Shown here: piece after piece, positions 1 to 64,000 of the stretch
How positions within the stretch are numbered: position 1 is the first letter of the stretch
Layout: each line of letters opens with the position of its first letter
Assembly: GCA_016705005.1 (NCBI GenBank)
Contig: JADIZB010000001.1
Location: 156,778 to 220,777, forward strand
Length of the DNA: 64,000 bases
Direction: 5' to 3'
Origin: Bacteroidales bacterium
Lineage (GTDB): Bacteria; Bacteroidota; Bacteroidia; Bacteroidales; Lentimicrobiaceae
Notes under the pieces: model-generated
The model's input: the letters and a program-made list of their open reading frames with translations, nothing else
Databases searched by the model: none
What the model was told of the DNA's origin: nothing
Translations under genes and position numbers: made by a program

Positions 1-523
1 CAGATCTTTGTTTGTCGAAGAACCAATCTTCCTTTACTCTGAAACGTTTGACATCCGAAGGGTTGAATTTCACAGAGATCACTGTATCGTACCAGTCGTA
101 AGGAGGGTAAGGTCGCTGCATAGGAACAGAGTCAACCCTTTCAAGTCTGTTCATAATTTCCTGGTAGGTAAGCGGAACCAGGAACTCATCGGTAGTTGAA
201 GAAGCGTCGTAAGCTGTGATGGTACCTTCCTTAAGGGCATCCATCATCACCTGCATCAGGCTACGAAGGTCGTTGTGCGGCATTTCAGGGTAGTAAAATG
301 CCTGATTCATCTTTTCGCGGAGATCAATCACACGCCAGATACGCTTGCTCCAGACCACATCGGCCTCGCGTACCCATGGATAGCTGATCGGCTTCTTCTC
401 TATGGTTACTTTCTTATCGTAAATACCATCGCGGGGTGGGCTATCAAGCACCTGGGATAACCCTGTTTTTGCAAAACCGGCCATCAACAGAACAATGGCA
501 AGAAAACCAAATACTTTTTTCAT
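1..523 (-). CDS. gldN: Gliding motility/T9SS protein GldN/PorN, 3' end runs off the window
   Basis: Not in the ORF track. Hand translation from ATG at 523: MKKVFGFLAIVLLMAG...PYPWVREADVVWSKRIWRVIDLREKMNQAFYYP...VKRFRVKEDWFFDKQRS, with GldN motifs; lies downstream of gldM. Confidence 0.93.
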   Translation of the reverse strand, partial: MKKVFGFLAIVLLMAGFAKTGLSQVLDSPPRDGIYDKKVTIEKKPISYPWVREADVVWSKRIWRVIDLREKMNQAFYYPEMPHNDLRSLMQVMMDALKEGTITAYDASSTTDEFLVPLTYQEIMNRLERVDSVPMQRPYPPYDWYDTVISVKFNPSDVKRFRVKEDWFFDKQRS

Positions 524-619
524 CCGTTACTGATTTGTTTACAGCATTCACAATAATGTATGCTGAGATTTCATTTCAAATATTCCGGCGATCCGGAAAG
601 ATTCAATCTGGTAATTTAT

Positions 620-656
620 CCATACCGGTTATACTTGATCAATATAGCCGGTATGG
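620..656. repeat. Inverted repeat/hairpin between gldM and gldN
   Basis: ccataccgg-ttata-cttgatcaa-tatag-ccggtatgg; a second short hairpin ttccgg-cgat-ccggaa lies at 583-598. Confidence 0.6.
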
Positions 657-684
657 AGTTTTTAAAACGTATTCCGAAGAACAA

Positions 685-2247
685 TTATTGTACAATGATG
701 CTGATGGTTCCGAGTTTACGGTTACCGTCAGGACCTTTGGCCATGATGTTTTCGAGCCAGATACGCTGGCCGCGTTTACTGTTCGAGATAAAGGTCTGCA
801 TTTCATCGGTCAGCCTGTTACCTGTTCCCGGACGCTCATAGGTATCACCACCGCGAACGCCGACAAAGGTGAATGAAACGATCTCGAATGTAAGGTCGAA
901 ATCAAAATCCTCCGGCATTTTCGGGATTATCGCCCTGGAAGCCAACAGCATGTTTTTCTGAACCGGACCTCCGTCGGTATTGGCAATGTATGCTTTCGGA
1001 TCCGGAACCCTTTTTATACGGAATTCTGCAGTACCCATATTTCTGGAAGTTTTACCGTCATTGTGTTTAACAGTGATGGTAGCTTTCTGTCCGAGGGGAA
1101 CCCTGACAACCCAGTTTTTGCCATCGGAAGCACGTCTTATGGTTCCTGTGGTGATATCAGCCGAAATCTGTGATTCTGGAATACCGGAAGCTGCAATAGA
1201 AACCGGATTATCAACATTGGCATAGAAAACATTCATTTTCGTCGGCGCCACGGTTAATGATGGGGTCATAACGAAATATTCACTTTCAAAGGGGTATTCC
1301 TTCAGATTGCCTTCAGGATCCTTTACTTTGATGGTACCGCTATATTTTTGCAGACCAGTAGAGCCTGCAGGAACAGAATATTTAGCAACTCCATCTTCAG
1401 TTGGAAGTGTTCTACCACCAATAATTACCATAGGATCCTGCTTTGAATCTACTGCGGCAACCATAATATCGGCCTCATAGGTATCACCTTTGAAAACCAG
1501 TTTTGAGTTCGGGATAACCTTGGCATTCAGAACATCGAACTTATAGTCCTTCGATGTAACTGAATTCAGAAGTTTTGTAACAACATCACCTTCGATGGTA
1601 CGCACGTCGGCAATCAGTTTATTCAGAAAAGTAACATTCGCCGCGAGGATGATGTGATAAAAATTATGCATTTCCCAATTTTGCTTTGCACCACTGGCAT
1701 CGCGGAAAGGGCCTTCAGTGTCGAGACCAAGTTTTATTGTAGCACGGTCTTTCTCATCAAGAAGGTTAACAATATCCTTTTTGAACTGAATAATGTTATC
1801 TTTTAATTCACGTGATTTACCTTTAGAACCATCCTGCGAATTACCAATAAAATAATTGGTACTTACATCATACTTGTCTTTAGCTTCAATATCACGCAAT
1901 GGGGTAGTTTTGGCTACTTCCAGGGGAATGCCTTCCGATTTTGAAATAACTTCATATTTCACCTGATCAATAAATGCAATCAACTCATCGGCATGCTTTT
2001 TGGCTTCCTGGGCCTTTGCCCAGAAAGGGCCCACTTTTGCTTGATTTAACAGGTGCTGCTGTTCAAAACGCGCATAGGTTTCGTCATTCTTTGATTTGAG
2101 GTTATCGTTGGTGCCCTCAATGCTTTTGTTAACAATCACAAAAGCCTCAATGATTTCAACAGAAACATTCAAAGCCAGCAGCGCAGTCAACACCAGGTAC
2201 ATCATCGCGATCATTTTTTGACGCGGTGTCTCCTTGTATCCAGCCAT
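685..2247 (-). CDS. gldM: T9SS/gliding motor protein GldM/PorM
   Basis: 520 aa; N-terminus MAGYKETPRQKMIAMMYLVLTALLALNVS; PTKMNVFYANVDNPVSIAASG and KRVPDP motifs; operon position. Confidence 0.96.
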   Translation of the reverse strand: MAGYKETPRQKMIAMMYLVLTALLALNVSVEIIEAFVIVNKSIEGTNDNLKSKNDETYARFEQQHLLNQAKVGPFWAKAQEAKKHADELIAFIDQVKYEVISKSEGIPLEVAKTTPLRDIEAKDKYDVSTNYFIGNSQDGSKGKSRELKDNIIQFKKDIVNLLDEKDRATIKLGLDTEGPFRDASGAKQNWEMHNFYHIILAANVTFLNKLIADVRTIEGDVVTKLLNSVTSKDYKFDVLNAKVIPNSKLVFKGDTYEADIMVAAVDSKQDPMVIIGGRTLPTEDGVAKYSVPAGSTGLQKYSGTIKVKDPEGNLKEYPFESEYFVMTPSLTVAPTKMNVFYANVDNPVSIAASGIPESQISADITTGTIRRASDGKNWVVRVPLGQKATITVKHNDGKTSRNMGTAEFRIKRVPDPKAYIANTDGGPVQKNMLLASRAIIPKMPEDFDFDLTFEIVSFTFVGVRGGDTYERPGTGNRLTDEMQTFISNSKRGQRIWLENIMAKGPDGNRKLGTISIIVQ

Positions 2248-2295
2248 AATCTATATTTAAATAAGTATTGTTAGAAAATCCGTTAATAAACCTGC

Positions 2296-3150
2296 TTATT
2301 TCAAATTCACGTTCATGGCTGCAAGCATGTTGCCATAAACATTGTTCAGTGCAGAAACCTTCTTGGTAAGGTTATCAAGTTCCTGTCTGTAGCGGTTCAT
2401 TTCCTGGCTTGATTCGTTGAGGTGACCCAGATACTGGTTCAATGTAGTATGAAGCTTATTGGTATCTTCAACATTGGTGCTTGAACTCTTAAGTTGAAGT
2501 TCATAAGCTGCATTGAGGGCTGCCAGATTGCTTGAAATTTTCTGTAACTGCTCGTTGTATGCTTTGTTGTCAAGTCCTGAGAAATCAAACTTCTCAACAG
2601 ATTTGGCAAGAGCCTGAGCCGATTGCTGATAACTACCGGTTAACTGGGCAGTAGATTCTGCAGCCTTAACGATATTGAGTGACAAATCGTTAACTGATTT
2701 TGAGGCATTGGTAAGGTTCTTGGTATAATCGTTGGTAGCAACAGCTGCGCTGGACATGTCAGCCATTTTTCCGGCATTTTCACTCAGCGTTCTTAAGCCA
2801 TTGCCCAGGCTCTGAATAAGTTCCGGACCAATTTTAGCTTTTTCAAGCATTCCGTCAAGCTCTTGTGTTGGTGTTTTCCCCTTGGGTCCACCGGTTTCAC
2901 CGCCATGATACATTCCGGCCAGTTCCGGATAAACAAGACTCCAGTCAGGTTCAACGTGAGGTGGTTCAAAAGCTGAAAAGAAGAAAATCAGTGCTTCGGT
3001 ACCCAGACCAACGATGAGCATCTCATTGGCACCGGTGTAGTGATTGATTTTGAAAAGTGCTCCAAGAATAACGACAGCAGCTCCCCATCCATAAAGCTTT
3101 GCCATGAAGTTTCTGAACCCTCTTCCTCTGACTAAATTATTCAATCCCAT
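2296..3150 (-). CDS. gldL: T9SS/gliding motor protein GldL/PorL
   Basis: 284 aa; YGWGAAVVILGALFKINH...GLGTEALIFFFSAFEPP, DWSLVYPEL, C-terminal LNNVYGNMLAAM. Confidence 0.96.
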   Translation of the reverse strand: MGLNNLVRGRGFRNFMAKLYGWGAAVVILGALFKINHYTGANEMLIVGLGTEALIFFFSAFEPPHVEPDWSLVYPELAGMYHGGETGGPKGKTPTQELDGMLEKAKIGPELIQSLGNGLRTLSENAGKMADMSSAAVATNDYTKNLTNASKSVNDLSLNIVKAAESTAQLTGSYQQSAQALAKSVEKFDFSGLDNKAYNEQLQKISSNLAALNAAYELQLKSSSTNVEDTNKLHTTLNQYLGHLNESSQEMNRYRQELDNLTKKVSALNNVYGNMLAAMNVNLK

Positions 3151-3241
3151 GATTATTGAGTGTTAATTTGTTGATTTATTGATTAATTAAGGTCTGTTCT
3201 GAAATAAATTGATCCGGATAAACAGGAAATGTAATACCGGC

Positions 3242-4597
3242 TTAGTTGTATATTTTGGAAGCGCGTGCAGGATTGTCATCCTTCTGGCGACCCATATAAT
3301 TCTGAACACAGCGGAAACCGATGTAGCATTTTGCTGTATCCTGAAACTCATATGCCCTGGAATTGACCTGCAGATAATAGGAGATATCTTTCCATGAACC
3401 GCCACGTACTACTTTACGTTTCAGTGCGGGGGGATCGCTGTCCTTCGCATTGTAACTGTATGCCGGATTCATATCCCATGTAAAGTTATAGGATGATTCA
3501 TCATAGGCATCATTGGTCCATTCAGCAACGTTACCGGCCATATCATATAATCCAAAGTCGTTTGCCGGGTAATGTGCTACGATAACAGGTGTAAGACCTC
3601 CATCGTCAACATAATTTCCACGCAAAGGTTTGAAGTTGGCAAGGAAACATCCTTTTTCGTTGCGGGTGTAAGGTCCACCCCATGGATAGGGACTAAAAGA
3701 GTTGCCACCACGGGCAGCCCACTCCCACTCGGCCTCGGTAGGAAGCCTGAACTCATTCACAACCGCATTGCCTTTGCTATTCAGATAGGCACGAAGCAAT
3801 TCGGTACGCCAGATTGCAAACGCCTTGGCCTGTTTCCAGTTTACACCTACTACAGGGTAGTTATCGTAAGCAGGATGCCAGAAGTAGCGTTCGGTCATGG
3901 GATCGTTGTATGAATAGGCATAATCATGAATCCAGGTAAGGGTATCGGGATATACATTGATCACTTCTTTACGCACATAAAGTGAGCGGTCTTTTAAGCC
4001 CTGGGGCCGATTGGCAAGACCAGCATTGATTGGATCTCCGGCAGAAAAGTCCTTTCCGGCGGCAGCTTTGAAATCAACCCAGTAATACTCATAAAAGAGC
4101 TTACGGGTATCGATTTCCTTGCGACGGAAATAACGCTCATGTTCAGGTAAAAACATATCTGAAAGGGCTTCACGCTCTTCCTCACCGGTCCATTTGATCT
4201 CAGTCTTCCAGTTCAGGAAAGGCGGATCATAGGTCTCCCCCGTCTTTTTATTTTCTTCAATGAGAAATTCCTCAGGTTTCACTTCACCTAACTTCCTCCG
4301 GGCAATAGAATCTCTGACCCAGAATACGAACTGGCGGTATTCATTGTTGGTTATCTCGGTTTCGTCCATGTAGAAAGCGCTGACAGAAACAGTCCGCGGA
4401 TCGTTAATATGCGCGTAAGGCACATCCTGGTCGCCGACACCCATAGTGAAACTTCCCATCGGAATATAGGCCATACCAAACGGATCCGGCTGATAGAATT
4501 TTTCCCGCTTTGAAACACCTACAAGTTCACCGTTTCCTGAATTTCCACAGCTACTCAGGATAAGGGCAGCGATGATGTAGTTGAAGAGTCTTTTCAT
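3242..4597 (-). CDS. gldK: T9SS lipoprotein GldK/PorK (FGE-sulfatase domain)
   Basis: Start trimmed to ATG 4597 (MKRLFNYIIAALILSSC, lipobox); FYMDETEITNNEYRQFV, RLPTEAEWEWAARGG, GLYDMAGNVAEW, RGGSWKD. Confidence 0.95.
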   Translation of the reverse strand: MKRLFNYIIAALILSSCGNSGNGELVGVSKREKFYQPDPFGMAYIPMGSFTMGVGDQDVPYAHINDPRTVSVSAFYMDETEITNNEYRQFVFWVRDSIARRKLGEVKPEEFLIEENKKTGETYDPPFLNWKTEIKWTGEEEREALSDMFLPEHERYFRRKEIDTRKLFYEYYWVDFKAAAGKDFSAGDPINAGLANRPQGLKDRSLYVRKEVINVYPDTLTWIHDYAYSYNDPMTERYFWHPAYDNYPVVGVNWKQAKAFAIWRTELLRAYLNSKGNAVVNEFRLPTEAEWEWAARGGNSFSPYPWGGPYTRNEKGCFLANFKPLRGNYVDDGGLTPVIVAHYPANDFGLYDMAGNVAEWTNDAYDESSYNFTWDMNPAYSYNAKDSDPPALKRKVVRGGSWKDISYYLQVNSRAYEFQDTAKCYIGFRCVQNYMGRQKDDNPARASKIYN

Positions 4598-4672
4598 GTT
4601 TGTAACTGATTTTAATGCAAATAACGGCTTAACCAAATCTTTAGTATGGGCTTCCCCGAATTTTTGAACCGA

Positions 4673-4680
4673 CAAAAATA
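4673..4680 (-). promoter_or_regulatory. Bacteroidota sigma-ABfr -7 box upstream of gldK
   Basis: tatttttg on the minus strand (TAnnTTTG), 76 bp above the gldK start. Confidence 0.5.
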
Positions 4681-4709
4681 GCAATATAATTATTCCAACC
4701 AAATTTCTT

Positions 4710-5693
4710 TTACAGGAAACGGGTATTTCTGAAACTTCTTTTCGCTTTCTCAAGTTCAAGTTTGAAACAATATCGAACCATGATTTCGTGACTACCTGCT
4801 CCACCAATTTTTGATAAAGGGATATCATAAGCGTATCCAATACCAATATCTTTAATGTTCAGACCCAGCATAACCGCAGCAGTTTCCTGAAAACGGTAAG
4901 TCAATCCTCCCCAGAATTTCCTGTTATATTCAAGAGTAGCATTGAGATCAACCTGAAATGTGGTTCCGTCGAATTTCGCAAATACACTGGGAATGAATAC
5001 ATAGGCAGGATTCCTGATCCATGAGATTTCATAACCGGCAGTTCCGTAATAGTGCCTGCGAAGTTTAAATTCAGCCCCGTTACTGCTGGTACCGAGTTTA
5101 CGTGATCCTTCAAGTAATTGTGTGGAAGAAATTCCCAGGTACAATCCGTTGGGCTCCATATAAAATGCTCCGATAGCCAGATCGGTAAACATTGTGCTTT
5201 CATTTCCACCTGTAAGCAGAGGATCTCCTCCATCAACCGGTTTAAGTTTGCCAATATCCAGTGTTTTGTTCAAAAATCCAACATTGAAACCTATTCCCAA
5301 CTCTCCGTTTCCAACAGGCCGGTTGTATGCATATCCAAGTTTTACGTAAACATCCTTAAAATAGCCGATCTTGTCCTGCATCACAGTCGCAGAAACCCCG
5401 CCTCTCAATATCCTTATGGGTGAATCACCCGAAATAATAAATGTCTGGGGCGAAACCTTATTGCCTTCAGCATCGTCAATGCCTACCCATTGCTCCCTGA
5501 TAAACCCGGTAACACAGATAGCATCACGCAATCCGGCGTATCCGGGGTTCACAGCCATATGGTTAAACCTGTTAAGGGTTATCTGAGGCTCCTGTTGAGC
5601 CATAACTGCTAACGGAAAAATAAATCCTGTAAGCAGTAACAGCGCAAAATGGTGCATACGCCTGACCAATAAATGCGTAGTAATTCCTGTCAT
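4710..5693 (-). CDS. porP: PorP/SprF family T9SS membrane protein
   Basis: 327 aa; FNHMAVNPGYAG, REQWVG, IGYAYDIPLS...GSHEIMVRYCF; lies upstream of gldK. Confidence 0.9.
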   Translation of the reverse strand: MTGITTHLLVRRMHHFALLLLTGFIFPLAVMAQQEPQITLNRFNHMAVNPGYAGLRDAICVTGFIREQWVGIDDAEGNKVSPQTFIISGDSPIRILRGGVSATVMQDKIGYFKDVYVKLGYAYNRPVGNGELGIGFNVGFLNKTLDIGKLKPVDGGDPLLTGGNESTMFTDLAIGAFYMEPNGLYLGISSTQLLEGSRKLGTSSNGAEFKLRRHYYGTAGYEISWIRNPAYVFIPSVFAKFDGTTFQVDLNATLEYNRKFWGGLTYRFQETAAVMLGLNIKDIGIGYAYDIPLSKIGGAGSHEIMVRYCFKLELEKAKRSFRNTRFL

Positions 5694-5869
5694 TTCTCTA
5701 AACTGACCGATTGTTAATACAGCCTGGTTAAAATCAAAAAAGCCTTATTCAGTAGTTGTAATCCCCGATATTTCCCCGAAATACCCTGTAATTTGAAGGC
5801 AGGTAAATCTAATAACCCCAAAAACCCAGATTTATTTTATTGAGCTGCTTTATTTATCAAATTAAGTCA

Positions 5870-5877
5870 CAAAGGTA
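5870..5877 (-). promoter_or_regulatory. -7 promoter box for the porP-gldKLMN operon
   Basis: tacctttg on the minus strand (TAnnTTTG). Confidence 0.55.
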
Positions 5878-6136
5878 ATATTTTACAGATTGATTGTTCC
5901 ATCTGATTTAAAAAAGATGATAAAACATTTTAAAAAGTGAACGATTTAAAAAATGAGTGTCCTTGTCAGATATACTCTGCATAATTACACATAAACAGAA
6001 ATTATATAATTGATTTTCAACATTATAAGAATTAACCAACGGAATTTCCATAGTTAGTTTTTTGGATACTACAGAAATCAATATGTAGATAGTTATAATT
6101 ACTGCAATTGAACCGTATGTTTACCTGTTTTCTGCA

Positions 6137-6144
6137 TAGCTTTG
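6137..6144 (+). promoter_or_regulatory. -7 promoter box for the yitT pair
   Basis: tagctttg 50 bp above ATG 6194. Confidence 0.6.
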
Positions 6145-6193
6145 CAGTCGAAATTTACCTGAATGCTATTTATCTCATTAACAATACAATAAC

Positions 6194-7120
6194 ATGGCTT
6201 TTTTACAAAACGAACGGCTTTTTTCAAAAAAATGGTTTATCGCCTATGCGCTGACCATTCTTGGTTCATTTATTCTGGCGGCAGGCTTTGTTTTTTTCAT
6301 TAATCCATACAACATTGTACCTGGCGGTGTATATGGCATCGGCATTGTTGTTCATCACATGACGAAAGGTCTATTCTCCTTCTGGCCAACCGGTATTCCC
6401 ATCGGATTGTTCGGGCTCGTACTGAACATTCCTCTGACCATCATCGGTGTAAAAGTACTCGGGCCCAGGTTCGGCATAAAGACCATAGTCGGGTTTGTAC
6501 TCACCTCAGTTTTCATGGATATACTGACCATTTTTTTTGGAGAAAAAGACCCGCTGGGCCTGGCCAACGATATCCTGATGGCCTGTATTTTCGGCGGGGT
6601 ATTGATCGGATTTGGCCTCGGACTTATTTTCAAGGCAAAGGCGACTTCAGGTGGATCTGACATCGTAGCCATGATAATCGCAAAATACACCCGTTTGCCC
6701 CTTGGCCAGCTGATGATCTATGTAGATTCAGTTATTGTCCTCTTTGGGTTGATCGTATTCAGGGACTGGCACATCCCCCTTTATTCATGGATCGTTATCT
6801 TCGTTACCGGTAAAGTTATCGACATCACCATGCAGGGTGTGAGTTATGACAAAACCCTGTTTATTGTCTCAAGTCAGTTTGAGCTGATCAGGGACAAGAT
6901 CATCAATGACCTGAACCGCGGAGGGACCTTTATCCCCGGGAAAGGCATGTTCAACAATTCGGACAAGACCATTATCTTTACAGTATTGAACAGACGCGAG
7001 CTTGCTATTCTGGAAGAATACATCCATCAGGTTGACTCAAAAGCCTTCGTCACTGTAATGGATGCCAATGAAATACTTGGTGAAGGGTTCAAATCCCTGC
7101 ACGATAAAATAACCGAGTAA
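6194..7120 (+). CDS. YitT family membrane protein (C-terminal DUF2179), copy 1
   Basis: 308 aa; PGGVYGIGI, ATSGGSDIVA, LNRGGT, DANEILGEGFKSL. Confidence 0.9.
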   Translation: MAFLQNERLFSKKWFIAYALTILGSFILAAGFVFFINPYNIVPGGVYGIGIVVHHMTKGLFSFWPTGIPIGLFGLVLNIPLTIIGVKVLGPRFGIKTIVGFVLTSVFMDILTIFFGEKDPLGLANDILMACIFGGVLIGFGLGLIFKAKATSGGSDIVAMIIAKYTRLPLGQLMIYVDSVIVLFGLIVFRDWHIPLYSWIVIFVTGKVIDITMQGVSYDKTLFIVSSQFELIRDKIINDLNRGGTFIPGKGMFNNSDKTIIFTVLNRRELAILEEYIHQVDSKAFVTVMDANEILGEGFKSLHDKITE

Positions 7121-7167
7121 CCAATCCGTTCTGGTCTGAATCAGGCTGGTACTGCAAATGAGATGAT

Positions 7168-8061
7168 ATGGCATTTCTTCAGAAAGATAAACTTTTTACC
7201 CGGAAATGGTTCACTTCATACGCATTGATTGTGACCGGAACCTTCCTTGTTTCAGTGGGGTATGTGTATTTTATCACGCCTTACAGAATTGTACCCGGAG
7301 GGATATATGGCATCTCAATTGTTCTTCATTACCTGTTCGGACTACCTGTCGGAGCTGTTGCCCTTGCCTTTAACATTCCGCTCACCATCATTGGTACAAG
7401 GGTGCTTGGACCCAGGTTTGGAACCAAAACAGTGGTCGGGTTTGTCATGACTTCTGCATTTGTAGACCTGCTTTCCTATTTTTCAGGATTTAAGCCACTT
7501 GTTGATAGTGACCCGCTGCTATCGTCCATATTCGGAGGAGCACTGGTTGGTGCAGGTGTCGGACTGATTTTCAAATCCAAGGCCACATCCGGCGGCTCAG
7601 ATGTAATCGCCATGATCATAGCCCGCTATACAAAACTTCCACTTGGGCAACTGATGATGGGCGTCGATTCGGTGATCGTCCTGGTAGGCTTCATCGCATT
7701 TGGCGACTGGCGAATTCCGCTTTATTCATGGATCACCATATTTGTTATGGGAAAAGTGATTGATGCCGTGCTTTCAGGCATTTCATATGAAAAAACCATT
7801 CTGATCGTTTCGGATCAGCATGAAGCCATCAGAGACAAGATCATCAATGATCTGAACAGGGGTGGCACCTTTCTGAACGGGGAAGGTATGTATAACGGCA
7901 CCAGTAAGAAAGTGATTTTTACTGTTGTAAACCGCCGGGAACTGGCTATACTGGAAGAATTTATCAATAAAACAGATCCAAAAGCTTTTCTTACAGTAAT
8001 GGATGCCAATGAGATCCTTGGGCAGGGATTTAAATCGCTGAAAGACAAACTGGAAGATTGA
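7168..8061 (+). CDS. YitT family membrane protein, copy 2
   Basis: 297 aa; PGGIYGISI, ATSGGSDVIA, DANEILGQGFKSL; aligns end to end with copy 1. Confidence 0.9.
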   Translation: MAFLQKDKLFTRKWFTSYALIVTGTFLVSVGYVYFITPYRIVPGGIYGISIVLHYLFGLPVGAVALAFNIPLTIIGTRVLGPRFGTKTVVGFVMTSAFVDLLSYFSGFKPLVDSDPLLSSIFGGALVGAGVGLIFKSKATSGGSDVIAMIIARYTKLPLGQLMMGVDSVIVLVGFIAFGDWRIPLYSWITIFVMGKVIDAVLSGISYEKTILIVSDQHEAIRDKIINDLNRGGTFLNGEGMYNGTSKKVIFTVVNRRELAILEEFINKTDPKAFLTVMDANEILGQGFKSLKDKLED

Positions 8062-8389
8062 ATTTTTCTGAATCCGGTTAGCGATTGCCCCACCAAAATC
8101 TGTTACATTATCGTATACGGATCCCTGTTTAGCAACTTGTTCCTATTAAAAACATCTTGGTTTTGTTCCGGATTACGCATTGCAGCATTGGCAATCTGAA
8201 ACGAGGCAAACAGGCATATTCTGAATGCTGCCCGGAGCCTGGGAAGCAGGATGAAAGAAAATAACGGTATATGACGCCAATTCACCCACAGGCCTGTATG
8301 CATCAGCCGCAAGGCTCATAGCCCGCTGATCAATCCGAACCAGGAAATTTTACTCTGAGCCAAGGACCAAAATCCGGTGTCAGTAATGT

Positions 8390-9709
8390 TTACCTGAACA
8401 GTTTGATTATATCATTACCATTGGCAAAGATGAGCAACCCGAACAACAAAACCATCCCGACAATCTGTGCATATTCCAGAAATTTGTCGGAAGGCTTCCG
8501 ACCTGTGATCATCTCATAAAGCAGGAACATTACATGTCCCCCGTCGAGTGCAGGGATCGGAAGCACATTGAGGATCGCAAGCATGATTGAAAGAAAGGCT
8601 GTAAGGCCCCAGAATGCAGCCCAGTCCCAGTCAGAAGGGAAAATACTGCCAATGGTGATAAATCCACCGACTGACTCATAGGCTTTGACTTCAGGAGAGA
8701 ACAGTAGTTTCAGCTGTTTCAGGTAATTGCCAACCCCTTTCCATGTTTTGGTAAAGCCTGCCGGAACCGCTGCGATGAGTGAATATTCCTTTTCGCTGAA
8801 TTTGAACTGGCTGGCCGGATTGGTAGAGGCACCGATCATACCTGATTCAGGAACAGTCATTTTATACGATAAGGTATCCTTTCCCCGAAGAACCTTCAGA
8901 CTGATTTCCATTGTTTTGTATTCAGGCAGCAAAGCCCTGAACTGATCGAAATATTCAACCAGTGAATCGTTGATACCGATCACCCGGTCACCCTTTTTAA
9001 CACCGGCGGCTTCAGCCACCGATTCTTTTGAGAATCCTTCCACTACAAAGGGCATTCTGGCATTGATAAAATCGGGTGACTGATGCTTCAGCAGTTTTGC
9101 CATGTATCCGGACGGAATTTCCACCGTATAGGGCTGCCCGTCGCGGATTACCTGTATTGTCCTGGCGTTGTCAAGAATAATCCGGCCAGGAATTTTAAAG
9201 AAATCTTCAACCTGCTGATTATCTACTGTGAGTATCCTGTCACCATTCTTCAATCCCATTTCCTGCGCTACTGAATCAGCAACAATGCCATATTTGACTT
9301 CGGAAGTCGGAAGATACTGCTCTCCCCATATCCAGAGCATTCCAATATAAATAGCGATGGCCAGCAGAATATTCACGGTAACACCACCCAGCATAATGAT
9401 CAGACGCTGCCACGACGGCTTGCTCCTGAATTCCCAGGGTTGCGGCGGCAGTTGCATCTGCTCCTTGTCCATCGATTCATCAATCATACCCGATATTTTT
9501 ACATATCCGCCCAGAGGAAGCCAGCCAACACCATATTCTGTTTCACCCCTTTTAAACTTTAGAAGCGAAAACCAGGGGTCAAAGAACAGGTAAAACTTTT
9601 CCACACGGGTTTTAAATATTTTGGCTGTTATAAAATGCCCGAATTCGTGAAAAATAACGAGAATTGATAAACTCAGGAGTAACTGGGCAGCTTTGATCAG
9701 AATTTCCAT
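8390..9709 (-). CDS. rseP: RIP metalloprotease RseP (M50, PDZ)
   Basis: HEFGH zinc motif, GWLPLGGYVKI, NVLPIPALDGGH. Confidence 0.95.
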   Translation of the reverse strand: MEILIKAAQLLLSLSILVIFHEFGHFITAKIFKTRVEKFYLFFDPWFSLLKFKRGETEYGVGWLPLGGYVKISGMIDESMDKEQMQLPPQPWEFRSKPSWQRLIIMLGGVTVNILLAIAIYIGMLWIWGEQYLPTSEVKYGIVADSVAQEMGLKNGDRILTVDNQQVEDFFKIPGRIILDNARTIQVIRDGQPYTVEIPSGYMAKLLKHQSPDFINARMPFVVEGFSKESVAEAAGVKKGDRVIGINDSLVEYFDQFRALLPEYKTMEISLKVLRGKDTLSYKMTVPESGMIGASTNPASQFKFSEKEYSLIAAVPAGFTKTWKGVGNYLKQLKLLFSPEVKAYESVGGFITIGSIFPSDWDWAAFWGLTAFLSIMLAILNVLPIPALDGGHVMFLLYEMITGRKPSDKFLEYAQIVGMVLLFGLLIFANGNDIIKLFR

Positions 9710-9769
9710 TTTTATTTCTTAGTGTTTTAATTGAACTTACTTAACAACTTTTCAATGTTATGGTTTCAT

Positions 9770-10933
9770 TCAGTGTGGGTTTATACCTGAAATTTCCATG
9801 GCAAGGATCCTTGTTTTCCTGTCCGTTTCAGCGTAAACCAATAGATCCGGCGTTGTAACAAACTCAACTTTTGCCATGCAGGATTCTATCAGAGCAGGGA
9901 TGTCCATAAAACCGATTTTATCCTTCAGAAAGGCATTTACAGCAATTTCATTCGCTGCATTCAGGATACAGGGCATATTACCTCCGGCTTCCAATGCATC
10001 ATAAGCTAACCTCAGGCAACGGAAGTTTCCGGTATCAGGTTTTTCAAAGGTAAGCATGGGGTAATCGTTAAAACTGAACCTGGGAGATCCGGTCTTCAAC
10101 CGCTCAGGATAGGAAAGCGCATACTGAATAGGCAATTTCATATCTGCAAGACCCATCTGGGCTTTAATGGATCCATCCTGAAACTGGACCATGCTGTGAA
10201 TGACCGATTGAGGGTGAATGACAACATCAATCTGGTCAGCCGAAAGGTTGAAAAGCCACCTGGCCTCGATCACCTCTAGCCCTTTATTCATCAGTGTTGC
10301 AGAATCAATGGTTACCTTGCAGCCCATGTTCCAGTTGGGATGTTTCAGTGCCTCTGCCTTTGTGGCATTCTGCAGAAATTCCCTGTCTTTACCCCTGAAA
10401 GGCCCTCCTGAGGCTGTCAGATATATTTTTTCAACCGGATTATGAAACTCCCCGGCAAGGCACTGAAAAATGGCCGAATGTTCCGAATCCACTGGAAAGA
10501 GATTTACCCCCTTCTGCGAGGCCAGGGCAGTCACCAGCTCACCGCCAACAACAAAGGCTTCCTTATTGGCAATGGCAATCTGACGGCCGGCAGCAATGGC
10601 ACTCAGGGTAGGCTTCAATCCGGCATATCCTACCAGTGCGATGAGCACCATATCGATTGTCTCCATTTCAAGAATCTGGCACAGGGCAGCTTCACCGGCA
10701 TAAACTTTAATATCATAGGGCTCAAGGGCCAGCCTCACTTTATCATAGAGGTGCTCTGACCCGATTACGACGGCATTGGGCCTGAATTCGATGGATTGTG
10801 TTATGAGCAAACCCGCATTGCTGTTCGCCGACAGTACTTCCACTTCAAAATAATCGGGTTGCTGCCTGATGACTTCAAGGGCCTGGGTTCCTATAGAGCC
10901 TGTAGAACCGAGTATAGCGATGCGTTTTTTCAA
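9770..10933 (-). CDS. dxr: 1-deoxy-D-xylulose-5-phosphate reductoisomerase
   Basis: LGSTGSIGTQAL, ANKE, PVDSEHSAIFQ, TASGGPF, HPNWNMGCKVTIDSATLMNKGLE. Confidence 0.98.
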   Translation of the reverse strand: MKKRIAILGSTGSIGTQALEVIRQQPDYFEVEVLSANSNAGLLITQSIEFRPNAVVIGSEHLYDKVRLALEPYDIKVYAGEAALCQILEMETIDMVLIALVGYAGLKPTLSAIAAGRQIAIANKEAFVVGGELVTALASQKGVNLFPVDSEHSAIFQCLAGEFHNPVEKIYLTASGGPFRGKDREFLQNATKAEALKHPNWNMGCKVTIDSATLMNKGLEVIEARWLFNLSADQIDVVIHPQSVIHSMVQFQDGSIKAQMGLADMKLPIQYALSYPERLKTGSPRFSFNDYPMLTFEKPDTGNFRCLRLAYDALEAGGNMPCILNAANEIAVNAFLKDKIGFMDIPALIESCMAKVEFVTTPDLLVYAETDRKTRILAMEISGINPH

Positions 10934-10950
10934 ATGGCCGTCTGGTTATA

Positions 10951-11862
10951 TCAGAAAACAAGATACTGTTCAGGGTTCACGGCTTTCCCGTTGATCCACA
11001 ATTCAAAATGAAGGTGCGGGCCGGTTGAATATTCACCCGATGTCCCTACGATTGTAATGGTTTCTCCGGCCCTGACAAAAGAGCCCTGTTTTCTAAGCAG
11101 GACCGAATTATGCTTATAGACACTGATTACATTGCCGGTATGCTGAATCGCCATGACATACCCGGTTTCAGCGGTCCATTCGGCAAAGATCACGGTACCA
11201 TCATAGGCGGCCTTGACTGCTTCATTCTTGGCTGAAGCAATATCAATCCCAAAATGTTGCTGGGAGGGATTAAACCTGTTGGTAACCACACCCTTGAGAG
11301 GTGTAAAAAATCTTAGTTGATCAAGTGTAACATCCTTTCCGGAAGCAGCCTTCTCTCCGACTTTAAGGCTAAACTGGGTCTGTGCCTCATAATCGGCTCT
11401 CAGTAATGAATCTTCTTTACTCTTTTTATTACTGATTCCTGCGTATTTAGCTCTCACCGACGAATCAGGTTTGGGAGATGCAGATGCCGTCGCCTCAATA
11501 TCTTCACCCGAAAGGACCTTTTTCATGTTTGAGATATAAAGATCCTTGCTTCTGACAGCAGCTTCGATGGAATCAGCTTTAAGCTGCAGTTCGTACAAAT
11601 CTTTCTGGATACTGGTATCCTTATATCCCGGTATGTATTCGCGCAAAGGGGTGAATGCGATCAGGTAAGTTGTCAGAAACACCAGGATGATGGCCAGCAT
11701 GCCGGTAACAATAAACACATTGAGCCTCGACAAGCGGAACGACAACTTCTCCTCGAAGGTGTCCTCATTCAGAATGATCAGCCGGTACTTATCCCTGAGT
11801 TTATGATACCAGTGCACTCTTTTTTCTGCCGCAGGGTCGGATCCTGCTTTCCGGAATGCCAT
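10951..11862 (-). CDS. M23 family metallopeptidase
   Basis: N-terminal TM and coiled coil; HFGIDI (HxxxD), YKHN, STGPHLHFELW. Confidence 0.9.
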   Translation of the reverse strand: MAFRKAGSDPAAEKRVHWYHKLRDKYRLIILNEDTFEEKLSFRLSRLNVFIVTGMLAIILVFLTTYLIAFTPLREYIPGYKDTSIQKDLYELQLKADSIEAAVRSKDLYISNMKKVLSGEDIEATASASPKPDSSVRAKYAGISNKKSKEDSLLRADYEAQTQFSLKVGEKAASGKDVTLDQLRFFTPLKGVVTNRFNPSQQHFGIDIASAKNEAVKAAYDGTVIFAEWTAETGYVMAIQHTGNVISVYKHNSVLLRKQGSFVRAGETITIVGTSGEYSTGPHLHFELWINGKAVNPEQYLVF

Positions 11863-12115
11863 TTTTAAAATTTCATCATTTTATTCACCCTGCAAATATC
11901 GGAAAAAAAGCGCATAAGCCGGATTATAAGATTCAATCTGCATAGCCCGACCAACTTCATGTAAATAATAAGGTTACTTACATGTGATGATTGAACTCCG
12001 GCTAAGTCATGATGTCGTATTAATAAACCCCCGTTAAAGAAGAAAAATTGCGATTGGTTGAAGATATATAGTACATATATTTACTTATAGTCAGGTCCGA
12101 TTCAAAAAAATAAAA

Positions 12116-12123
12116 TATTTTTG
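12116..12123 (+). promoter_or_regulatory. -7 promoter box for sprE
   Basis: tatttttg 43 bp above the start codon. Confidence 0.5.
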
Positions 12124-12165
12124 CAAATTATCAGTTATTTAGTGGAACTGTAAACCGGCATATCC

Positions 12166-14847
12166 TTGACTACAAAATTTATAAAATACCGTTCATTACT
12201 CTTATGCGGTTTGGCAGTGCTACTGATTACTGCAGCCTGTTCAACCAAAAAGAATACATTTACCCGCCGGGCATATCATAATGTTACCGCCCATTACAAT
12301 GCTTACTGGAACGGTAACGAAAGCCTGAAGGAAGGGATTGCCGAACTCAGGAAGAGCGCCCGCGAGAATTATACATCCATATTACCTGTATACAATTACG
12401 GCACCCAGAGCAATGCCCAGGCCATCAACCCCAATATGGACAGGGCTATTGAGAAAGCCTCCAAGGTGATTCAGAAACATTCGATGTATTTTGATAAAAA
12501 AGAATACGTCCGATGGGTCATGCACAGTTACATGCTGATCGGAAAAGCCAATTTTTACAAGCAGGATTATAATTCAGCCAAGCGTGCTTTTGAATATGTG
12601 AGCAAACAGTACAGTGAAAGTCCGGTAAGGTACGAAGCCCTGCTCTGGATGGGACGTTGTTACAAGCAGCTGAAACAATATGATAAAGCCATTTCGATGT
12701 ATGAACTGATTCATTCCGAAAAGGCTGAGTTACAGCAGCCCTGGATCGTCAGAAAAGACCTTCCGCTGGCATGGGCTGATATGTACATAGCGCAGGCTAA
12801 ATACAAAGAGGCAAAGGAATCACTGGTTAAAGCAATCCCTTTGAATTCAAACGGTAAATTACGTACCCGTATATATTTTATTCTTGGTCAGATTAACCAG
12901 CTTGAGAAAAGGGATGTACAGGCCGGTGAATATTATACCAAAGTTATCAAAGGCTCTGCGTCGTTCGAAATGGCTTTTAATGCCAGAATTAATCTTGCCA
13001 GGGTGTACAATGCCAACAGCAGCGACAAACGGCTGATCGTCAAGGAACTTGAGAAAATGCTGAAAGATGCTAAAAACAAAGACTTCCAGGATCAGATCTT
13101 CTATGCACTTGCCGATATCGCTTTCAAGGATAAGAATGATACCCTGGGTGTCAAATACCTTCGCAAATCGGTTGCCAGCAGCGTAAACAACGATTATCAG
13201 AAATCTATTTCTTCTTTAAGGCTTGCTGACATTTATTTTAAGCGTCCGGATTACGGGCAGGCACAGGCATATTATGACAGTACCATCATGTTCCTGCCAA
13301 AAGATTTCCCTGATTATGAAAAAATCTCAACTACAACCGACATCCTGACCCGGCTTGTCGGTTTCCTTCAGACGGTGCATGTTCAGGACAGCCTTCAGAA
13401 TCTTGCTACAATGCCGGAGAGTGAACGCAACAAGGTGATCGACAAAGCCATTGCCGAATATATCAGGAAAGAAGAAGAAGCAAAAAAAAGAGAAGAAGAA
13501 CAACGACTGGCTGATATGGCAGGTGTTGGACTTGCGGGCCGACAGATCGTGGATCAGGATAAAGGTATGTCAACCATTGGTGGTGGTGGCTGGTATTTTT
13601 ACAATCCTTCAGCCATCAGCATGGGATTTTCTGAATTCATCCGCAAATGGGGCAGAAGAAGGCTTGAAGACAACTGGAGGCTCAGCAATAAGCGGGAGGT
13701 CGCCATGGATCTGACCTCTGACCCGGCAGCAGAAGGTAATGTTGCCGATTCCACTTCCGGAACGGGTGGTAAGGGTGGCAAAGGCGGTCCTGACCTGAAA
13801 AGCCGTGACACCTACCTGAAAGATCTGCCGTCAACTCCTGAAAAGCTTGAATCAAGCAACCTGCTTATTGCCGATGGGTTGTTCAATGCAGGTATGATTT
13901 TCCTGGAGGAACTTTATGACAAGCCCAAAGCCATCGAAACTTTTGAAACCCTGCTTACCAGATTTCCGCAGGATACCAATGTTTTACAGGCCGGCTACCA
14001 TCTCTACAGGGCTTACCGCGACCAGGGGGATTCCCTGAAAATGGAATTTTATAAAAATAAAATTATTGCAGGATTTCCGGAGAGCGACTACGCCAAAATC
14101 CTGAAAGACCCCAACTATAAGCTCGAACTGGAAGCAACCATGAATAGGGTAAGGACCCTTTACGAGGAAACCTACCTTGCCTTTGAACGTGGGCAGTACC
14201 GCACCGCCATCATTTATAGCAATGATGCGCTTTCCAATTACAGTGACCCGGTTTTGACCCCGAAATTTGCCTATCTCAAAGCTGTTTCGCGGGGAAAAAC
14301 AGAAAGTGCTGACACCATGAAAGTTGAACTCACGAAGCTGATCGCAGCGTATCCGACAAGTGAAGTGGTCCCGTTTGCCAGAAAGCTGCTCGGCCAGGAA
14401 GCACCCAAACCTGCCGCACCGGGCGATGCCGTAAAAGATACCCTACCGGCAACAGCAAAACCGCTGGATATCACCATGTATAAATTCAATCCGGCAGCCA
14501 CGCATTTCTATGCCATTGTTGTTGACGGAACTGCGGTGAATGTTTATGGGGCCAAAGTTCGTATCACCGATTTCAATACCAAAAACTACAGCGTTGAAAA
14601 CCTGCAGGTGAACAGTGTGCTGCTGGACAACAACCGACAGATGATCACGGTCAGCAGTTTCGCTGAAATTGAAAAAGCCAGACGTTACTTTGACGGAATT
14701 AAGCAGGATACCTATGTATTTTCCGGAATGCGGGAAGGAACTTATGATCAGTTTATCATCTCTTCGGAGAATTACCCTGTATTTTTCAAAGAAAAAAACA
14801 CGCTGGCATACCTGAAATTCTTCACTGAGAATTATTTAAAAGAATAA
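12166..14847 (+). CDS. sprE: T9SS periplasmic TPR lipoprotein SprE/PorW
   Basis: 893 aa, TTG start; lipobox ITAAC-STKKNTFTRRAYHNVTAHYNAYWNG; TPR repeats; WYFYNP...FIRKWGRRRLEDNWRLSNK. Confidence 0.88.
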   Translation: MTTKFIKYRSLLLCGLAVLLITAACSTKKNTFTRRAYHNVTAHYNAYWNGNESLKEGIAELRKSARENYTSILPVYNYGTQSNAQAINPNMDRAIEKASKVIQKHSMYFDKKEYVRWVMHSYMLIGKANFYKQDYNSAKRAFEYVSKQYSESPVRYEALLWMGRCYKQLKQYDKAISMYELIHSEKAELQQPWIVRKDLPLAWADMYIAQAKYKEAKESLVKAIPLNSNGKLRTRIYFILGQINQLEKRDVQAGEYYTKVIKGSASFEMAFNARINLARVYNANSSDKRLIVKELEKMLKDAKNKDFQDQIFYALADIAFKDKNDTLGVKYLRKSVASSVNNDYQKSISSLRLADIYFKRPDYGQAQAYYDSTIMFLPKDFPDYEKISTTTDILTRLVGFLQTVHVQDSLQNLATMPESERNKVIDKAIAEYIRKEEEAKKREEEQRLADMAGVGLAGRQIVDQDKGMSTIGGGGWYFYNPSAISMGFSEFIRKWGRRRLEDNWRLSNKREVAMDLTSDPAAEGNVADSTSGTGGKGGKGGPDLKSRDTYLKDLPSTPEKLESSNLLIADGLFNAGMIFLEELYDKPKAIETFETLLTRFPQDTNVLQAGYHLYRAYRDQGDSLKMEFYKNKIIAGFPESDYAKILKDPNYKLELEATMNRVRTLYEETYLAFERGQYRTAIIYSNDALSNYSDPVLTPKFAYLKAVSRGKTESADTMKVELTKLIAAYPTSEVVPFARKLLGQEAPKPAAPGDAVKDTLPATAKPLDITMYKFNPAATHFYAIVVDGTAVNVYGAKVRITDFNTKNYSVENLQVNSVLLDNNRQMITVSSFAEIEKARRYFDGIKQDTYVFSGMREGTYDQFIISSENYPVFFKEKNTLAYLKFFTENYLKE

Positions 14848-14952
14848 GGAAGATCTTCCCCGTGAGGTCATCCGATTCATAACTTCGCAGGGTGACCAAA
14901 AATAACGGCTCCGGCTTCCTGATTGTAAATCATACTTTTTTAGTAACAAAAA

Positions 14953-15354
14953 ATGTCAGTTATGGCAAAAAATACTATTCCAGAAACTCCCTCATCGGCC
15001 AACCTGATCCAGTCGGGTACATTCATCACCGGAGACATTCAGTCGAATGGCAACATACGGATCGATGGCACTTTGAACGGGACGGTATATGCAGGCGGCA
15101 AAGTGATCCTGGGATCGACCGGAACGGTTGACGGAGAGATCAAATGCATCAATGCTGACATCGAAGGTAAAGTAACCGGCACCATCCAGGTAAAGGAACT
15201 GCTTTCGTTCAAAGCTACCGCTGTTGTGAACGGGGAAATATACACCGGAAAACTTGCCATTGAGCCAGGTGCGAGGTTTACAGGCACCTGCAGGATGGAC
15301 AACCTGAACAATACCGAGATACCGGTATCTTATGCCGAACAGCAAAGCGAATAA
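14953..15354 (+). CDS. Bactofilin (polymer-forming cytoskeletal protein)
   Basis: NLIQSGTFITGDIQSNGNIRIDG...VNGEIYTGKLAIEPGARFTGTCRM. Confidence 0.92.
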   Translation: MSVMAKNTIPETPSSANLIQSGTFITGDIQSNGNIRIDGTLNGTVYAGGKVILGSTGTVDGEIKCINADIEGKVTGTIQVKELLSFKATAVVNGEIYTGKLAIEPGARFTGTCRMDNLNNTEIPVSYAEQQSE

Positions 15355-15372
15355 ACCTGAACGTAACCCCCC

Positions 15373-15570
15373 ATGGCTTCCTATGCCAGATACTCAGCTA
15401 TGGCAATTCAGATGGGTATTCTGATCGCTGCAGGGGCGCTGGGAGGATATTTTCTTGATGGCTTGCTCAAAATCAGATTCCCGGTTTTTACTGTTTTATT
15501 ATCCCTTACAGCAGTTGCCGGGGCCATTTGGTTGCTGATCAAAGAATTAAGTAATAATAATAAGGAATGA
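15373..15570 (+). CDS. AtpZ/AtpI family (ATPase gene 1) small membrane protein
   Basis: YARYSAMAIQMGILI..GGYFLDG...PVFTVLLSL; two TMs. True start may be 15332 if one C is missing from the C6 run. Confidence 0.8.
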   Translation: MASYARYSAMAIQMGILIAAGALGGYFLDGLLKIRFPVFTVLLSLTAVAGAIWLLIKELSNNNKE

Positions 15571-15947
15571 ATCAACGACTCAGTGTTTTCACAAAACAGT
15601 TGCTGATACTGGCAACTTTAACAGGATTGTTTATCACAGGGGCTATATTTTTGATTCCACCAGATTATATAAGCCCAACCCTGCCCTTTCTCCTGGTTTT
15701 CTTTACTGCATCAACATTACTATCCTTTTACTTCCTTGAGAAAAAGTTAAAAGCATCTGCCAGCAGATTTGTAACAGCGTTTATGGCAAATTCAATGATA
15801 AGACTTATGCTTTATCTTGCAGTGATCGTGGTCTATGCACTGGCAAACAGGCCTGATTCGGTTAATTTTATCATCAGCTTTTTTATCCTTTACCTTATTT
15901 TTACTGCTTTTGAGGTTTCGTTCTTCCTACGGAAAAAAGTAGAATAG
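15567..15947 (+). CDS. 4-TM membrane protein, ATP synthase I-like/DUF6168-like
   Basis: 126 aa, very hydrophobic; ATGA overlap with the previous gene; FVTAFMANSMIRLMLYL. Confidence 0.7.
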   Translation: MNQRLSVFTKQLLILATLTGLFITGAIFLIPPDYISPTLPFLLVFFTASTLLSFYFLEKKLKASASRFVTAFMANSMIRLMLYLAVIVVYALANRPDSVNFIISFFILYLIFTAFEVSFFLRKKVE

Positions 15948-16127
15948 CCTATTGATGTTTTTGATTTAAATCGCTTGATGCTCACCCGGGCCATTCATGC
16001 TTTTCACGCTGACCTATCTGAACCAGTTTCCCGGTAAACAAATTCATAAATTTTCTGTTTAATAATTTATATGAAATATTAAACAAATAAAAACCTGTGA
16101 ACGGGCAACGATCTCAGGAATTAAGGT

Positions 16128-16135
16128 TAACTTTG
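16128..16135 (+). promoter_or_regulatory. -7 promoter box for PTPS-folE
   Basis: taactttg 19 bp above ATG 16154. Confidence 0.55.
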
Positions 16136-16153
16136 GTTTACATTTTCAACACC

Positions 16154-16567
16154 ATGATCTATATTACCCGTAAAGAGCATTTCAATGCCGCCCACAGGCT
16201 CTTCAGGTCTGATTACAGCGATGAGAAAAATCTTGAGATTTTCGGAAAATGTTCAAATCCGAACTGGCATGGCCACAATTATGAGTTGTTTGTCACAGTT
16301 AAAGGCGAGGTGGATCCGGAAACCGGTTTTCTGATCAACCTGAAAGAACTGAGCAGAATTATCAATGAATTTGTGCTCGTCAAGCTTGATCACAGGAATG
16401 TAAACCTGGAAGTAGACTTTATGTCGGGTAAGCTGGCTTCTGCCGAAAACCTGGCCACAGGCATCTGGGAGGAACTTGAAAAACCTGTAACAGAGGCCGG
16501 AGCGCAGCTCCACAGTGTTAAACTGTTTGAAACCGAACGGAACTTTGTTGAATACTTTGGGGACTGA
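16154..16567 (+). CDS. 6-pyruvoyl/6-carboxy-tetrahydropterin synthase (COG0720, QueD/PTPS family)
   Basis: Start trimmed to ATG 16154; HFNAAHRL, GKCSNPNWHGHNY, LDHRNVN, SAENLA, ETERNFVEY. Confidence 0.92.
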   Translation: MIYITRKEHFNAAHRLFRSDYSDEKNLEIFGKCSNPNWHGHNYELFVTVKGEVDPETGFLINLKELSRIINEFVLVKLDHRNVNLEVDFMSGKLASAENLATGIWEELEKPVTEAGAQLHSVKLFETERNFVEYFGD

Positions 16568-16588
16568 TTAACCTCTAAAACTTAAGTT

Positions 16589-17248
16589 ATGAGCAGTGAA
16601 ATAGTAAAAGATATGATCATCGAGAATATGATGGATGATTACGAAATAAAGGATGGGTACCAGAAAAGGGATTTATACAATGCCAAAACCATTAAAAAAC
16701 TGGCGTCCCATTATCATGAAATCCTGAAACTGATTGGTGAAGACCCGGGCCGTGAAGGCCTTGAAAAGACACCTGAGCGTGTTGCCAAAGCCATGCAGTT
16801 CCTCACACACGGATATGACCTGAAGCCTGAAGATATTCTGAAATCAGCTATGTTTAAAGAAGATTACCGTCAGATGGTACTGGTTAAAGACATTGAAGTG
16901 TATTCGATGTGTGAACACCATATGATTCCCTTTTTCGGCAGGGCACATGTGGCTTATATCCCTAACGGACACATTGTGGGACTGAGTAAGATCCCCCGCA
17001 TTGTTGATGCTTTCGCAAGACGCCTTCAGGTTCAGGAACGGTTGACAACCCAGATAAAGGAATGTATTCAGGATACCCTGAAGCCTTTGGGGGTTGCAGT
17101 GGTTATTGAAGCCCAGCACATGTGCATGAGCATGCGCGGTATCCAGAAACAGAATTCCGTGACCACTACCTCCGATTTTACCGGTGCATTTTTGGTGGAT
17201 AAAACCAGGGCTGAGTTTATCCACCTGATCGGATCCAGACTACATTAA
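16589..17248 (+). CDS. folE: GTP cyclohydrolase I
   Basis: [56 protein letters not shown]. Confidence 0.98.
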
Positions 17249-17325
17249 CGAAATATACAGTTTCCGAAGGCAGCATTTCACTCAATTCAGTGGGATGTTG
17301 CCTTTCTATTTACGCTTTAATCATG

Positions 17326-17333
17326 TACATTTG
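17326..17333 (+). promoter_or_regulatory. -7 promoter box for the M14 peptidase cluster
   Basis: tacatttg 55 bp above ATG 17388. Confidence 0.5.
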
Positions 17334-17387
17334 TGTTTCAGACTGACTACCATTTCACTCTCAGAACGGTCTGTTAAAAGACAACCC

Positions 17388-18883
17388 ATGACACCCAGGC
17401 AAATTCTCCTGCTTATTCCGGCGATGTTCTTTTCTGCTGTTGTTTTTCCACAGGAAATACTCACGCCTGCTGAAAAACTGAACTTTGAACAGGTTTCTTC
17501 CTACACTGATCTTTCGGCTTATATCAGACAGATCGATGCGCAATCCGATCTGGTAAGCATTGAGAAAACCGGCTCATCCGTTAAAGGCCGGGAAATCAAT
17601 GCGCTTCTTTTCTCGACCTCGGGTTTCGGCAGGGATGCCGGGAAAATCAGGGTGCTGATTTTTGCTCAGCAGCACGGCAACGAACAGAGCGGAAAGGAAG
17701 GTGCACTCCTGCTTGCCCGTGAGCTGATCAGCCTGAAAACCGTTACCTTTTCGACAGGATTGACTTTGCCCTTATTCCGCAAATAAACCCCGACGGTTCC
17801 GAGGTTAACAAACGACGCAATGCAAATGATGCCGACCTCAACCGGAATCACCTGATTCTGACAGAACCTGAAACCATGGCTTTACACAATTTCTTCGACA
17901 AGTACCGGTTTGAAGTTACTATGGATGTGCATGAGTATTCACCCTTACGGAGATGACTGGGTTACGGCCGGCTTCCGTAAAAATTCAGAAGTTACACTGG
18001 GCACCACAACCAATCTTAACGTGCCGGAGAAGATCAGGATGTTTTCACAGAACAAAGCACTTCCATTTCTTTTTCAACTTTTTAGGGAACAGAAATTTCT
18101 CCTGTTTTACCTATTGCCCCAGGAGATCCTCCGGGCAACGGATATATCCGGCACAGCACATTTGATATCAATGACGGGAGGCAGAGTTTCGGAATTCAGA
18201 GCACCTTGTCCTTTATCCAGGAAGGAATGAACGGGAAGGACGATTACACGGATAATCTCAAAAAACGGGCACAGGGACAGATGACCGGGATGCGCGGCCT
18301 GCTTGAATTTGTTTTTCTAAACAAGAAGGAAGTCATTAAAATAACCGGCAGGGAAAGGCAACTACTGATGAGTGGGAAAGCTAACCTGGTTATTTCCGTT
18401 CAATCGGAGCACATCGGTAACGGCCAGGTTTTAAACCTGCCTGTTTATTCCTATAAAACCGGAATGGATTCGATGGTAAAGGCAACAGATTACCGTCCGG
18501 TAGTCAGTTCGCTGAAGGATGTTGTAAGACCCGCGGGCTACCTTGTTCCCGTTAAGTTGTACGAAATTATGGAATGGGCAGGCCGTCATAATTTTGAAAT
18601 GCGTGAATATTTGCCAGGCCGGGCAGATGTTATACAGGAATATACCATCCTGAAAACCGATTCCATCGACTTTGAAGGTGATATTGTTCTCAATCCCTTT
18701 GTTGAAATCAGGGAGTACCCGGCAGTTCAGCTTGCCGGTAAATATGTATTCATACCCACAGCCCAGATAAAAGGAACCCTAATTGTTCTGGGACTTGAGC
18801 CGGCTTCCATGCTCGGCCTGGTGACCTATAAGAGATACCGGCACCTTCTGAAAATCGGGAAGTATACCCTATCCTCAGAATAA
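17388..18883 (+). pseudogene. M14 family zinc carboxypeptidase/deacylase with signal peptide; frameshifted in this sequence, probably a consensus error
   Basis: Motifs found across three frames: QQHGNEQSG (HxxE), INPDG...RRNANDADLNRNH, MDVHEY, SFIQEG; ends at TAA 18883. Confidence 0.8.
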
Positions 18884-18941
18884 AATAAACCACTCCGGTA
18901 CATTGCCGGTCAGAAGAATGAACACGATAAAAAACAACACT

Positions 18942-20055
18942 ATGAAGATCGAAAGTATTGAACTACGTCACATCAAAATGGAACTGGTCAGCCCCTTTGT
19001 CACCTCTATGGGGACTGAATATGATGAAGAACACATCATTGTCAGGGTTGAAGGTGATGGTGTTACCGGCTGGGGTGAGAGTGTGGCCGAGGGAACCCCA
19101 TTTTATTCTTATGAAACTGTTCAGACAGCCTGGCATATCCTGAAAGATTTTCTGATTCCGGCCATACTCGGTAAAGATCTGAAAGATGTGGCGGAATCGA
19201 ATGCGCTCAATGCCAAAGTGCGTGGTCATATGATGGCCAAAGCCGGGCTGGAAGCTGCTCTGTGGGATGCTTTGCCAAATCGCAGAACATATCCCTTTCA
19301 AAAAATGCTGGGTGGCACGCGAAAAAAGTCGATGTCGGTGTCAGCATCGGCATACAATCGTCGGTACCCGGAATTGATCCATAAGGTGGAAGGTTACCTG
19401 GCCGAAGGCTATAAAAGGATCAAGATCAAAATCTCCCCGGGTCTTGACATCCAGTTTGTGGAAGCCTTGACGAAAGAATTCCCCGGTCTCCTGTTGCAGG
19501 TAGATGCCAACTCCGCCTACACCCTCGACGACATCGGACTGTTCAGGAAAATGGATGATTACGGACTGTCACTTATCGAGCAACCACTTGGTTATGAAGA
19601 TATTTTCGACCATTCGAAGCTGCAGCGTGAGCTTAAAACGCCCATCTGTCTTGACGAAAGCATCCACTCACTGGATGATACCCGTGCTGCTATTGAACTT
19701 GAAAGCTGCCGAATCATCAATATCAAGCCGGGAGAGTTGGGGGCTTCACCGAATCGAAACTGATTCACGACTACTGTGCCTCAATGAAGATACCGGTATG
19801 GCACGGGGGTATGCTGGAATCAGGAATCGGCCGTGCCGGAAATGTTGCACTTGCATCATTGCACAACTTTACGCTTCCGGGTGATATATCAGCCAGCAAG
19901 CGATATTATAAGGAGGATATTGTAGAACCTGAATTTGTGGTCAATCCTGACGGAACCATGGATGTTCCTGTGAAGCCGGGCATCGGGGTTGAAGTAAATA
20001 TGAGAATGCTGGATAAGGTAACTGTCAGAAAGAAATTTTCAAAGTCAACAAGTAA
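18942..20055 (+). pseudogene. menC: o-succinylbenzoate synthase / N-succinylamino acid racemase (enolase superfamily); frameshifted
   Basis: KRIKIKI (KxK), VDANSAY, IEQPL, CLDESI, INIKPG, then a shifted frame with VWHGGMLESGIGRA and PGDISASKRYY; compensating indels near 19270-19375. Confidence 0.85.
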
Positions 20056-20077
20056 ACTTCAACATTTTCAGATTTCA

Positions 20078-20928
20078 ATGGAGATCAAATCTTTGGATGG
20101 TGTTGACAGCCAGGTCCTGCATCAGGCTTTTGTCCGCGCATTTGCCGGTTATGACGCCCCTACCCCTGACGAGTCCGCACTTCAAACAATGCTGGCAAGG
20201 AGAGGGTTCAAGCAGCCCTTTCCTTCGGAGCTTTCGACGGAGGAGAACTGGTCAGCTTTACATTCAATGGTACAGGTTTCTATTGCAAAACAGCCACTGT
20301 CTATGACACCGGAACCGGAACCATTCCCGAATACCGGAAACAGGTCTGGCAAAGCGCATTTTCAGCGAATCAAAACCAGTTTTGGTTTCGGCCGGGATGA
20401 AACAGTACCTGCTTGAGTTCTCCGGCAAATGTAAAAGCTGTTGAATTATACCAGGCCTGGGGTTTGAAATGGTCAGGGAATTCGATTATTACTATGCCCC
20501 TGCCAAAGACATCAACCAGAAGCAGGTTACAACCGATTCCGGTATTGAATTCCAGGAGATTTCTGAACCGGACATAGATCTCTTCAGCTCTTTTCAGGAT
20601 TTCAGACCATCCTGGCAAAACAGCTTCGAGGCTGTAATCAGGAGACTGAATGATTTCACAATCATCACTGCTACATATAAAGGAATGATTACAGGGTATG
20701 GAATTCTTGAGCCATTGTCCGGTGACATTACCCAGATTGCTGTTAAACATTCTTTCCGCCGCAATGGAATAGGAACTGCCCTGCTGAACCGGATGCTTGA
20801 CCTCAACAGATTTGGTTCGGTCAAGATGATTAATGTTGAAAAAAAACTGCTCATTCTCTCAGCAGTCTGGCCGATAGTTTTGGCTGGAAACCAGCCGGAG
20901 TCAGTTTGAAATGATGAGCAAGCTGTGA
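20078..20928 (+). pseudogene. Tandem GNAT family N-acetyltransferase; frameshifted
   Basis: MEIKSLDG..LHQAFVRAFAGY at the start; later QIAVKHSFRRNGIGTALL (acyl-CoA motif A); ends QFEMMSKL*. Confidence 0.75.
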
Positions 20929-20965
20929 AAGATAAAACACTTAAACAAAAGATTGCCTTTCTGAC

Positions 20966-21646
20966 ATGAATCAGTTCCGTTTTACTCCCAACCATTGAAT
21001 TCATCAGGAAAACAATGGCAGGTGCTGAGGGCAGGCATGACTGGTGGCATATTTTCAGGGTATGGAAGATGGCACTCAGAATAGCTGGAGTCGGAAGATG
21101 CAGATCTTCTGGTTGTACAATTGGGAGCTTTGTTACTGATATTGCTGATGTAAGTTCAATAGCAGGGATGAAAAGATCGGACCCCGGATGGCGGGTGAGT
21201 TTCTTGATTCAATTGGGTTTCAGTCGAAACCAGAGATCATGTCAGAAAATAATCGAGAACATCTCATATAAAGGAGGAAAGGAGGTTCAGAGGTTCAGAT
21301 CAGCAGAGCTGGATATTGTACAGGACGCTGACCGGCTTGATGCTCTCGGGGCTATCGGCATTGCCCGGACATTCAACTACGGTGGACACAGGAACAGGGA
21401 GATTTATAATCCTGGAATAAAACCCGACCTGAATATGGATAAGGAAGCTTATTATAAAAGTTCAGCTCCTACCCTGAATCATTTCTATGAGAAACTACTG
21501 CTTCTTAAGGACAGAATGAATACAGAAACAGGCGCAGAATGGCTCAGCGACGACACGATTTCATGTTAAGCTATCTGGATGAATTTTACCGGGAATGGGA
21601 AGGCAAGAATAGAAAACAACACAATCTCTTATTAAATTCATGGTAG
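20966..21646 (+). pseudogene. HD domain metal-dependent phosphohydrolase; frameshifted, end approximate
   Basis: [57 protein letters not shown]. Confidence 0.85.
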
Positions 21647-21733
21647 TCAATACAAAATGTAAATGGAAAAGTATAAGCAGAATATGACATTACAAAAAAT
21701 CCAAAAGGCAATTAATTGAAAAGAAGCAAAAAA

Positions 21734-22113
21734 ATGGGTTGGAAAGCTGGTCATAATAAAAACCTAGGAATACTGGAAGTGACTTTTACCGGTTCACCGG
21801 AGATTGAAGAACTCAAGGCAGCCGTAATGTCGTCGCTCAAACTTTGTTATGAGAAGCAGTAACCAGGGTGCTTGCTGATTGTTCTAAAATGGTTTCTTCT
21901 GTAAATGATTCAATCATGAGTACTTACGAACTGGGCTCCTTTTACGAATCACTCAAAATTGAAATTCTTATGAAAGAGGCCATCATCCTACCTGAAAATG
22001 AAAAAGCTGCTGCTATGATGTATTTCTTTGAAACTACAGCACGTAACCGTGGTTTTAATGTTCGTGTTTTCGCTGAACGCGATGATGCACTATTCTGGTT
22101 GCTGAAGGTGTAA
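21734..22113 (+). pseudogene. SpoIIAA/STAS-like small protein; one frameshift near 21860
   Basis: LGILEVTFTG...TRVLADCSKM...KEAIILP...FFETTARNRGFNVRVFAERDDALFWL. Confidence 0.6.
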
Positions 22114-22245
22114 CTGATCTCGTGTTTTCATCTGAATCCTACCATCAGGAATCCATTGAAGGTTAATTTTCAAATTGGTCCAAACTTTTTCAGCGTAATC
22201 TGTTTATATTTGTTGATATATTTAAAACTAACAAGCAAAATAACT

Positions 22246-23220
22246 ATGAATAGAATTCCTTTTTCAAAAGACATTCTAAAAATCAAGGATATCGAAGCGA
22301 TGGCCGATCACCTTGGCAACATGCTGAAAGAAGAGATATTTTCAAATACAAAGGAAAGGTGCCGTTATCGGGATCAGTGGTGGAATTGATTCTTCGGTAT
22401 CCATGGCCCTCGCAGCCAGGTACCTTGGTCCTGAGCGTGTTTTCGGTGTTATGATGCCGAAAAAGATTCGAGTCCCGACAGTGAAAGTATGGCATCAAGG
22501 CTGGCTAAAGTTCGGGTTGAAGCAGTTGTAGAAAACATCAGACCTGCTCTTGAAGGCTTTAAATGTTATGAAAGACGAGACGAAGCGATCAAAGGGTTTT
22601 CCTGATTTCGATCCTCTTACCGACAAATCTAAGATAGGAATCAACAAAACCGGGCTTGATCAGAAACTGCCGCCGGTTTTCCATCTTACTGTTATCGACA
22701 AATCAGGCAATCAGCAGAGCAGGATTATTCCCGTAAAGGAATATCTTCAGATTGTCTCTGCTTCCAATCTCAAACAACGTTGCCGCATGGCCATGGTTAT
22801 TATTATGCTGAGAAAATGCATTATGTTGTGATCGGAACTGCCAATAAGCACGAAATAGATCAGGGGTTTTTGTAAAATTCGGAGATGGTGGTGCAGATCT
22901 TTACCCACAGGCCAATCTTTACAAGACACAGGTTTATCAACTTGCAGCTTACCTTGGGTGTGAACCAGAAATCATTGATCGTACTCAACCACCGACACTT
23001 ACAGTGCCGAACAGACCCAGGAAGAGTTCTTTTATCAGCTTCCGTTTGATATCATGGATCCTATGTGGTACGGTTACGAAAACGGATACTCTCGGAAGAA
23101 GTGGGTGAGGTTATGGGGATGTCAGCAGAAGAGGGCAAAGATCATTTTTGAGAATTTTGCACGTAAAATAAAAACAACTGAATATTTAAGGGCTAATCCT
23201 ATTGTTTCCCGCTCATCTAG
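22246..23220 (+). pseudogene. NadE-like NH3-dependent N-type ATP pyrophosphatase with a long insertion; frameshifted, end approximate
   Basis: Reconstructed across frames: [70 protein letters not shown]. Confidence 0.85.
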
Positions 23221-23230
23221 CCGGTCATTT

Positions 23231-24692
23231 ATGAATGTTTTTGATTACTTTTCAGGAATTCCGCGGATCTGGAAAAGAGGCAGTTGTAGGACGCGACAGC
23301 ATAACCTACGGGTTTTATATAATAATGCATTAAACGCCGCAGGGCAGTTTGGCAGAGCACACGGAGAGAACAATTATGTATTGATTCTGGTGAAAACTCC
23401 GTGTTCTTTATCCTGCCTACCTTGCCCTGATGAAATCGGGTAATATATGTGTTCCTCTTAACCCTGCGATTGAGCTGGAAAACCTTGATAAAGTCCTGGC
23501 AAAGACCGGATCTACCCTTGCTTTTATCAGCAAACGTTATCAGCAACGGTTTGCTTCTTGCGGTTTTACAGTTTACGACGATGACTCGCTGAAATACTGG
23601 AATACTGCTGAAGCAAATAATTCAACTGTAGCCGATAAAGCAACATTTGATGAAAACCGCCTTGCAGAGATCATCTTTACATCAGGATCAACAGGGAGCA
23701 GAAGGGTAATGATCACATAAAAAAATATTGTTGCCAATACTTCCTCCATAGTTGAATACCTGAACCTGACTTCTGACGATACCATTGAAGTTGTAATGCC
23801 GTTTTATTACTGTTACGGACTTTCTTCTGCACACCCATCTGAGGGTCGGAGGGGCTGTACACATGAATAACTCCTTTATATTTATCGGAAGTGTGATTGA
23901 TGACCTTAACACCTACAAATGCACTGGATTCGCAGGTGTTCCAAGCCACTTCAGATTCTGCTCAGAAAGACAAAGACTTTAAAACCACAAAATTCCATAC
24001 CCTCCGATATGCAACCCAGGCAGGTGGAAAACTGCACACTGCGTTTATAGAAGAGTTTATTGATGCTTTCCCTGACATCAGGTTCAACGTGATGTATGGT
24101 CAGACGGAAGCAACAGCACGCTTATCGTATCTTCCTCCTGAAGACCTTCGTCGTAAGCTGGGATCATTGGGAAGGGGCATACCCAGGTTACCTTAAAGTT
24201 GTGGATGAAAACGGCATCCCCGTAAAACCAGGAGAAACAGGTGAAATCCTGGCCAGGGAGACAATATAATGGCCGGTTATTTCAAAGATCCTGAAACTAC
24301 TGCACAGACCATAAGGGATGGTTGGCTTTACACCGGCGATATAGCAACGGTAGATGACGAAGGTTTTATTTTCATGCAATCCCGGGCCAAAGAGATCATC
24401 AAGGTGAGGGGAATCAGGATCAGTCCGAAAGAAATTGAAGCCGTGATCGTAAACTATCCTGGTGTGATTGACTGTACCATTTCGGCCGAACATGATGATG
24501 TTACCGGCGAATCGGTTACTGCAACGGTTTTGTAATGAGGCCGATCTGGAGAAATTCAGCGAAGAAGCCATCAGACAGCATTGCGCTGTGAACCTTGCTT
24601 CATATAAAGTCCCCAGAAAGTTGTTTTTGAAACAAAACTTACCTTCAATTCAGCTGGCAAGAAATCTAAATATTAAAGTGAAGATGCGTTAA
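23231..24692 (+). pseudogene. Class I adenylate-forming (AMP-binding) ligase; frameshifted
   Basis: IIFTSGSTG, PFYYCYGLS, TQAGGKL, MYGQTEATARLS, GWLYTGDIA, RAKEIIKVRGIRISPKEIE, ASYKVPR. Confidence 0.88.
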
Positions 24693-25607
24693 GAGATTCC
24701 CCCCTGGCCCAGATTTTCCTTACCAGCGAATCCATCATGGTTTGGTTGGGATGGAAGTAATCGATAAAATTCGAGCGGGTGGATTTAAATTCTGCCCATA
24801 GATCAAGGTCAATTGTTTTACCCAGCGTATTGATGTCTGCCTTAAACCTCATCAACTCATCTGTCAGGCCAACTTTTAAGATGATTGTCAACTCCTTCAT
24901 AAACAGGAAGGATGATAAAATTAATTCAATATTATTCTGGTCACAATATTTCCTGATTTTCTGAAATTCACCGAAATAAAGAAAAGGGATAGGAATATTC
25001 TTTAAAAACAGGTTCAGCCTGAACTGGCCAATTCTTCCATTCTGTCAGGAGGCAGGAATTCATAGGATCTCGAAACAATCCAGGGTTTCGTGTGGCAGCC
25101 CAGGCGGTATTTGCGACGGCATCGAAGAAAATCTCCTTGGTTGTAAAATACTGGTAAGGTCTTTTGAAATAATCCTGTGCGAAGTGGAAAAGATCGTATT
25201 CCCTTTCTGCATTATAGTTCATAAATGCAACCTGAAAATAAACTTTCTCAAGCCGAGTATGTCCGGCTGTGAACCAGAATGTCTCAAACATCGTATTGAA
25301 ACTGGCTCCGGGAAAGCAGAAATTAAATACTCTTCACCGGTAATGTCGCGGATCAGGTCAACGTTAATGTCTTTCCCCTGTGAATCACCAATAATTACTT
25401 TGGAAACCGGGTTCCTCCTGAATTTGATTGTTTTCCAAAGGATGTTCCCCCGTGGGCTGCTTTCATCCGTGCGTTGTATTATGGTGAACTTGTCCTTATC
25501 GTTGATCACATGGAAAACACCAAAGAAATTGTAGGGATCAATGACAAGTATAAAAAGCATAGAGAAAAACCGGTATCAAAAAGATGCTTTCAGGATATAT
25601 TTTTCAT
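24673..25607 (-). pseudogene. Membrane-anchored SGNH-like protein (AlgJ/DltD/PatB-like); frameshifted
   Basis: N-terminal TM then VIDPYN; IIGDSQG (block I) and NFIDYFHPNQ (DxxH block V); lies directly downstream of the MBOAT. Confidence 0.65.
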
Positions 25608-25631
25608 AACCTTAAATGGGCTTAACTGAAA

Positions 25632-27070
25632 TTAAAACTTGAGATAAACGAATGTATCACCGGCGCCGCTATAGTAGAAAACCGAGACGATCAGCAGATA
25701 ATAACCGACCCACCTTACAGCCCGTGGCATTTTCAGAAAATATCCTGCAACATCCACGCCTCTTTCCTGATAAATTTCGATAACGAACAATACTACAAAA
25801 GCAGCAAAGGCAATAAAGAATCCTGCTGAATCATAAATAAGCTTATTCCCTGAAAGACTCAGGTGAAAATTTGAAAACAGGTGCGATATAAAATAAAAAG
25901 GCATCGCTGATGGAATGCGAGTTAAAAAACACCAGTGTAAAGGAAAAGAAAAGATAGGTAAGTGCCCGGCTTACAAAACCACCATGCCCGAAGGCAGTTT
26001 TGATGCGATTTCCAGCCTCTTTTTCTTGGAAGCAAATTCATAACTGATGGCGATACCCTGCAAAATACCAACCATAATAAATGTCCAGTTCGCACCATGC
26101 CAGATACCAATGACAAAAAAGGAAACGAATATTCCGGCAATGGCCGCCCTGTTTCCAAGACGTCGGTATTTGACAATAAAAGGTGAAAAAATAAAATCGT
26201 TGCACCATGACGAAAGTGAAATGTGCCAGCGCCTCCAGAATTCACCAACATTTCTGGCAAAGAAAGGACGGTTGAAATTATCGACCAGTTTGATTCCAAA
26301 AATGCTGGCTACTCCCAATGCCATATCGGTATATCCCGAAAAATCACAATAAAGGTGGATGGCCTGAAGGAAAAGATTAAAACGAGAGGCAGACCCGAAT
26401 AATTATCCATATGGCCATATACAAGTCCGACGGGGGCTCCGAGGTTATTGCCTATGACCACTTTTTTGAACATCCCCCAGAGGAATAGCCTCAAACCTGC
26501 AGAGATGTTTTCCTGATTAAATTCAATCCGCGCATTCACCTGTGGGAAAAAATGATTGGACCGTTCAACCGGACCGGCAAGAAACTTCGGAAAGAACGCA
26601 AGATAATTCGCAAAATTTACAAAATTCCTCTCTGCCTTTTCAGCCCGCCTGTTGATCCGGATAATATAACCCAGCGCCTGGAATGTGTAATAGGAGATTC
26701 CAACAGGAACGATCAGGGAAAGATAGGGCAGATTGCTGTTTGCAGAGAATAAATTGAGCAGGGAATTGATATTCTCGAACAAAAAGTTAATGTATTTATA
26801 AAACGCAAGTATGCCAATGTTTGCATAAATGGCCAACCAGAAAATCTTTAATCTCCACTTTGTATCTATCTGTTTTTCAAGCGCTCTGCCAAAAAAGTAG
26901 TTAAGTACAATGAAGGCAATTGTAAAAAGCACTAAATTTGGGGAGAGCATTGAAATGAAATAAATGCTCGCGGCTAACAACACTGGCTGCCTGAATTTCT
27001 GATTTACCCCGTAGTATAGCAGGACTGAAACGGCTAAAAACACGAAGAAGTGGAAAGAGTTGAATAGCAC
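25632..27070 (-). pseudogene. MBOAT family O-acyltransferase (AlgI/DltB/PatA-like); frameshifted near 26330 and 25950
   Basis: MLFNSFHF, PVGISYYTFQALGY, FPKFLAGPVER, DFSGYTDMA, NFNRPF..FWRRWHISLSSW, GIWHGANWTF (catalytic His). Confidence 0.92.
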
Positions 27071-27123
27071 CTGGATTGTGTTTAATTTGAACTAAATGTA
27101 TTATTAACTTAATAACTCAGACT

Positions 27124-27990
27124 ATGTTTAAAACAAATGTATCAATTTTCATGGTCGTTGCTTTTATAACTTCAATTATTTTTATTTCAGGATGTAAAAA
27201 TGAAAAAAGCATGACCCCCGATCAGAATGCCTACAAAATTATGTTTCTCCATCACAGTACCGGACAGGTGATCTGGGAAGGCAAGGCATCAGGACTCAAA
27301 AGAATAACCGGAATCTTCAACAAATATGAAGCAGTTCCCGAATGGTTTGACAACCACAATAAAACGATGGGAACCAATTATTACATTACCGGGCAGAATT
27401 TTCCTAAAGCAAAACCATATGGCTGGCACAATTACCCCTACGATTACTTTAATATCTGGGTAAAGAACGCCGGAAACAATGCATATCAGGAAGAACCAAC
27501 CCTGGAGATGCTTGTCAAAGAGTACAATATGATCATCTTCAAGCATTGTTTTCCTGTCGGAAATATTCTTGATAGCCCTGATTCGGCTGATATTAATTCC
27601 GATAAAAAGACGCTGGAGAATTACAAATCGCAATATCTGGCATTAAAAGAAAAGCTGCTGCAATTTCCTGATACAAAATTTCTGATCTGGACTGCTGCCG
27701 CTTTGGTTGAATCTCAGACAACTGCTGAAGAAGCTGCCAGGACAAGAAAATTTGTTGATTGGGTGATCAATGAATGGGATAGCCAGGGTGATAACATTTA
27801 CCTTTGGGACTTTTACAACCTTGAAACGGAAGGTGGACAATTCTTGAAGCCTGAATATGCTGTTGGCAAAGATGATTCTCATCCTGATAAATCATTCGCC
27901 GGCAGAGTTGCTCCGCTTTTTTGTCAGCGAATTGTTGACGTGATTGAAACAAATGGTCAGAAAACCGGTTTATCAGGAGAACCAAAATAA
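27124..27990 (+). CDS. Lipoprotein of unknown function with SGNH-like motifs
   Basis: 288 aa; lipobox ISGC; IMFLHHSTG (Ser at a block-I-like position), FKHCFP, KDDSHP (DxxH-like). Confidence 0.75.
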   Translation: MFKTNVSIFMVVAFITSIIFISGCKNEKSMTPDQNAYKIMFLHHSTGQVIWEGKASGLKRITGIFNKYEAVPEWFDNHNKTMGTNYYITGQNFPKAKPYGWHNYPYDYFNIWVKNAGNNAYQEEPTLEMLVKEYNMIIFKHCFPVGNILDSPDSADINSDKKTLENYKSQYLALKEKLLQFPDTKFLIWTAAALVESQTTAEEAARTRKFVDWVINEWDSQGDNIYLWDFYNLETEGGQFLKPEYAVGKDDSHPDKSFAGRVAPLFCQRIVDVIETNGQKTGLSGEPK

Positions 27991-28042
27991 GATGTAAACG
28001 AATTTTGTTCAGTATTTTTATAAATTTTAAACCATTTCAATT

Positions 28043-28294
28043 ATGACTGACATTGCTGCTGTTAAAGAACAGCTAAAAAAATTTATCGTTGAAACATCCT
28101 TTGTTCCTGCTGAAAAAGTAAAAGATGATACATTGATTTTTGTAGAAGGCATCTTCGATTCAATGGGGTTCCTTTCACTGATCAATTTTATTGAAGATAA
28201 TTTTAAGATTAAGGCTGCTGATTCAGAGCTTCTGGAAGGTAATTTCGAATCCGTGAATGCAATCTCAGGCTTTATAAGCCGGAAACTTAACTAA
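28043..28294 (+). CDS. Acyl carrier protein (DltC-like, stand-alone)
   Basis: 83 aa, acidic; EGIFDSMGFLSLINFIEDNF carries the phosphopantetheine Ser. Confidence 0.92.
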   Translation: MTDIAAVKEQLKKFIVETSFVPAEKVKDDTLIFVEGIFDSMGFLSLINFIEDNFKIKAADSELLEGNFESVNAISGFISRKLN

Positions 28295-28306
28295 GAAATC
28301 TGATCT

Positions 28307-30283
28307 ATGTGTGGTATTGCAGGAATTTTCAATTTCTCGGCTACCGAAAATGCACCTTCTGAACAACAACTGACTTCAATGTTGACGGCCATCCGTTACA
28401 GGGGGCCTGATGAAAGTGGCATATATCTTGGAAACAGGATCGGGTTGGGTAATGTTCGGTTGAGCATCATTGGCGTTTCATCAGGACAGCAACCAATACA
28501 TATCAGGGACAAAAGGTACTGGATTGTATACAACGGAGAGTTGTTTAACTACATCGAAATCCGCCGTGATCTTGAAAAACTGGGAATTCAGTTCACCACT
28601 CAGACCGATACCGAAGTTGTAGTTCAGGCTTATGCCCAGTGGGGGCCTGCCTGCCTGCAACAATTTGTCGGACAGTTTGCCATAGCCATCTGGGATAAGG
28701 AGAAGGAAGAACTCTTCATCGCACGCGACAGGGTTGGAATAAGACCTGTGTTTTACACCCGCAGCGGGAATCAGTTCATTTTTTGCTCTGAAATCAAGGG
28801 GATCTTCCAGATACCGAAAGTCAGGAGAGTTGTCAATCAAAAAGGCCTCTCGCAGATTTTCACCTTCTGGACAACCATCAGTCCGGATACCCCTTTTGAG
28901 GATGTTTATGAAGTTTCGCCGGGGCATTACATGCTGATCAGTGAGAAAGGTATCCGGTCAGAAAAATACTGGAGTCTGAAATACCCTGAAGCAAACGGGT
29001 ACAGTGTGAAGAGTATTGACGAATCGGTGGAGGAACTAAGGGAACTCTTCAGGGATTCTGTGAGGAAACGCCTCAGAGCTGACGTTGAAGTTGCTGCATA
29101 CCTGAGCGGAGGAATCGATTCGAGTGTTACCACCGCTTTTATCCACGAAGTTGAGCCGGGAGTTCTGAACACCTTTTCGATCGGCTTCAAAGACAAGGCT
29201 TTTGATGAAACAGCATTTCAGCTTGAAGCCTCAAAATACTTTAATACCAACCACATGGCGTTCACCTGCAGCTCGGGTGAAATCGGCAAATACTTTTATG
29301 ATACAATCAGGCATGCGGAGTTTCCGATTCTCAGGACGGCTCCTACACCCATGTACATGTTGTCGAAAAAAGTCAGGGAGCAGAATATCAAGGTTGTAAT
29401 TACCGGTGAAGGCGCCGATGAGATGCTTTCAGGCTATAACATCTTCAAGGAGGCAAAAATCCGCAGGTTCTGGGCCCGGAATCCACAGTCCGATATTCGC
29501 CCGTTGCTGCTTAAAAAGCTCTATCCTTACCTGCCGATGATGAAAGAGGCCAAAACCTCTGTATTGAAAATGTTCTTTGGTTACAAGCTTGGCGAAACGG
29601 ATAATCCTTATTATTCTCACCTGCTGCGCTGGCACAATACATCCCGGATTCAGAATTATTTTGCCGATCCGGTGATTGCCGGTCTTGACGGATATGAGCC
29701 CATCGATGAGGTAGGAAAATCTCTGGCAGAAAACTTTGACAAATGGGGCGATCTGGCTAAATCACAGTACCTTGAATCGACAATTTTCATGTCGGGATAC
29801 CTTCTTTCATCACAGGGTGACCGCATGGCCATGGCCAATTCGGTGGAAGGACGCTACCCTTTCCTCGACCACAGGGTTATCGAATATGCAGCTACATTGC
29901 CCGAGAGTTACAAACTCAATTGCCTGAACGAAAAGTTTATTCTGAAGAAAATGATGAAGGGCAAAATACCCGAATCAATTCTTAAAAGGCACAAACAGGC
30001 TTACCGAGCTCCTATCCATACCAGCTTTATCGGACCTGAAGCACCGGAATATGTTATGGAACTGCTGAATGAATCAACCATCAGATCATTCGGTTATTTC
30101 GATCCGGGAAAAGTAAACAAGCTTGTGGATAAGATTAGCCAAAACGGGCCGGTTACTGAAATGGAGAATATGGCTTTGGCTGGTATTATTTCCACCCAGT
30201 TGCTGCATCATTTTTTCATTCAGGAGAATGTATTCGTTTCCCCGGCCGACAAACCAGCCAACCTGATAATACTGAAGGATTAA
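28307..30283 (+). CDS. asnB: Asparagine synthase (glutamine-hydrolysing) family amidotransferase
   Basis: MCGIAG (Cys2 nucleophile), YNGELFNY, RDRVGIRP, YLSGGIDSS, TGEGADE, EGRYPFLDH. Confidence 0.95.
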   Translation: MCGIAGIFNFSATENAPSEQQLTSMLTAIRYRGPDESGIYLGNRIGLGNVRLSIIGVSSGQQPIHIRDKRYWIVYNGELFNYIEIRRDLEKLGIQFTTQTDTEVVVQAYAQWGPACLQQFVGQFAIAIWDKEKEELFIARDRVGIRPVFYTRSGNQFIFCSEIKGIFQIPKVRRVVNQKGLSQIFTFWTTISPDTPFEDVYEVSPGHYMLISEKGIRSEKYWSLKYPEANGYSVKSIDESVEELRELFRDSVRKRLRADVEVAAYLSGGIDSSVTTAFIHEVEPGVLNTFSIGFKDKAFDETAFQLEASKYFNTNHMAFTCSSGEIGKYFYDTIRHAEFPILRTAPTPMYMLSKKVREQNIKVVITGEGADEMLSGYNIFKEAKIRRFWARNPQSDIRPLLLKKLYPYLPMMKEAKTSVLKMFFGYKLGETDNPYYSHLLRWHNTSRIQNYFADPVIAGLDGYEPIDEVGKSLAENFDKWGDLAKSQYLESTIFMSGYLLSSQGDRMAMANSVEGRYPFLDHRVIEYAATLPESYKLNCLNEKFILKKMMKGKIPESILKRHKQAYRAPIHTSFIGPEAPEYVMELLNESTIRSFGYFDPGKVNKLVDKISQNGPVTEMENMALAGIISTQLLHHFFIQENVFVSPADKPANLIILKD

Positions 30284-30312
30284 TCCTGATTTTCCTCCCC
30301 CTGCTATGCTGC

Positions 30313-30335
30313 TTATTACCCTTTTTGGGTAATAA
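30313..30335 (+). terminator. Hairpin after asnB, possible terminator
   Basis: ttattaccc-ttttt-gggtaataa, 9-bp stem, no strong U tail. Confidence 0.4.
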
Positions 30336-30346
30336 CGGGTATTTTG

Positions 30347-30354
30347 TACCTTTG
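30347..30354 (+). promoter_or_regulatory. -7 promoter box for fabD
   Basis: tacctttg 26 bp above ATG 30380. Confidence 0.6.
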
Positions 30355-30379
30355 CACTTCCAAAATCAAAAAAAACAGC

Positions 30380-31255
30380 ATGAAAGCATATGTATTCCCT
30401 GGACAGGGTGCCCAGTTTGTAGGTATGGGCAAAGACCTTTATGATGGCAACCCCATGGCAAAGGAAATGTTCGAAAAAGCCAATGAAATCCTTGGCTTCC
30501 GCATCACTGACCTCATGTTTGCCGGTACTGACGAGGACTTACGTCAGACCAGGGTAACTCAGCCAGCTATATTTCTACATTCCGTGATACTGGCCAAAAC
30601 CCTTGGCACTGATTTTAAACCCGAAATGACTGCAGGGCATTCTCTCGGCGAATTTTCAGCTTTGGTGGCTGCGGGGGCACTTTCTTTTGAGGACGGCCTT
30701 AAGCTGGTATATGCCCGTGCCATGGCCATGCAGAAAGCTTGTGAAGCCGAACCATCAACCATGGCTGCCATACTTGGCCTTGAAGATTCAAGGGTTGAAG
30801 AAGTCCTGGCGGGGATTGATGAAGTCGTGGTAGCTGCCAATTACAACAGTCCGGGTCAGCTTGTCATCAGCGGCTCAATGAAAGGAATTGAAGTTGCCTG
30901 TGAACAGCTGAAAGCAGCCGGGGCCAAACGAGCTCTTCCACTGAAAGTTGGCGGTGCTTTTCATTCTCCGTTGATGGAGCCTGCACGGGTTGAACTTGCA
31001 GCTGCCATCAATGCTACTACCTTCAGCAAGCCGGTATGTCCAGTTTATCAGAATGTTTCAGGAAAACCGGTAACCGAACCAGCTCAGATCCGTGAAAATC
31101 TTGTAGCGCAGCTAACTGCTCCTGTCCGCTGGACTCAAAGCGTTCAGAATATGGTTGCAGATGGTGGGAAAATGTTTATCGAAGTAGGTCCCGGCACTGT
31201 TTTGCAGGGGCTGGTAAAAAAGATTGCACCGGAAGTCGAAGCAGCAAGCGCTTAA
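30380..31255 (+). CDS. fabD: Malonyl-CoA:ACP transacylase
   Basis: Start trimmed to ATG 30380; FPGQGAQ, TQPAI, AGHSLGEFSAL, ANYNSPGQLVISG, GAFHSPLM. Confidence 0.97.
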   Translation: MKAYVFPGQGAQFVGMGKDLYDGNPMAKEMFEKANEILGFRITDLMFAGTDEDLRQTRVTQPAIFLHSVILAKTLGTDFKPEMTAGHSLGEFSALVAAGALSFEDGLKLVYARAMAMQKACEAEPSTMAAILGLEDSRVEEVLAGIDEVVVAANYNSPGQLVISGSMKGIEVACEQLKAAGAKRALPLKVGGAFHSPLMEPARVELAAAINATTFSKPVCPVYQNVSGKPVTEPAQIRENLVAQLTAPVRWTQSVQNMVADGGKMFIEVGPGTVLQGLVKKIAPEVEAASA

Positions 31256-31273
31256 CAACCAAAAAACTTCAAT

Positions 31274-31301
31274 AAAAAAGCCGGCTCTCCGGCTTTTTTT
31301 T
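31274..31301. terminator. Bidirectional intrinsic terminator between fabD and mop
   Basis: aaaaaagccgg-ctct-ccggctttttttt between convergent genes. Confidence 0.85.
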
Positions 31302-31509
31302 ATTCCTTTCCTATCATAACCTCGGTCGACTTGATAATTGCAACCACTTCATCGCCGGGCTTCAGATTGAGTTCTTCCACACTGTCCATTGTAATAACCG
31401 AACTCAGGCGGTTACCTCCTCCGATATCAATGATCACTTTTGCTGTTACCACTCCTGGCTTTACTTCAATAATACTGCCTTTAATCTGATTGCGCGCGCT
31501 TATTTTCAT
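31300..31509 (-). CDS. TOBE domain molybdate-binding protein (Mop/molbindin)
   Basis: MKISARNQIKG...SVITMDSVEELNLKPGDEVVAIIKSTEVMI. Confidence 0.93.
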   Translation of the reverse strand: MKISARNQIKGSIIEVKPGVVTAKVIIDIGGGNRLSSVITMDSVEELNLKPGDEVVAIIKSTEVMIGKE

Positions 31510-31841
31510 AATTCCTGTTTATAAAGAGAGTTAACAATCAACAGGATGTTGTTGTTGCAATATATCGTATTAAAATTTGCCGGTACATATCAATAGGCAA
31601 CGATGGGCAACGGATGAAACTTATCATCAAATCAGGACCCTGAGAAAAGCCTGACACATCAATAGCTCAGGTTAACACTGGTTCCGGAATCCTGAAACGG
31701 GAATTGTCTGTCAATTTTGTCACTGCCCACTGTTTTGAGCAAGGTTCTCAAAATAATGAAACTTCAGGCCTTCCCTTTTCATTTCAATTTCGTAGATTTG
31801 TTACAACTCGGTCAAATCTTTTACCAAATAATCCCTTTGCG

Positions 31842-33407
31842 GTGAGCAATCTGGAAATATACGATTATATCATTATCGGCTCGGGATTTGGCGGTAGTGT
31901 TGCTGCGCTCCGCCTTGCCGGGAAGGGATACAGGGTTGCCGTTATTGAGCAGGGAAAAAGATTTTCACCCGGGGACTTTCCGAAATCAGACTGGAATCTG
32001 AAAAAATTCCTATGGCTCCCTGCTTTAGGATGGCATGGAATTCTGAGATGCCACTTTTTTAAAGAGGTATTTGTACTCACCGGAACCGGAGTCGGGGGTG
32101 GCAGTCTTGTATATGCAAATACACTGATGAAGCCCGGCGATGAATTCTTTGATAATCCGGCCTGGCTAAGTGGCATCGACTGGAAGGAACAACTGGCCGG
32201 CCATTTTGAAACCGCCGGAAATATGTTGGGTGCAACCCGCTTCCCATTTTCAGACAATGCCGAAGACCGGATATTAAAAGAAATTGCTGTTGAAATGGGA
32301 AGGGAGAATTCATTCAGTCTTGTTGATACTGCAGTGTATTATGGCGATCGGGAGAAAGAAACTGATCCCTATTTTGATGGTGCCGGACCTCTCAGAAAGG
32401 GCTGTACAGGATGTGCCGGTTGCATGACCGGTTGCCGTGAAAATGCCAAGAACACCCTGGATAAAAATTACCTTTGGTTCGCTGAAAAGCTTGGTACAAT
32501 GATATTTCCTGAAACCAAGGCATATAAAATTGAAAACACTGAAGGAATATACAGGGTTCATACAAAGAAAACCGGCCGCAATGGGGTTACCGGCCTCTTT
32601 GAAGCCCGTGGTCTCATCGTCAGTGCCGGTACAACCGGAACACTGGATTTGCTTCTTAGACAGAAATTCTATTACAAAACCCTGACAAATCTACCCGACC
32701 CTATTGGAACCAATGTACGCACCAATTCTCAAAGCATCAGCGGGTTGGTTGAAGCCGACCGGAAGCTGAACAACGGGGTAGCCATCACTTCAATTTTTAG
32801 TCCTGAGCCAGGCTCGCACATTGAAATGGTAAAATTCAATGACCTGAGCGGAGCCATCACCCACATTGGTGGTTTCAGTGCCAACCACCCCAATCCTAAG
32901 AAGAGGGCTGGTTATGTAATTGCCGGATCTTTGCGCCATCCGTTCAGGATGCTTAAACTACTTTTTTCATTCAGATGGGGCAAACGTAGTATTGTCATGC
33001 TTATGATGCAGACACACGACAGCGCGATGAAGATGGAGCTGAAAAGAGGATTGTTCGGCACCCGACTCCGGTTTGACAGGAACAGCGGCAAGGTACCTGC
33101 ATTCATTCCGGTTGGGCAGAAGGTGTTGCATCAATATGCTGAAAAGGTAAATGGAACCCCACTCAACAGCCTTACTGAATCCTTATTCAACATGTCAACC
33201 ACAGCTCATATCATTGGTGGTTGCCCCATGGGCAAAACAGGCTCAGAAGGTGCTGTAGACGGCAATTTCAGGGTACATGGGTATGATAATATGTATGTTT
33301 TGGATAGTTCAGTCATCCCCTGTAACCCGGGGGTGAATCCGAGTCTGACAATTCTGGCACTGAGTGAGTATGCTTTAAGTAAGATTCCTCAAAAGACAGC
33401 GTTATAA
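31842..33407 (+). CDS. GMC oxidoreductase, cholesterol oxidase (ChoD)-like
   Basis: Start trimmed to GTG 31842; IIGSGFGGSV, GTGVGGGSLVYANT, CTGCAGCMTGC..NAKNTLDKNYL, TTAHIIGGC, GVNPSLTI. Confidence 0.88.
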   Translation: MSNLEIYDYIIIGSGFGGSVAALRLAGKGYRVAVIEQGKRFSPGDFPKSDWNLKKFLWLPALGWHGILRCHFFKEVFVLTGTGVGGGSLVYANTLMKPGDEFFDNPAWLSGIDWKEQLAGHFETAGNMLGATRFPFSDNAEDRILKEIAVEMGRENSFSLVDTAVYYGDREKETDPYFDGAGPLRKGCTGCAGCMTGCRENAKNTLDKNYLWFAEKLGTMIFPETKAYKIENTEGIYRVHTKKTGRNGVTGLFEARGLIVSAGTTGTLDLLLRQKFYYKTLTNLPDPIGTNVRTNSQSISGLVEADRKLNNGVAITSIFSPEPGSHIEMVKFNDLSGAITHIGGFSANHPNPKKRAGYVIAGSLRHPFRMLKLLFSFRWGKRSIVMLMMQTHDSAMKMELKRGLFGTRLRFDRNSGKVPAFIPVGQKVLHQYAEKVNGTPLNSLTESLFNMSTTAHIIGGCPMGKTGSEGAVDGNFRVHGYDNMYVLDSSVIPCNPGVNPSLTILALSEYALSKIPQKTAL

Positions 33408-33578
33408 GCGACTTAAACATCTGTTTTTATCCTGAAGGGCTGATTTTTTAAACGGAATCTGACTGAACAGAAAACAAAATAGAATTGTTCCTTAATACTG
33501 GAAAAATCAGCGTTTAACGTGGCGTTTAAGAAATCAGGAAATCATTTGAATAATATCCGTTAAAATCAATATCAGACT

Positions 33579-35552
33579 TTACCCGATTTTCCTGATAACT
33601 ATTTTATCATTCAGCTTCTTGATGATCTCTTCATAGTTTGATTGAATGGATTTGTATTCAGAAGCAGGGTAAACGCCTTTAATAAAAGTATAGGAGGCCT
33701 TTATTGTTAAAACACTGTCTTCGATCTCAGAATTGTATGAAAATCTGAAATTTTCGTTTTCTGTAGACAATTTCTCAGGTATATAAGTTACAGTGTATCC
33801 TAACGGTATTTCAATCCTGCTTTCAAATTTTTGGGTCAGGGGATAAACGAAGTCTATGTCAATTTTCCTCTCTTCCTCTTTCAGTGGATTTTCTTTGATG
33901 GGTTGATTTAAAAACGGAGACACAAAAAACTGATTTCCTGAGCTGATATTTTCAAGTGAAGCAATGAAACTAATGGAATAAGGCGATGAATGGCTTTTAT
34001 AATTCACACACCTTAAATCTGCCTCGTTTACCAGATAGTCCTTCTGTCGCAGATACGTCAGGATTTTATTCTTATCATCGCCAAATTCCTTCTTGATTTT
34101 CAATGCCTCATAACTTATCGAAGTGATCAATACCGTTGAATTTGACAACATCCCATCATCCGAAAGTTTTGTTTCAAAAGTGGTAAGTACCATTGAAACA
34201 TCCTTTTGAGATAAATCAAGCCATGTTACTTCATCTTCGCGCACGACGAGTCCCTTATCATTGATACACCTTGGAGGCAGTTTGTAGGAACTCAGCAATG
34301 GCTCCGTTCCATCTGCAAGAAATGTTTTATCATTAATTCTGACTCCAATAACTACATAATTGAAGAACTGACTGTAAGGGTAATCGTACCTGATACGGCC
34401 ATGATCCCTTGTGCTCATAATTACGGGAAATGCATCCACCCCAACTGCCTGCAGTAAACCGATGCCCAGAAGATTAATATCACCGCTGTTTCCACTTTTT
34501 TTCTTCAGTAAATCCTGCACCGTCCCTGATGCATAGCGGCTTTTGACTCCATTATAATTAAATCTGTCTTTAAGGGTATTTATTACTGCATTCAACCTGG
34601 CAGTTTCATCCAGTGATGAGATAGAGTCAGTATTGATTATCTTTTCTGCCTGTGCTACCGTTCTCTTGATGTAACGGCCAAATGACTCATATCCCAGAAG
34701 ATCCTTAATCATTCTGGGCCAGGTTGTGAGTACATCAACTGAAGACCCGTCAATCATCGTATATTTTGAGAGTTGAAAATTTACTTTTGTAATGTAATCC
34801 TCTTTCGAAGTGATAAACTCAGTCTCCCTGAACGCGGGAATATTTCTCAGGGTAAACTGATAGACTTTATCCCTGAATTTTACATCCTGAATTGCCCTTT
34901 CGCTTCCGGGCGCAATGAATTCATTTTTTTCAATATTCTTGTAGTTCCCCTGTAACAGAAACATATATTCATAAAAAGGTATCATGCTGGCTTCAAAGCG
35001 ACTGTAGTTCACAGGAATATCGGACTGAAAATCCCAATCCCTCAGGTGCATCAGATAATTGGACCGGATTATAAAATGGAACTCAAATATCGTTCCTTCA
35101 CTAACTTCCGGCATAGCAAATCTCATGCTGGTCCATTTCTCGTTTTCACGGGATGTATAAATACTTGCTTCCGACAGGGCAGATGCAACCAGCTTACCAT
35201 CGATCATATTCCAGGAATTCCCTTCGATTTTCTGGATTTTCTCATAAATTTTATCATGATTGTAAAGTGGAATTATTTTATTCGCATAATTCACACCAGA
35301 TTCCTTAAGAATTTTTATTCTGCAGGTTCGTTCATACATCAGCTCAAAACCGGTGCCCAGGGGGACAAACCAGGTCTTTCCTATATCAAACAAGACAACA
35401 GCATCTGCATTTTTGTCATAATCACAGATTTTCAGATCGATTTCCTCGTCCGACAATGACCCATAGAGATAATTATTCACCTGCCCAATGGAATCAGATA
35501 TCCACAAAGCCATAAACAAAACAGCACTCAAATACTTTAACCCTGATTTCAT
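33579..35552 (-). CDS. DUF3857/transglutaminase-like domain protein, lacking the catalytic Cys
   Basis: 657 aa, signal peptide; DKNADAVVLFDIG, RIKILKESG, W.FQSDIPV; GNSGDINL and FNYV where the paralog has GDCK and FNH. Confidence 0.85.
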   Translation of the reverse strand: MKSGLKYLSAVLFMALWISDSIGQVNNYLYGSLSDEEIDLKICDYDKNADAVVLFDIGKTWFVPLGTGFELMYERTCRIKILKESGVNYANKIIPLYNHDKIYEKIQKIEGNSWNMIDGKLVASALSEASIYTSRENEKWTSMRFAMPEVSEGTIFEFHFIIRSNYLMHLRDWDFQSDIPVNYSRFEASMIPFYEYMFLLQGNYKNIEKNEFIAPGSERAIQDVKFRDKVYQFTLRNIPAFRETEFITSKEDYITKVNFQLSKYTMIDGSSVDVLTTWPRMIKDLLGYESFGRYIKRTVAQAEKIINTDSISSLDETARLNAVINTLKDRFNYNGVKSRYASGTVQDLLKKKSGNSGDINLLGIGLLQAVGVDAFPVIMSTRDHGRIRYDYPYSQFFNYVVIGVRINDKTFLADGTEPLLSSYKLPPRCINDKGLVVREDEVTWLDLSQKDVSMVLTTFETKLSDDGMLSNSTVLITSISYEALKIKKEFGDDKNKILTYLRQKDYLVNEADLRCVNYKSHSSPYSISFIASLENISSGNQFFVSPFLNQPIKENPLKEEERKIDIDFVYPLTQKFESRIEIPLGYTVTYIPEKLSTENENFRFSYNSEIEDSVLTIKASYTFIKGVYPASEYKSIQSNYEEIIKKLNDKIVIRKIG

Positions 35553-35556
35553 GTTT

Positions 35557-37434
35557 TTATAGTTTACTGAAAGTTATTGTGCTTGCTGATTCAATTCTGC
35601 GGACAAGCATTATAAAGGAGTACAAATTCTCATAGTCATCGTGAGAATAAACTCCGGCTTTTACCTCAAAATGCCTCGCCAGTAATATTTCATCCCCTTT
35701 AGATGTGAAGGATATTTCATATATACCTGATTCTGACTTTTCACTTCTTGGCCCGGGCAAACCGGCAGCCTGATAACCTTCCGGAATTATAAAGCTTATA
35801 GTGTCTGTCAGACAAACAGGAAAAGGTAATTTCATTCTGGTGGTTCGTTCAGTAGGAGCAGCAAAAAATCCAGGCTCCAGCGGAATGAGCGGTAAAACCA
35901 GTTCACTTCCATAAAATTGTACCAGCGTGTTCGACTTACCAAAAAAAACGATCTCGTTCCTTTCACTATCCCGGTTAAATTCAACAATTTGCAAGCTGTC
36001 GTTAACAAATGATGGAATATTAACAAAATCAGTCAGAGCCTTAATTTTACCATTGTAGCCGGGCTTTTTACATATGTAGCGAATGCGTTCAGCCTCTTCA
36101 CCTCCTGTTGATATCTGCAATTTTATTTCTGCAGGTCCGGATGCAGATAATTCTATGGTTCCTTTCCGGTACTTCCAAACCTGTTGTTTCGACAAGGCCG
36201 GTATTCTGGCTATTGAACCACCTGAATCCCCCACAACAAGGGCATACCTGTTCTGAATAAAACTACCGGTATAGGAGAGCGGGTAATTTGAAGTGCAGTC
36301 AAGCCACAGAGAATCACTTTCCAGGGGAACCATCAGTATTGCATGATTAAACTGGTTGGCAACAAACAGGTCATCAATATCCTTATTCACTATTCCGGCC
36401 TTCAAAAGTGTATAATAGCCGGGTATACCTGCCTCCTGAAGTAAAGCTTTCAGATATATGGTAAGTGCCTTGCAGTCTCCGTAACCTTTTTCAGCCACAT
36501 AATTAGCCGGAAGTGGTTTCTTGCCACCGGTTTCAATTGTTAGGTTAACATAACGGGTTTTATCCTGAACGTAATAAAACAATTTCCTGATCTGTTCCTT
36601 TCTTGAACTATTATTTTCAATTACCGAGGCAACATATAATTTCTCCGTTTCAGGAAGCCAGTGTAACTGGTAATTAAGTTCATTTACCCAACCACCAAAC
36701 TCTTTCCATCCATCAGCCCGACCATCCCGGTCATAATGAAATTTAAGCGGAACGGCCCACACACGGGGCATGTTCTCAACATTATCCTCCTGGAAAGATT
36801 CTTCAGCATAGACATTATGAAATGAACATTCCCATTCCTGAACCGTGCAATGATCAATACAAACAATACTCGAATCGGATATTCCACTTGATTTAATCCG
36901 CAACTTATAATCATCGGGTGTAATAATCCTGAGTTTTGCCTTTTGAGTCGGGATTTCGCTGTTTATAACCGGAATCCAATTACAGATAGTCACAAATTCA
37001 GATGTTTCAGTAATATATGACCACTTAACCCTGTATGGAAATGTTGAGTTACGTAAGGTAAATACTTTGCAAAACTGATCTTCGTAAAGTGAAGAATTGC
37101 TGATATCGTTTTTGTCAACAATTTCCTTACGCGTAAGTTTCCGGATCAGGCTTCCATCCGAACGATGCAGGGAGGCCTCTAAAGAATTCAGTTTTTCTAA
37201 TTTTGAATAGGGAACAACAACTTTACTGAGATAATCGGCCGAACGGTCATTTATCAGTAAATCAAAACTATAACTGGAAATCATTTTACCATCTCTGATT
37301 TCAATCTCAGTTGAGGTATAGAGCAGCACAGCCTTTTCATCCTGTGCAATCGTAATTTTCTGAAAACTAATAATTGACAAAACATGAAGCACGACAAATA
37401 CTCTGAAACCCGGGAACCATTTGAAATCCACCAT
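35557..37434 (-). CDS. DUF3857/transglutaminase-like domain protein with an intact Cys-His-Asp triad
   Basis: 625 aa; YYVQDKTRYV, KGYGDCKAL, FNHAIL, WLDCT. Confidence 0.87.
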   Translation of the reverse strand: MVDFKWFPGFRVFVVLHVLSIISFQKITIAQDEKAVLLYTSTEIEIRDGKMISSYSFDLLINDRSADYLSKVVVPYSKLEKLNSLEASLHRSDGSLIRKLTRKEIVDKNDISNSSLYEDQFCKVFTLRNSTFPYRVKWSYITETSEFVTICNWIPVINSEIPTQKAKLRIITPDDYKLRIKSSGISDSSIVCIDHCTVQEWECSFHNVYAEESFQEDNVENMPRVWAVPLKFHYDRDGRADGWKEFGGWVNELNYQLHWLPETEKLYVASVIENNSSRKEQIRKLFYYVQDKTRYVNLTIETGGKKPLPANYVAEKGYGDCKALTIYLKALLQEAGIPGYYTLLKAGIVNKDIDDLFVANQFNHAILMVPLESDSLWLDCTSNYPLSYTGSFIQNRYALVVGDSGGSIARIPALSKQQVWKYRKGTIELSASGPAEIKLQISTGGEEAERIRYICKKPGYNGKIKALTDFVNIPSFVNDSLQIVEFNRDSERNEIVFFGKSNTLVQFYGSELVLPLIPLEPGFFAAPTERTTRMKLPFPVCLTDTISFIIPEGYQAAGLPGPRSEKSESGIYEISFTSKGDEILLARHFEVKAGVYSHDDYENLYSFIMLVRRIESASTITFSKL

Positions 37435-37755
37435 AGATACCTGATTATAATACAGCTTTAAAATTATTCGTAAAATTTTAAATCATTAACCGGTAAGAGA
37501 ATCTATGAAAAATCCTATTGCTTACAAAATTCAGATCAGATCCAAACAGTATCTCTTAAATAATAATACCGATAAAACTACAAACAATAACAGACAATTA
37601 CAATAGAATAAAAATCAGACATCGGTTACAATCCTGTAATTCCCGATCAATACGATTATTGCCTGAAAATGAAGTATATTATGCTTGCAATAATCCTTCG
37701 GGCGCCTGAGAGCCACATACTAATGTGCAAGAATGAAAATTACAGAAAAGGCTGA

Positions 37756-37763
37756 CAAAGGTA
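37756..37763 (-). promoter_or_regulatory. -7 promoter box about 320 bp above the DUF3857 pair
   Basis: tacctttg on the minus strand. Confidence 0.4.
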
Positions 37764-37955
37764 TCGGTTATGGTGGCTTCGATACGTTATGCTGCCGGGC
37801 ATTGATAGCATTTTCATTGAAACCAGGACCTAGACACTCAGCTGGCTGTATCCATACTGCTGAGTACAATCCTCAAATCCGGATCTGCCAAATGAGTATT
37901 TCTATTCCTGCACAAGTGGCATTGATTCAGAATGGCCGGGATAGAACGCAGAACT

Positions 37956-39008
37956 TTACCTTTTTTCGTATTGCTTTTCGTAGTACCTCTGATAATCTCC
38001 TGAGGTTACATTATTCAGCCATTCTTCGTTGCTCAGATACCATTCAACAGTAGATTCAAAGCCTTCGGTAAACCGGATGGTTGGTTCCCATCCAAGTTCA
38101 TTCTTGATTTTTGAGGCATCGATGGCATAACGAAGATCGTGGCCTGCCCTGTCCTTCACATAGCTGATCAGTTTTTCCGATTCGCCCTGCTGACGATCAA
38201 GTTTATGGTCCATGATTTCACAGAGCTTCTTTATGAGCTGAATATTCTGCCATTCATTGTTTCCACCGATGTTATAAGTTTCGCCCTCTTTCCCTTTATG
38301 AAAAATCAGGTCAATGGCTTTTGCATGGTCTTCGACATACAGCCAGTCACGGACATTTTCACCCTTGCCATAAACAGGCAATGGCTTGTTGTTGCGTATG
38401 TTGTGAATAAAAAGGGGAATCAGCTTTTCAGGAAACTGGAACGGCCCATAATTATTTGAGCAGTTCGACAATACAACCGGCAGGTGATAGGTATGAAAAT
38501 AGGCTCTGACCAGATGATCGCTGCTGGCTTTACTTGCCGAGTAAGGACTTCGGGGATCGTAGGGGGTTGTTTCAAGGAATTTCCCTTCATCCCCGAGTGA
38601 GCCATAAACTTCATCTGTAGAAATATGATAAAACCGTTTGCCATCATGCCCATCTTTCCAGATTGTTCTTGCCGCGTTTAAAAGATTGACAGTTCCAACG
38701 ATATTGGTCATGATAAACTCCATTGGATTGGCGATGGAACGGTCAACGTGCGATTCGGCAGCAAGGTGGACAACACCGTCGAATTGATATTTATCAAACA
38801 GGCCTTGAATCCATGGGCCATTTGTAATGTCGCCCTTCTCGAAAATATAGTTGGGCATATTTTCAATATCAGTCAGATTTGCCAGGTTTCCGGCATAAGT
38901 AAGTGCATCAAGATTGACAATCCTGTAATCAGGATACTTGTTAACAAACAGCCGTACAACATGCGAGCCGATAAAACCGGCGCCTCCGGTAATCAGAATG
39001 GTTTTCAT
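37956..39008 (-). CDS. rfbB: dTDP-glucose 4,6-dehydratase
   Basis: TGGAGFIGS, LDALTYAGN, HLAAESHVDRSI, ISTDEVYG, PYSASKA, NNYGP, DRAGHDLRY. Confidence 0.97.
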   Translation of the reverse strand: MKTILITGGAGFIGSHVVRLFVNKYPDYRIVNLDALTYAGNLANLTDIENMPNYIFEKGDITNGPWIQGLFDKYQFDGVVHLAAESHVDRSIANPMEFIMTNIVGTVNLLNAARTIWKDGHDGKRFYHISTDEVYGSLGDEGKFLETTPYDPRSPYSASKASSDHLVRAYFHTYHLPVVLSNCSNNYGPFQFPEKLIPLFIHNIRNNKPLPVYGKGENVRDWLYVEDHAKAIDLIFHKGKEGETYNIGGNNEWQNIQLIKKLCEIMDHKLDRQQGESEKLISYVKDRAGHDLRYAIDASKIKNELGWEPTIRFTEGFESTVEWYLSNEEWLNNVTSGDYQRYYEKQYEKR

Positions 39009-39036
39009 AGGATTGATTTATCGTTTTTATCTGTCG

Positions 39037-40056
39037 TTATTTTTTCTTAGCAAGAACCTGTTCCCATTTCCAGGCAGAACCCATCATCTCATCCAGGCTT
39101 TTTACGGCTTTCCATCCAAGTTCTGTATTGGCATATGCAGTATCAGCCCAAACTTTCTCCACATCACCCGGGCGGCGACCGACAATCTTATAGTTCAGTT
39201 TCTGACCTGTCACTTTTTCGAAAGACTGAATGACTTCAAGCACACTGAAACCATTGCCTGTTCCGAGGTTGAAAATCTCAAAATCAGATTTTCCCTTATC
39301 TCCGATCATCCTGTTTACGGCCACTACATGTGCCTGAGCCAGATCAACCACATGAATATAATCGCGCACTGCAGTGCCATCGGGGGTATCATAGTCTGAA
39401 CCGAACACACTCAACGAGGGTCTCAGCCCGATAGCAGTCTGGGTAATAAATGGAACCAGGTTATTCGGAACTCCAAGTGGAAGCTCACCGATCAGGGCGG
39501 AATCATGTGCTCCAATCGGATTAAAGTATCTTAAGGCAATTGTTTTCAACCCATAGGCCTCTACAGCAAAACGAATGATCTGTTCCGACATCTGCTTTGT
39601 GTTACCATAGGGAGACCAGGCTTCCTTAACCGGGGAAGTTTCCTTGACCGGAAGTTCGTCGGGCTGACCATAAACAGTACACGAAGATGAAAACACCAGG
39701 TTTTTGATACCATTGTCCTTCATCCCCTGAAGGATATTGATCAGCGATTCAAGGTTATTGCGATAGTACATCAGGGGGTCAGCCATTGATTCACCAACAG
39801 CTTTAAAGGCAGCAAAATGAATGATTCCGTCGATATCCCTGTGATTGCAGAAGAATTCGCTGGTCTTTTCACGGTCTATCAGATCGAACAGGTGAAACTC
39901 AGGCCGGATTCCGGTTATTTCAGTAATCCTGTCAACCACATCAATGTGTGAATTTGACAGGTTGTCAATAATAACAACCTCTACCCCCTGCAATTGCAGT
40001 TCAACAGCAGTATGTGATCCGATATAACCGGTTCCTCCGGTAACAAGTATTTTCAT
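39037..40056 (-). CDS. galE: UDP-glucose 4-epimerase
   Basis: TGGTGYIGSHT, HFAAFKAVGES, FSSSCTVYG, PYGNTK, LRYFNPIGAH, DGTAVRDYIHV. Confidence 0.96.
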   Translation of the reverse strand: MKILVTGGTGYIGSHTAVELQLQGVEVVIIDNLSNSHIDVVDRITEITGIRPEFHLFDLIDREKTSEFFCNHRDIDGIIHFAAFKAVGESMADPLMYYRNNLESLINILQGMKDNGIKNLVFSSSCTVYGQPDELPVKETSPVKEAWSPYGNTKQMSEQIIRFAVEAYGLKTIALRYFNPIGAHDSALIGELPLGVPNNLVPFITQTAIGLRPSLSVFGSDYDTPDGTAVRDYIHVVDLAQAHVVAVNRMIGDKGKSDFEIFNLGTGNGFSVLEVIQSFEKVTGQKLNYKIVGRRPGDVEKVWADTAYANTELGWKAVKSLDEMMGSAWKWEQVLAKKK

Positions 40057-40073
40057 AGTTCAGGTTTAAATAT

Positions 40074-40655
40074 TTAATCCGTTTGTTTTCTAACCATCCC
40101 ATCCAGAATCCTGTATCTTTCATGGCTTTCGGGACAGACCGCAATACCGGCTTCATCAAAATTCAGCCGGTGACCAAATTCACTCATCCATCCGATCTGC
40201 CTGGCGGGATTGCCTACAACCAGTCCATAGGCCGGCACTGTGCGGGTAACGACAGCACCTGCTCCGATAAAGGCAAATTCACCGATATCATGCCCGCAAA
40301 CTATGGTTGCATTGGCTCCTATAGAAGCCCCCCTTCGCACAACCGTTCGAGAATACTGTCCCCTTCTGATTACGGCACTCCTGGGGTTCACCACATTGGT
40401 AAACACCATGGATGGACCGAGAAACACATCATCTTCACAGATAACGCCGGTATAGATAGAAACATTATTCTGAACCTTAACATTATTCCCGAGAACAACG
40501 TCTGGAGATACCACTACATTCTGTCCCAGATTGCAGTTTTCACCAAGTTTGCACCCCCTCATCAGATGGGAGAAGTGCCATATTTTACTTCCATTCCCGA
40601 TTTCACAACCTTCATCAATGATGGCTGTCTCGTGCACGAAGTATTCATTACTCAT
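40074..40655 (-). CDS. Hexapeptide N-acetyltransferase, WbpD/WlbB-like
   Basis: Start trimmed to ATG 40655; FVHETAIIDEG..IG.GSKIWHFSH, QNNVSIYTGV.CEDDVFLGPSMVFTNV.NPRS, VGNPARQIGW. Confidence 0.88.
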   Translation of the reverse strand: MSNEYFVHETAIIDEGCEIGNGSKIWHFSHLMRGCKLGENCNLGQNVVVSPDVVLGNNVKVQNNVSIYTGVICEDDVFLGPSMVFTNVVNPRSAVIRRGQYSRTVVRRGASIGANATIVCGHDIGEFAFIGAGAVVTRTVPAYGLVVGNPARQIGWMSEFGHRLNFDEAGIAVCPESHERYRILDGMVRKQTD

Positions 40656-40771
40656 AGTATCAGGTTTTATTAACATGCAATTCACCATCCGGCTCAGGTA
40701 CACCGGGATGTCAAATTGTTTGTCATGTTTATTATTAATATTCAAATATAATGTTTCGTCACTCCAATTAT

Positions 40772-40805
40772 AAAAAAAAGAGGCTGGAAATGAATCAGCC
40801 TCTTT
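40772..40805 (-). terminator. Intrinsic terminator/attenuator after the DegT gene
   Basis: Minus strand aaagaggctg-attcatttc-cagcctctttttttt. Confidence 0.75.
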
Positions 40806-40825
40806 ATTATAAGGATCATTTCAAA

Positions 40826-41956
40826 TTATGCATTTACGAATTCAAGCACAGATGAAGTTATGTGAATAAGCTGATCATGATCGAGTTCAGTGTGCATAGG
40901 AAGCGATATCACAGTCCTGCACAGATGTTCTGTTACCGGAAAATCTCCTTCCCGATATCTTGGATCAAGGTATGCCTTTTGCATATGCAGCGGAACCGGA
41001 TAATAGATCATTGCAGGAACATCTTTTGTGGCAAGAAATTCCTGAAGTGCATTTCGGTCAATGTCTTTCGTTACCAAAGTGTATTGATGGAAAACATGGT
41101 TCGATCTTTCGAACCGGGCCGGTATACTGAGCTTAGGATGATTTCTGAATGCGTTGTCATAAAAATCAGCAGCCCGGTTGCGGGCGGCTGCGTATTCATC
41201 AAGCTTCGCAAGTTTAACCTTAAGCACGGCAGCCTGAATGCTGTCGAGACGGCTATTGACCCCAATAAAATCATGATAATACCTGACAGTCATTCCATGA
41301 TTAACCACCACCCTGAGTTGTTTTGCCAGTTCATCATCGTTGGTAAAAATAGCACCACCGTCACCGTAACAACCCAGATTTTTACTTGGGAAAAATGATG
41401 TACATCCAACATGACCAATGGTTCCGGCTTTTTTGCGCGAACCGTCTTTAAAAATGTAATCAGCACCAATAGCCTGACAAGCATCCTCGATGATAAATAG
41501 ATTATTTGATGCCGCTATCTCCATCATCGCATCCATATCAGCACACTGACCAAACAGGTGTACCGGAACGATTGCCCTGGTTTTTGGCGTCAGCGCCCTG
41601 CGCACTGCTTCAGGATCAAGGTTGAAGGTATCAGGGTCAACATCCACAACCACAGGAACATATCCCAATAATGCAATGACTTCAGCTGTTGCAATGAATG
41701 TAAAGTTGGTTGTAATTACTTCATCTCCGGGCTTAATTCCAAGTGCCATCATAGCAACCTGAAGCGCATCGGTTCCGTTGGCACAGGGAATCACATGTCT
41801 GACACCCAGGTACTTTTCCAGGTCTTCCTGAAATCCTTTAACAGCGGGTCCGTTGATGAATGCTGTAGAATTAATAACATCACTGATGGCCTGATCAATT
41901 TCAGGCTTGATTTTTTCATATTGACGTTTCAGGTCAACCATTGCAATTTTATTCAT
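40826..41956 (-). CDS. DegT/DnrJ/EryC1/StrS PLP aminotransferase, WbpE-like
   Basis: ANGTDAL, FTFIAT, PVHLFGQ, IEDACQA, SFFPSKNLGCYGDGG, NSRLDSIQAAVL. Confidence 0.93.
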   Translation of the reverse strand: MNKIAMVDLKRQYEKIKPEIDQAISDVINSTAFINGPAVKGFQEDLEKYLGVRHVIPCANGTDALQVAMMALGIKPGDEVITTNFTFIATAEVIALLGYVPVVVDVDPDTFNLDPEAVRRALTPKTRAIVPVHLFGQCADMDAMMEIAASNNLFIIEDACQAIGADYIFKDGSRKKAGTIGHVGCTSFFPSKNLGCYGDGGAIFTNDDELAKQLRVVVNHGMTVRYYHDFIGVNSRLDSIQAAVLKVKLAKLDEYAAARNRAADFYDNAFRNHPKLSIPARFERSNHVFHQYTLVTKDIDRNALQEFLATKDVPAMIYYPVPLHMQKAYLDPRYREGDFPVTEHLCRTVISLPMHTELDHDQLIHITSSVLEFVNA

Positions 41957-42043
41957 CTGTAGCAGTTTTTAATGTCAATCTATTGATATAAAGCGTTTTA
42001 TCAGTTATTCTGTTTTTTGATTCACAATGCGGATCAGGGTGCG

Positions 42044-42051
42044 CAAAGATA
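42044..42051 (-). promoter_or_regulatory. -7 promoter box for the sugar-nucleotide operon
   Basis: tatctttg on the minus strand. Confidence 0.55.
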
Positions 42052-42168
42052 CAATTAATCGTTTTTACAGTATGAATTATTGCCCCCGATCCGAAAATTT
42101 AACAAATGTTTGAAAAATCCGGTGTCAAATACCGCTGAATGATCACATCACCCGACTGCATAATAACA

Positions 42169-42176
42169 TATCTTTG
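42169..42176 (+). promoter_or_regulatory. -7 promoter box for the OMP-waaA pair
   Basis: tatctttg. Confidence 0.55.
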
Positions 42177-42247
42177 CTTTAATTATAAAGGTTATAACAA
42201 TAATTACAGGTTAAAACCGGTTAAGGCTATTTCAGACACCCTTTTGT

Positions 42248-43006
42248 ATGAAAACCCGACTCAGACTTCTGATTTTACTGATGCTTCCTTTCACTATAGC
42301 TGAAGCACAAAAAAGCATTCAGGATTCCATAATTTCCACTAACCTTGTTTATGCAAGTTACACCCTTCAGTTCCCTGGTGGAGACATGGCTGAGCGTTTT
42401 GGAATTAATTCGGGCATCGGTCCGGGATATATGTTGAAAACCTCAAAAAACTGGGTATTTGGCTTTGAAGGAAGCTTCCTTTTTGGTAAACAGGTAAAAA
42501 ACACCCAAAACATCCTCAGCCTCATCGAAACTTCCGATGGAAACATCATTGATATGGAAGGCATTTATGCTGATTACAATTTCAATGAAAGGGGGTTTTC
42601 TGCAATTCTCCGGGTAGGTAAGCTTATACCTGTATGGGGGCCAAACCGGAACTCGGGCATACTGTTTACGCTGGGTGGAGGATACTTGCAACACAGGATC
42701 TACATTGAACACAAGGATAAAACAGCACCTGCCATTTCCGGTGAATACCTGAAAGGATATGATGAACTTAAAGACGGATTTGCATCCAATATTTTTCTAG
42801 GTTATCTTTATATGGGGAATAACAACAAGGTAAATTTCTTTGCCGGAATTGATGTCACTGCGGGTTTTACAAGCCATGTCAGACCTTATTCATTTAATAA
42901 CATGACATTCAATACCGGAAGTTATAACGACATACTTACGGGGATCAGGGTTGGCTGGATTATTCCCGTATTCAGCCGGGCACCAAAAGAATATTATTAC
43001 TATTGA
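42248..43006 (+). CDS. Hypothetical exported protein, probably an outer-membrane beta-barrel
   Basis: Signal peptide (AEA-Q); Gly/aromatic amphipathic strands; C-terminus GIRVGWIIPVF...EYYYY. Confidence 0.7.
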   Translation: MKTRLRLLILLMLPFTIAEAQKSIQDSIISTNLVYASYTLQFPGGDMAERFGINSGIGPGYMLKTSKNWVFGFEGSFLFGKQVKNTQNILSLIETSDGNIIDMEGIYADYNFNERGFSAILRVGKLIPVWGPNRNSGILFTLGGGYLQHRIYIEHKDKTAPAISGEYLKGYDELKDGFASNIFLGYLYMGNNNKVNFFAGIDVTAGFTSHVRPYSFNNMTFNTGSYNDILTGIRVGWIIPVFSRAPKEYYYY

Positions 43007-43053
43007 TTTTTTTAATAATTTCGAATCGCGAAACGACTTTCAAAACCCTTTGC

Positions 43054-44325
43054 ATGAGGTTTATTTATAGTACCGGTATTACTTTTTACTACCTGTTTCT
43101 TCGAATTGCCGGGGTATTTAGTACTAAAGCAAGGGCCTGGCATTATGGCCGGAAGGAATTATTCGATAAACTTGAAGAGGTCTTTACTGCTCATCATGCA
43201 AACAACCAACCCTCACCAGTTGCCTGGTTTCATTGTGCTTCACTCGGCGAATTTGAGCAGGGACGGCCGGTTATTGAAGCTTTCAGGAATAAATTTCCAG
43301 GTTATACCATCCTTTTAACATTTTTCTCGCCTTCAGGCTATGATCATAAAAAGCAGTATAAAGGCGCAGATCATGTTTTTTATCTTCCCATAGACACCAG
43401 GTTAAATGCCAGGAAGTTCATTGCAATTGTCAGGCCTCAATTCGCTATATTCGTTAAATATGAGTTCTGGTTTAATTATCTTTTTGAACTTTTCAAAAAC
43501 CATGTGCCGGTTTTTACTATTTCGGCCATCTTCAGGCCTAACCAGCATTTTTTTAAATGGTACGGCGGTTGGTTCAGGACGCATTTGAGGAGAATCAACC
43601 GGGTGTTCGTTCAGGATGAGGAATCTGCTGAACTTCTCCGGATGATTGATGTTGAAAATATTTGTATCAGCGGCGACACCCGTTTCGACAGGGTTAAGTC
43701 AATAAAAGCCATTCAACAGCCCTATCCACTCATCGACAGTTTTACCGGAGGGAAACACATCATAGTTGCCGGTAGTACGTGGCCTCCTGACAATGAACTA
43801 CTTCTGTCATTGTATGAAAGAACCGGTGACCAGCTTAAGTTTATCATTGCCCCACACGAGATGAATCTCGCATATATCCGTGAATTTGCAGGAAAACTGG
43901 GCGATAAAGCAGTTTTATACAGTGAGGCTCCGGGTTCCGACCTGAAAAAAAAGCAGTTTCTGATCATTGATTCCATCGGCATGCTTTCCCAACTCTACAG
44001 GTATGCCAGCATTGCTTATATTGGAGGTGGTTTCGGGGCAGGAATACACAACACGCTGGAAGCTGCCGCTTATGGAGTTCCGGTTTTTTTCGGTCCGAAT
44101 TATCTCAGGTTCAGGGAAGCCCGTGAAATGATTGATGCCGGTGTAGCCTTCAGTGTTCAGAATGTCAACGAATTGACTCTTGGGATTGTTGGTCTTCTCT
44201 CGAACCAGACCCACCTTGAAAATGTCTCACACAAGGCAGGTGAATATGTTTCCTCAAAAACCGGAGCAACTGATATCATCATTGAAGAACTCACCAATAT
44301 GATTGCTTCAGGGCAGGCCAGATAG
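43054..44325 (+). CDS. waaA: 3-deoxy-D-manno-octulosonic acid transferase
   Basis: Start trimmed to ATG 43054; WFHCASLGEFEQ, TFFSPSG, YLPID, KYEFW, GDTRFD, AGSTW, IDSIGMLS.LY, HNTLEAA. Confidence 0.95.
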   Translation: MRFIYSTGITFYYLFLRIAGVFSTKARAWHYGRKELFDKLEEVFTAHHANNQPSPVAWFHCASLGEFEQGRPVIEAFRNKFPGYTILLTFFSPSGYDHKKQYKGADHVFYLPIDTRLNARKFIAIVRPQFAIFVKYEFWFNYLFELFKNHVPVFTISAIFRPNQHFFKWYGGWFRTHLRRINRVFVQDEESAELLRMIDVENICISGDTRFDRVKSIKAIQQPYPLIDSFTGGKHIIVAGSTWPPDNELLLSLYERTGDQLKFIIAPHEMNLAYIREFAGKLGDKAVLYSEAPGSDLKKKQFLIIDSIGMLSQLYRYASIAYIGGGFGAGIHNTLEAAAYGVPVFFGPNYLRFREAREMIDAGVAFSVQNVNELTLGIVGLLSNQTHLENVSHKAGEYVSSKTGATDIIIEELTNMIASGQAR

Positions 44326-44326
44326 T

Positions 44327-44390
44327 CCTTCCATCCTACCATCCTTCCATCCTTCCATTTTTCCATCATTGCATCCATCAATCATTGCAT
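44327..44390. repeat. Degenerate 8-bp tandem repeat, 8 units
   Basis: ccttccat cctaccat ccttccat ccttccat ttttccat cattgcat ccatcaat cattgcat, between convergent genes. Confidence 0.8.
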
Positions 44391-44402
44391 CAACTCTGCT
44401 GT

Positions 44403-45278
44403 TCATTGACCATCCGGATGAATCAAAACTCTTTCCGCCTTTGCAGGATCATCAAGCTTAAAGATTACAAGTGACAGCTCAGGGCCATCATGAGCGGCAG
44501 AGAATGAAATTGTACGGCCGAACTGCTGCTTCCAATGCCCCGTAATTGCTGCTGATTCATGCACATGACCATGAAGTGTGATGTATGGTTGTTTCTCATC
44601 AATAAAACGTTGAATAGCTATGCTACCTACGTGCAGGTCGAGCGGCACGTGATCAACCATCATTCCATCAAGGGCGGCACGGTCAAGGTTTGACTGATAA
44701 GGGGGAGAATGAAACAGAAAAACTGCTTTCTCCATCGGAGCATCATTGGTAAGTAATTCCAGATCGGTCATGATACTTGAATAGGCAGTATCGTAATCGG
44801 GGAGTATACTTCTGTAACCCTCCTCAGGCGAAATACAACCAGGGTCAGTATAACGTGAAACATCGTATTTTTCCCAATCTTTCAACTGAAACGGAGTGGG
44901 TGGAACAAACGGATATCCGTAAATCATATAGGGCCCAAACTTAAACCTTGAATTGTTCAGGTATCTCCAGAGTTCCATGTTTTCACCAATTCGAAATTTC
45001 TCTTCTTCTGCCCGGTGGTCGTCATTACCCATAATCAGGAAAACTTCCGGGTAGTTGCAACCAAGATGCTTTTGTACCTTTCGGAACCCGGGGATCAAAT
45101 AATCCGAAACAAAATCATCGATTTGTTTGTCTTTCAGCCATGTTGATTTTCTGACATGCGGAAGCAGATCTCCCCCAAGAAATACGAAAGAAGGTTTCTT
45201 GTTGAGAATTTCCTTAAAAAGTGATTCATATCGGCTAACCTGCCCATGAAGGTCTGAAACGAAATAACTGGTTGTCAT
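44403..45278 (-). CDS. Calcineurin-like metallophosphoesterase (Icc-related)
   Basis: SDLHG, GGDLL, GNDD, FHSPPY, LHGHVHE. Confidence 0.9.
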   Translation of the reverse strand: MTTSYFVSDLHGQVSRYESLFKEILNKKPSFVFLGGDLLPHVRKSTWLKDKQIDDFVSDYLIPGFRKVQKHLGCNYPEVFLIMGNDDHRAEEEKFRIGENMELWRYLNNSRFKFGPYMIYGYPFVPPTPFQLKDWEKYDVSRYTDPGCISPEEGYRSILPDYDTAYSSIMTDLELLTNDAPMEKAVFLFHSPPYQSNLDRAALDGMMVDHVPLDLHVGSIAIQRFIDEKQPYITLHGHVHESAAITGHWKQQFGRTISFSAAHDGPELSLVIFKLDDPAKAERVLIHPDGQ

Positions 45279-45302
45279 AGTCTGATTTTGGTTAAGCCCT
45301 GA

Positions 45303-46136
45303 TTATCTGAGAAGCCTGGCTCCATCTGTAACTGAACCGATCATGACAGCAAAACTTGTTCTGGCCTCGATATCACTGTCAGTGATCAGATGCAGATCAA
45401 TCAATCCTTCTGATTGATATCCGGTTCGTTGAAAGTTTTCTTCTGCAAGGCACAAACTCCAACCTTCGATCCAGGATTTCAGGTTCTCAAGTTGATGTAT
45501 GCCTGACTGGTGGTGGATCATCAGGTCCAGATCGCTGGCCGGGCCGGCTGTTGCATTTTTGGTGCTGCCAATGAGGTAGATTGCTTTAACCCCAAACTTC
45601 GTCATATCCATCTTGCGGCAAATGTGCTCTGCCATTTTTAAACGCCATTTCCAGTGCTGGTCAGAATCTGTCTGCGACAGAACTTCCTCGTTACTGTTTG
45701 CTGACCCATTTCCTGCCCCAAGAGCTTTAAATGAATTTCTCAATCGTTGCTGAAACAGGTAATTGCCGACCCTGTCTGAAATGGTGTTGAGCAGTTTCTG
45801 CTCCTCGGGCAGAAACTGGCTGCCGTTAAACTCCCGGATCAATTGAAGATAAGTCACAGTAATTTCACCACTAACATTGTTATCAACTACAATATCGGCT
45901 TTCTGAATCCAGTCAGTCTCTCTGAAATCTTCGCTATGCCATTCTTTACCCTCGAAAGTTACCTTTATTTCACATATTGTGCTATACTGCCACCCATGAG
46001 GCATTAAAGTTATTAATTCCCTGAAGAGCCTGTCGTTTTCCAGATCATCAACTGAGAGCAATTCTTCAAGATTGTATAGCGTGTTTAGTTCCTTCTCACG
46101 CTCCTTTAATCTTTGAAGTACAATATTATTTATCAT
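45303..46136 (-). CDS. GAF-like domain plus Pol-beta-type nucleotidyltransferase domain protein
   Basis: Start trimmed to ATG 46136; LKEREKELNTLY...GWQY...FLPEEQKLLNTISDR N-terminal domain; IYLIGSTKNATAGPASDLDL (hGS..DxD) and a third Asp in LIDLH. Confidence 0.78.
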   Translation of the reverse strand: MINNIVLQRLKEREKELNTLYNLEELLSVDDLENDRLFRELITLMPHGWQYSTICEIKVTFEGKEWHSEDFRETDWIQKADIVVDNNVSGEITVTYLQLIREFNGSQFLPEEQKLLNTISDRVGNYLFQQRLRNSFKALGAGNGSANSNEEVLSQTDSDQHWKWRLKMAEHICRKMDMTKFGVKAIYLIGSTKNATAGPASDLDLMIHHQSGIHQLENLKSWIEGWSLCLAEENFQRTGYQSEGLIDLHLITDSDIEARTSFAVMIGSVTDGARLLR

Positions 46137-46266
46137 GATGCTGTTTCTATTCACTGACTGTGATGCCAGACGAACCACTTTCCGGGAGTAATAAGAACGG
46201 AAAAATGATAATAGGTACCAGAGTGATTGTTGATATCCAAACTTTCCTGCTAAATTAGCAAAATCT

Positions 46267-46274
46267 TATCTTTG
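46267..46274 (+). promoter_or_regulatory. -7 promoter box for pdxA-murF/alr
   Basis: tatctttg 21 bp above ATG 46295. Confidence 0.6.
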
Positions 46275-46294
46275 CCATTAAATAATCTCAAAGG

Positions 46295-47365
46295 ATGAAC
46301 AGAACAACCGATCACGATACAAGGCCGATAGTTGGTATCACACACGGTGATATCAATAGTATCAGCTACGAAATAATTATTAAGGCATTTGTTGATAACC
46401 GCATATTTGAACTACTTACCCCTGTGGTTTATGGTTCATCTAAAATTGCTTCATACCACCGTAAAACACTAAATGTAAGTGATTTCAGTTTTAATCTGAT
46501 CAAAAGAGCCGATACTGCAAACCCAAAACGTGCCAATATAATAAACATTCACGACCAGGAAGTCAAAATTGATCTTGGAAAATCAACAGGCATTGCAGGC
46601 GAACTTGCCTTACTTGCGCTTGAAGCCGCGACAGAAGACCTGAAAAAAAACTACCTTGATGTGCTGGTTACAGCCCCCATCAATAAAAAAAACATTCAGT
46701 CAAAAGATTTTCATTTTCCCGGTCATACCGAATACCTTGCCGACAAATTCGGAGTAACTGACTACCTCATGCTGATGGTCAGCAATAAACTCAGGATCGG
46801 TGTGATAACCGGGCATATTCCGTTAAAGGAGGTTCTGAACCAGCTGAATGAAGAACTTATTCTCAGGAAAATAAAGATATTGAACCAATCGTTGCTCCAG
46901 GATTTTGGCATCAGAAGTCCCAGAATTGCCATACTCGGACTAAATCCACATGCAGGTGATGAAGGCTTAATCGGACAGGAGGAGGCTCAGATCATTAAAC
47001 CTGCAATTGATAAAGCCAATGAACTTGGAATGAGAGTCTTTGGCCCATTCCCTGCCGATGGATTCTTTGGCTCTTCTACGTTCACACAATTTGATGGCAT
47101 CCTCGCCATGTACCACGATCAGGGGATGCTCCCATTTAAAGCCCTGGCCTTTGACTCAGGCGTCAATTTTACCGCAGGATTACCCATTGTCAGGACCTCT
47201 CCTGCCCATGGAACAGCCTATGAAATAGCCGGCAAGGACCTGGCTTCACCCGATTCTTTCAGAGCCGCGCTTTATCTTGCCTGTGATATATTTTACAATC
47301 GCCAGGAGTATAAAACTATGACTGAGAATCCACTGCAGGCTGCGAAACAGGAAGCCGAGCATTAA
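46295..47365 (+). CDS. pdxA: 4-hydroxythreonine-4-phosphate dehydrogenase
   Basis: GITHGDINSISYEII, VTAPINK, PGHTEY, LNPHAG, MYHDQG, NFTAGLPIVRTSPAHGTA. Confidence 0.96.
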   Translation: MNRTTDHDTRPIVGITHGDINSISYEIIIKAFVDNRIFELLTPVVYGSSKIASYHRKTLNVSDFSFNLIKRADTANPKRANIINIHDQEVKIDLGKSTGIAGELALLALEAATEDLKKNYLDVLVTAPINKKNIQSKDFHFPGHTEYLADKFGVTDYLMLMVSNKLRIGVITGHIPLKEVLNQLNEELILRKIKILNQSLLQDFGIRSPRIAILGLNPHAGDEGLIGQEEAQIIKPAIDKANELGMRVFGPFPADGFFGSSTFTQFDGILAMYHDQGMLPFKALAFDSGVNFTAGLPIVRTSPAHGTAYEIAGKDLASPDSFRAALYLACDIFYNRQEYKTMTENPLQAAKQEAEH

Positions 47366-47379
47366 TACATTCATAAAAC

Positions 47380-49860
47380 ATGCAACAGCAGGGGTATCCA
47401 CTTGAGGCAGTAGCCGCAATGGCCGGCGGATCGCTCATTGGCAACCCGGGCAATACTATGATTGTAGAACTGCTTACAGATAGCCGTAAGCTTTCCTCTC
47501 CTGACCAAACATTATTTTTTGCGATCGTCACTTCAAGGGACAACGGTCACAAATACATCGGCGAGCTTTATAAAAAAGGAATCCGTGCCTTCTGTATCTC
47601 GGAGCTTCCGGATCGGACATTGCCTGATACTGTATATATTCAGGTAAATAATACGCTCGAAGCACTTCAGAAACTTGCTGCCGCGCACCGCAGCGCATTC
47701 ATTTACCCGGTTATCGGAATCACCGGAAGTAATGGAAAGACCATTGTCAAAGAGTGGTTGCACCAACTCCTCTCTCCTGAAAAGACAATTGTCAGAAGTC
47801 CAAAGAGCTTTAATTCGCAGATCGGAGTACCCTTATCGGTTTGGCAAATGAAAGGTCTTCATAACCTCGGGCTTTTCGAAGCTGGTATTTCGCAATCCGG
47901 CGAAATGGACAACCTCGAAAAAATAATCAGACCAACCATTGGTGTTTTTACCAACATAGGACATGCTCATGATCAGTATTTCAGTTCAAAAGAAGAAAAG
48001 ACCCTCGAAAAGCTTAAACTTTTCAGGCATTCTGAACTTCTGATTTATTGTTCTGATCATCAACAGATAAACGAATGTATCGAAGAATCAGGGTATAGTA
48101 AATCAAAGCTGTTCAGTTGGGGATACAGGAACAATGCAGATTTGAGGATTACCTTAAAAACGGTGGAAAAGAACGGGACTATAATTCACGGTATTTTCCA
48201 TAATAAGGAACTTTCTATTGAAATCCCATTTACCGATGATGCTTCAGTAGAAAATGCCATTCATTGCTGGGCTGTCATGCTGTCGTTTGGCTATGGTCCT
48301 GATGTTACAGCCAGCCGCATGCATCGATTGACCAGGGTAGCGATGCGCCTGGAGATGAAAGAAGGCATCAACGGTTGTTCTGTTATAAACGATGCTTATA
48401 GTTCCGATCCCGATTCACTTGCCATTGCCCTTGATTTTTTGATGCAGCAGAATCAGCACAATAAAAGGTCAGTAATCCTTAGCGATATGTTACAGAGTTC
48501 GGCCGACGAAGCCGCGCTGTATCATAACATTGCCGCATTGCTTTCAGACAAAGGCGTGAACAGGTTGATCGGAATAGGTCCGGTGATTTCACGAAACAGC
48601 CGGTTCTTTAATATGGAATGCTCTTTCTATGAATCGACCCGGGCATTTATAACGTCATTCAGATCCGCATCATTCAGGAACGAGAGTATCCTTGTTAAAG
48701 GAGCACGTATCTTTGAATTTGAGAAAATCAATGATCTGCTCCAGCAGAAATCGCATGAAACTGTGCTTGAAGTCAACCTGAATGCATTGGTTCACAACCT
48801 GAATTACTATCGGTCACTCCTTCAACCAGGGACAAAACTAATGGCCATGGTTAAAGCCTTTTCATATGGCAGCGGGAGTTTTGAGATAGCGAATACACTT
48901 CAGTTTCACAGAGCAGATTACCTTGCAGTGGCATATGCCGACGAGGGAGTTGAGCTGCGGAAAGCCGGTATCAGTTTGCCGGTGATGGTAATGAATCCTG
49001 AAGAGAGCGGCATGGAAGCGATGCTTCAATATAATCTCGAACCTGAGATATACAGTTTCAGGACACTTCAGATGCTTGAAAAGGCTGTTAAATCTTATAA
49101 GTCAGACAATGACAGGCTGATTCCTATACATCTGAAGGTCGACACCGGAATGCACCGTCTTGGTTTTGAGCCAGCCGACATAGAGAGCCTGTGTGTTCGT
49201 ATCAAAGCAACACCGGGATTAACCGTTCAATCTGTTTTCTCGCATCTGGTCGGAAGTGACGACCCCTCATTGGATGAATTTACGAGACATCAGATCGGGA
49301 TGTTTGTTAAAATGGCTGAAAAGCTCGAGAAAATTCTCGGATATAAAGTTTTGTGGCACATTCTTAACTCTGCCGGGATATCAAGGTTTCCTGAAGCCAG
49401 GTTTGGGATGGTCAGGCTGGGCATTTCTCTGTATGGCATTGCTGCGAATGAAAAGGAGCAGAAAATGCTCGAAACAGTCACCAGTCTGAAAACCAACATA
49501 TCACAGATAAAAACCATTGAAGCCGGAGAAACCGTCGGTTACAACAGGGCATGGCAAGCACCTTTAACAACAACCATTGCCACCATTCCCATCGGTTATG
49601 CTGATGGATTAAACAGAAGGCTTGGAAACGGTAAAGGCAAAATGCTCGTAAACGGGCACCTCGTCCCTGTTGCCGGAAACATTTGCATGGATATGACCAT
49701 GCTTGACATCACCGGGATTGAAGCTACTGAAGGAGATGAAGTAACCGTATTCGGTGAAAAATTACCAATATCAGAATTGGCAGTTGCCATGGATACTATT
49801 CCCTACGAAATCCTCACAGGTATTTCGCGCAGGGTAAAACGGGTATACTTTCAGGAATAA
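47380..49860 (+). CDS. alr: Bifunctional UDP-N-acetylmuramoyl-tripeptide:D-Ala-D-Ala ligase / alanine racemase
   Basis: MurF part: GITGSNGKTIVKE, SFNSQIG, INDAYS; Alr part: AMVKAFSYGSG, HLKVDTGMHRLG, VRLGISLYG, GYADG, CMDM. Confidence 0.96.
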   Translation: MQQQGYPLEAVAAMAGGSLIGNPGNTMIVELLTDSRKLSSPDQTLFFAIVTSRDNGHKYIGELYKKGIRAFCISELPDRTLPDTVYIQVNNTLEALQKLAAAHRSAFIYPVIGITGSNGKTIVKEWLHQLLSPEKTIVRSPKSFNSQIGVPLSVWQMKGLHNLGLFEAGISQSGEMDNLEKIIRPTIGVFTNIGHAHDQYFSSKEEKTLEKLKLFRHSELLIYCSDHQQINECIEESGYSKSKLFSWGYRNNADLRITLKTVEKNGTIIHGIFHNKELSIEIPFTDDASVENAIHCWAVMLSFGYGPDVTASRMHRLTRVAMRLEMKEGINGCSVINDAYSSDPDSLAIALDFLMQQNQHNKRSVILSDMLQSSADEAALYHNIAALLSDKGVNRLIGIGPVISRNSRFFNMECSFYESTRAFITSFRSASFRNESILVKGARIFEFEKINDLLQQKSHETVLEVNLNALVHNLNYYRSLLQPGTKLMAMVKAFSYGSGSFEIANTLQFHRADYLAVAYADEGVELRKAGISLPVMVMNPEESGMEAMLQYNLEPEIYSFRTLQMLEKAVKSYKSDNDRLIPIHLKVDTGMHRLGFEPADIESLCVRIKATPGLTVQSVFSHLVGSDDPSLDEFTRHQIGMFVKMAEKLEKILGYKVLWHILNSAGISRFPEARFGMVRLGISLYGIAANEKEQKMLETVTSLKTNISQIKTIEAGETVGYNRAWQAPLTTTIATIPIGYADGLNRRLGNGKGKMLVNGHLVPVAGNICMDMTMLDITGIEATEGDEVTVFGEKLPISELAVAMDTIPYEILTGISRRVKRVYFQE

Positions 49861-49926
49861 ATTTCCACAGATGCTTATGTGTAAATGATTTCTCAATTTA
49901 TTTAACAGATACTACTGGAAGATTGC

Positions 49927-50655
49927 ATGAAAAACTTATCCATCATCATTCCCGCCTACAATGAAGCAGCCACCATTCACCTGATACTGAACAGGATTCT
50001 CGAAGTAAAGTTTATTTATAATATTGATTATGAGATAATTGTTGTTAATGACTACTCAACAGATGGTACTGCTGAAGCACTGGTGGCATACAAAAACGAT
50101 CATCCGGGATTGAAAATGATCATACATAACCAGGAATCAAATCAGGGAAAAGGAGCCGCACTGCACAAAGGCATCGAATTGGCAACGGGTGACCTTGTTG
50201 TGATTCAGGATGCTGATCTTGAATATGATCCGAAAGAATACAATCTTCTTTTAAAGCCTTTTATGGATGGCGTTGCGGATGTTGTTTACGGATCAAGATT
50301 TAAAGGTATCGGACCTCACAGAATTTTGTTTTTCTGGCACTCCATTGGTAACAATTTCCTGACCTTTCTTTCAAACATGTTTACCAACCTGAACCTGACC
50401 GACATGGAAACATGTTATAAAATGTTCAGGGCTGATATTATAAAAAAAGTTGTTCTTACTGAAACCAGGTTTGGGTTTGAGCCTGAAGTGACTGCACGGA
50501 TTTCACGGGTGCCCGACATCCGTATCTATGAAGTAGGTATTGCGTATTATGGCCGGACCTATGAGGAAGGTAAAAAAATAGGAGCAAGAGACGGTTTCAG
50601 GGCCATTTTCTGCATCCTTAAATATAACCTCTTCGACAGAAGAACCTTCAGATAA
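49927..50655 (+). CDS. GT2 polyprenyl-phosphate glycosyltransferase (DPM1-like)
   Basis: IIIPAYNE, VNDYSTDGT, NQGKGAAL, QDADLEYDP, DMETCYK, FGFEPE. Confidence 0.92.
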   Translation: MKNLSIIIPAYNEAATIHLILNRILEVKFIYNIDYEIIVVNDYSTDGTAEALVAYKNDHPGLKMIIHNQESNQGKGAALHKGIELATGDLVVIQDADLEYDPKEYNLLLKPFMDGVADVVYGSRFKGIGPHRILFFWHSIGNNFLTFLSNMFTNLNLTDMETCYKMFRADIIKKVVLTETRFGFEPEVTARISRVPDIRIYEVGIAYYGRTYEEGKKIGARDGFRAIFCILKYNLFDRRTFR

Positions 50656-50681
50656 TTTTCTTCATTGAAAAAAAAGACAGG

Positions 50682-52487
50682 ATGAGAAATGATTCCAAAT
50701 GGTCGTTATACACGTTCATTATCCTGGCAGGCGCCATAGTTGCAATCAGGTTTATATCAGTCCCCTCAAGGGCTTTAAGCTGGGATGTCTTCGGTTATTA
50801 TCTTTATCTGCCTGCCACATTTATTTATGATGATCCTGGTCTGGTCAAAACTGAATGGCTTGATGGTGTAGTAGAAAAATATGAACCTTCACCTACCCTC
50901 TATCAACTTGTGCCTGCAGTTGATGGCAACCGGGTGATAAAATATACGGCGGGAATGGCATTGCTGTATTCCCCGTTTTTCTTTATTGCACACTGGATAG
51001 CACCGCTGTCAGGCTATCCTGCTGATGGATTCTCTCTTCCTTACCAGTTGATCGTCAGCTTTGGTGGTTTATTCTGGATTGTACTCGGAATCTATGCCTT
51101 CAGGAGAATATTATTAAAATTTTTCAACGATCAAACTACCCTGGTTATTCTGATACTGATTATTACCGGAACAAATTATTTTCATTTAGCCGCACTGGAT
51201 GGAACTCTGCTGACTCATAATATCCTTTTCACCCTTTATGCATTTTTACTGCTTTCGACCATTGCCTGGCACAGTAAACCATCTGCTGGCACTGCCATTT
51301 TCACAGGGTTGCTCTGTGGTCTGATTGCCCTGATCAGGCCTTCCGAAGCGATTTGCTTCCTGATCCCGTTGTTATGGAACACTGGTACCAGAAAAGCAAT
51401 ATATGATAAAATGTCGTTGCTGAGGCGACATCCCCATCATCTGGTTCTGGCGCTTTTCAGCGCTCTGTTGATCGGATCTGTCCAGCTTATATACTGGAAG
51501 AAATTCACAGGAGAATGGTTCTTTTATTCTTACGGTAATCCCGGGGAGGGCTTCAGGTTCTTTCCTCCTTATCTCGGTGAATTTCTTTTCAGCTTCAGGA
51601 AAGGCTGGCTTATTTACACGCCTTTAATGATCGCTGCCCTGGCAGGTTTTATCAGTCTTTACCGCCGGCACAGGGAAATCCTTCCTGCCATTGCAGTTTT
51701 CTTTATTTTAGATCTCTGGGTTGTGTCCTCCTGGAGTTGTTGGTGGTATGCCGGCGGTAGTTTCAGCGCCAGGGCCATCGTACCTGCTTACCTGGTACTT
51801 GCTTTTCCACTGGCATATCTTACCGAAGCCATGCGAGGCCATTGGCGCAGGATTGCAATGATCGTCGCCGGATTGCTTGTGTTGCTCAATTTATTCCAAT
51901 CCTGGCAGTTCTATTCCGGAATTATCGACAAGGAGCGCATGACCCGGGCTTATTATAATGCTATATTCGGCAAAATAGATGTTGACAAGGAAAAACTTGA
52001 CAAATTCCTTCTGGTTGAGCGCAGCACCGAGAGCAGTGAAACCATCAAACACACGGAAAGATACTCAGGTCAGGTAATTTTCGAAACCAACACCATCGCT
52101 GCAACCGATACAGCCGGTGCATTAAAATTGAGCCCGGAGAACCCATTTGCCCCGGGACCTGATATCCCATACAGTACCCTGACCATTAAAGATCATGTCT
52201 GGCTCAGATCCGGTGTTGAAGTATTTCTTCCGGAAGGGTATTCAGGAGCTCCCCCGCTACTGGTAACAGCCTTCCATTATAACGGACAGGCCTATAAATA
52301 CAGGGCTGAAGCCATTCCGGAACCTGACCCGGCCAGAGGAATGTGGCACAAAATTGAGTATTGGTACCTGAGTCCTGAAGTCAGAACAAACCATGATAAT
52401 CTCAAAGTGTACGTTTGGCATAGTGGGGAAACCCCGGTGTTTGTGAGGAATCTCAGGGTTGAGAAGTTTGAGTTGAAAAATGAATAA
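50682..52487 (+). CDS. GT-C-like integral membrane glycosyltransferase with a C-terminal CBM-like domain, copy A
   Basis: SWDVFGYYLYLP in the first loop; about 11 hydrophobic segments; LIRPS; W..WWYAG.SF..R; soluble C-terminal domain. Confidence 0.72.
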   Translation: MRNDSKWSLYTFIILAGAIVAIRFISVPSRALSWDVFGYYLYLPATFIYDDPGLVKTEWLDGVVEKYEPSPTLYQLVPAVDGNRVIKYTAGMALLYSPFFFIAHWIAPLSGYPADGFSLPYQLIVSFGGLFWIVLGIYAFRRILLKFFNDQTTLVILILIITGTNYFHLAALDGTLLTHNILFTLYAFLLLSTIAWHSKPSAGTAIFTGLLCGLIALIRPSEAICFLIPLLWNTGTRKAIYDKMSLLRRHPHHLVLALFSALLIGSVQLIYWKKFTGEWFFYSYGNPGEGFRFFPPYLGEFLFSFRKGWLIYTPLMIAALAGFISLYRRHREILPAIAVFFILDLWVVSSWSCWWYAGGSFSARAIVPAYLVLAFPLAYLTEAMRGHWRRIAMIVAGLLVLLNLFQSWQFYSGIIDKERMTRAYYNAIFGKIDVDKEKLDKFLLVERSTESSETIKHTERYSGQVIFETNTIAATDTAGALKLSPENPFAPGPDIPYSTLTIKDHVWLRSGVEVFLPEGYSGAPPLLVTAFHYNGQAYKYRAEAIPEPDPARGMWHKIEYWYLSPEVRTNHDNLKVYVWHSGETPVFVRNLRVEKFELKNE

Positions 52488-52506
52488 GTCCCGGAATGGA
52501 TTAATT

Positions 52507-55500
52507 TCAGGGGAACCTTACAGAAACATAAAAATCGTCCACATAAAATACCGACCGGCTGTTCCCCCAGAAAAACACCCTGACCTCGTCGTTCTCTGCG
52601 ACGCCTTCGGGAAAATAACCATAGCAGGCAATATCCGACCATTTATCCGGTGTAACCTGCCAGGAGCCTGAACTCACTGATGCAACATATATCGGTTTCC
52701 CATCACGGTGTTGCTGGATAAAAAGTGATGCTCCGGTATAATCCCCCGAGACCTTTGCTTTTACATATACTTCATATGGCTTTTTTGTCTGCATTGAGTG
52801 CGGGTGCCATTTGAACGAGTAACTACCGTGATTCAGGCTGTCGATGCGGTCAGAGAATCTTCCGCTCAGTGAATGAAGGCTATCCATCGCCGTAGCGTTT
52901 CCATTCCAGCCAAAGACAGGTTTCTCGAAATCATTGAATGATGAAAATCCATTGATGTCTGTTCCTTCCGAAAAAATCATCAGACTACCGGATGCCACCT
53001 TGTGGTTTTCAATAAGATCGGGCCATCTGTTTCGGAAAGACGCAAAAGCCACGTCGGGAAGCGGGGCATAAAGGTTGATCAGTGCAATTTTTTGCGTATT
53101 AAGCTGTTCAATACATCCGATGAGATCGCTCAAACCCTTCTGATATGTTAGGTTATGCAGAAAATATCTTCCCTTGAAACCAACTTCCATCAATGATTCT
53201 ACCATTAACTGTTTATCATCGGTATTACAAACCAAATTCGTTATCCCTGATCTGACGACATCTTGGGCCACTGCACGATACTTTTCTGCCTTTTCCTGCC
53301 CGTACGAAGAAGTCGGATCGAACCGGTTGAAAATCAGCAGGGCAAGCAACATCCATAAGGCGCAAACCAGAATAATTCTGAATATTACAGGCTTATGTCT
53401 GAATTGAATAATAATCAGTAGTGTGATCAGGATCAGCAAAACAAAATACGAAATCAGGAATCCGATGAAAACAGGCCGGTTAGAATAGGAGAAAGTGATC
53501 GTGTGCTTTCCGGGACCGCAAATCACACTGATAAACATTTTATTGGAAACAAACGCTGGTGCTTCCTTGCCATCTATGGTCACTCTCCATCCCGGATACC
53601 AGGCCTGAAGCAGGGTCACAGCGACCTTACGCTGGCAGTTCACGATGGCCTCTGCGTAGCCTGGATAAAACCCGGTTATCTTTACCGAATCACCTGGTGA
53701 GCATTTTAAAACGCCGAAATCTTTCCTGTAAACCTGCTTCTCAACAAAAAGGGCTGTCCCGATGTCGGTTGATGACTCCAGATCGCCTTTACCAAAGGGC
53801 AGTACCTTGTCCGACAAATAAACAATCTCATTATTGAGGATTGAACCGGCAAGTTCAGGCAAAGAATCGGCAAGCTGATCGTATCCGTTCAACCTGAACG
53901 AATTGTACCCTTCGAATGAAACCGTCTTGTTGAAAATATTGGTATTCTGCCAGATTACAGAGCAGGAGGCATTTTTTTCCGTATTGACTGAAACGGGCAT
54001 CCCGGGAACCGGAAGCGGAAATCCGTCAGCCTTCTGCTTCAGAATATGATTGATTTCAAAGGGATCGATTCCTGCGGAAACAACGGTATAATATGTATTT
54101 AACTGAACGGCTGCCAACATTTCAACCACAATCAACACTGGTATATACCTGTATCCGGAACCGGACTTCCGGATAACGAGAAGTAGAAAGGTCAGAACGA
54201 CAACCATTTGTATTACCGCCTGAATTACAATATGCTCATGCCGGGAAGGCTGCCGAAGCCAGTCAGGAAAGTCACCCGCTGGTTTGAGAAATGAAAAACC
54301 CTCATGGTTCATAGCGACCAGCGAATTGGCCATCAGAGCAATTATTACTACTGTAAAAGCGCTGGCGATGATGATCAGCCGCTTTCTGTAAATCATCGGG
54401 TCCGACAGATAAGATCCAAGCCCGGATGCGGCCGCTGGAATGATGGCAAGGACTGCAAAAAAGACAAAGAAACTTGAATGCCTGAACAGGTTGAACAAGG
54501 GCACATAATGGTAGAGCATCCCCCTGACCGGTGTATATTTGCCAAATGATGCCAGCAGCGCAACCAGTCCGAAAACCAGAAAAACATTCAGCAGGAACTT
54601 TCTCCTTGAAAACAGCACCAGAACGAAAAAGAACAACACGATGAGTCCTGCATAAGCATTGTTCATCGAGATATCAGTATCATACCATTCAACCTCTTTA
54701 ACTGTTGCAAAAGGAAGTAAAAAGGAGATGGCAGAGCGGGGGGAAAAGGGCATAAACCAGGCATCTTCAATGCTCACCCCACTCAGCCGGCCAACCTGCC
54801 CTGAGACCTGGAAGAAAGTTATGGCAATGACCAGAAGTGACAATGCAGTTATCAGTAAAAGGGCCCCGTTGAGTTTCAGCAATTGCAACACTTCCTCTTT
54901 TTTACCGGCCGAAAAATACCTGATGAAGTATACCGTGAACACGGCAATCATCAGGTAAATCAGTATTGCCCACATGGCCTGATATCCGCCGGTAACAAGC
55001 AGGAATGTAAAAATGGCCGTACGGATCGCATCCGGAAACTTTCGTTCTTTCTGCAGCCGGATAAAATAATACAGAACAAAGGGTATCCAGGTTGCTGCTA
55101 TGATTCCGAACATCTCCTGCCCGTGTCCGACAAAGAAACCCGACATCAGATAGGCAACTCCTGCGACAAACTGCGCTCTCCTGTCATCGGTAAAATGCCG
55201 CGAAAGCAAAAACATCCCCCATCCCGACAGGGAAATGTGGAGGATAAACAGCAAATGCAGCGTAAGATAGGAATAACCGGTGGTCAGCCCGATGATGAAT
55301 GTTTCAGGATACCAGACCGAACGCAGATCGGCATGAATCGGATAACCACAATGTGTATATGGGTTCCAGAAGGGGAAAACCCCGTTTTGCAGACATTCAC
55401 CCACATGGTAACGCCAGGGAAGGTAACAGCCCAGCATATCCCACTTAAAGCCGTTCTGAAGGAAAGCAACCTGCCAGTATGCCAGAATAGCCAGAGCCAC

Positions 55501-55545
55501 AAAAGCCGGAAAAATATAATAATCAGCCCGTTTTTTCTGAAGCAT
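52507..55545 (-). CDS. YfhO family membrane protein (GT-C-like) with a C-terminal CBM-like domain
   Basis: 1012 aa; WDMLGCYLPW, PFWNPYTHCGYP.HAD, QAWYPGWRVTIDG, ITFSY. Confidence 0.85.
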   Translation of the reverse strand: MLQKKRADYYIFPAFVALAILAYWQVAFLQNGFKWDMLGCYLPWRYHVGECLQNGVFPFWNPYTHCGYPIHADLRSVWYPETFIIGLTTGYSYLTLHLLFILHISLSGWGMFLLSRHFTDDRRAQFVAGVAYLMSGFFVGHGQEMFGIIAATWIPFVLYYFIRLQKERKFPDAIRTAIFTFLLVTGGYQAMWAILIYLMIAVFTVYFIRYFSAGKKEEVLQLLKLNGALLLITALSLLVIAITFFQVSGQVGRLSGVSIEDAWFMPFSPRSAISFLLPFATVKEVEWYDTDISMNNAYAGLIVLFFFVLVLFSRRKFLLNVFLVFGLVALLASFGKYTPVRGMLYHYVPLFNLFRHSSFFVFFAVLAIIPAAASGLGSYLSDPMIYRKRLIIIASAFTVVIIALMANSLVAMNHEGFSFLKPAGDFPDWLRQPSRHEHIVIQAVIQMVVVLTFLLLVIRKSGSGYRYIPVLIVVEMLAAVQLNTYYTVVSAGIDPFEINHILKQKADGFPLPVPGMPVSVNTEKNASCSVIWQNTNIFNKTVSFEGYNSFRLNGYDQLADSLPELAGSILNNEIVYLSDKVLPFGKGDLESSTDIGTALFVEKQVYRKDFGVLKCSPGDSVKITGFYPGYAEAIVNCQRKVAVTLLQAWYPGWRVTIDGKEAPAFVSNKMFISVICGPGKHTITFSYSNRPVFIGFLISYFVLLILITLLIIIQFRHKPVIFRIILVCALWMLLALLIFNRFDPTSSYGQEKAEKYRAVAQDVVRSGITNLVCNTDDKQLMVESLMEVGFKGRYFLHNLTYQKGLSDLIGCIEQLNTQKIALINLYAPLPDVAFASFRNRWPDLIENHKVASGSLMIFSEGTDINGFSSFNDFEKPVFGWNGNATAMDSLHSLSGRFSDRIDSLNHGSYSFKWHPHSMQTKKPYEVYVKAKVSGDYTGASLFIQQHRDGKPIYVASVSSGSWQVTPDKWSDIACYGYFPEGVAENDEVRVFFWGNSRSVFYVDDFYVSVRFP

Positions 55546-55634
55546 ACTAACTGAAAAGGATTGGTGAAGCGAATGTAAGGAGAAATTCGTGAATCATTCA
55601 GGGTAAAATATAGCTATCTTAGCCACTGCCAATG

Positions 55635-55642
55635 CAAAGTTA
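55635..55642 (-). promoter_or_regulatory. -7 promoter box for yfhO, next to the start of the divergent GT2
   Basis: taactttg on the minus strand, 5 bp from ATG 55648 on the plus strand. Confidence 0.45.
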
Positions 55643-55647
55643 CAGTT

Positions 55648-56571
55648 ATGAATTTTTCAGTTTCGGTGGTCATCCCCTGCTTCAACGAAAAAGATAATAT
55701 TGACATCCTCTACCGGCATCTATCAATAGTGCTTGAAGCTTACCCTGACTATGAGCTGATCTTTGTGGATGACGGAAGTACGGACGATACGCTCGAAACC
55801 ATCCGTTCTGTCGCAGAAAAAGATCCCAGGGTCAGATACATCTCTCTTTCGAGAAATTTCGGGCACCAGTATGCCCTGAAAGCAGGGCTGGACCACGCCG
55901 GGGGTGACTGTGTCATCAGCATGGATGCCGATATGCAGCATCCGCCGGAACTGATCCCTGCAATGATTGAAAAATGGCGTGAAGGTTACGAGGTGGTAAA
56001 TACCATCAGGGGAGATCAGAAATCACTATCAGCCTCAAAAAAGCTCTCATCCGGTTTATTTTATTTTATCATCAACAGGCTTTCTTCGGTTGAAATCAAA
56101 CCCGGAATCGCAGACTTCCGCCTGCTCGACCGAAAAGTTGTTGATGCCCTGAAACAGTTCAGTGAAAATCACCTTTTTTTGAGGGGGCTGATACCCTGGA
56201 TGGGATTCAGGCAGACATCCGTTCATTTTGAACCCGCTGACAGGCATAAAGGAACAACAAAATATACTTTTACCCGAATGCTGCGACTCGCACTTGATGG
56301 GATCACTTCATTCAGCAGCAGACCTCTTTACCTTTCGATCTCAGTAGGATCGATCATAGCAGGTATTGCTTTCCTGTATGGGATTTATGCTGTTTATGTG
56401 CATCTTTTTACCGATGACGCCTTGCCGGGATGGACTTCCATTACGGCTAGCGTCCTGTTCATCGGTGGCATACAATTGATTATGCTGGGAATAATCGGTA
56501 TTTATCTTGGGAAGCTTTTCATTGAAAACAAAAAGAGACCTAACTATATCATCAGAACAAAGAATTTCTGA
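55648..56571 (+). CDS. GT2 undecaprenyl-phosphate glycosyltransferase (GtrB/ArnC-like)
   Basis: VIPCFNE, VDDGSTD, LSRNFGHQ, MDADMQHPPE, DFRLLDRKVV, two C-terminal TMs, ENKKRPNY. Confidence 0.93.
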   Translation: MNFSVSVVIPCFNEKDNIDILYRHLSIVLEAYPDYELIFVDDGSTDDTLETIRSVAEKDPRVRYISLSRNFGHQYALKAGLDHAGGDCVISMDADMQHPPELIPAMIEKWREGYEVVNTIRGDQKSLSASKKLSSGLFYFIINRLSSVEIKPGIADFRLLDRKVVDALKQFSENHLFLRGLIPWMGFRQTSVHFEPADRHKGTTKYTFTRMLRLALDGITSFSSRPLYLSISVGSIIAGIAFLYGIYAVYVHLFTDDALPGWTSITASVLFIGGIQLIMLGIIGIYLGKLFIENKKRPNYIIRTKNF

Positions 56572-56741
56572 TGTTCTGACGATCCATGGCAAGGAAGCAG
56601 GATTGCCGCACAGCAACGTTTCCGACACCAAAGAATGAGGTTAGTCATTGAAAATTCCGGAAGTCAAGAACCAGTGACTGATCTCCGCATCATATTTTTT
56701 ACCAGGAATTCTTCGTTATTTCGTCATTAAAACATTTTGCG

Positions 56742-58592
56742 ATGAAAATTAAGCTTCCAGACCTGAAACACCGGTATTCCTTCTTCGCTTTAACACTTCT
56801 GGTGCTGACCATTGCCATTGTCAGGGTCATGACGCTGTCGGATAACGAACTGAGCTGGGATGTCTTCGGGTATTATATTCATCTGCCGGCGGCTTTTATC
56901 TATCACGATCATGCCCTGCAGAACATGGGGTGGATTCAGGATATCATGTCAAAATACCCGGTAACCGGAACCCTCTACCAGTTAAGCACCGGGCCCGATG
57001 GAAATCCGATCTTCTTTTTTCTGATGGGCATGTCATTTTTTTATGCCCCCTGGTTTTTTGCCGGTCATATACTGGCAATGAGTTCCGGTTATCCTGCCGA
57101 TGGTTTCAGCCTTCCATACCAGTATTCCATTGCCCTCGGTGCCATCTTGTATACCATTATCGGCCTGGTTTACCTCCGGAAAATTCTGCTCGGGCTGTTC
57201 AATGATAAAATCACTTCACTGATCCTCGTTATTGTTGTACTTGGGACCAATTACCTTCATTTTATGACGGTAAAGAACCTTGAAACAGCCAATATCCTTT
57301 TTATGATGGTGACCCTCATTACCTGGAACACCATCCGTTGGTTACAGGATCATAAACTGCTCAATATGATTGCCCTGGCTGCCCTGGTTGTGCTTACCGC
57401 CCTGGTGAAACCAAGTGAAGTCATGGTGCTGCTTATTCCGCTGCTCTGGGGGGTGTATAACCGCGAATCACTGGCCGTTAAACTGAAAGAATTCTGGCAA
57501 TACAGATCGCAGGTGCTGATTGCCGTTGGTGTTGGTTTGATCCTTGCCCTTCCCCAGATGCTCTATTGGAAAACCGAAACCGGTCACTTCCTGTTCGACA
57601 GTTACAAAAATCCAGGGGTCGGACTGGATTTGAATTCACCGCACATCATTGAGGTGTTGTTCAGCTTTAAGAAGGGATGGCTGATCTACACCCCGGTTAT
57701 GATTTTCGCCCTCCTTGGTTTCTCATCGCTTTACCGAAGAAACAGGGCGATATTCACCCCGGTGCTTATTTATTCCCTCATCGCGTTCTACATCCTTGCC
57801 AGCTGGACTGAATGGTGGTATGGCGCTTCTTTCAGCATACGACCGATGATCACCCTCTATCCGTTACTGGCAATACCACTCGGGTACATGGCTGAAGCTG
57901 TTTATAACAGGAAAAATGCCTCCCGGATAATTTTTACTACTGCTGTGGCAGGCTTCGTGGCATTAAACCTTTTCCAGACATGGCAGCTGAACAATTACAT
58001 AATAGATCCTTACCGGATGACGAAGGACTACTATTTCGCCATTTTCGGAAAAACAACCATCAGTCCCGAAACGCGCAACCTGCTGGCCATCGACCGGCCT
58101 TTGACTGAGACCGGAACTTTTACAAAGGAAACGGAATACAACCGGAGAAATATCGGATATTATGATTTTGAACAGCCGGACACCAACAGATATCAGAATT
58201 TTGTGACAGATTCGCTACATGGAAAGGTATTCCGTCTTGACGAAAACATGGGATTTTCTCCCGAAATCAGAACTTCGTACAGTGGTCTGACCAATAAGGA
58301 CCATGCCTGGATCAGGGCGGGTGTGGATGTTTTTATTCCTGACGGCTACAGTGAAGAACTGCCCTTGCTGGTGCTCACCTTTGAGCGGAAGGAAGGTGCC
58401 TATGGCTACCGCTCTTACGGAATTGATACTTCAATCTATAAACCCGGCCAATGGGGCAAAATTCAGGTGGATTACCTTACACCCAACATCCGGAGCAACG
58501 ATGACTTTTTCAAGATATACATCTGGCACCGTGGAAAAAGTCCGGTATTCATCGACAACCTGAAAGCGGATGTTTTTGAGCCCCGCTATTGA
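56742..58592 (+). CDS. GT-C-like integral membrane glycosyltransferase with a C-terminal CBM-like domain, copy B
   Basis: SWDVFGYYIHLP, GYPADGFSLPYQ, LVKPSE, W.EWWYG.SF..R; paralog of 50682..52487. Confidence 0.72.
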   Translation: MKIKLPDLKHRYSFFALTLLVLTIAIVRVMTLSDNELSWDVFGYYIHLPAAFIYHDHALQNMGWIQDIMSKYPVTGTLYQLSTGPDGNPIFFFLMGMSFFYAPWFFAGHILAMSSGYPADGFSLPYQYSIALGAILYTIIGLVYLRKILLGLFNDKITSLILVIVVLGTNYLHFMTVKNLETANILFMMVTLITWNTIRWLQDHKLLNMIALAALVVLTALVKPSEVMVLLIPLLWGVYNRESLAVKLKEFWQYRSQVLIAVGVGLILALPQMLYWKTETGHFLFDSYKNPGVGLDLNSPHIIEVLFSFKKGWLIYTPVMIFALLGFSSLYRRNRAIFTPVLIYSLIAFYILASWTEWWYGASFSIRPMITLYPLLAIPLGYMAEAVYNRKNASRIIFTTAVAGFVALNLFQTWQLNNYIIDPYRMTKDYYFAIFGKTTISPETRNLLAIDRPLTETGTFTKETEYNRRNIGYYDFEQPDTNRYQNFVTDSLHGKVFRLDENMGFSPEIRTSYSGLTNKDHAWIRAGVDVFIPDGYSEELPLLVLTFERKEGAYGYRSYGIDTSIYKPGQWGKIQVDYLTPNIRSNDDFFKIYIWHRGKSPVFIDNLKADVFEPRY

Positions 58593-58626
58593 GGCTTACT
58601 TTCCCTGAATTTATAAAGATAATTTC

Positions 58627-60060
58627 TCAATCAATGAATTTGATCTTATTCAGGGCATAGGCAACCATCCTGATCAGCAACCATCCATGCCGGAAGCGTG
58701 AGATGTTGGTGTCGCCGTATTTCCTGGCCCTGTAGCGGATGGGTACTTCCAGCAGTTTCAGGTTAAGTTTTGACGAGCCGAAAATAAGATCAAAATCACC
58801 AAACGGATCAAAGTTACCAAAGTAGGAACGGTTCGCCGCCAGTCTCCGGTAATTTTCAGCTGTCAGTACTTTTGTCCCGCAAAGGGTATCTTTGATGCGC
58901 TGACCCAGCAACCAGGAAAACATAACAGAGAAAAATTTATTTCCCATCATATTGAGGGTGCGCATGGCCTCCTCCTCCATCGGGTAAACCAGGCGTGTTC
59001 CGTTGATGAATTCTCCGCGGCCGGTTGCCAGGGCATTGTAAAACTTCGGAAGATCTTCAGGCGGTACCGTAAGGTCAGCATCCAGGATCATCAGGACATC
59101 TCCCGTTGCATGGTCATATCCCTTACGAACAGCATCACCCTTTCCTTTGCCCTCCTGAATAAGAAATTTAACATCTCTTTTCCCGATATAAGCTTCACAA
59201 ACGCGTTTAATTTCATCCAGGGTGCCATCGGTGGAGTTACCCTCAACAAAAATAATCTCGGTATGTCGTCCCATTTCCGGGGTACGGATAACAGCCTCTT
59301 CAATGTTGCCTTTTTCATTTCTCGCAGGAATGATCACCGATACTGAAAAGTCACTGTTGTTGTGCGGGCGGAGTTGCGGCAGCCTGGCCACGATGTATCC
59401 TGTAAGGCACAGGCTGTTGAATAACGGCAGGTAAGCGATGTATTTATTGAAGAACCATGAGATCAGTGGTATGTTAACAGGAACCAGAAACCGCTTTCCT
59501 GACTTCACCACATCAAATCCTTCAACCTGCAACAGGTTGATCACATCACCCCGGTTGAGCCAGTTGAGACGTGGATGAGGCATTTTCAACCCGAGTTTCT
59601 GGGCAATCCACATCAGGGGTTCCCATAAAAAGCTATGGTAGGAAATCAGGATACGCGATCCCGGATGAACTACTTTTTTAAGCTCACTGAATGCAGCCTG
59701 AATGTCCTCCAGATAACCCAGTGTATCAGAAATAACAACAAAATCATAGTGCTCCTTGATGTTCAGCTGCTCTGCATCCATCACTTCAAACTTCAGGTGG
59801 GGATATTTTTCCCCGGCAATCCTGATCATTGAAGGAGAAAGATCGATACCCATTCCCGCCGATGGTTTCAGGGCGTTAAGCAGATAACCGGTTCCGCATC
59901 CGATTTCAAGCACCCTGGAACCCTCCGGAATATTGAACCTGAAAAACCGCACCAGGTTTTTATAGTAATATAAATTCCTGCGAATGTACCTGTCGCGCTT
60001 TTGAGCGATGCGCTCCATGGATTCAGTTACCCTTCGCTTATTTTCCGTTAACAGGCTCAT
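58627..60060 (-). CDS. Class I SAM methyltransferase / GT2 fusion
   Basis: VLEIGCGTG, GIDLS in the N-terminal half; IIPARNE, GKGKGDAV, ILDADL, DTLCGTK in the C-terminal half. Confidence 0.9.
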   Translation of the reverse strand: MSLLTENKRRVTESMERIAQKRDRYIRRNLYYYKNLVRFFRFNIPEGSRVLEIGCGTGYLLNALKPSAGMGIDLSPSMIRIAGEKYPHLKFEVMDAEQLNIKEHYDFVVISDTLGYLEDIQAAFSELKKVVHPGSRILISYHSFLWEPLMWIAQKLGLKMPHPRLNWLNRGDVINLLQVEGFDVVKSGKRFLVPVNIPLISWFFNKYIAYLPLFNSLCLTGYIVARLPQLRPHNNSDFSVSVIIPARNEKGNIEEAVIRTPEMGRHTEIIFVEGNSTDGTLDEIKRVCEAYIGKRDVKFLIQEGKGKGDAVRKGYDHATGDVLMILDADLTVPPEDLPKFYNALATGRGEFINGTRLVYPMEEEAMRTLNMMGNKFFSVMFSWLLGQRIKDTLCGTKVLTAENYRRLAANRSYFGNFDPFGDFDLIFGSSKLNLKLLEVPIRYRARKYGDTNISRFRHGWLLIRMVAYALNKIKFID

Positions 60061-62164
60061 TTGTTGTATTTAATGTTTTTATTGGTCGGTAAATCTCCAT
60101 TCTGAAATTATCGAAATAGACGAGGTTTTTACCCTTATTCCAGGCATATAGCTTGATTTTCTTTCCCGCCATAAAAGAGGGAATAACCGCTTTCAGCCTG
60201 ACCTGGTACCACTCCGACTCCTTTAATTCGGTATCTGGAGAGGCTGTAGTATAAAGAAGCGGGGAATCCTCACCTGAGAGTACAATACGGATATCGTCGG
60301 GCTTCCCGGATGCCTTTACTATAACATCAATCTGGTCTCCATCCCTGAGCACCTCCGGGTCGATGCTGAAAGCATAGGGATTCTGGGCATTTGTAACAAT
60401 GCTGCTGCGGCCTGAGAAACTTTTATTGTAACTCAGCACCCCAGGAAACGACAACCCATCTGATTTCAGGGGCAGTTCAGGGTTGAGCGGGGATGCTTCT
60501 GCCCCGTTAAAAATCAACTTCCGGTCAGCAACATTACCTTCCCCATCAATTTCAACAGGCTCCATAAGCACCTGGTATCCATCAGAATACACTGCCCTAA
60601 AACGATAACCCCGGGTTTTCAGATCGAGCAGATCAAGGATTCTCTGATCATGAACAGGAGGACCGATATATATTATTTTCCCCTTATAGGCATCGAAAAG
60701 TGAATCAATGCTGACATGGTTATTCCCCCAGTGAGAAATCATACCGGTAAAGCCATCCAGAATATAAAAATCTGGATAGATTTTTTGTAAATCAGGGACA
60801 TACCGCTTTATGCTGTAAGCATTACCAAAGTATAAGCCGGCAGCAGGTGATGAACCAGGGTTGGCACAAATGACTGCATGTTTCTCTGATGTACCGGTAG
60901 CTGCAAGCCATGCATTTTCCCAGACCGGATTCCTCTCAGTAGTATAAATGGCTTCCTTTCGGGCAATTCCATAGGGTATAACCAAGATGATACAGGATAC
61001 CGTAGCCAGGCCTGTAATGACATTTCCAACAACTTTTGAGGATACAAATGATACAGTTAGACGAAGGATTAATATGAAATTAATCGCAGCAATGCTTTCA
61101 TAAGGAAGCAGGTAAACTTCTTTGGGTTGTTTTGCCACCAGCAGATATCCTGCGGCCTGGGCCAGCGAAACAGCCAGCAGCAGCCTGGCCGCTGAAGCAT
61201 CAGGCCAGTACTTCTTTACCATTCTGAAACCAAGAAGAATCAGCAAAACCAGTATTGATAATCCAAAGATAATGGCAAGCACAGGACTGACCATGAAAAG
61301 ATTGACCAGATCTCCGGAATACCTTGAAGTATCAATGACCCCTTTCGTTCCGGTTCCATATTGCCCGGTATGAAAGAACAGTCTGTAAATCCAGTAGAAC
61401 ATGTTCGGATACAACCGGATTACCGGAAGGGTGAACACAACAAATGAGGCCCCGCTGGTCAACAGAAACCATATTTTTTCCTTTATAGGATGAAAAAGAA
61501 CCAGGGGTATGATCAATAAAGGGGCGAACAATATCTTGGAGGCCATTCCAAATCCGCAGATAATGCCGAACAGCAATACAAATTTACCGGATCCGCTTGT
61601 ACTTTTCCTGAAATACCATATTATTGAAGCTGCTGCTACAGCAAAAGCAGCCAGCATCTGCATCAATTCCTGCGTAATTCTGGTGTAGCCATTAAAGAGG
61701 ATAAATCCTGAAATAAAAGGGGTAAGCTGAAGCAGTAAGGCATACCAGATATTCCCTGTTTTGCTGAACACAAAGATTGCCAGAATTAACAAAGCCAATG
61801 AGCCTATGATGGCCGTAGCAACATTCAATATACGTATGTAGTGCTCCGGTTCTGACAATACAGCCCTGGTCAGGGATTCACCGCGACGGTCAGCCATCCA
61901 TGCACCCTGTAGAACCAAACCACCGGTTACCTGCATGGTTGTACCCGGATGATCAATATGCCCTGCAAGCCTGAAACGGGCCATGTTCAGAGAATTGAAG
62001 AGGTAGGCATACTCAGGATCATATCCACCACCATACCAGGCTTTATCGCGCGCCCTAATGGTGTTGATTGATGTGAACAGAAGAATAGCCGGTATGACAA
62101 ACAATGTGGCAATAATCAATAACTGCCTGAGATGTTTAACGATTGTCGCTGAGGTTTTTCCCAT
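60038..62164 (-). CDS. GT-C-like multi-TM protein with a C-terminal CBM-like domain
   Basis: 708 aa; YDPEYAYLFNSL..HIDHPGT first-loop motif; FGMASKI; about 11 TMs; soluble tail. Confidence 0.68.
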   Translation of the reverse strand: MGKTSATIVKHLRQLLIIATLFVIPAILLFTSINTIRARDKAWYGGGYDPEYAYLFNSLNMARFRLAGHIDHPGTTMQVTGGLVLQGAWMADRRGESLTRAVLSEPEHYIRILNVATAIIGSLALLILAIFVFSKTGNIWYALLLQLTPFISGFILFNGYTRITQELMQMLAAFAVAAASIIWYFRKSTSGSGKFVLLFGIICGFGMASKILFAPLLIIPLVLFHPIKEKIWFLLTSGASFVVFTLPVIRLYPNMFYWIYRLFFHTGQYGTGTKGVIDTSRYSGDLVNLFMVSPVLAIIFGLSILVLLILLGFRMVKKYWPDASAARLLLAVSLAQAAGYLLVAKQPKEVYLLPYESIAAINFILILRLTVSFVSSKVVGNVITGLATVSCIILVIPYGIARKEAIYTTERNPVWENAWLAATGTSEKHAVICANPGSSPAAGLYFGNAYSIKRYVPDLQKIYPDFYILDGFTGMISHWGNNHVSIDSLFDAYKGKIIYIGPPVHDQRILDLLDLKTRGYRFRAVYSDGYQVLMEPVEIDGEGNVADRKLIFNGAEASPLNPELPLKSDGLSFPGVLSYNKSFSGRSSIVTNAQNPYAFSIDPEVLRDGDQIDVIVKASGKPDDIRIVLSGEDSPLLYTTASPDTELKESEWYQVRLKAVIPSFMAGKKIKLYAWNKGKNLVYFDNFRMEIYRPIKTLNTTNEPVNGK

Positions 62165-62186
62165 ACTGGTTTCACCAATGAGTGCT

Positions 62187-62194
62187 CAAAGATA
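62187..62194 (-). promoter_or_regulatory. -7 promoter box for the 708-aa gene and the MTase-GT2 fusion
   Basis: tatctttg on the minus strand, 23 bp above the start. Confidence 0.55.
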
Positions 62195-62259
62195 CAAATT
62201 AGAATGTGCATCTCCTGACATCAGGGAGGCAAAGGAGGTTATCTGACCTGATCCCGGAA

Positions 62260-63252
62260 CTATGCTTTCAGTATCTTATCAATGGCTTCAAGTTCCTCTC
62301 CGGAGAACGCCAGATTATTGATGGCATCCAGGTTATCGTCAAGTTGTGAAATGCTGCTGGCTCCTATCAGAACAGAAGTGATGCCTTCATTCCGGAGAAT
62401 CCATGCCAGTGCCATCTGTGAAAGTTTCTGACCCCTCCGGGCAGCTATGGCATTCAACTTCCCGGCCTTCTCAACTTTCTCAGTTGTTACCTGGCTTTGC
62501 TGCAGAAAGCCATGTTCACTTGCTGCCCTCGAACCCGGAGGAATCCCGTTCAGGTATTTATCTGTAAGCAATCCCTGAGCAAGTGGTGAATAAGCGATAC
62601 AACCCATATTTTCATCACGGAGAACATCCAGTAAACCATTCTCTACCCACCGGTCAAACATTGAAAAACGGGGCTGATGAATCAGGCAACGCACACCAAG
62701 ACTTTTCAGGATTTCGACCGCCATGCGTGTCTGTGTTGCTGAATAATTTGAAAGACCGATGTAGAGTGCTTTTCCTTGTCTTAAAATCTGCTCCAATGCA
62801 CCCATGGTCTCTTCAAAAGGGGTATCGGGGTCGGGCCGGTGAGAATAAAAAATGTCAACATACTCCACACCCAGTCGTTTCAAACTCTGATCCAGGCTGG
62901 CTATAAGATATTTTTTTGATCCCATTTCACCATAAGGTCCCGGCCACATATAGTATCCGGCTTTGGTTGAAATTATGAGCTCATCCCGGTATCTGTGCAA
63001 ATCCTCCTTCAGTATTCTTCCGAATGTTTCTTCGGCTGAACCTGCAGGCGGGCCATAATTATTGGCCAGATCAAAGTGGGTGATGCCCCGGTCGAATCCA
63101 TGCAGCACCAGACTTCTGCTCAATTGAAATATATCAACACCGCCAAAGTTATGCCATAGTCCGAGTGAAACCATAGGTAGTTTCAACCCACTCCCGCCGC
63201 AACGCTTATAGGGAATGGATTCGTAACGCGCGCTTTCTGCTGTATATGACAT
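62260..63252 (-). CDS. mgrA: L-glyceraldehyde 3-phosphate reductase (aldo/keto reductase, YghZ/MgrA)
   Basis: SGLKLPMVSLGLWHNFG, FDLANNYGPPAGSAE, STKAGY.MWPGPYG, YSHRPDPDTP. Confidence 0.93.
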   Translation of the reverse strand: MSYTAESARYESIPYKRCGGSGLKLPMVSLGLWHNFGGVDIFQLSRSLVLHGFDRGITHFDLANNYGPPAGSAEETFGRILKEDLHRYRDELIISTKAGYYMWPGPYGEMGSKKYLIASLDQSLKRLGVEYVDIFYSHRPDPDTPFEETMGALEQILRQGKALYIGLSNYSATQTRMAVEILKSLGVRCLIHQPRFSMFDRWVENGLLDVLRDENMGCIAYSPLAQGLLTDKYLNGIPPGSRAASEHGFLQQSQVTTEKVEKAGKLNAIAARRGQKLSQMALAWILRNEGITSVLIGASSISQLDDNLDAINNLAFSGEELEAIDKILKA

Positions 63253-63293
63253 AGAAAATACAATTAGGATTGTCAGAACTATAAAAACGAAGC

Positions 63294-64000
63294 TTATTGT
63301 TTATCCCCTTTCAGGTAACGGATAAAAGCCTTATAATCTGCCATAATCAGATTAATACTCACTGGCTTGTAAAACCATATCAGCAGCCCGATGATCCCTC
63401 CCCACAGAAAAAAAGCTGTAAATTGGAGCAATGAGAAAACAATGGCTGTTTCCGGTGAAACAAGATAGAATGAAAGCAGATAAACAAGACTGGCTTCACG
63501 GGTACCAAAACCTGCGAGAGTAATAGGTATTATGGTTACCAGGCTCATGAGGCTCAGGATGAAACTGATATCTATGATATTAAGTTCAATCCCGACCGCT
63601 TTGAGTATCATTTGATTGGCAAGGTAGAAAAGAAAGTAGGCCAGCAAAGTCAGTAACCAGGGAATAAACATAGCAGGTTTAAACATTCCGTTCCAGGTTT
63701 CCATGATAAATCTGAAACTGACGGGAGAGGACTCGGGTTTGACCAGAATTTTCAGAAACCAGTATCCGGCTCCCCAAACCATCATCATCGCGAAAGCAGT
63801 AGCCAACAGATAAACGAACCCGCTGAAATTACCAAGAAGTTTATAAAAATAAAGCATACCTGTACCACCAAACCAGATCAGGAGTGCAAAATCAAAAATC
63901 CTGTCTGCCACCAGTGTTTTAAAAGACCTGTAAAAAGTGATGCCGGTATCTTCTCTCACATAGTACAAACGGGCAATTTCACCAACCCTTCCAGGAGTAA
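63294..64000 (-). CDS. Lysylphosphatidylglycerol synthase TM domain (UPF0104, flippase-like) protein, 5' end outside the window
   Basis: Frame stays open to the window edge: TPGRVGEIAR, ADRIFD, IPITLAGFGTREA. Confidence 0.85.
   Translation of the reverse strand, partial: TPGRVGEIARLYYVREDTGITFYRSFKTLVADRIFDFALLIWFGGTGMLYFYKLLGNFSGFVYLLATAFAMMMVWGAGYWFLKILVKPESSPVSFRFIMETWNGMFKPAMFIPWLLTLLAYFLFYLANQMILKAVGIELNIIDISFILSLMSLVTIIPITLAGFGTREASLVYLLSFYLVSPETAIVFSLLQFTAFFLWGGIIGLLIWFYKPVSINLIMADYKAFIRYLKGDKQ

What the first reader, a model, noticed from the sequence alone, without database searches (positions are those of the whole stretch)
49927..64000. 14-kb lipid-carrier glycosylation locus: three GT2 donors and four GT-C-like transferases
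Seen: GT2 > GT-C(A) >< YfhO <> GT2 > GT-C(B) >< MTase-GT2 < GT-C < (AKR) < flippase-like UPF0104 protein. No wzx, wzy, wza or wzc is recognisable. Established: GT2 + flippase + GT-C is the GtrB/A/X and ArnC/EF/T logic for adding single sugars outside the cytoplasm. Inference: a modular kit that adds several different sugars to LPS, glycoproteins or T9SS cargo. Each GT2 is next to a candidate partner transferase.
Basis: partly seen in the sequence, partly recalled or inferred. Interest (0 to 1): 0.7.

Follow-up and report, generated by a model that had tools for sequence, protein, structure and literature searches.

The report
Modular lipid-carrier sugar-decoration gene cluster
A Lentimicrobium-type bacterium carries a real, conserved but cassette-variable gene cluster of three lipid-sugar-making enzymes and four membrane sugar transferases that all end in the same sugar-binding-like domain. 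It most likely adds single sugars to a cell-surface glycan outside the cytoplasm, which is a richer version of a known scheme and not a new kind of system.

Summary
The gene order is GT2a > memA >< YfhO <> GT2b > memB >< MTase-GT2 < memC < AKR < UPF0104, exactly as described.

- **Transferases.** The two Pfam-less membrane families give confident AlphaFold models (memA/memB pLDDT 84, memC pLDDT 89). Their best PDB matches are all GT-C enzymes such as ArnT, STT3/PglB, Emb, ALG12, PMT and DPY19. The 1012-aa protein belongs to the YfhO family.
- **Donor enzymes.** GT2b is a full-length GtrB/ArnC-type polyprenyl-phosphate glycosyltransferase. GT2a and the GT2 half of the fusion match DPMS, GtrB and ArnC best.
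- **Shared domain.** All four GT-C proteins share one C-terminal, divergent CBM_4_9-like domain (hhalign 97-99%). Their membrane cores are unrelated at the profile level.
- **Conservation.** Across 20 related genomes the locus stays in place but varies by cassette. MTase-GT2+memC is the constant core (19/20). YfhO+GT2b always travel together (10/10). memA and memB are optional. GT2a persists without memA.
- **Wider links.** The MTase-GT2/memC pair recurs at 26-33% identity, once inside a Wzy-type polysaccharide locus. UPF0104 also sits in the flippase position of a second, ArnT/ArnC-like operon in this genome.

Verdict: a new variant of the three-component extracytoplasmic glycosylation scheme. 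The acceptor and the sugars are unknown. The scan had already noted the shared C-terminal module on this same stretch.

The parts
49927..50655 (+). GT2a: 242-aa soluble GT2 of DPM1/AglJ/PpgS type with a DAD motif and no TM segment. It is a candidate polyprenyl-phosphate hexose synthase.
   Evidence: PF00535 5e-33. Best NCBIfam hit AglJ, 99.8 bits, below cut-off. Best PDB hits GtrB 8e-15, DPMS 9e-14 over residues 4-232, and ArnC. No TM segment. Present in 17/20 related loci, 9 of them without memA.
50682..52487 (+). memA: 601-aa GT-C-fold membrane protein of a Pfam-less family, with an invariant WD after TM1 and a C-terminal CBM_4_9-like domain (about residues 478-601). Optional cassette.
   Evidence: No Pfam, NCBIfam or PDB sequence hit. 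More than 1600 homologs, a few carrying PF13231 or named GT39. AF2 pLDDT 83.7, pTM 0.82. The top 13 Foldseek PDB hits are all GT-C. Invariant W34 and D35. Present in 8/20 related loci.
52507..55545 (-). YfhO-family GT-C protein, 1012 aa: YfhO core (about 1-740, WD at residues 35-36) plus a roughly 270-aa extension that ends in the shared CBM-like domain (about 885-1012).
   Evidence: PF09586 33.2 bits, only the C-terminal piece aligned. Weak PgfM1/PgfM2 hits. Most homologs carry PF09586. Invariant W35 and D36. Always co-occurs with GT2b (10/10). A distant Flavobacteriales homolog is also paired with a 319-aa GT2.
55648..56571 (+). GT2b: 307-aa GtrB/ArnC/CsbB/PgfS-type polyprenyl-phosphate glycosyltransferase with two C-terminal TM helices, divergent from the YfhO gene.
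   Evidence: PDB GtrB (5EKP) 4e-79 over residues 4-302; ArnC 2e-44. NCBIfam PgfS 293 bits and ArnC 168 bits, both below the equivalog cut-offs. TM segments at 231-249 and 269-287.
56742..58592 (+). memB: 616-aa paralog of memA (40% identity over the full length) with the same WD motif and C-terminal domain. Optional cassette downstream of GT2b.
   Evidence: BLASTP 2e-155 against memA. The C-terminal domain HMM scores 6e-47. Present in 6/20 related loci, always after GT2b.
58627..60060 (-). MTase-GT2: 477-aa fusion of a class I SAM methyltransferase (about 28-190) with a DPMS/AglJ-like GT2 (about 240-477), no TM segment. It overlaps the end of memC by 23 nt.
   Evidence: Methyltransf_23 4e-19 and PF00535 6e-24. 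For the GT2 half, PDB DPMS 2e-13 and ArnC 2e-12. Adjacent to memC in 19/20 related loci at 70-95% identity. Also adjacent to memC homologs at 26-33% identity.
60038..62164 (-). memC: 708-aa GT-C-fold membrane protein of a small Pfam-less family. It has invariant D49 and D71 in the first loop, a middle alpha/beta periplasmic-type domain (about 425-540), and a C-terminal CBM_4_9-like domain (about 575-697).
   Evidence: No Pfam or PDB sequence hit. 122 homologs. AF2 pLDDT 89.4, pTM 0.89. Foldseek ArnT 1.7e-5 (TMt 0.50), then DPY19, EmbC, STT3, Pmt4, AftA. Invariant residues. Present in 36/39 genomes of the family.
62260..63252 (-). Aldo-keto reductase (YghZ-like), same strand, lying between UPF0104 and memC. 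Its role in the pathway is unknown.
   Evidence: PF00248 1e-72. NCBIfam L-glyceraldehyde-3-phosphate reductase subfamily, 441.5 bits against a cut-off of 448. Next to memC in 17/20 related loci.
63294..64000 (-). UPF0104 / PplT (MprF flippase-domain family) membrane protein, 326 aa; the gene continues to position 64274, beyond the window. It is the candidate lipid-linked-sugar flippase and the first gene of the probable UPF0104-AKR-memC-MTase-GT2 transcription unit.
   Evidence: PF03706 2e-40 full length. TIGR00374 flippase-like domain. Present in 12/20 related loci. A second GT-C > GT2 > UPF0104 operon lies on contig C39. Also found near a 29%-identical memC homolog.

Best explanation
The locus is a set of exchangeable cassettes for extracytoplasmic single-sugar glycosylation through lipid-phosphate-sugar donors. 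On the cytoplasmic face, each GT2 transfers a sugar from a nucleotide sugar to a polyprenyl (undecaprenyl) phosphate. GT2b is a GtrB/ArnC-type enzyme. GT2a and the GT2 half of the MTase-GT2 fusion are DPMS/AglJ-type. The fused SAM methyltransferase probably methylates the sugar of its own product or substrate. The lipid-linked sugar is then flipped, most plausibly by the UPF0104/PplT protein, which is the first gene of the UPF0104-AKR-memC-MTase-GT2 unit. On the outer face, GT-C-fold transferases move the sugar to the acceptor using an acidic residue in the first external loop (WD in memA, memB and YfhO; D49/D71 in memC). The pairings are MTase-GT2 with memC (constant core) and GT2b with YfhO (constant pair), with memB as an optional second user of the GT2b donor. 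This resembles PgfS serving PgfM1 and PgfM2. memA is an optional user of the GT2a donor. The shared C-terminal CBM_4_9-like domain on all four GT-C proteins most likely binds the acceptor, which would then be a glycan: a surface polysaccharide, an O-antigen-like chain, or the glycan of a glycoprotein. Shown here: gene content, folds, family relations, the shared domain and the synteny patterns. Inferred: lipid-phosphate-sugar chemistry for GT2a and MTase-GT2, flipping by UPF0104, a periplasmic location and glycan binding for the C-terminal domain, sugar methylation, and the acceptor.
For: Gene layout and domains. GT2b matches GtrB 4e-79 and ArnC 2e-44 over the full length and has 2 TM helices. 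The best solved relatives of GT2a and of the GT2 half of the fusion are DPMS, GtrB and ArnC, and the best NCBIfam hits are AglJ, Dol-P-hexose transferase and PpgS. memA and memC give confident models whose top PDB matches are exclusively GT-C enzymes. Acidic residues just after TM1 are invariant. The shared C-terminal domain gives hhalign 97.4-98.6%, E 1e-11 to 9e-16, while the TM cores are unrelated at 3-13%. In the models this domain matches CBM22, CBM16 and a porphyran-binding CBM. Relatives reach PF02018 above its cut-off. Synteny in 20 genomes shows whole-cassette presence or absence, with MTase-GT2/memC in 19/20 and YfhO/GT2b in 10/10. The MTase-GT2/memC pair recurs at 26-33% identity, once inside a Wzz/PGT/WecG/Wzy_C locus. 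GT2 and a separate MTase lie near memC homologs in two further loci. A distant YfhO is paired with a GT2. A second GT-C > GT2 > UPF0104 > epimerase operon exists in this genome. Literature precedents are CsbB/GtcA/YfhO and related systems (PMC5836110, PMC8035078) and UPF0104 as the C-terminal domain of the Dol-P glycosyltransferase AglD (PMC5898192).
Against: No biochemical data exist, and neither sugars nor acceptor are identified. GT2a and MTase-GT2 lack TM anchors and score far below every equivalog cut-off, so they could be ordinary soluble GT2s. GT2a persists without memA in 9 loci, which weakens that pairing. More distant memA homologs stand alone without a neighbouring GT2. The only experimentally shown activity in the UPF0104 family is phospholipid flipping (MprF). 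The genome has two GtrA-family genes elsewhere that could do the flipping. UPF0104 is missing from 8/20 loci. The side of the membrane on which the C-terminal domain lies was not verified. The window's own C-terminal domains do not reach the Pfam CBM_4_9 threshold. The catalytic-loop region of the memA model has low confidence (residues 28-38, pLDDT below 50).
Confidence: 0.6

Rival explanations
1. The mechanism is the same, but the acceptors are proteins. The GT-C enzymes would be PMT/Pgf-like protein O-glycosyltransferases that put single sugars, or the first core sugar, on Ser/Thr of periplasmic and surface proteins.
For: Some memA and memC homologs carry PF13231 (PMT_2) or are named GT39. 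Pmt4 and Pmt1-Pmt2 are among the structural matches. GT2b is closest to PgfS, and the YfhO protein weakly matches PgfM1/PgfM2 of the S. mutans protein-glycosylation system. A 2025 review says the OTase, ligase and core flippase of Bacteroidota O-glycosylation are undiscovered (PMC12871550).
Against: memA, memB and YfhO are optional among close relatives, which does not fit a general protein-glycosylation step. A CBM-like module suggests a carbohydrate acceptor. One distant MTase-GT2/memC pair sits in a Wzy-type polysaccharide locus. No target protein is encoded nearby.
Confidence: 0.15
2. The locus modifies lipid A or LPS core, as ArnC/ArnT does, to change surface charge or antimicrobial-peptide resistance.
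For: ArnT is the best structural match of memC (1.7e-5, TMt 0.50). ArnC is among the best matches of all three GT2s. A Kdo transferase gene lies 5 kb upstream, and a DegT aminotransferase, an acetyltransferase and dehydratase genes lie 8-12 kb upstream.
Against: The genome already has a compact ArnT/ArnC-like operon with a sulfatase-family (EptA-like) neighbour on contig C39. Four different transferases with CBM-like domains are more than lipid A decoration needs. The upstream LPS-related genes are separated from the locus by unrelated housekeeping genes.
Confidence: 0.1
3. The cluster is not one system. It would be a hotspot where independent GT2/GT-C modules with different acceptors have accumulated. 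AKR and UPF0104 would be bystanders, and GT2a and MTase-GT2 might be ordinary soluble GT2s that do not make lipid-phosphate sugars.
For: Cassettes come and go independently. The same C-terminal domain also occurs on GT-C proteins elsewhere in the genome. The genome holds at least 13 further PMT_2 genes. memA-type genes are solitary in more distant taxa. GT2a and MTase-GT2 have no TM anchor.
Against: The position between MurF-Alr and GreA is fixed across the genus. MTase-GT2 and memC overlap by 23 nt in the window and by 4 nt in L005. UPF0104, an MTase, FrhB and GT2 recur around a 29%-identical memC homolog. The shared acceptor-side domain argues for related acceptors.
Confidence: 0.15

Closest known systems
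CsbB/GtcA/YfhO (B. subtilis), GtlA/GtlB (Listeria) and PgfS/PgfM1/PgfM2 (S. mutans) multi-component transmembrane glycosylation systems
   Same: A GtrB-type GT2 (GT2b, closest to PgfS) is paired with a YfhO-family GT-C enzyme. One GT2 may serve two GT-C enzymes, as in Pgf. Sugar transfer outside the cytoplasm from an Und-P-sugar is the inferred logic (PMC5836110, PMC8035078).
   Different: The host is Gram-negative Bacteroidota, so there is no teichoic acid. The YfhO protein carries an extra 270-aa extension with a CBM-like domain. No GtrA/GtcA flippase lies in the locus; UPF0104 is there instead. The pair is embedded with two further GT2s and three non-YfhO GT-C proteins.
GtrA/GtrB/GtrX O-antigen glucosylation (Shigella and Salmonella phages)
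   Same: GT2b is a full-length homolog of GtrB (4e-79 to Synechocystis GtrB). A serotype-like variable GT-C partner decorates a pre-formed glycan. Cassette variability between strains is shared.
   Different: The locus is chromosomal and not phage-borne. There is no GtrA. The GT-C partners belong to other families, and several modules sit side by side.
ArnC/ArnE-F/ArnT lipid A aminoarabinose pathway
   Same: The scheme is a GT2 making an Und-P-sugar, then a flippase, then a GT-C. ArnT is the best structural match of memC, and ArnC is among the best matches of the GT2s.
   Different: There is no ArnA/B/D-type sugar-tailoring set in the locus and no EamA/SMR flippase. The CBM-like domain is absent from ArnT. 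A separate Arn-like operon exists elsewhere in the genome.
Haloferax AglD / AglJ with AglS (dolichol-phosphate-sugar steps of archaeal N-glycosylation)
   Same: GT2a and the fusion's GT2 domain hit AglJ best. The UPF0104 domain is physically fused to the Dol-P glycosyltransferase AglD in archaea (PMC5898192; 10.1101/2022.03.11.483950).
   Different: Here UPF0104 is a separate gene. The setting is bacterial and undecaprenyl-based. The scores lie far below the equivalog cut-offs.

Membership tests
Three-component polyprenyl-phosphate-sugar glycosylation systems (GtrB-type GT2 + flippase + GT-C) | A GT2 of the polyprenyl-phosphate glycosyltransferase class (GtrB/ArnC/DPMS) | tested here: met
   GT2b matches GtrB 4e-79 and ArnC 2e-44 over the full length and has two C-terminal TM helices. 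For GT2a and MTase-GT2 the match is only 'best hit' level (DPMS, GtrB, ArnC at 1e-12 to 1e-15), with no TM helices.
Three-component polyprenyl-phosphate-sugar glycosylation systems (GtrB-type GT2 + flippase + GT-C) | A GT-C-fold integral membrane transferase with a conserved acidic residue in the first external loop | tested here: met
   The memA and memC models match only GT-C enzymes at the top of the PDB search. W34-D35 (memA family), W35-D36 (YfhO family) and D49/D71 (memC family) are invariant. Which side of the membrane the loop faces was not verified.
Three-component polyprenyl-phosphate-sugar glycosylation systems (GtrB-type GT2 + flippase + GT-C) | A small GtrA-family or ArnE/F (SMR/EamA) flippase encoded with the pair | tested here: not met
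   No such gene lies in the locus. The two GtrA-family genes of the genome are on contigs C4 and C5. A UPF0104/PplT protein occupies the slot instead.
Three-component polyprenyl-phosphate-sugar glycosylation systems (GtrB-type GT2 + flippase + GT-C) | Conserved genetic linkage of the GT2 with its GT-C | tested here: met
   MTase-GT2/memC is adjacent in 19/20 loci and YfhO/GT2b in 10/10. Both pairs recur in distant relatives.
Three-component polyprenyl-phosphate-sugar glycosylation systems (GtrB-type GT2 + flippase + GT-C) | Formation of Und-P-monosaccharide and its transfer to an extracytoplasmic acceptor | not testable with these tools
   This needs enzymology or lipid LC-MS and mutant glycan analysis.
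YfhO family (PF09586) | Match to the family profile above the gathering score | tested here: met
   33.2 bits against a cut-off of 28.5, but only profile positions 787-835 align. The genome-level scan gives 28.1 bits, just under the cut-off. Most of 120 homologs carry PF09586. Membership is therefore weak but consistent.
PMT_2 / GT39-GT83 type GT-C (PF13231) | Match of memA, memB and memC to the PMT_2 profile | tested here: not met
   No hit at E<=0.01 for the window proteins. Only some homologs reach it (P0365 at 31.1 bits). The third memA paralog scores 20.9 bits, below the cut-off. The window proteins are fold-level relatives, not demonstrable family members.
CBM_4_9 (PF02018) carbohydrate-binding modules | Match of the shared C-terminal domain to the profile; jelly-roll fold; carbohydrate binding | tested here: inconclusive
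   The window domains do not hit. One of 15 aligned members hits at 1.3e-4. Relatives found with the domain profile reach 29.5-38 bits, above the cut-off, on the same stretch. The models match CBM22, CBM16 and a porphyran-binding CBM at E about 2-4e-3. Binding was not testable.
UPF0104 / PplT (MprF flippase domain, PF03706) | Full-length match to the profile; multi-pass membrane protein | tested here: met
   139.4 bits over profile positions 2-291. Multiple hydrophobic segments. Flippase activity and substrate were not testable.

The most novel reading that the evidence does not exclude
The invariant MTase-GT2/memC pair would make a methylated sugar on a polyprenyl-phosphate carrier and transfer it in the periplasm. 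Together with the optional GT-C cassettes, this locus would then supply missing late or periplasmic steps of Bacteroidota glycan assembly. These could be the undiscovered transferase or ligase steps, or the O-methyl-sugar decorations, of the phylum's general O-glycosylation. In this reading UPF0104 acts as a polyprenyl-phosphate-sugar flippase and the shared CBM-like domain acts as a common acceptor reader.
Probability: 0.12. Interest if true: 0.75.

Novelty: new variant of a known kind. Interest (0 to 1): 0.5.

Why it matters
If the model holds, four things follow.

1. The locus defines two GT-C families that have no Pfam model. memA/memB is a large family (more than 1600 homologs among the candidates scored), and memC is a small one.
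2. It defines a widespread, unmodelled CBM_4_9-like domain (about 3700 representative clusters) that is grafted onto unrelated GT-C cores. This gives a handle on how GT-C enzymes pick their acceptors.
3. It offers genetic evidence that UPF0104/PplT proteins serve as lipid-linked-sugar flippases in bacteria.
4. It points to a methyltransferase fused to a lipid-phosphate-sugar synthase, which is untested chemistry.

The cassette polymorphism looks like serotype-type surface variation in Lentimicrobiaceae, which are common in anaerobic digesters and sediments. The overall logic is already well known, so this refines and extends that knowledge without overturning it.

Tried and rejected
- Sequence searches of memA, YfhO and memC against PDB, both as single proteins and as profiles A1 and A2, gave nothing significant. 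Fold-level comparison was needed.
- Pfam and NCBIfam gave no hit for memA, memB or memC. The holin hit for memC (E 0.0036) was dismissed as chance.
- Profile-profile comparison of the three TM cores showed no relation (3-13% probability). The four GT-C proteins are therefore not simply paralogs.
- The idea that GT2a is the dedicated partner of memA was rejected as strict, because 9 loci keep GT2a without memA.
- The idea of a T9SS link was considered. One distant YfhO gene lies next to PorZ, and Por_Secre_tail genes lie near some homologs. Such genes are abundant in this phylum and none is in the window locus, so this was not adopted.
- I tried to work out the membrane topology by hand from hydropathy and the positive-inside rule. 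It was ambiguous and I abandoned it.

Full report
**Observation**

The window is G000:C1:156778-220777 of a 5.1-Mb, 46-contig genome. Names attached to the closest homologs place it in Lentimicrobium-type Bacteroidota.

| Gene | Coordinates | Size |
|---|---|---|
| GT2a | 49927-50655 (+) | 242 aa |
| memA | 50682-52487 (+) | 601 aa |
| YfhO-like | 52507-55545 (-) | 1012 aa |
| GT2b | 55648-56571 (+) | 307 aa |
| memB | 56742-58592 (+) | 616 aa |
| MTase-GT2 | 58627-60060 (-) | 477 aa |
| memC | 60038-62164 (-) | 708 aa |
| AKR | 62260-63252 (-) | 330 aa |
| UPF0104 | from 63294 (-) | 326 aa |

Fetching the contig beyond the window shows that UPF0104 is complete, ends at window position 64274, and scores PF03706 2e-40. 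Behind it lie a stand-alone methyltransferase, HIT and GreA. Upstream lie PdxA and a MurF-Alr fusion. No Wzx, Wzy, Wza or Wzc family was found in the flanks.

**The three GT2s**

- GT2b aligns end to end with the solved GtrB of Synechocystis (4e-79) and with ArnC (2e-44). It has the two C-terminal TM helices of that class. Its best NCBIfam model is PgfS (293 bits, below the equivalog cut-off).
- GT2a has no TM helix. Its best solved relatives are GtrB, the Pyrococcus dolichol-phosphate mannose synthase (residues 4-232) and ArnC.
- The GT2 half of the 477-aa fusion also has no TM helix and has the same best relatives. Its best NCBIfam models are AglJ, a Dol-P hexose transferase and PpgS.
- GT2b is therefore securely a lipid-phosphate-sugar synthase. 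For the other two this is the most likely class but remains an inference.
- The N-terminal half of the fusion is a class I SAM methyltransferase with intact glycine-rich and acidic motifs.

**The four membrane proteins**

- memA and memB are 40% identical over their full length.
- Neither they nor memC hit any Pfam, NCBIfam or PDB sequence, even as profiles.
- With alignments of homologs (A1, 30 sequences; A2, 38 sequences), AlphaFold2 gave confident models. memA reached pLDDT 83.7 and pTM 0.82. memC reached pLDDT 89.4 and pTM 0.89.
- Foldseek against the PDB returned only GT-C enzymes at the top. For memA these were EmbA/B, STT3, PglB, ALG12 (TMt 0.50), AftA, ArnT and Pmt4. For memC they were ArnT (1.7e-5, TMt 0.50), DPY19, EmbC, STT3, Pmt4 and AftA.
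- E-values are modest (1e-5 to 1e-3) and identities are 9-16%. This is fold-level kinship, not family membership.
- Each family has invariant acidic residues just after the first TM helix, where GT-C enzymes place their catalytic residue: W34-D35 in memA/memB, W35-D36 in the YfhO family, and D49 and D71 in memC.
- The 1012-aa protein passes the YfhO gathering score only through a C-terminal piece. Most of its 120 listed homologs carry PF09586, and some are named YfhO.

**A shared C-terminal domain**

- All four GT-C proteins end in a beta-rich domain of about 120 aa.
- An HMM built from the memA family alone finds it in memB, in the YfhO protein and in memC. It also finds it in a third memA-type paralog 20 kb away and in a PMT_2-type protein on contig C20.
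- Profile-profile comparison of the domain between the three families gives 97.4-98.6% probability (E 1e-11 to 9e-16). The TM cores show no relation (3-13%).
- In both models the domain matches CBM22, CBM16 and a porphyran-binding CBM.
- A profile of 15 copies (A4) finds 3717 representative clusters at E<=1e-3. Most are at the C-terminus of proteins of about 600 aa, sometimes in two or three tandem copies.
- Several of these reach Pfam CBM_4_9 above its cut-off on the same stretch.
- The domain is best described as a divergent, unmodelled branch of the CBM_4_9 superfamily that has been grafted onto unrelated GT-C cores.
I confirm it here independently.

**Conservation and modularity**

memC is present in 36 of 39 genomes of the family, which is a single GTDB genus. 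I fetched 20 loci around it and compared their ORFs with the window proteins. The locus keeps its place but varies by whole cassettes:

| Type | Layout | Loci |
|---|---|---|
| 1 | Full set, as in the window | 2 |
| 2 | GT2a > memA, then MTase-GT2 < memC | 5 |
| 3 | GT2a > YfhO < GT2b > memB, then the core | 3 |
| 4 | GT2a > YfhO < GT2b, then the core | 4 |
| 5 | GT2a, then the core | 2 |
| 6 | Core only | 3 |
| - | memC without the fusion | 1 |

- MTase-GT2/memC is the constant core (19/20). The two genes overlap by 23 nt in the window and by 4 nt in L005.
- YfhO and GT2b always co-occur (10/10).
- memB, when present, follows GT2b, and memA follows GT2a. However, GT2a is kept in 9 loci without memA.
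- The AKR is next to memC in 17/20 loci, and UPF0104 is present in 12/20.
- The GT2s are far better conserved (70-95% identity) than the GT-C proteins (37-64% outside the nearest relatives).
- Further away, memA-type genes stand alone, but the memC pairing persists:
  - A 26%-identical memC homolog is preceded directly by a 502-aa MTase-GT2. That pair lies inside a locus with a NusG-like gene, Wzz, sulfate-activation genes, WecG, an initiating phosphoglycosyltransferase and Wzy_C.
  - A 33%-identical homolog has MTase-GT2 > MTase > memC.
  - Two others have a GT2 and a separate MTase nearby, one of them also with UPF0104 and FrhB.
  - One homolog is solitary.
- A Flavobacteriales YfhO homolog is paired with a 319-aa GT2.
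- The second stated refutation, that the genes are scattered in close relatives, also did not occur.

**The flippase question**

- The locus has no GtrA or ArnE/F-type gene. The genome's two GtrA genes are elsewhere.
- UPF0104 is the MprF flippase domain, also called 'PplT' (10.1101/2022.03.11.483950). It forms the C-terminal domain of the archaeal Dol-P glycosyltransferase AglD (PMC5898192). It is the predicted flippase GpgF of a glycolipid operon (PMC12713373).
- Contig C39 of this genome carries a tight operon: PMT_2-type GT-C > GT2 (314 aa) > UPF0104 > epimerase/dehydratase, divergent from a sulfatase-family gene. This is an Arn-like arrangement with UPF0104 in the flippase slot.
- This is good genetic support, but the activity remains unproven.

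**Interpretation**

The best reading (confidence about 0.6) is a cassette-variable kit for extracytoplasmic monoglycosylation through lipid-phosphate sugars. It has a constant MTase-GT2/memC unit, possibly delivering a methylated sugar, a YfhO/GT2b unit, and two optional extra transferases. The shared CBM-like domain and the polysaccharide-locus context of a distant pair favour a glycan acceptor.

Three alternatives cannot be excluded:

- The acceptors are proteins.
- The acceptor is lipid A or LPS core.
- The cluster is a mere hotspot of independent modules.

A 2025 review states that the OTase, the ligase and the core flippase of Bacteroidota O-glycosylation are unknown, and that the glycans are often methylated (PMC12871550). 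This is the basis of the more novel, low-probability reading.

**Comparison and verdict**

The closest known systems are CsbB/GtcA/YfhO, GtlA/GtlB, PgfS/PgfM1/PgfM2 (PMC5836110, PMC8035078), GtrABX and ArnC/EF/T.

The locus shares their logic and meets three defining features: a GtrB-type GT2, a GT-C partner and conserved linkage. It lacks their flippase type. It adds the following:

- two Pfam-less GT-C families;
- a common CBM-like domain;
- a methyltransferase fusion;
- a conserved AKR;
- an unusual density of four GT-C genes in 12 kb.

I rate it a new variant of a known kind, with interest 0.5.

Noticed in passing
G000:C1:239010-241804 (L036:1011-3805), about 19 kb beyond the window end: A third memA-type paralog (660 aa) is followed after 35 nt by a 258-aa ORF. 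That ORF has no TM segment and carries two more copies of the shared C-terminal domain. The raw reading frames overlap, so this looks like one gene of about 950 aa split by a frameshift or an assembly error. Relatives with 2-3 tandem copies do exist.
   Followed up: partly
G000:C39:37357-43761 (L034:3358-9761): An Arn-like operon: PMT_2-type GT-C (544 aa) > GT2 (314 aa) > UPF0104 (295 aa) > NAD-dependent epimerase/dehydratase, divergent from a sulfatase-family (EptA/LtaS-like) membrane protein. It is a probable lipid A or envelope modification unit and an independent case of UPF0104 in the flippase slot.
   Followed up: partly
window 37956-41956 (-): A block of nucleotide-sugar genes: a 4,6-dehydratase-type gene, an epimerase-type gene, a hexapeptide acetyltransferase and a DegT aminotransferase. 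It would make an N-acetylated amino-deoxy sugar and is conserved upstream in L004. It could feed one of the GT2s, but unrelated genes separate it from the locus.
   Followed up: no
loci L009-L028 compared with the window: The cytoplasmic GT2s are 70-95% identical across the genus. The GT-C proteins, outside the nearest relatives, are only 37-64% identical. Six genomes have short memC forms (about 540 aa) that lack the CBM-like domain. This suggests fast, possibly diversifying, evolution on the acceptor side.
   Followed up: partly
L030:1-13635: In a distant relative the MTase-GT2/memC pair lies in a Wzy-type polysaccharide locus, directly after ATP sulfurylase/APS kinase and a CysQ-like phosphatase. 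This hints at a sulfated and methylated polysaccharide.
   Followed up: no
L032:3549-9120: A 36%-identical YfhO homolog with the same long architecture is divergently adjacent to a PorZ-like T9SS component, with Por_Secre_tail genes nearby and no GT2. It may be coincidence, but it is the only hint of a T9SS/A-LPS connection.
   Followed up: no
G000 whole genome: The genome is very rich in GT-C genes. It has 13 PMT_2 matches above cut-off, 2 YfhO, 3 memA-type genes, memC, and 4 UPF0104 genes.
   Followed up: partly
L025:3383-5728 (-): The one memC homolog without an adjacent MTase-GT2 sits beside an MBOAT, a memB-like protein and a 781-aa DUF6311 membrane protein that carries a CBM_4_9 domain above cut-off. 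This is another transferase-like membrane core with the same kind of C-terminal module.
   Followed up: no
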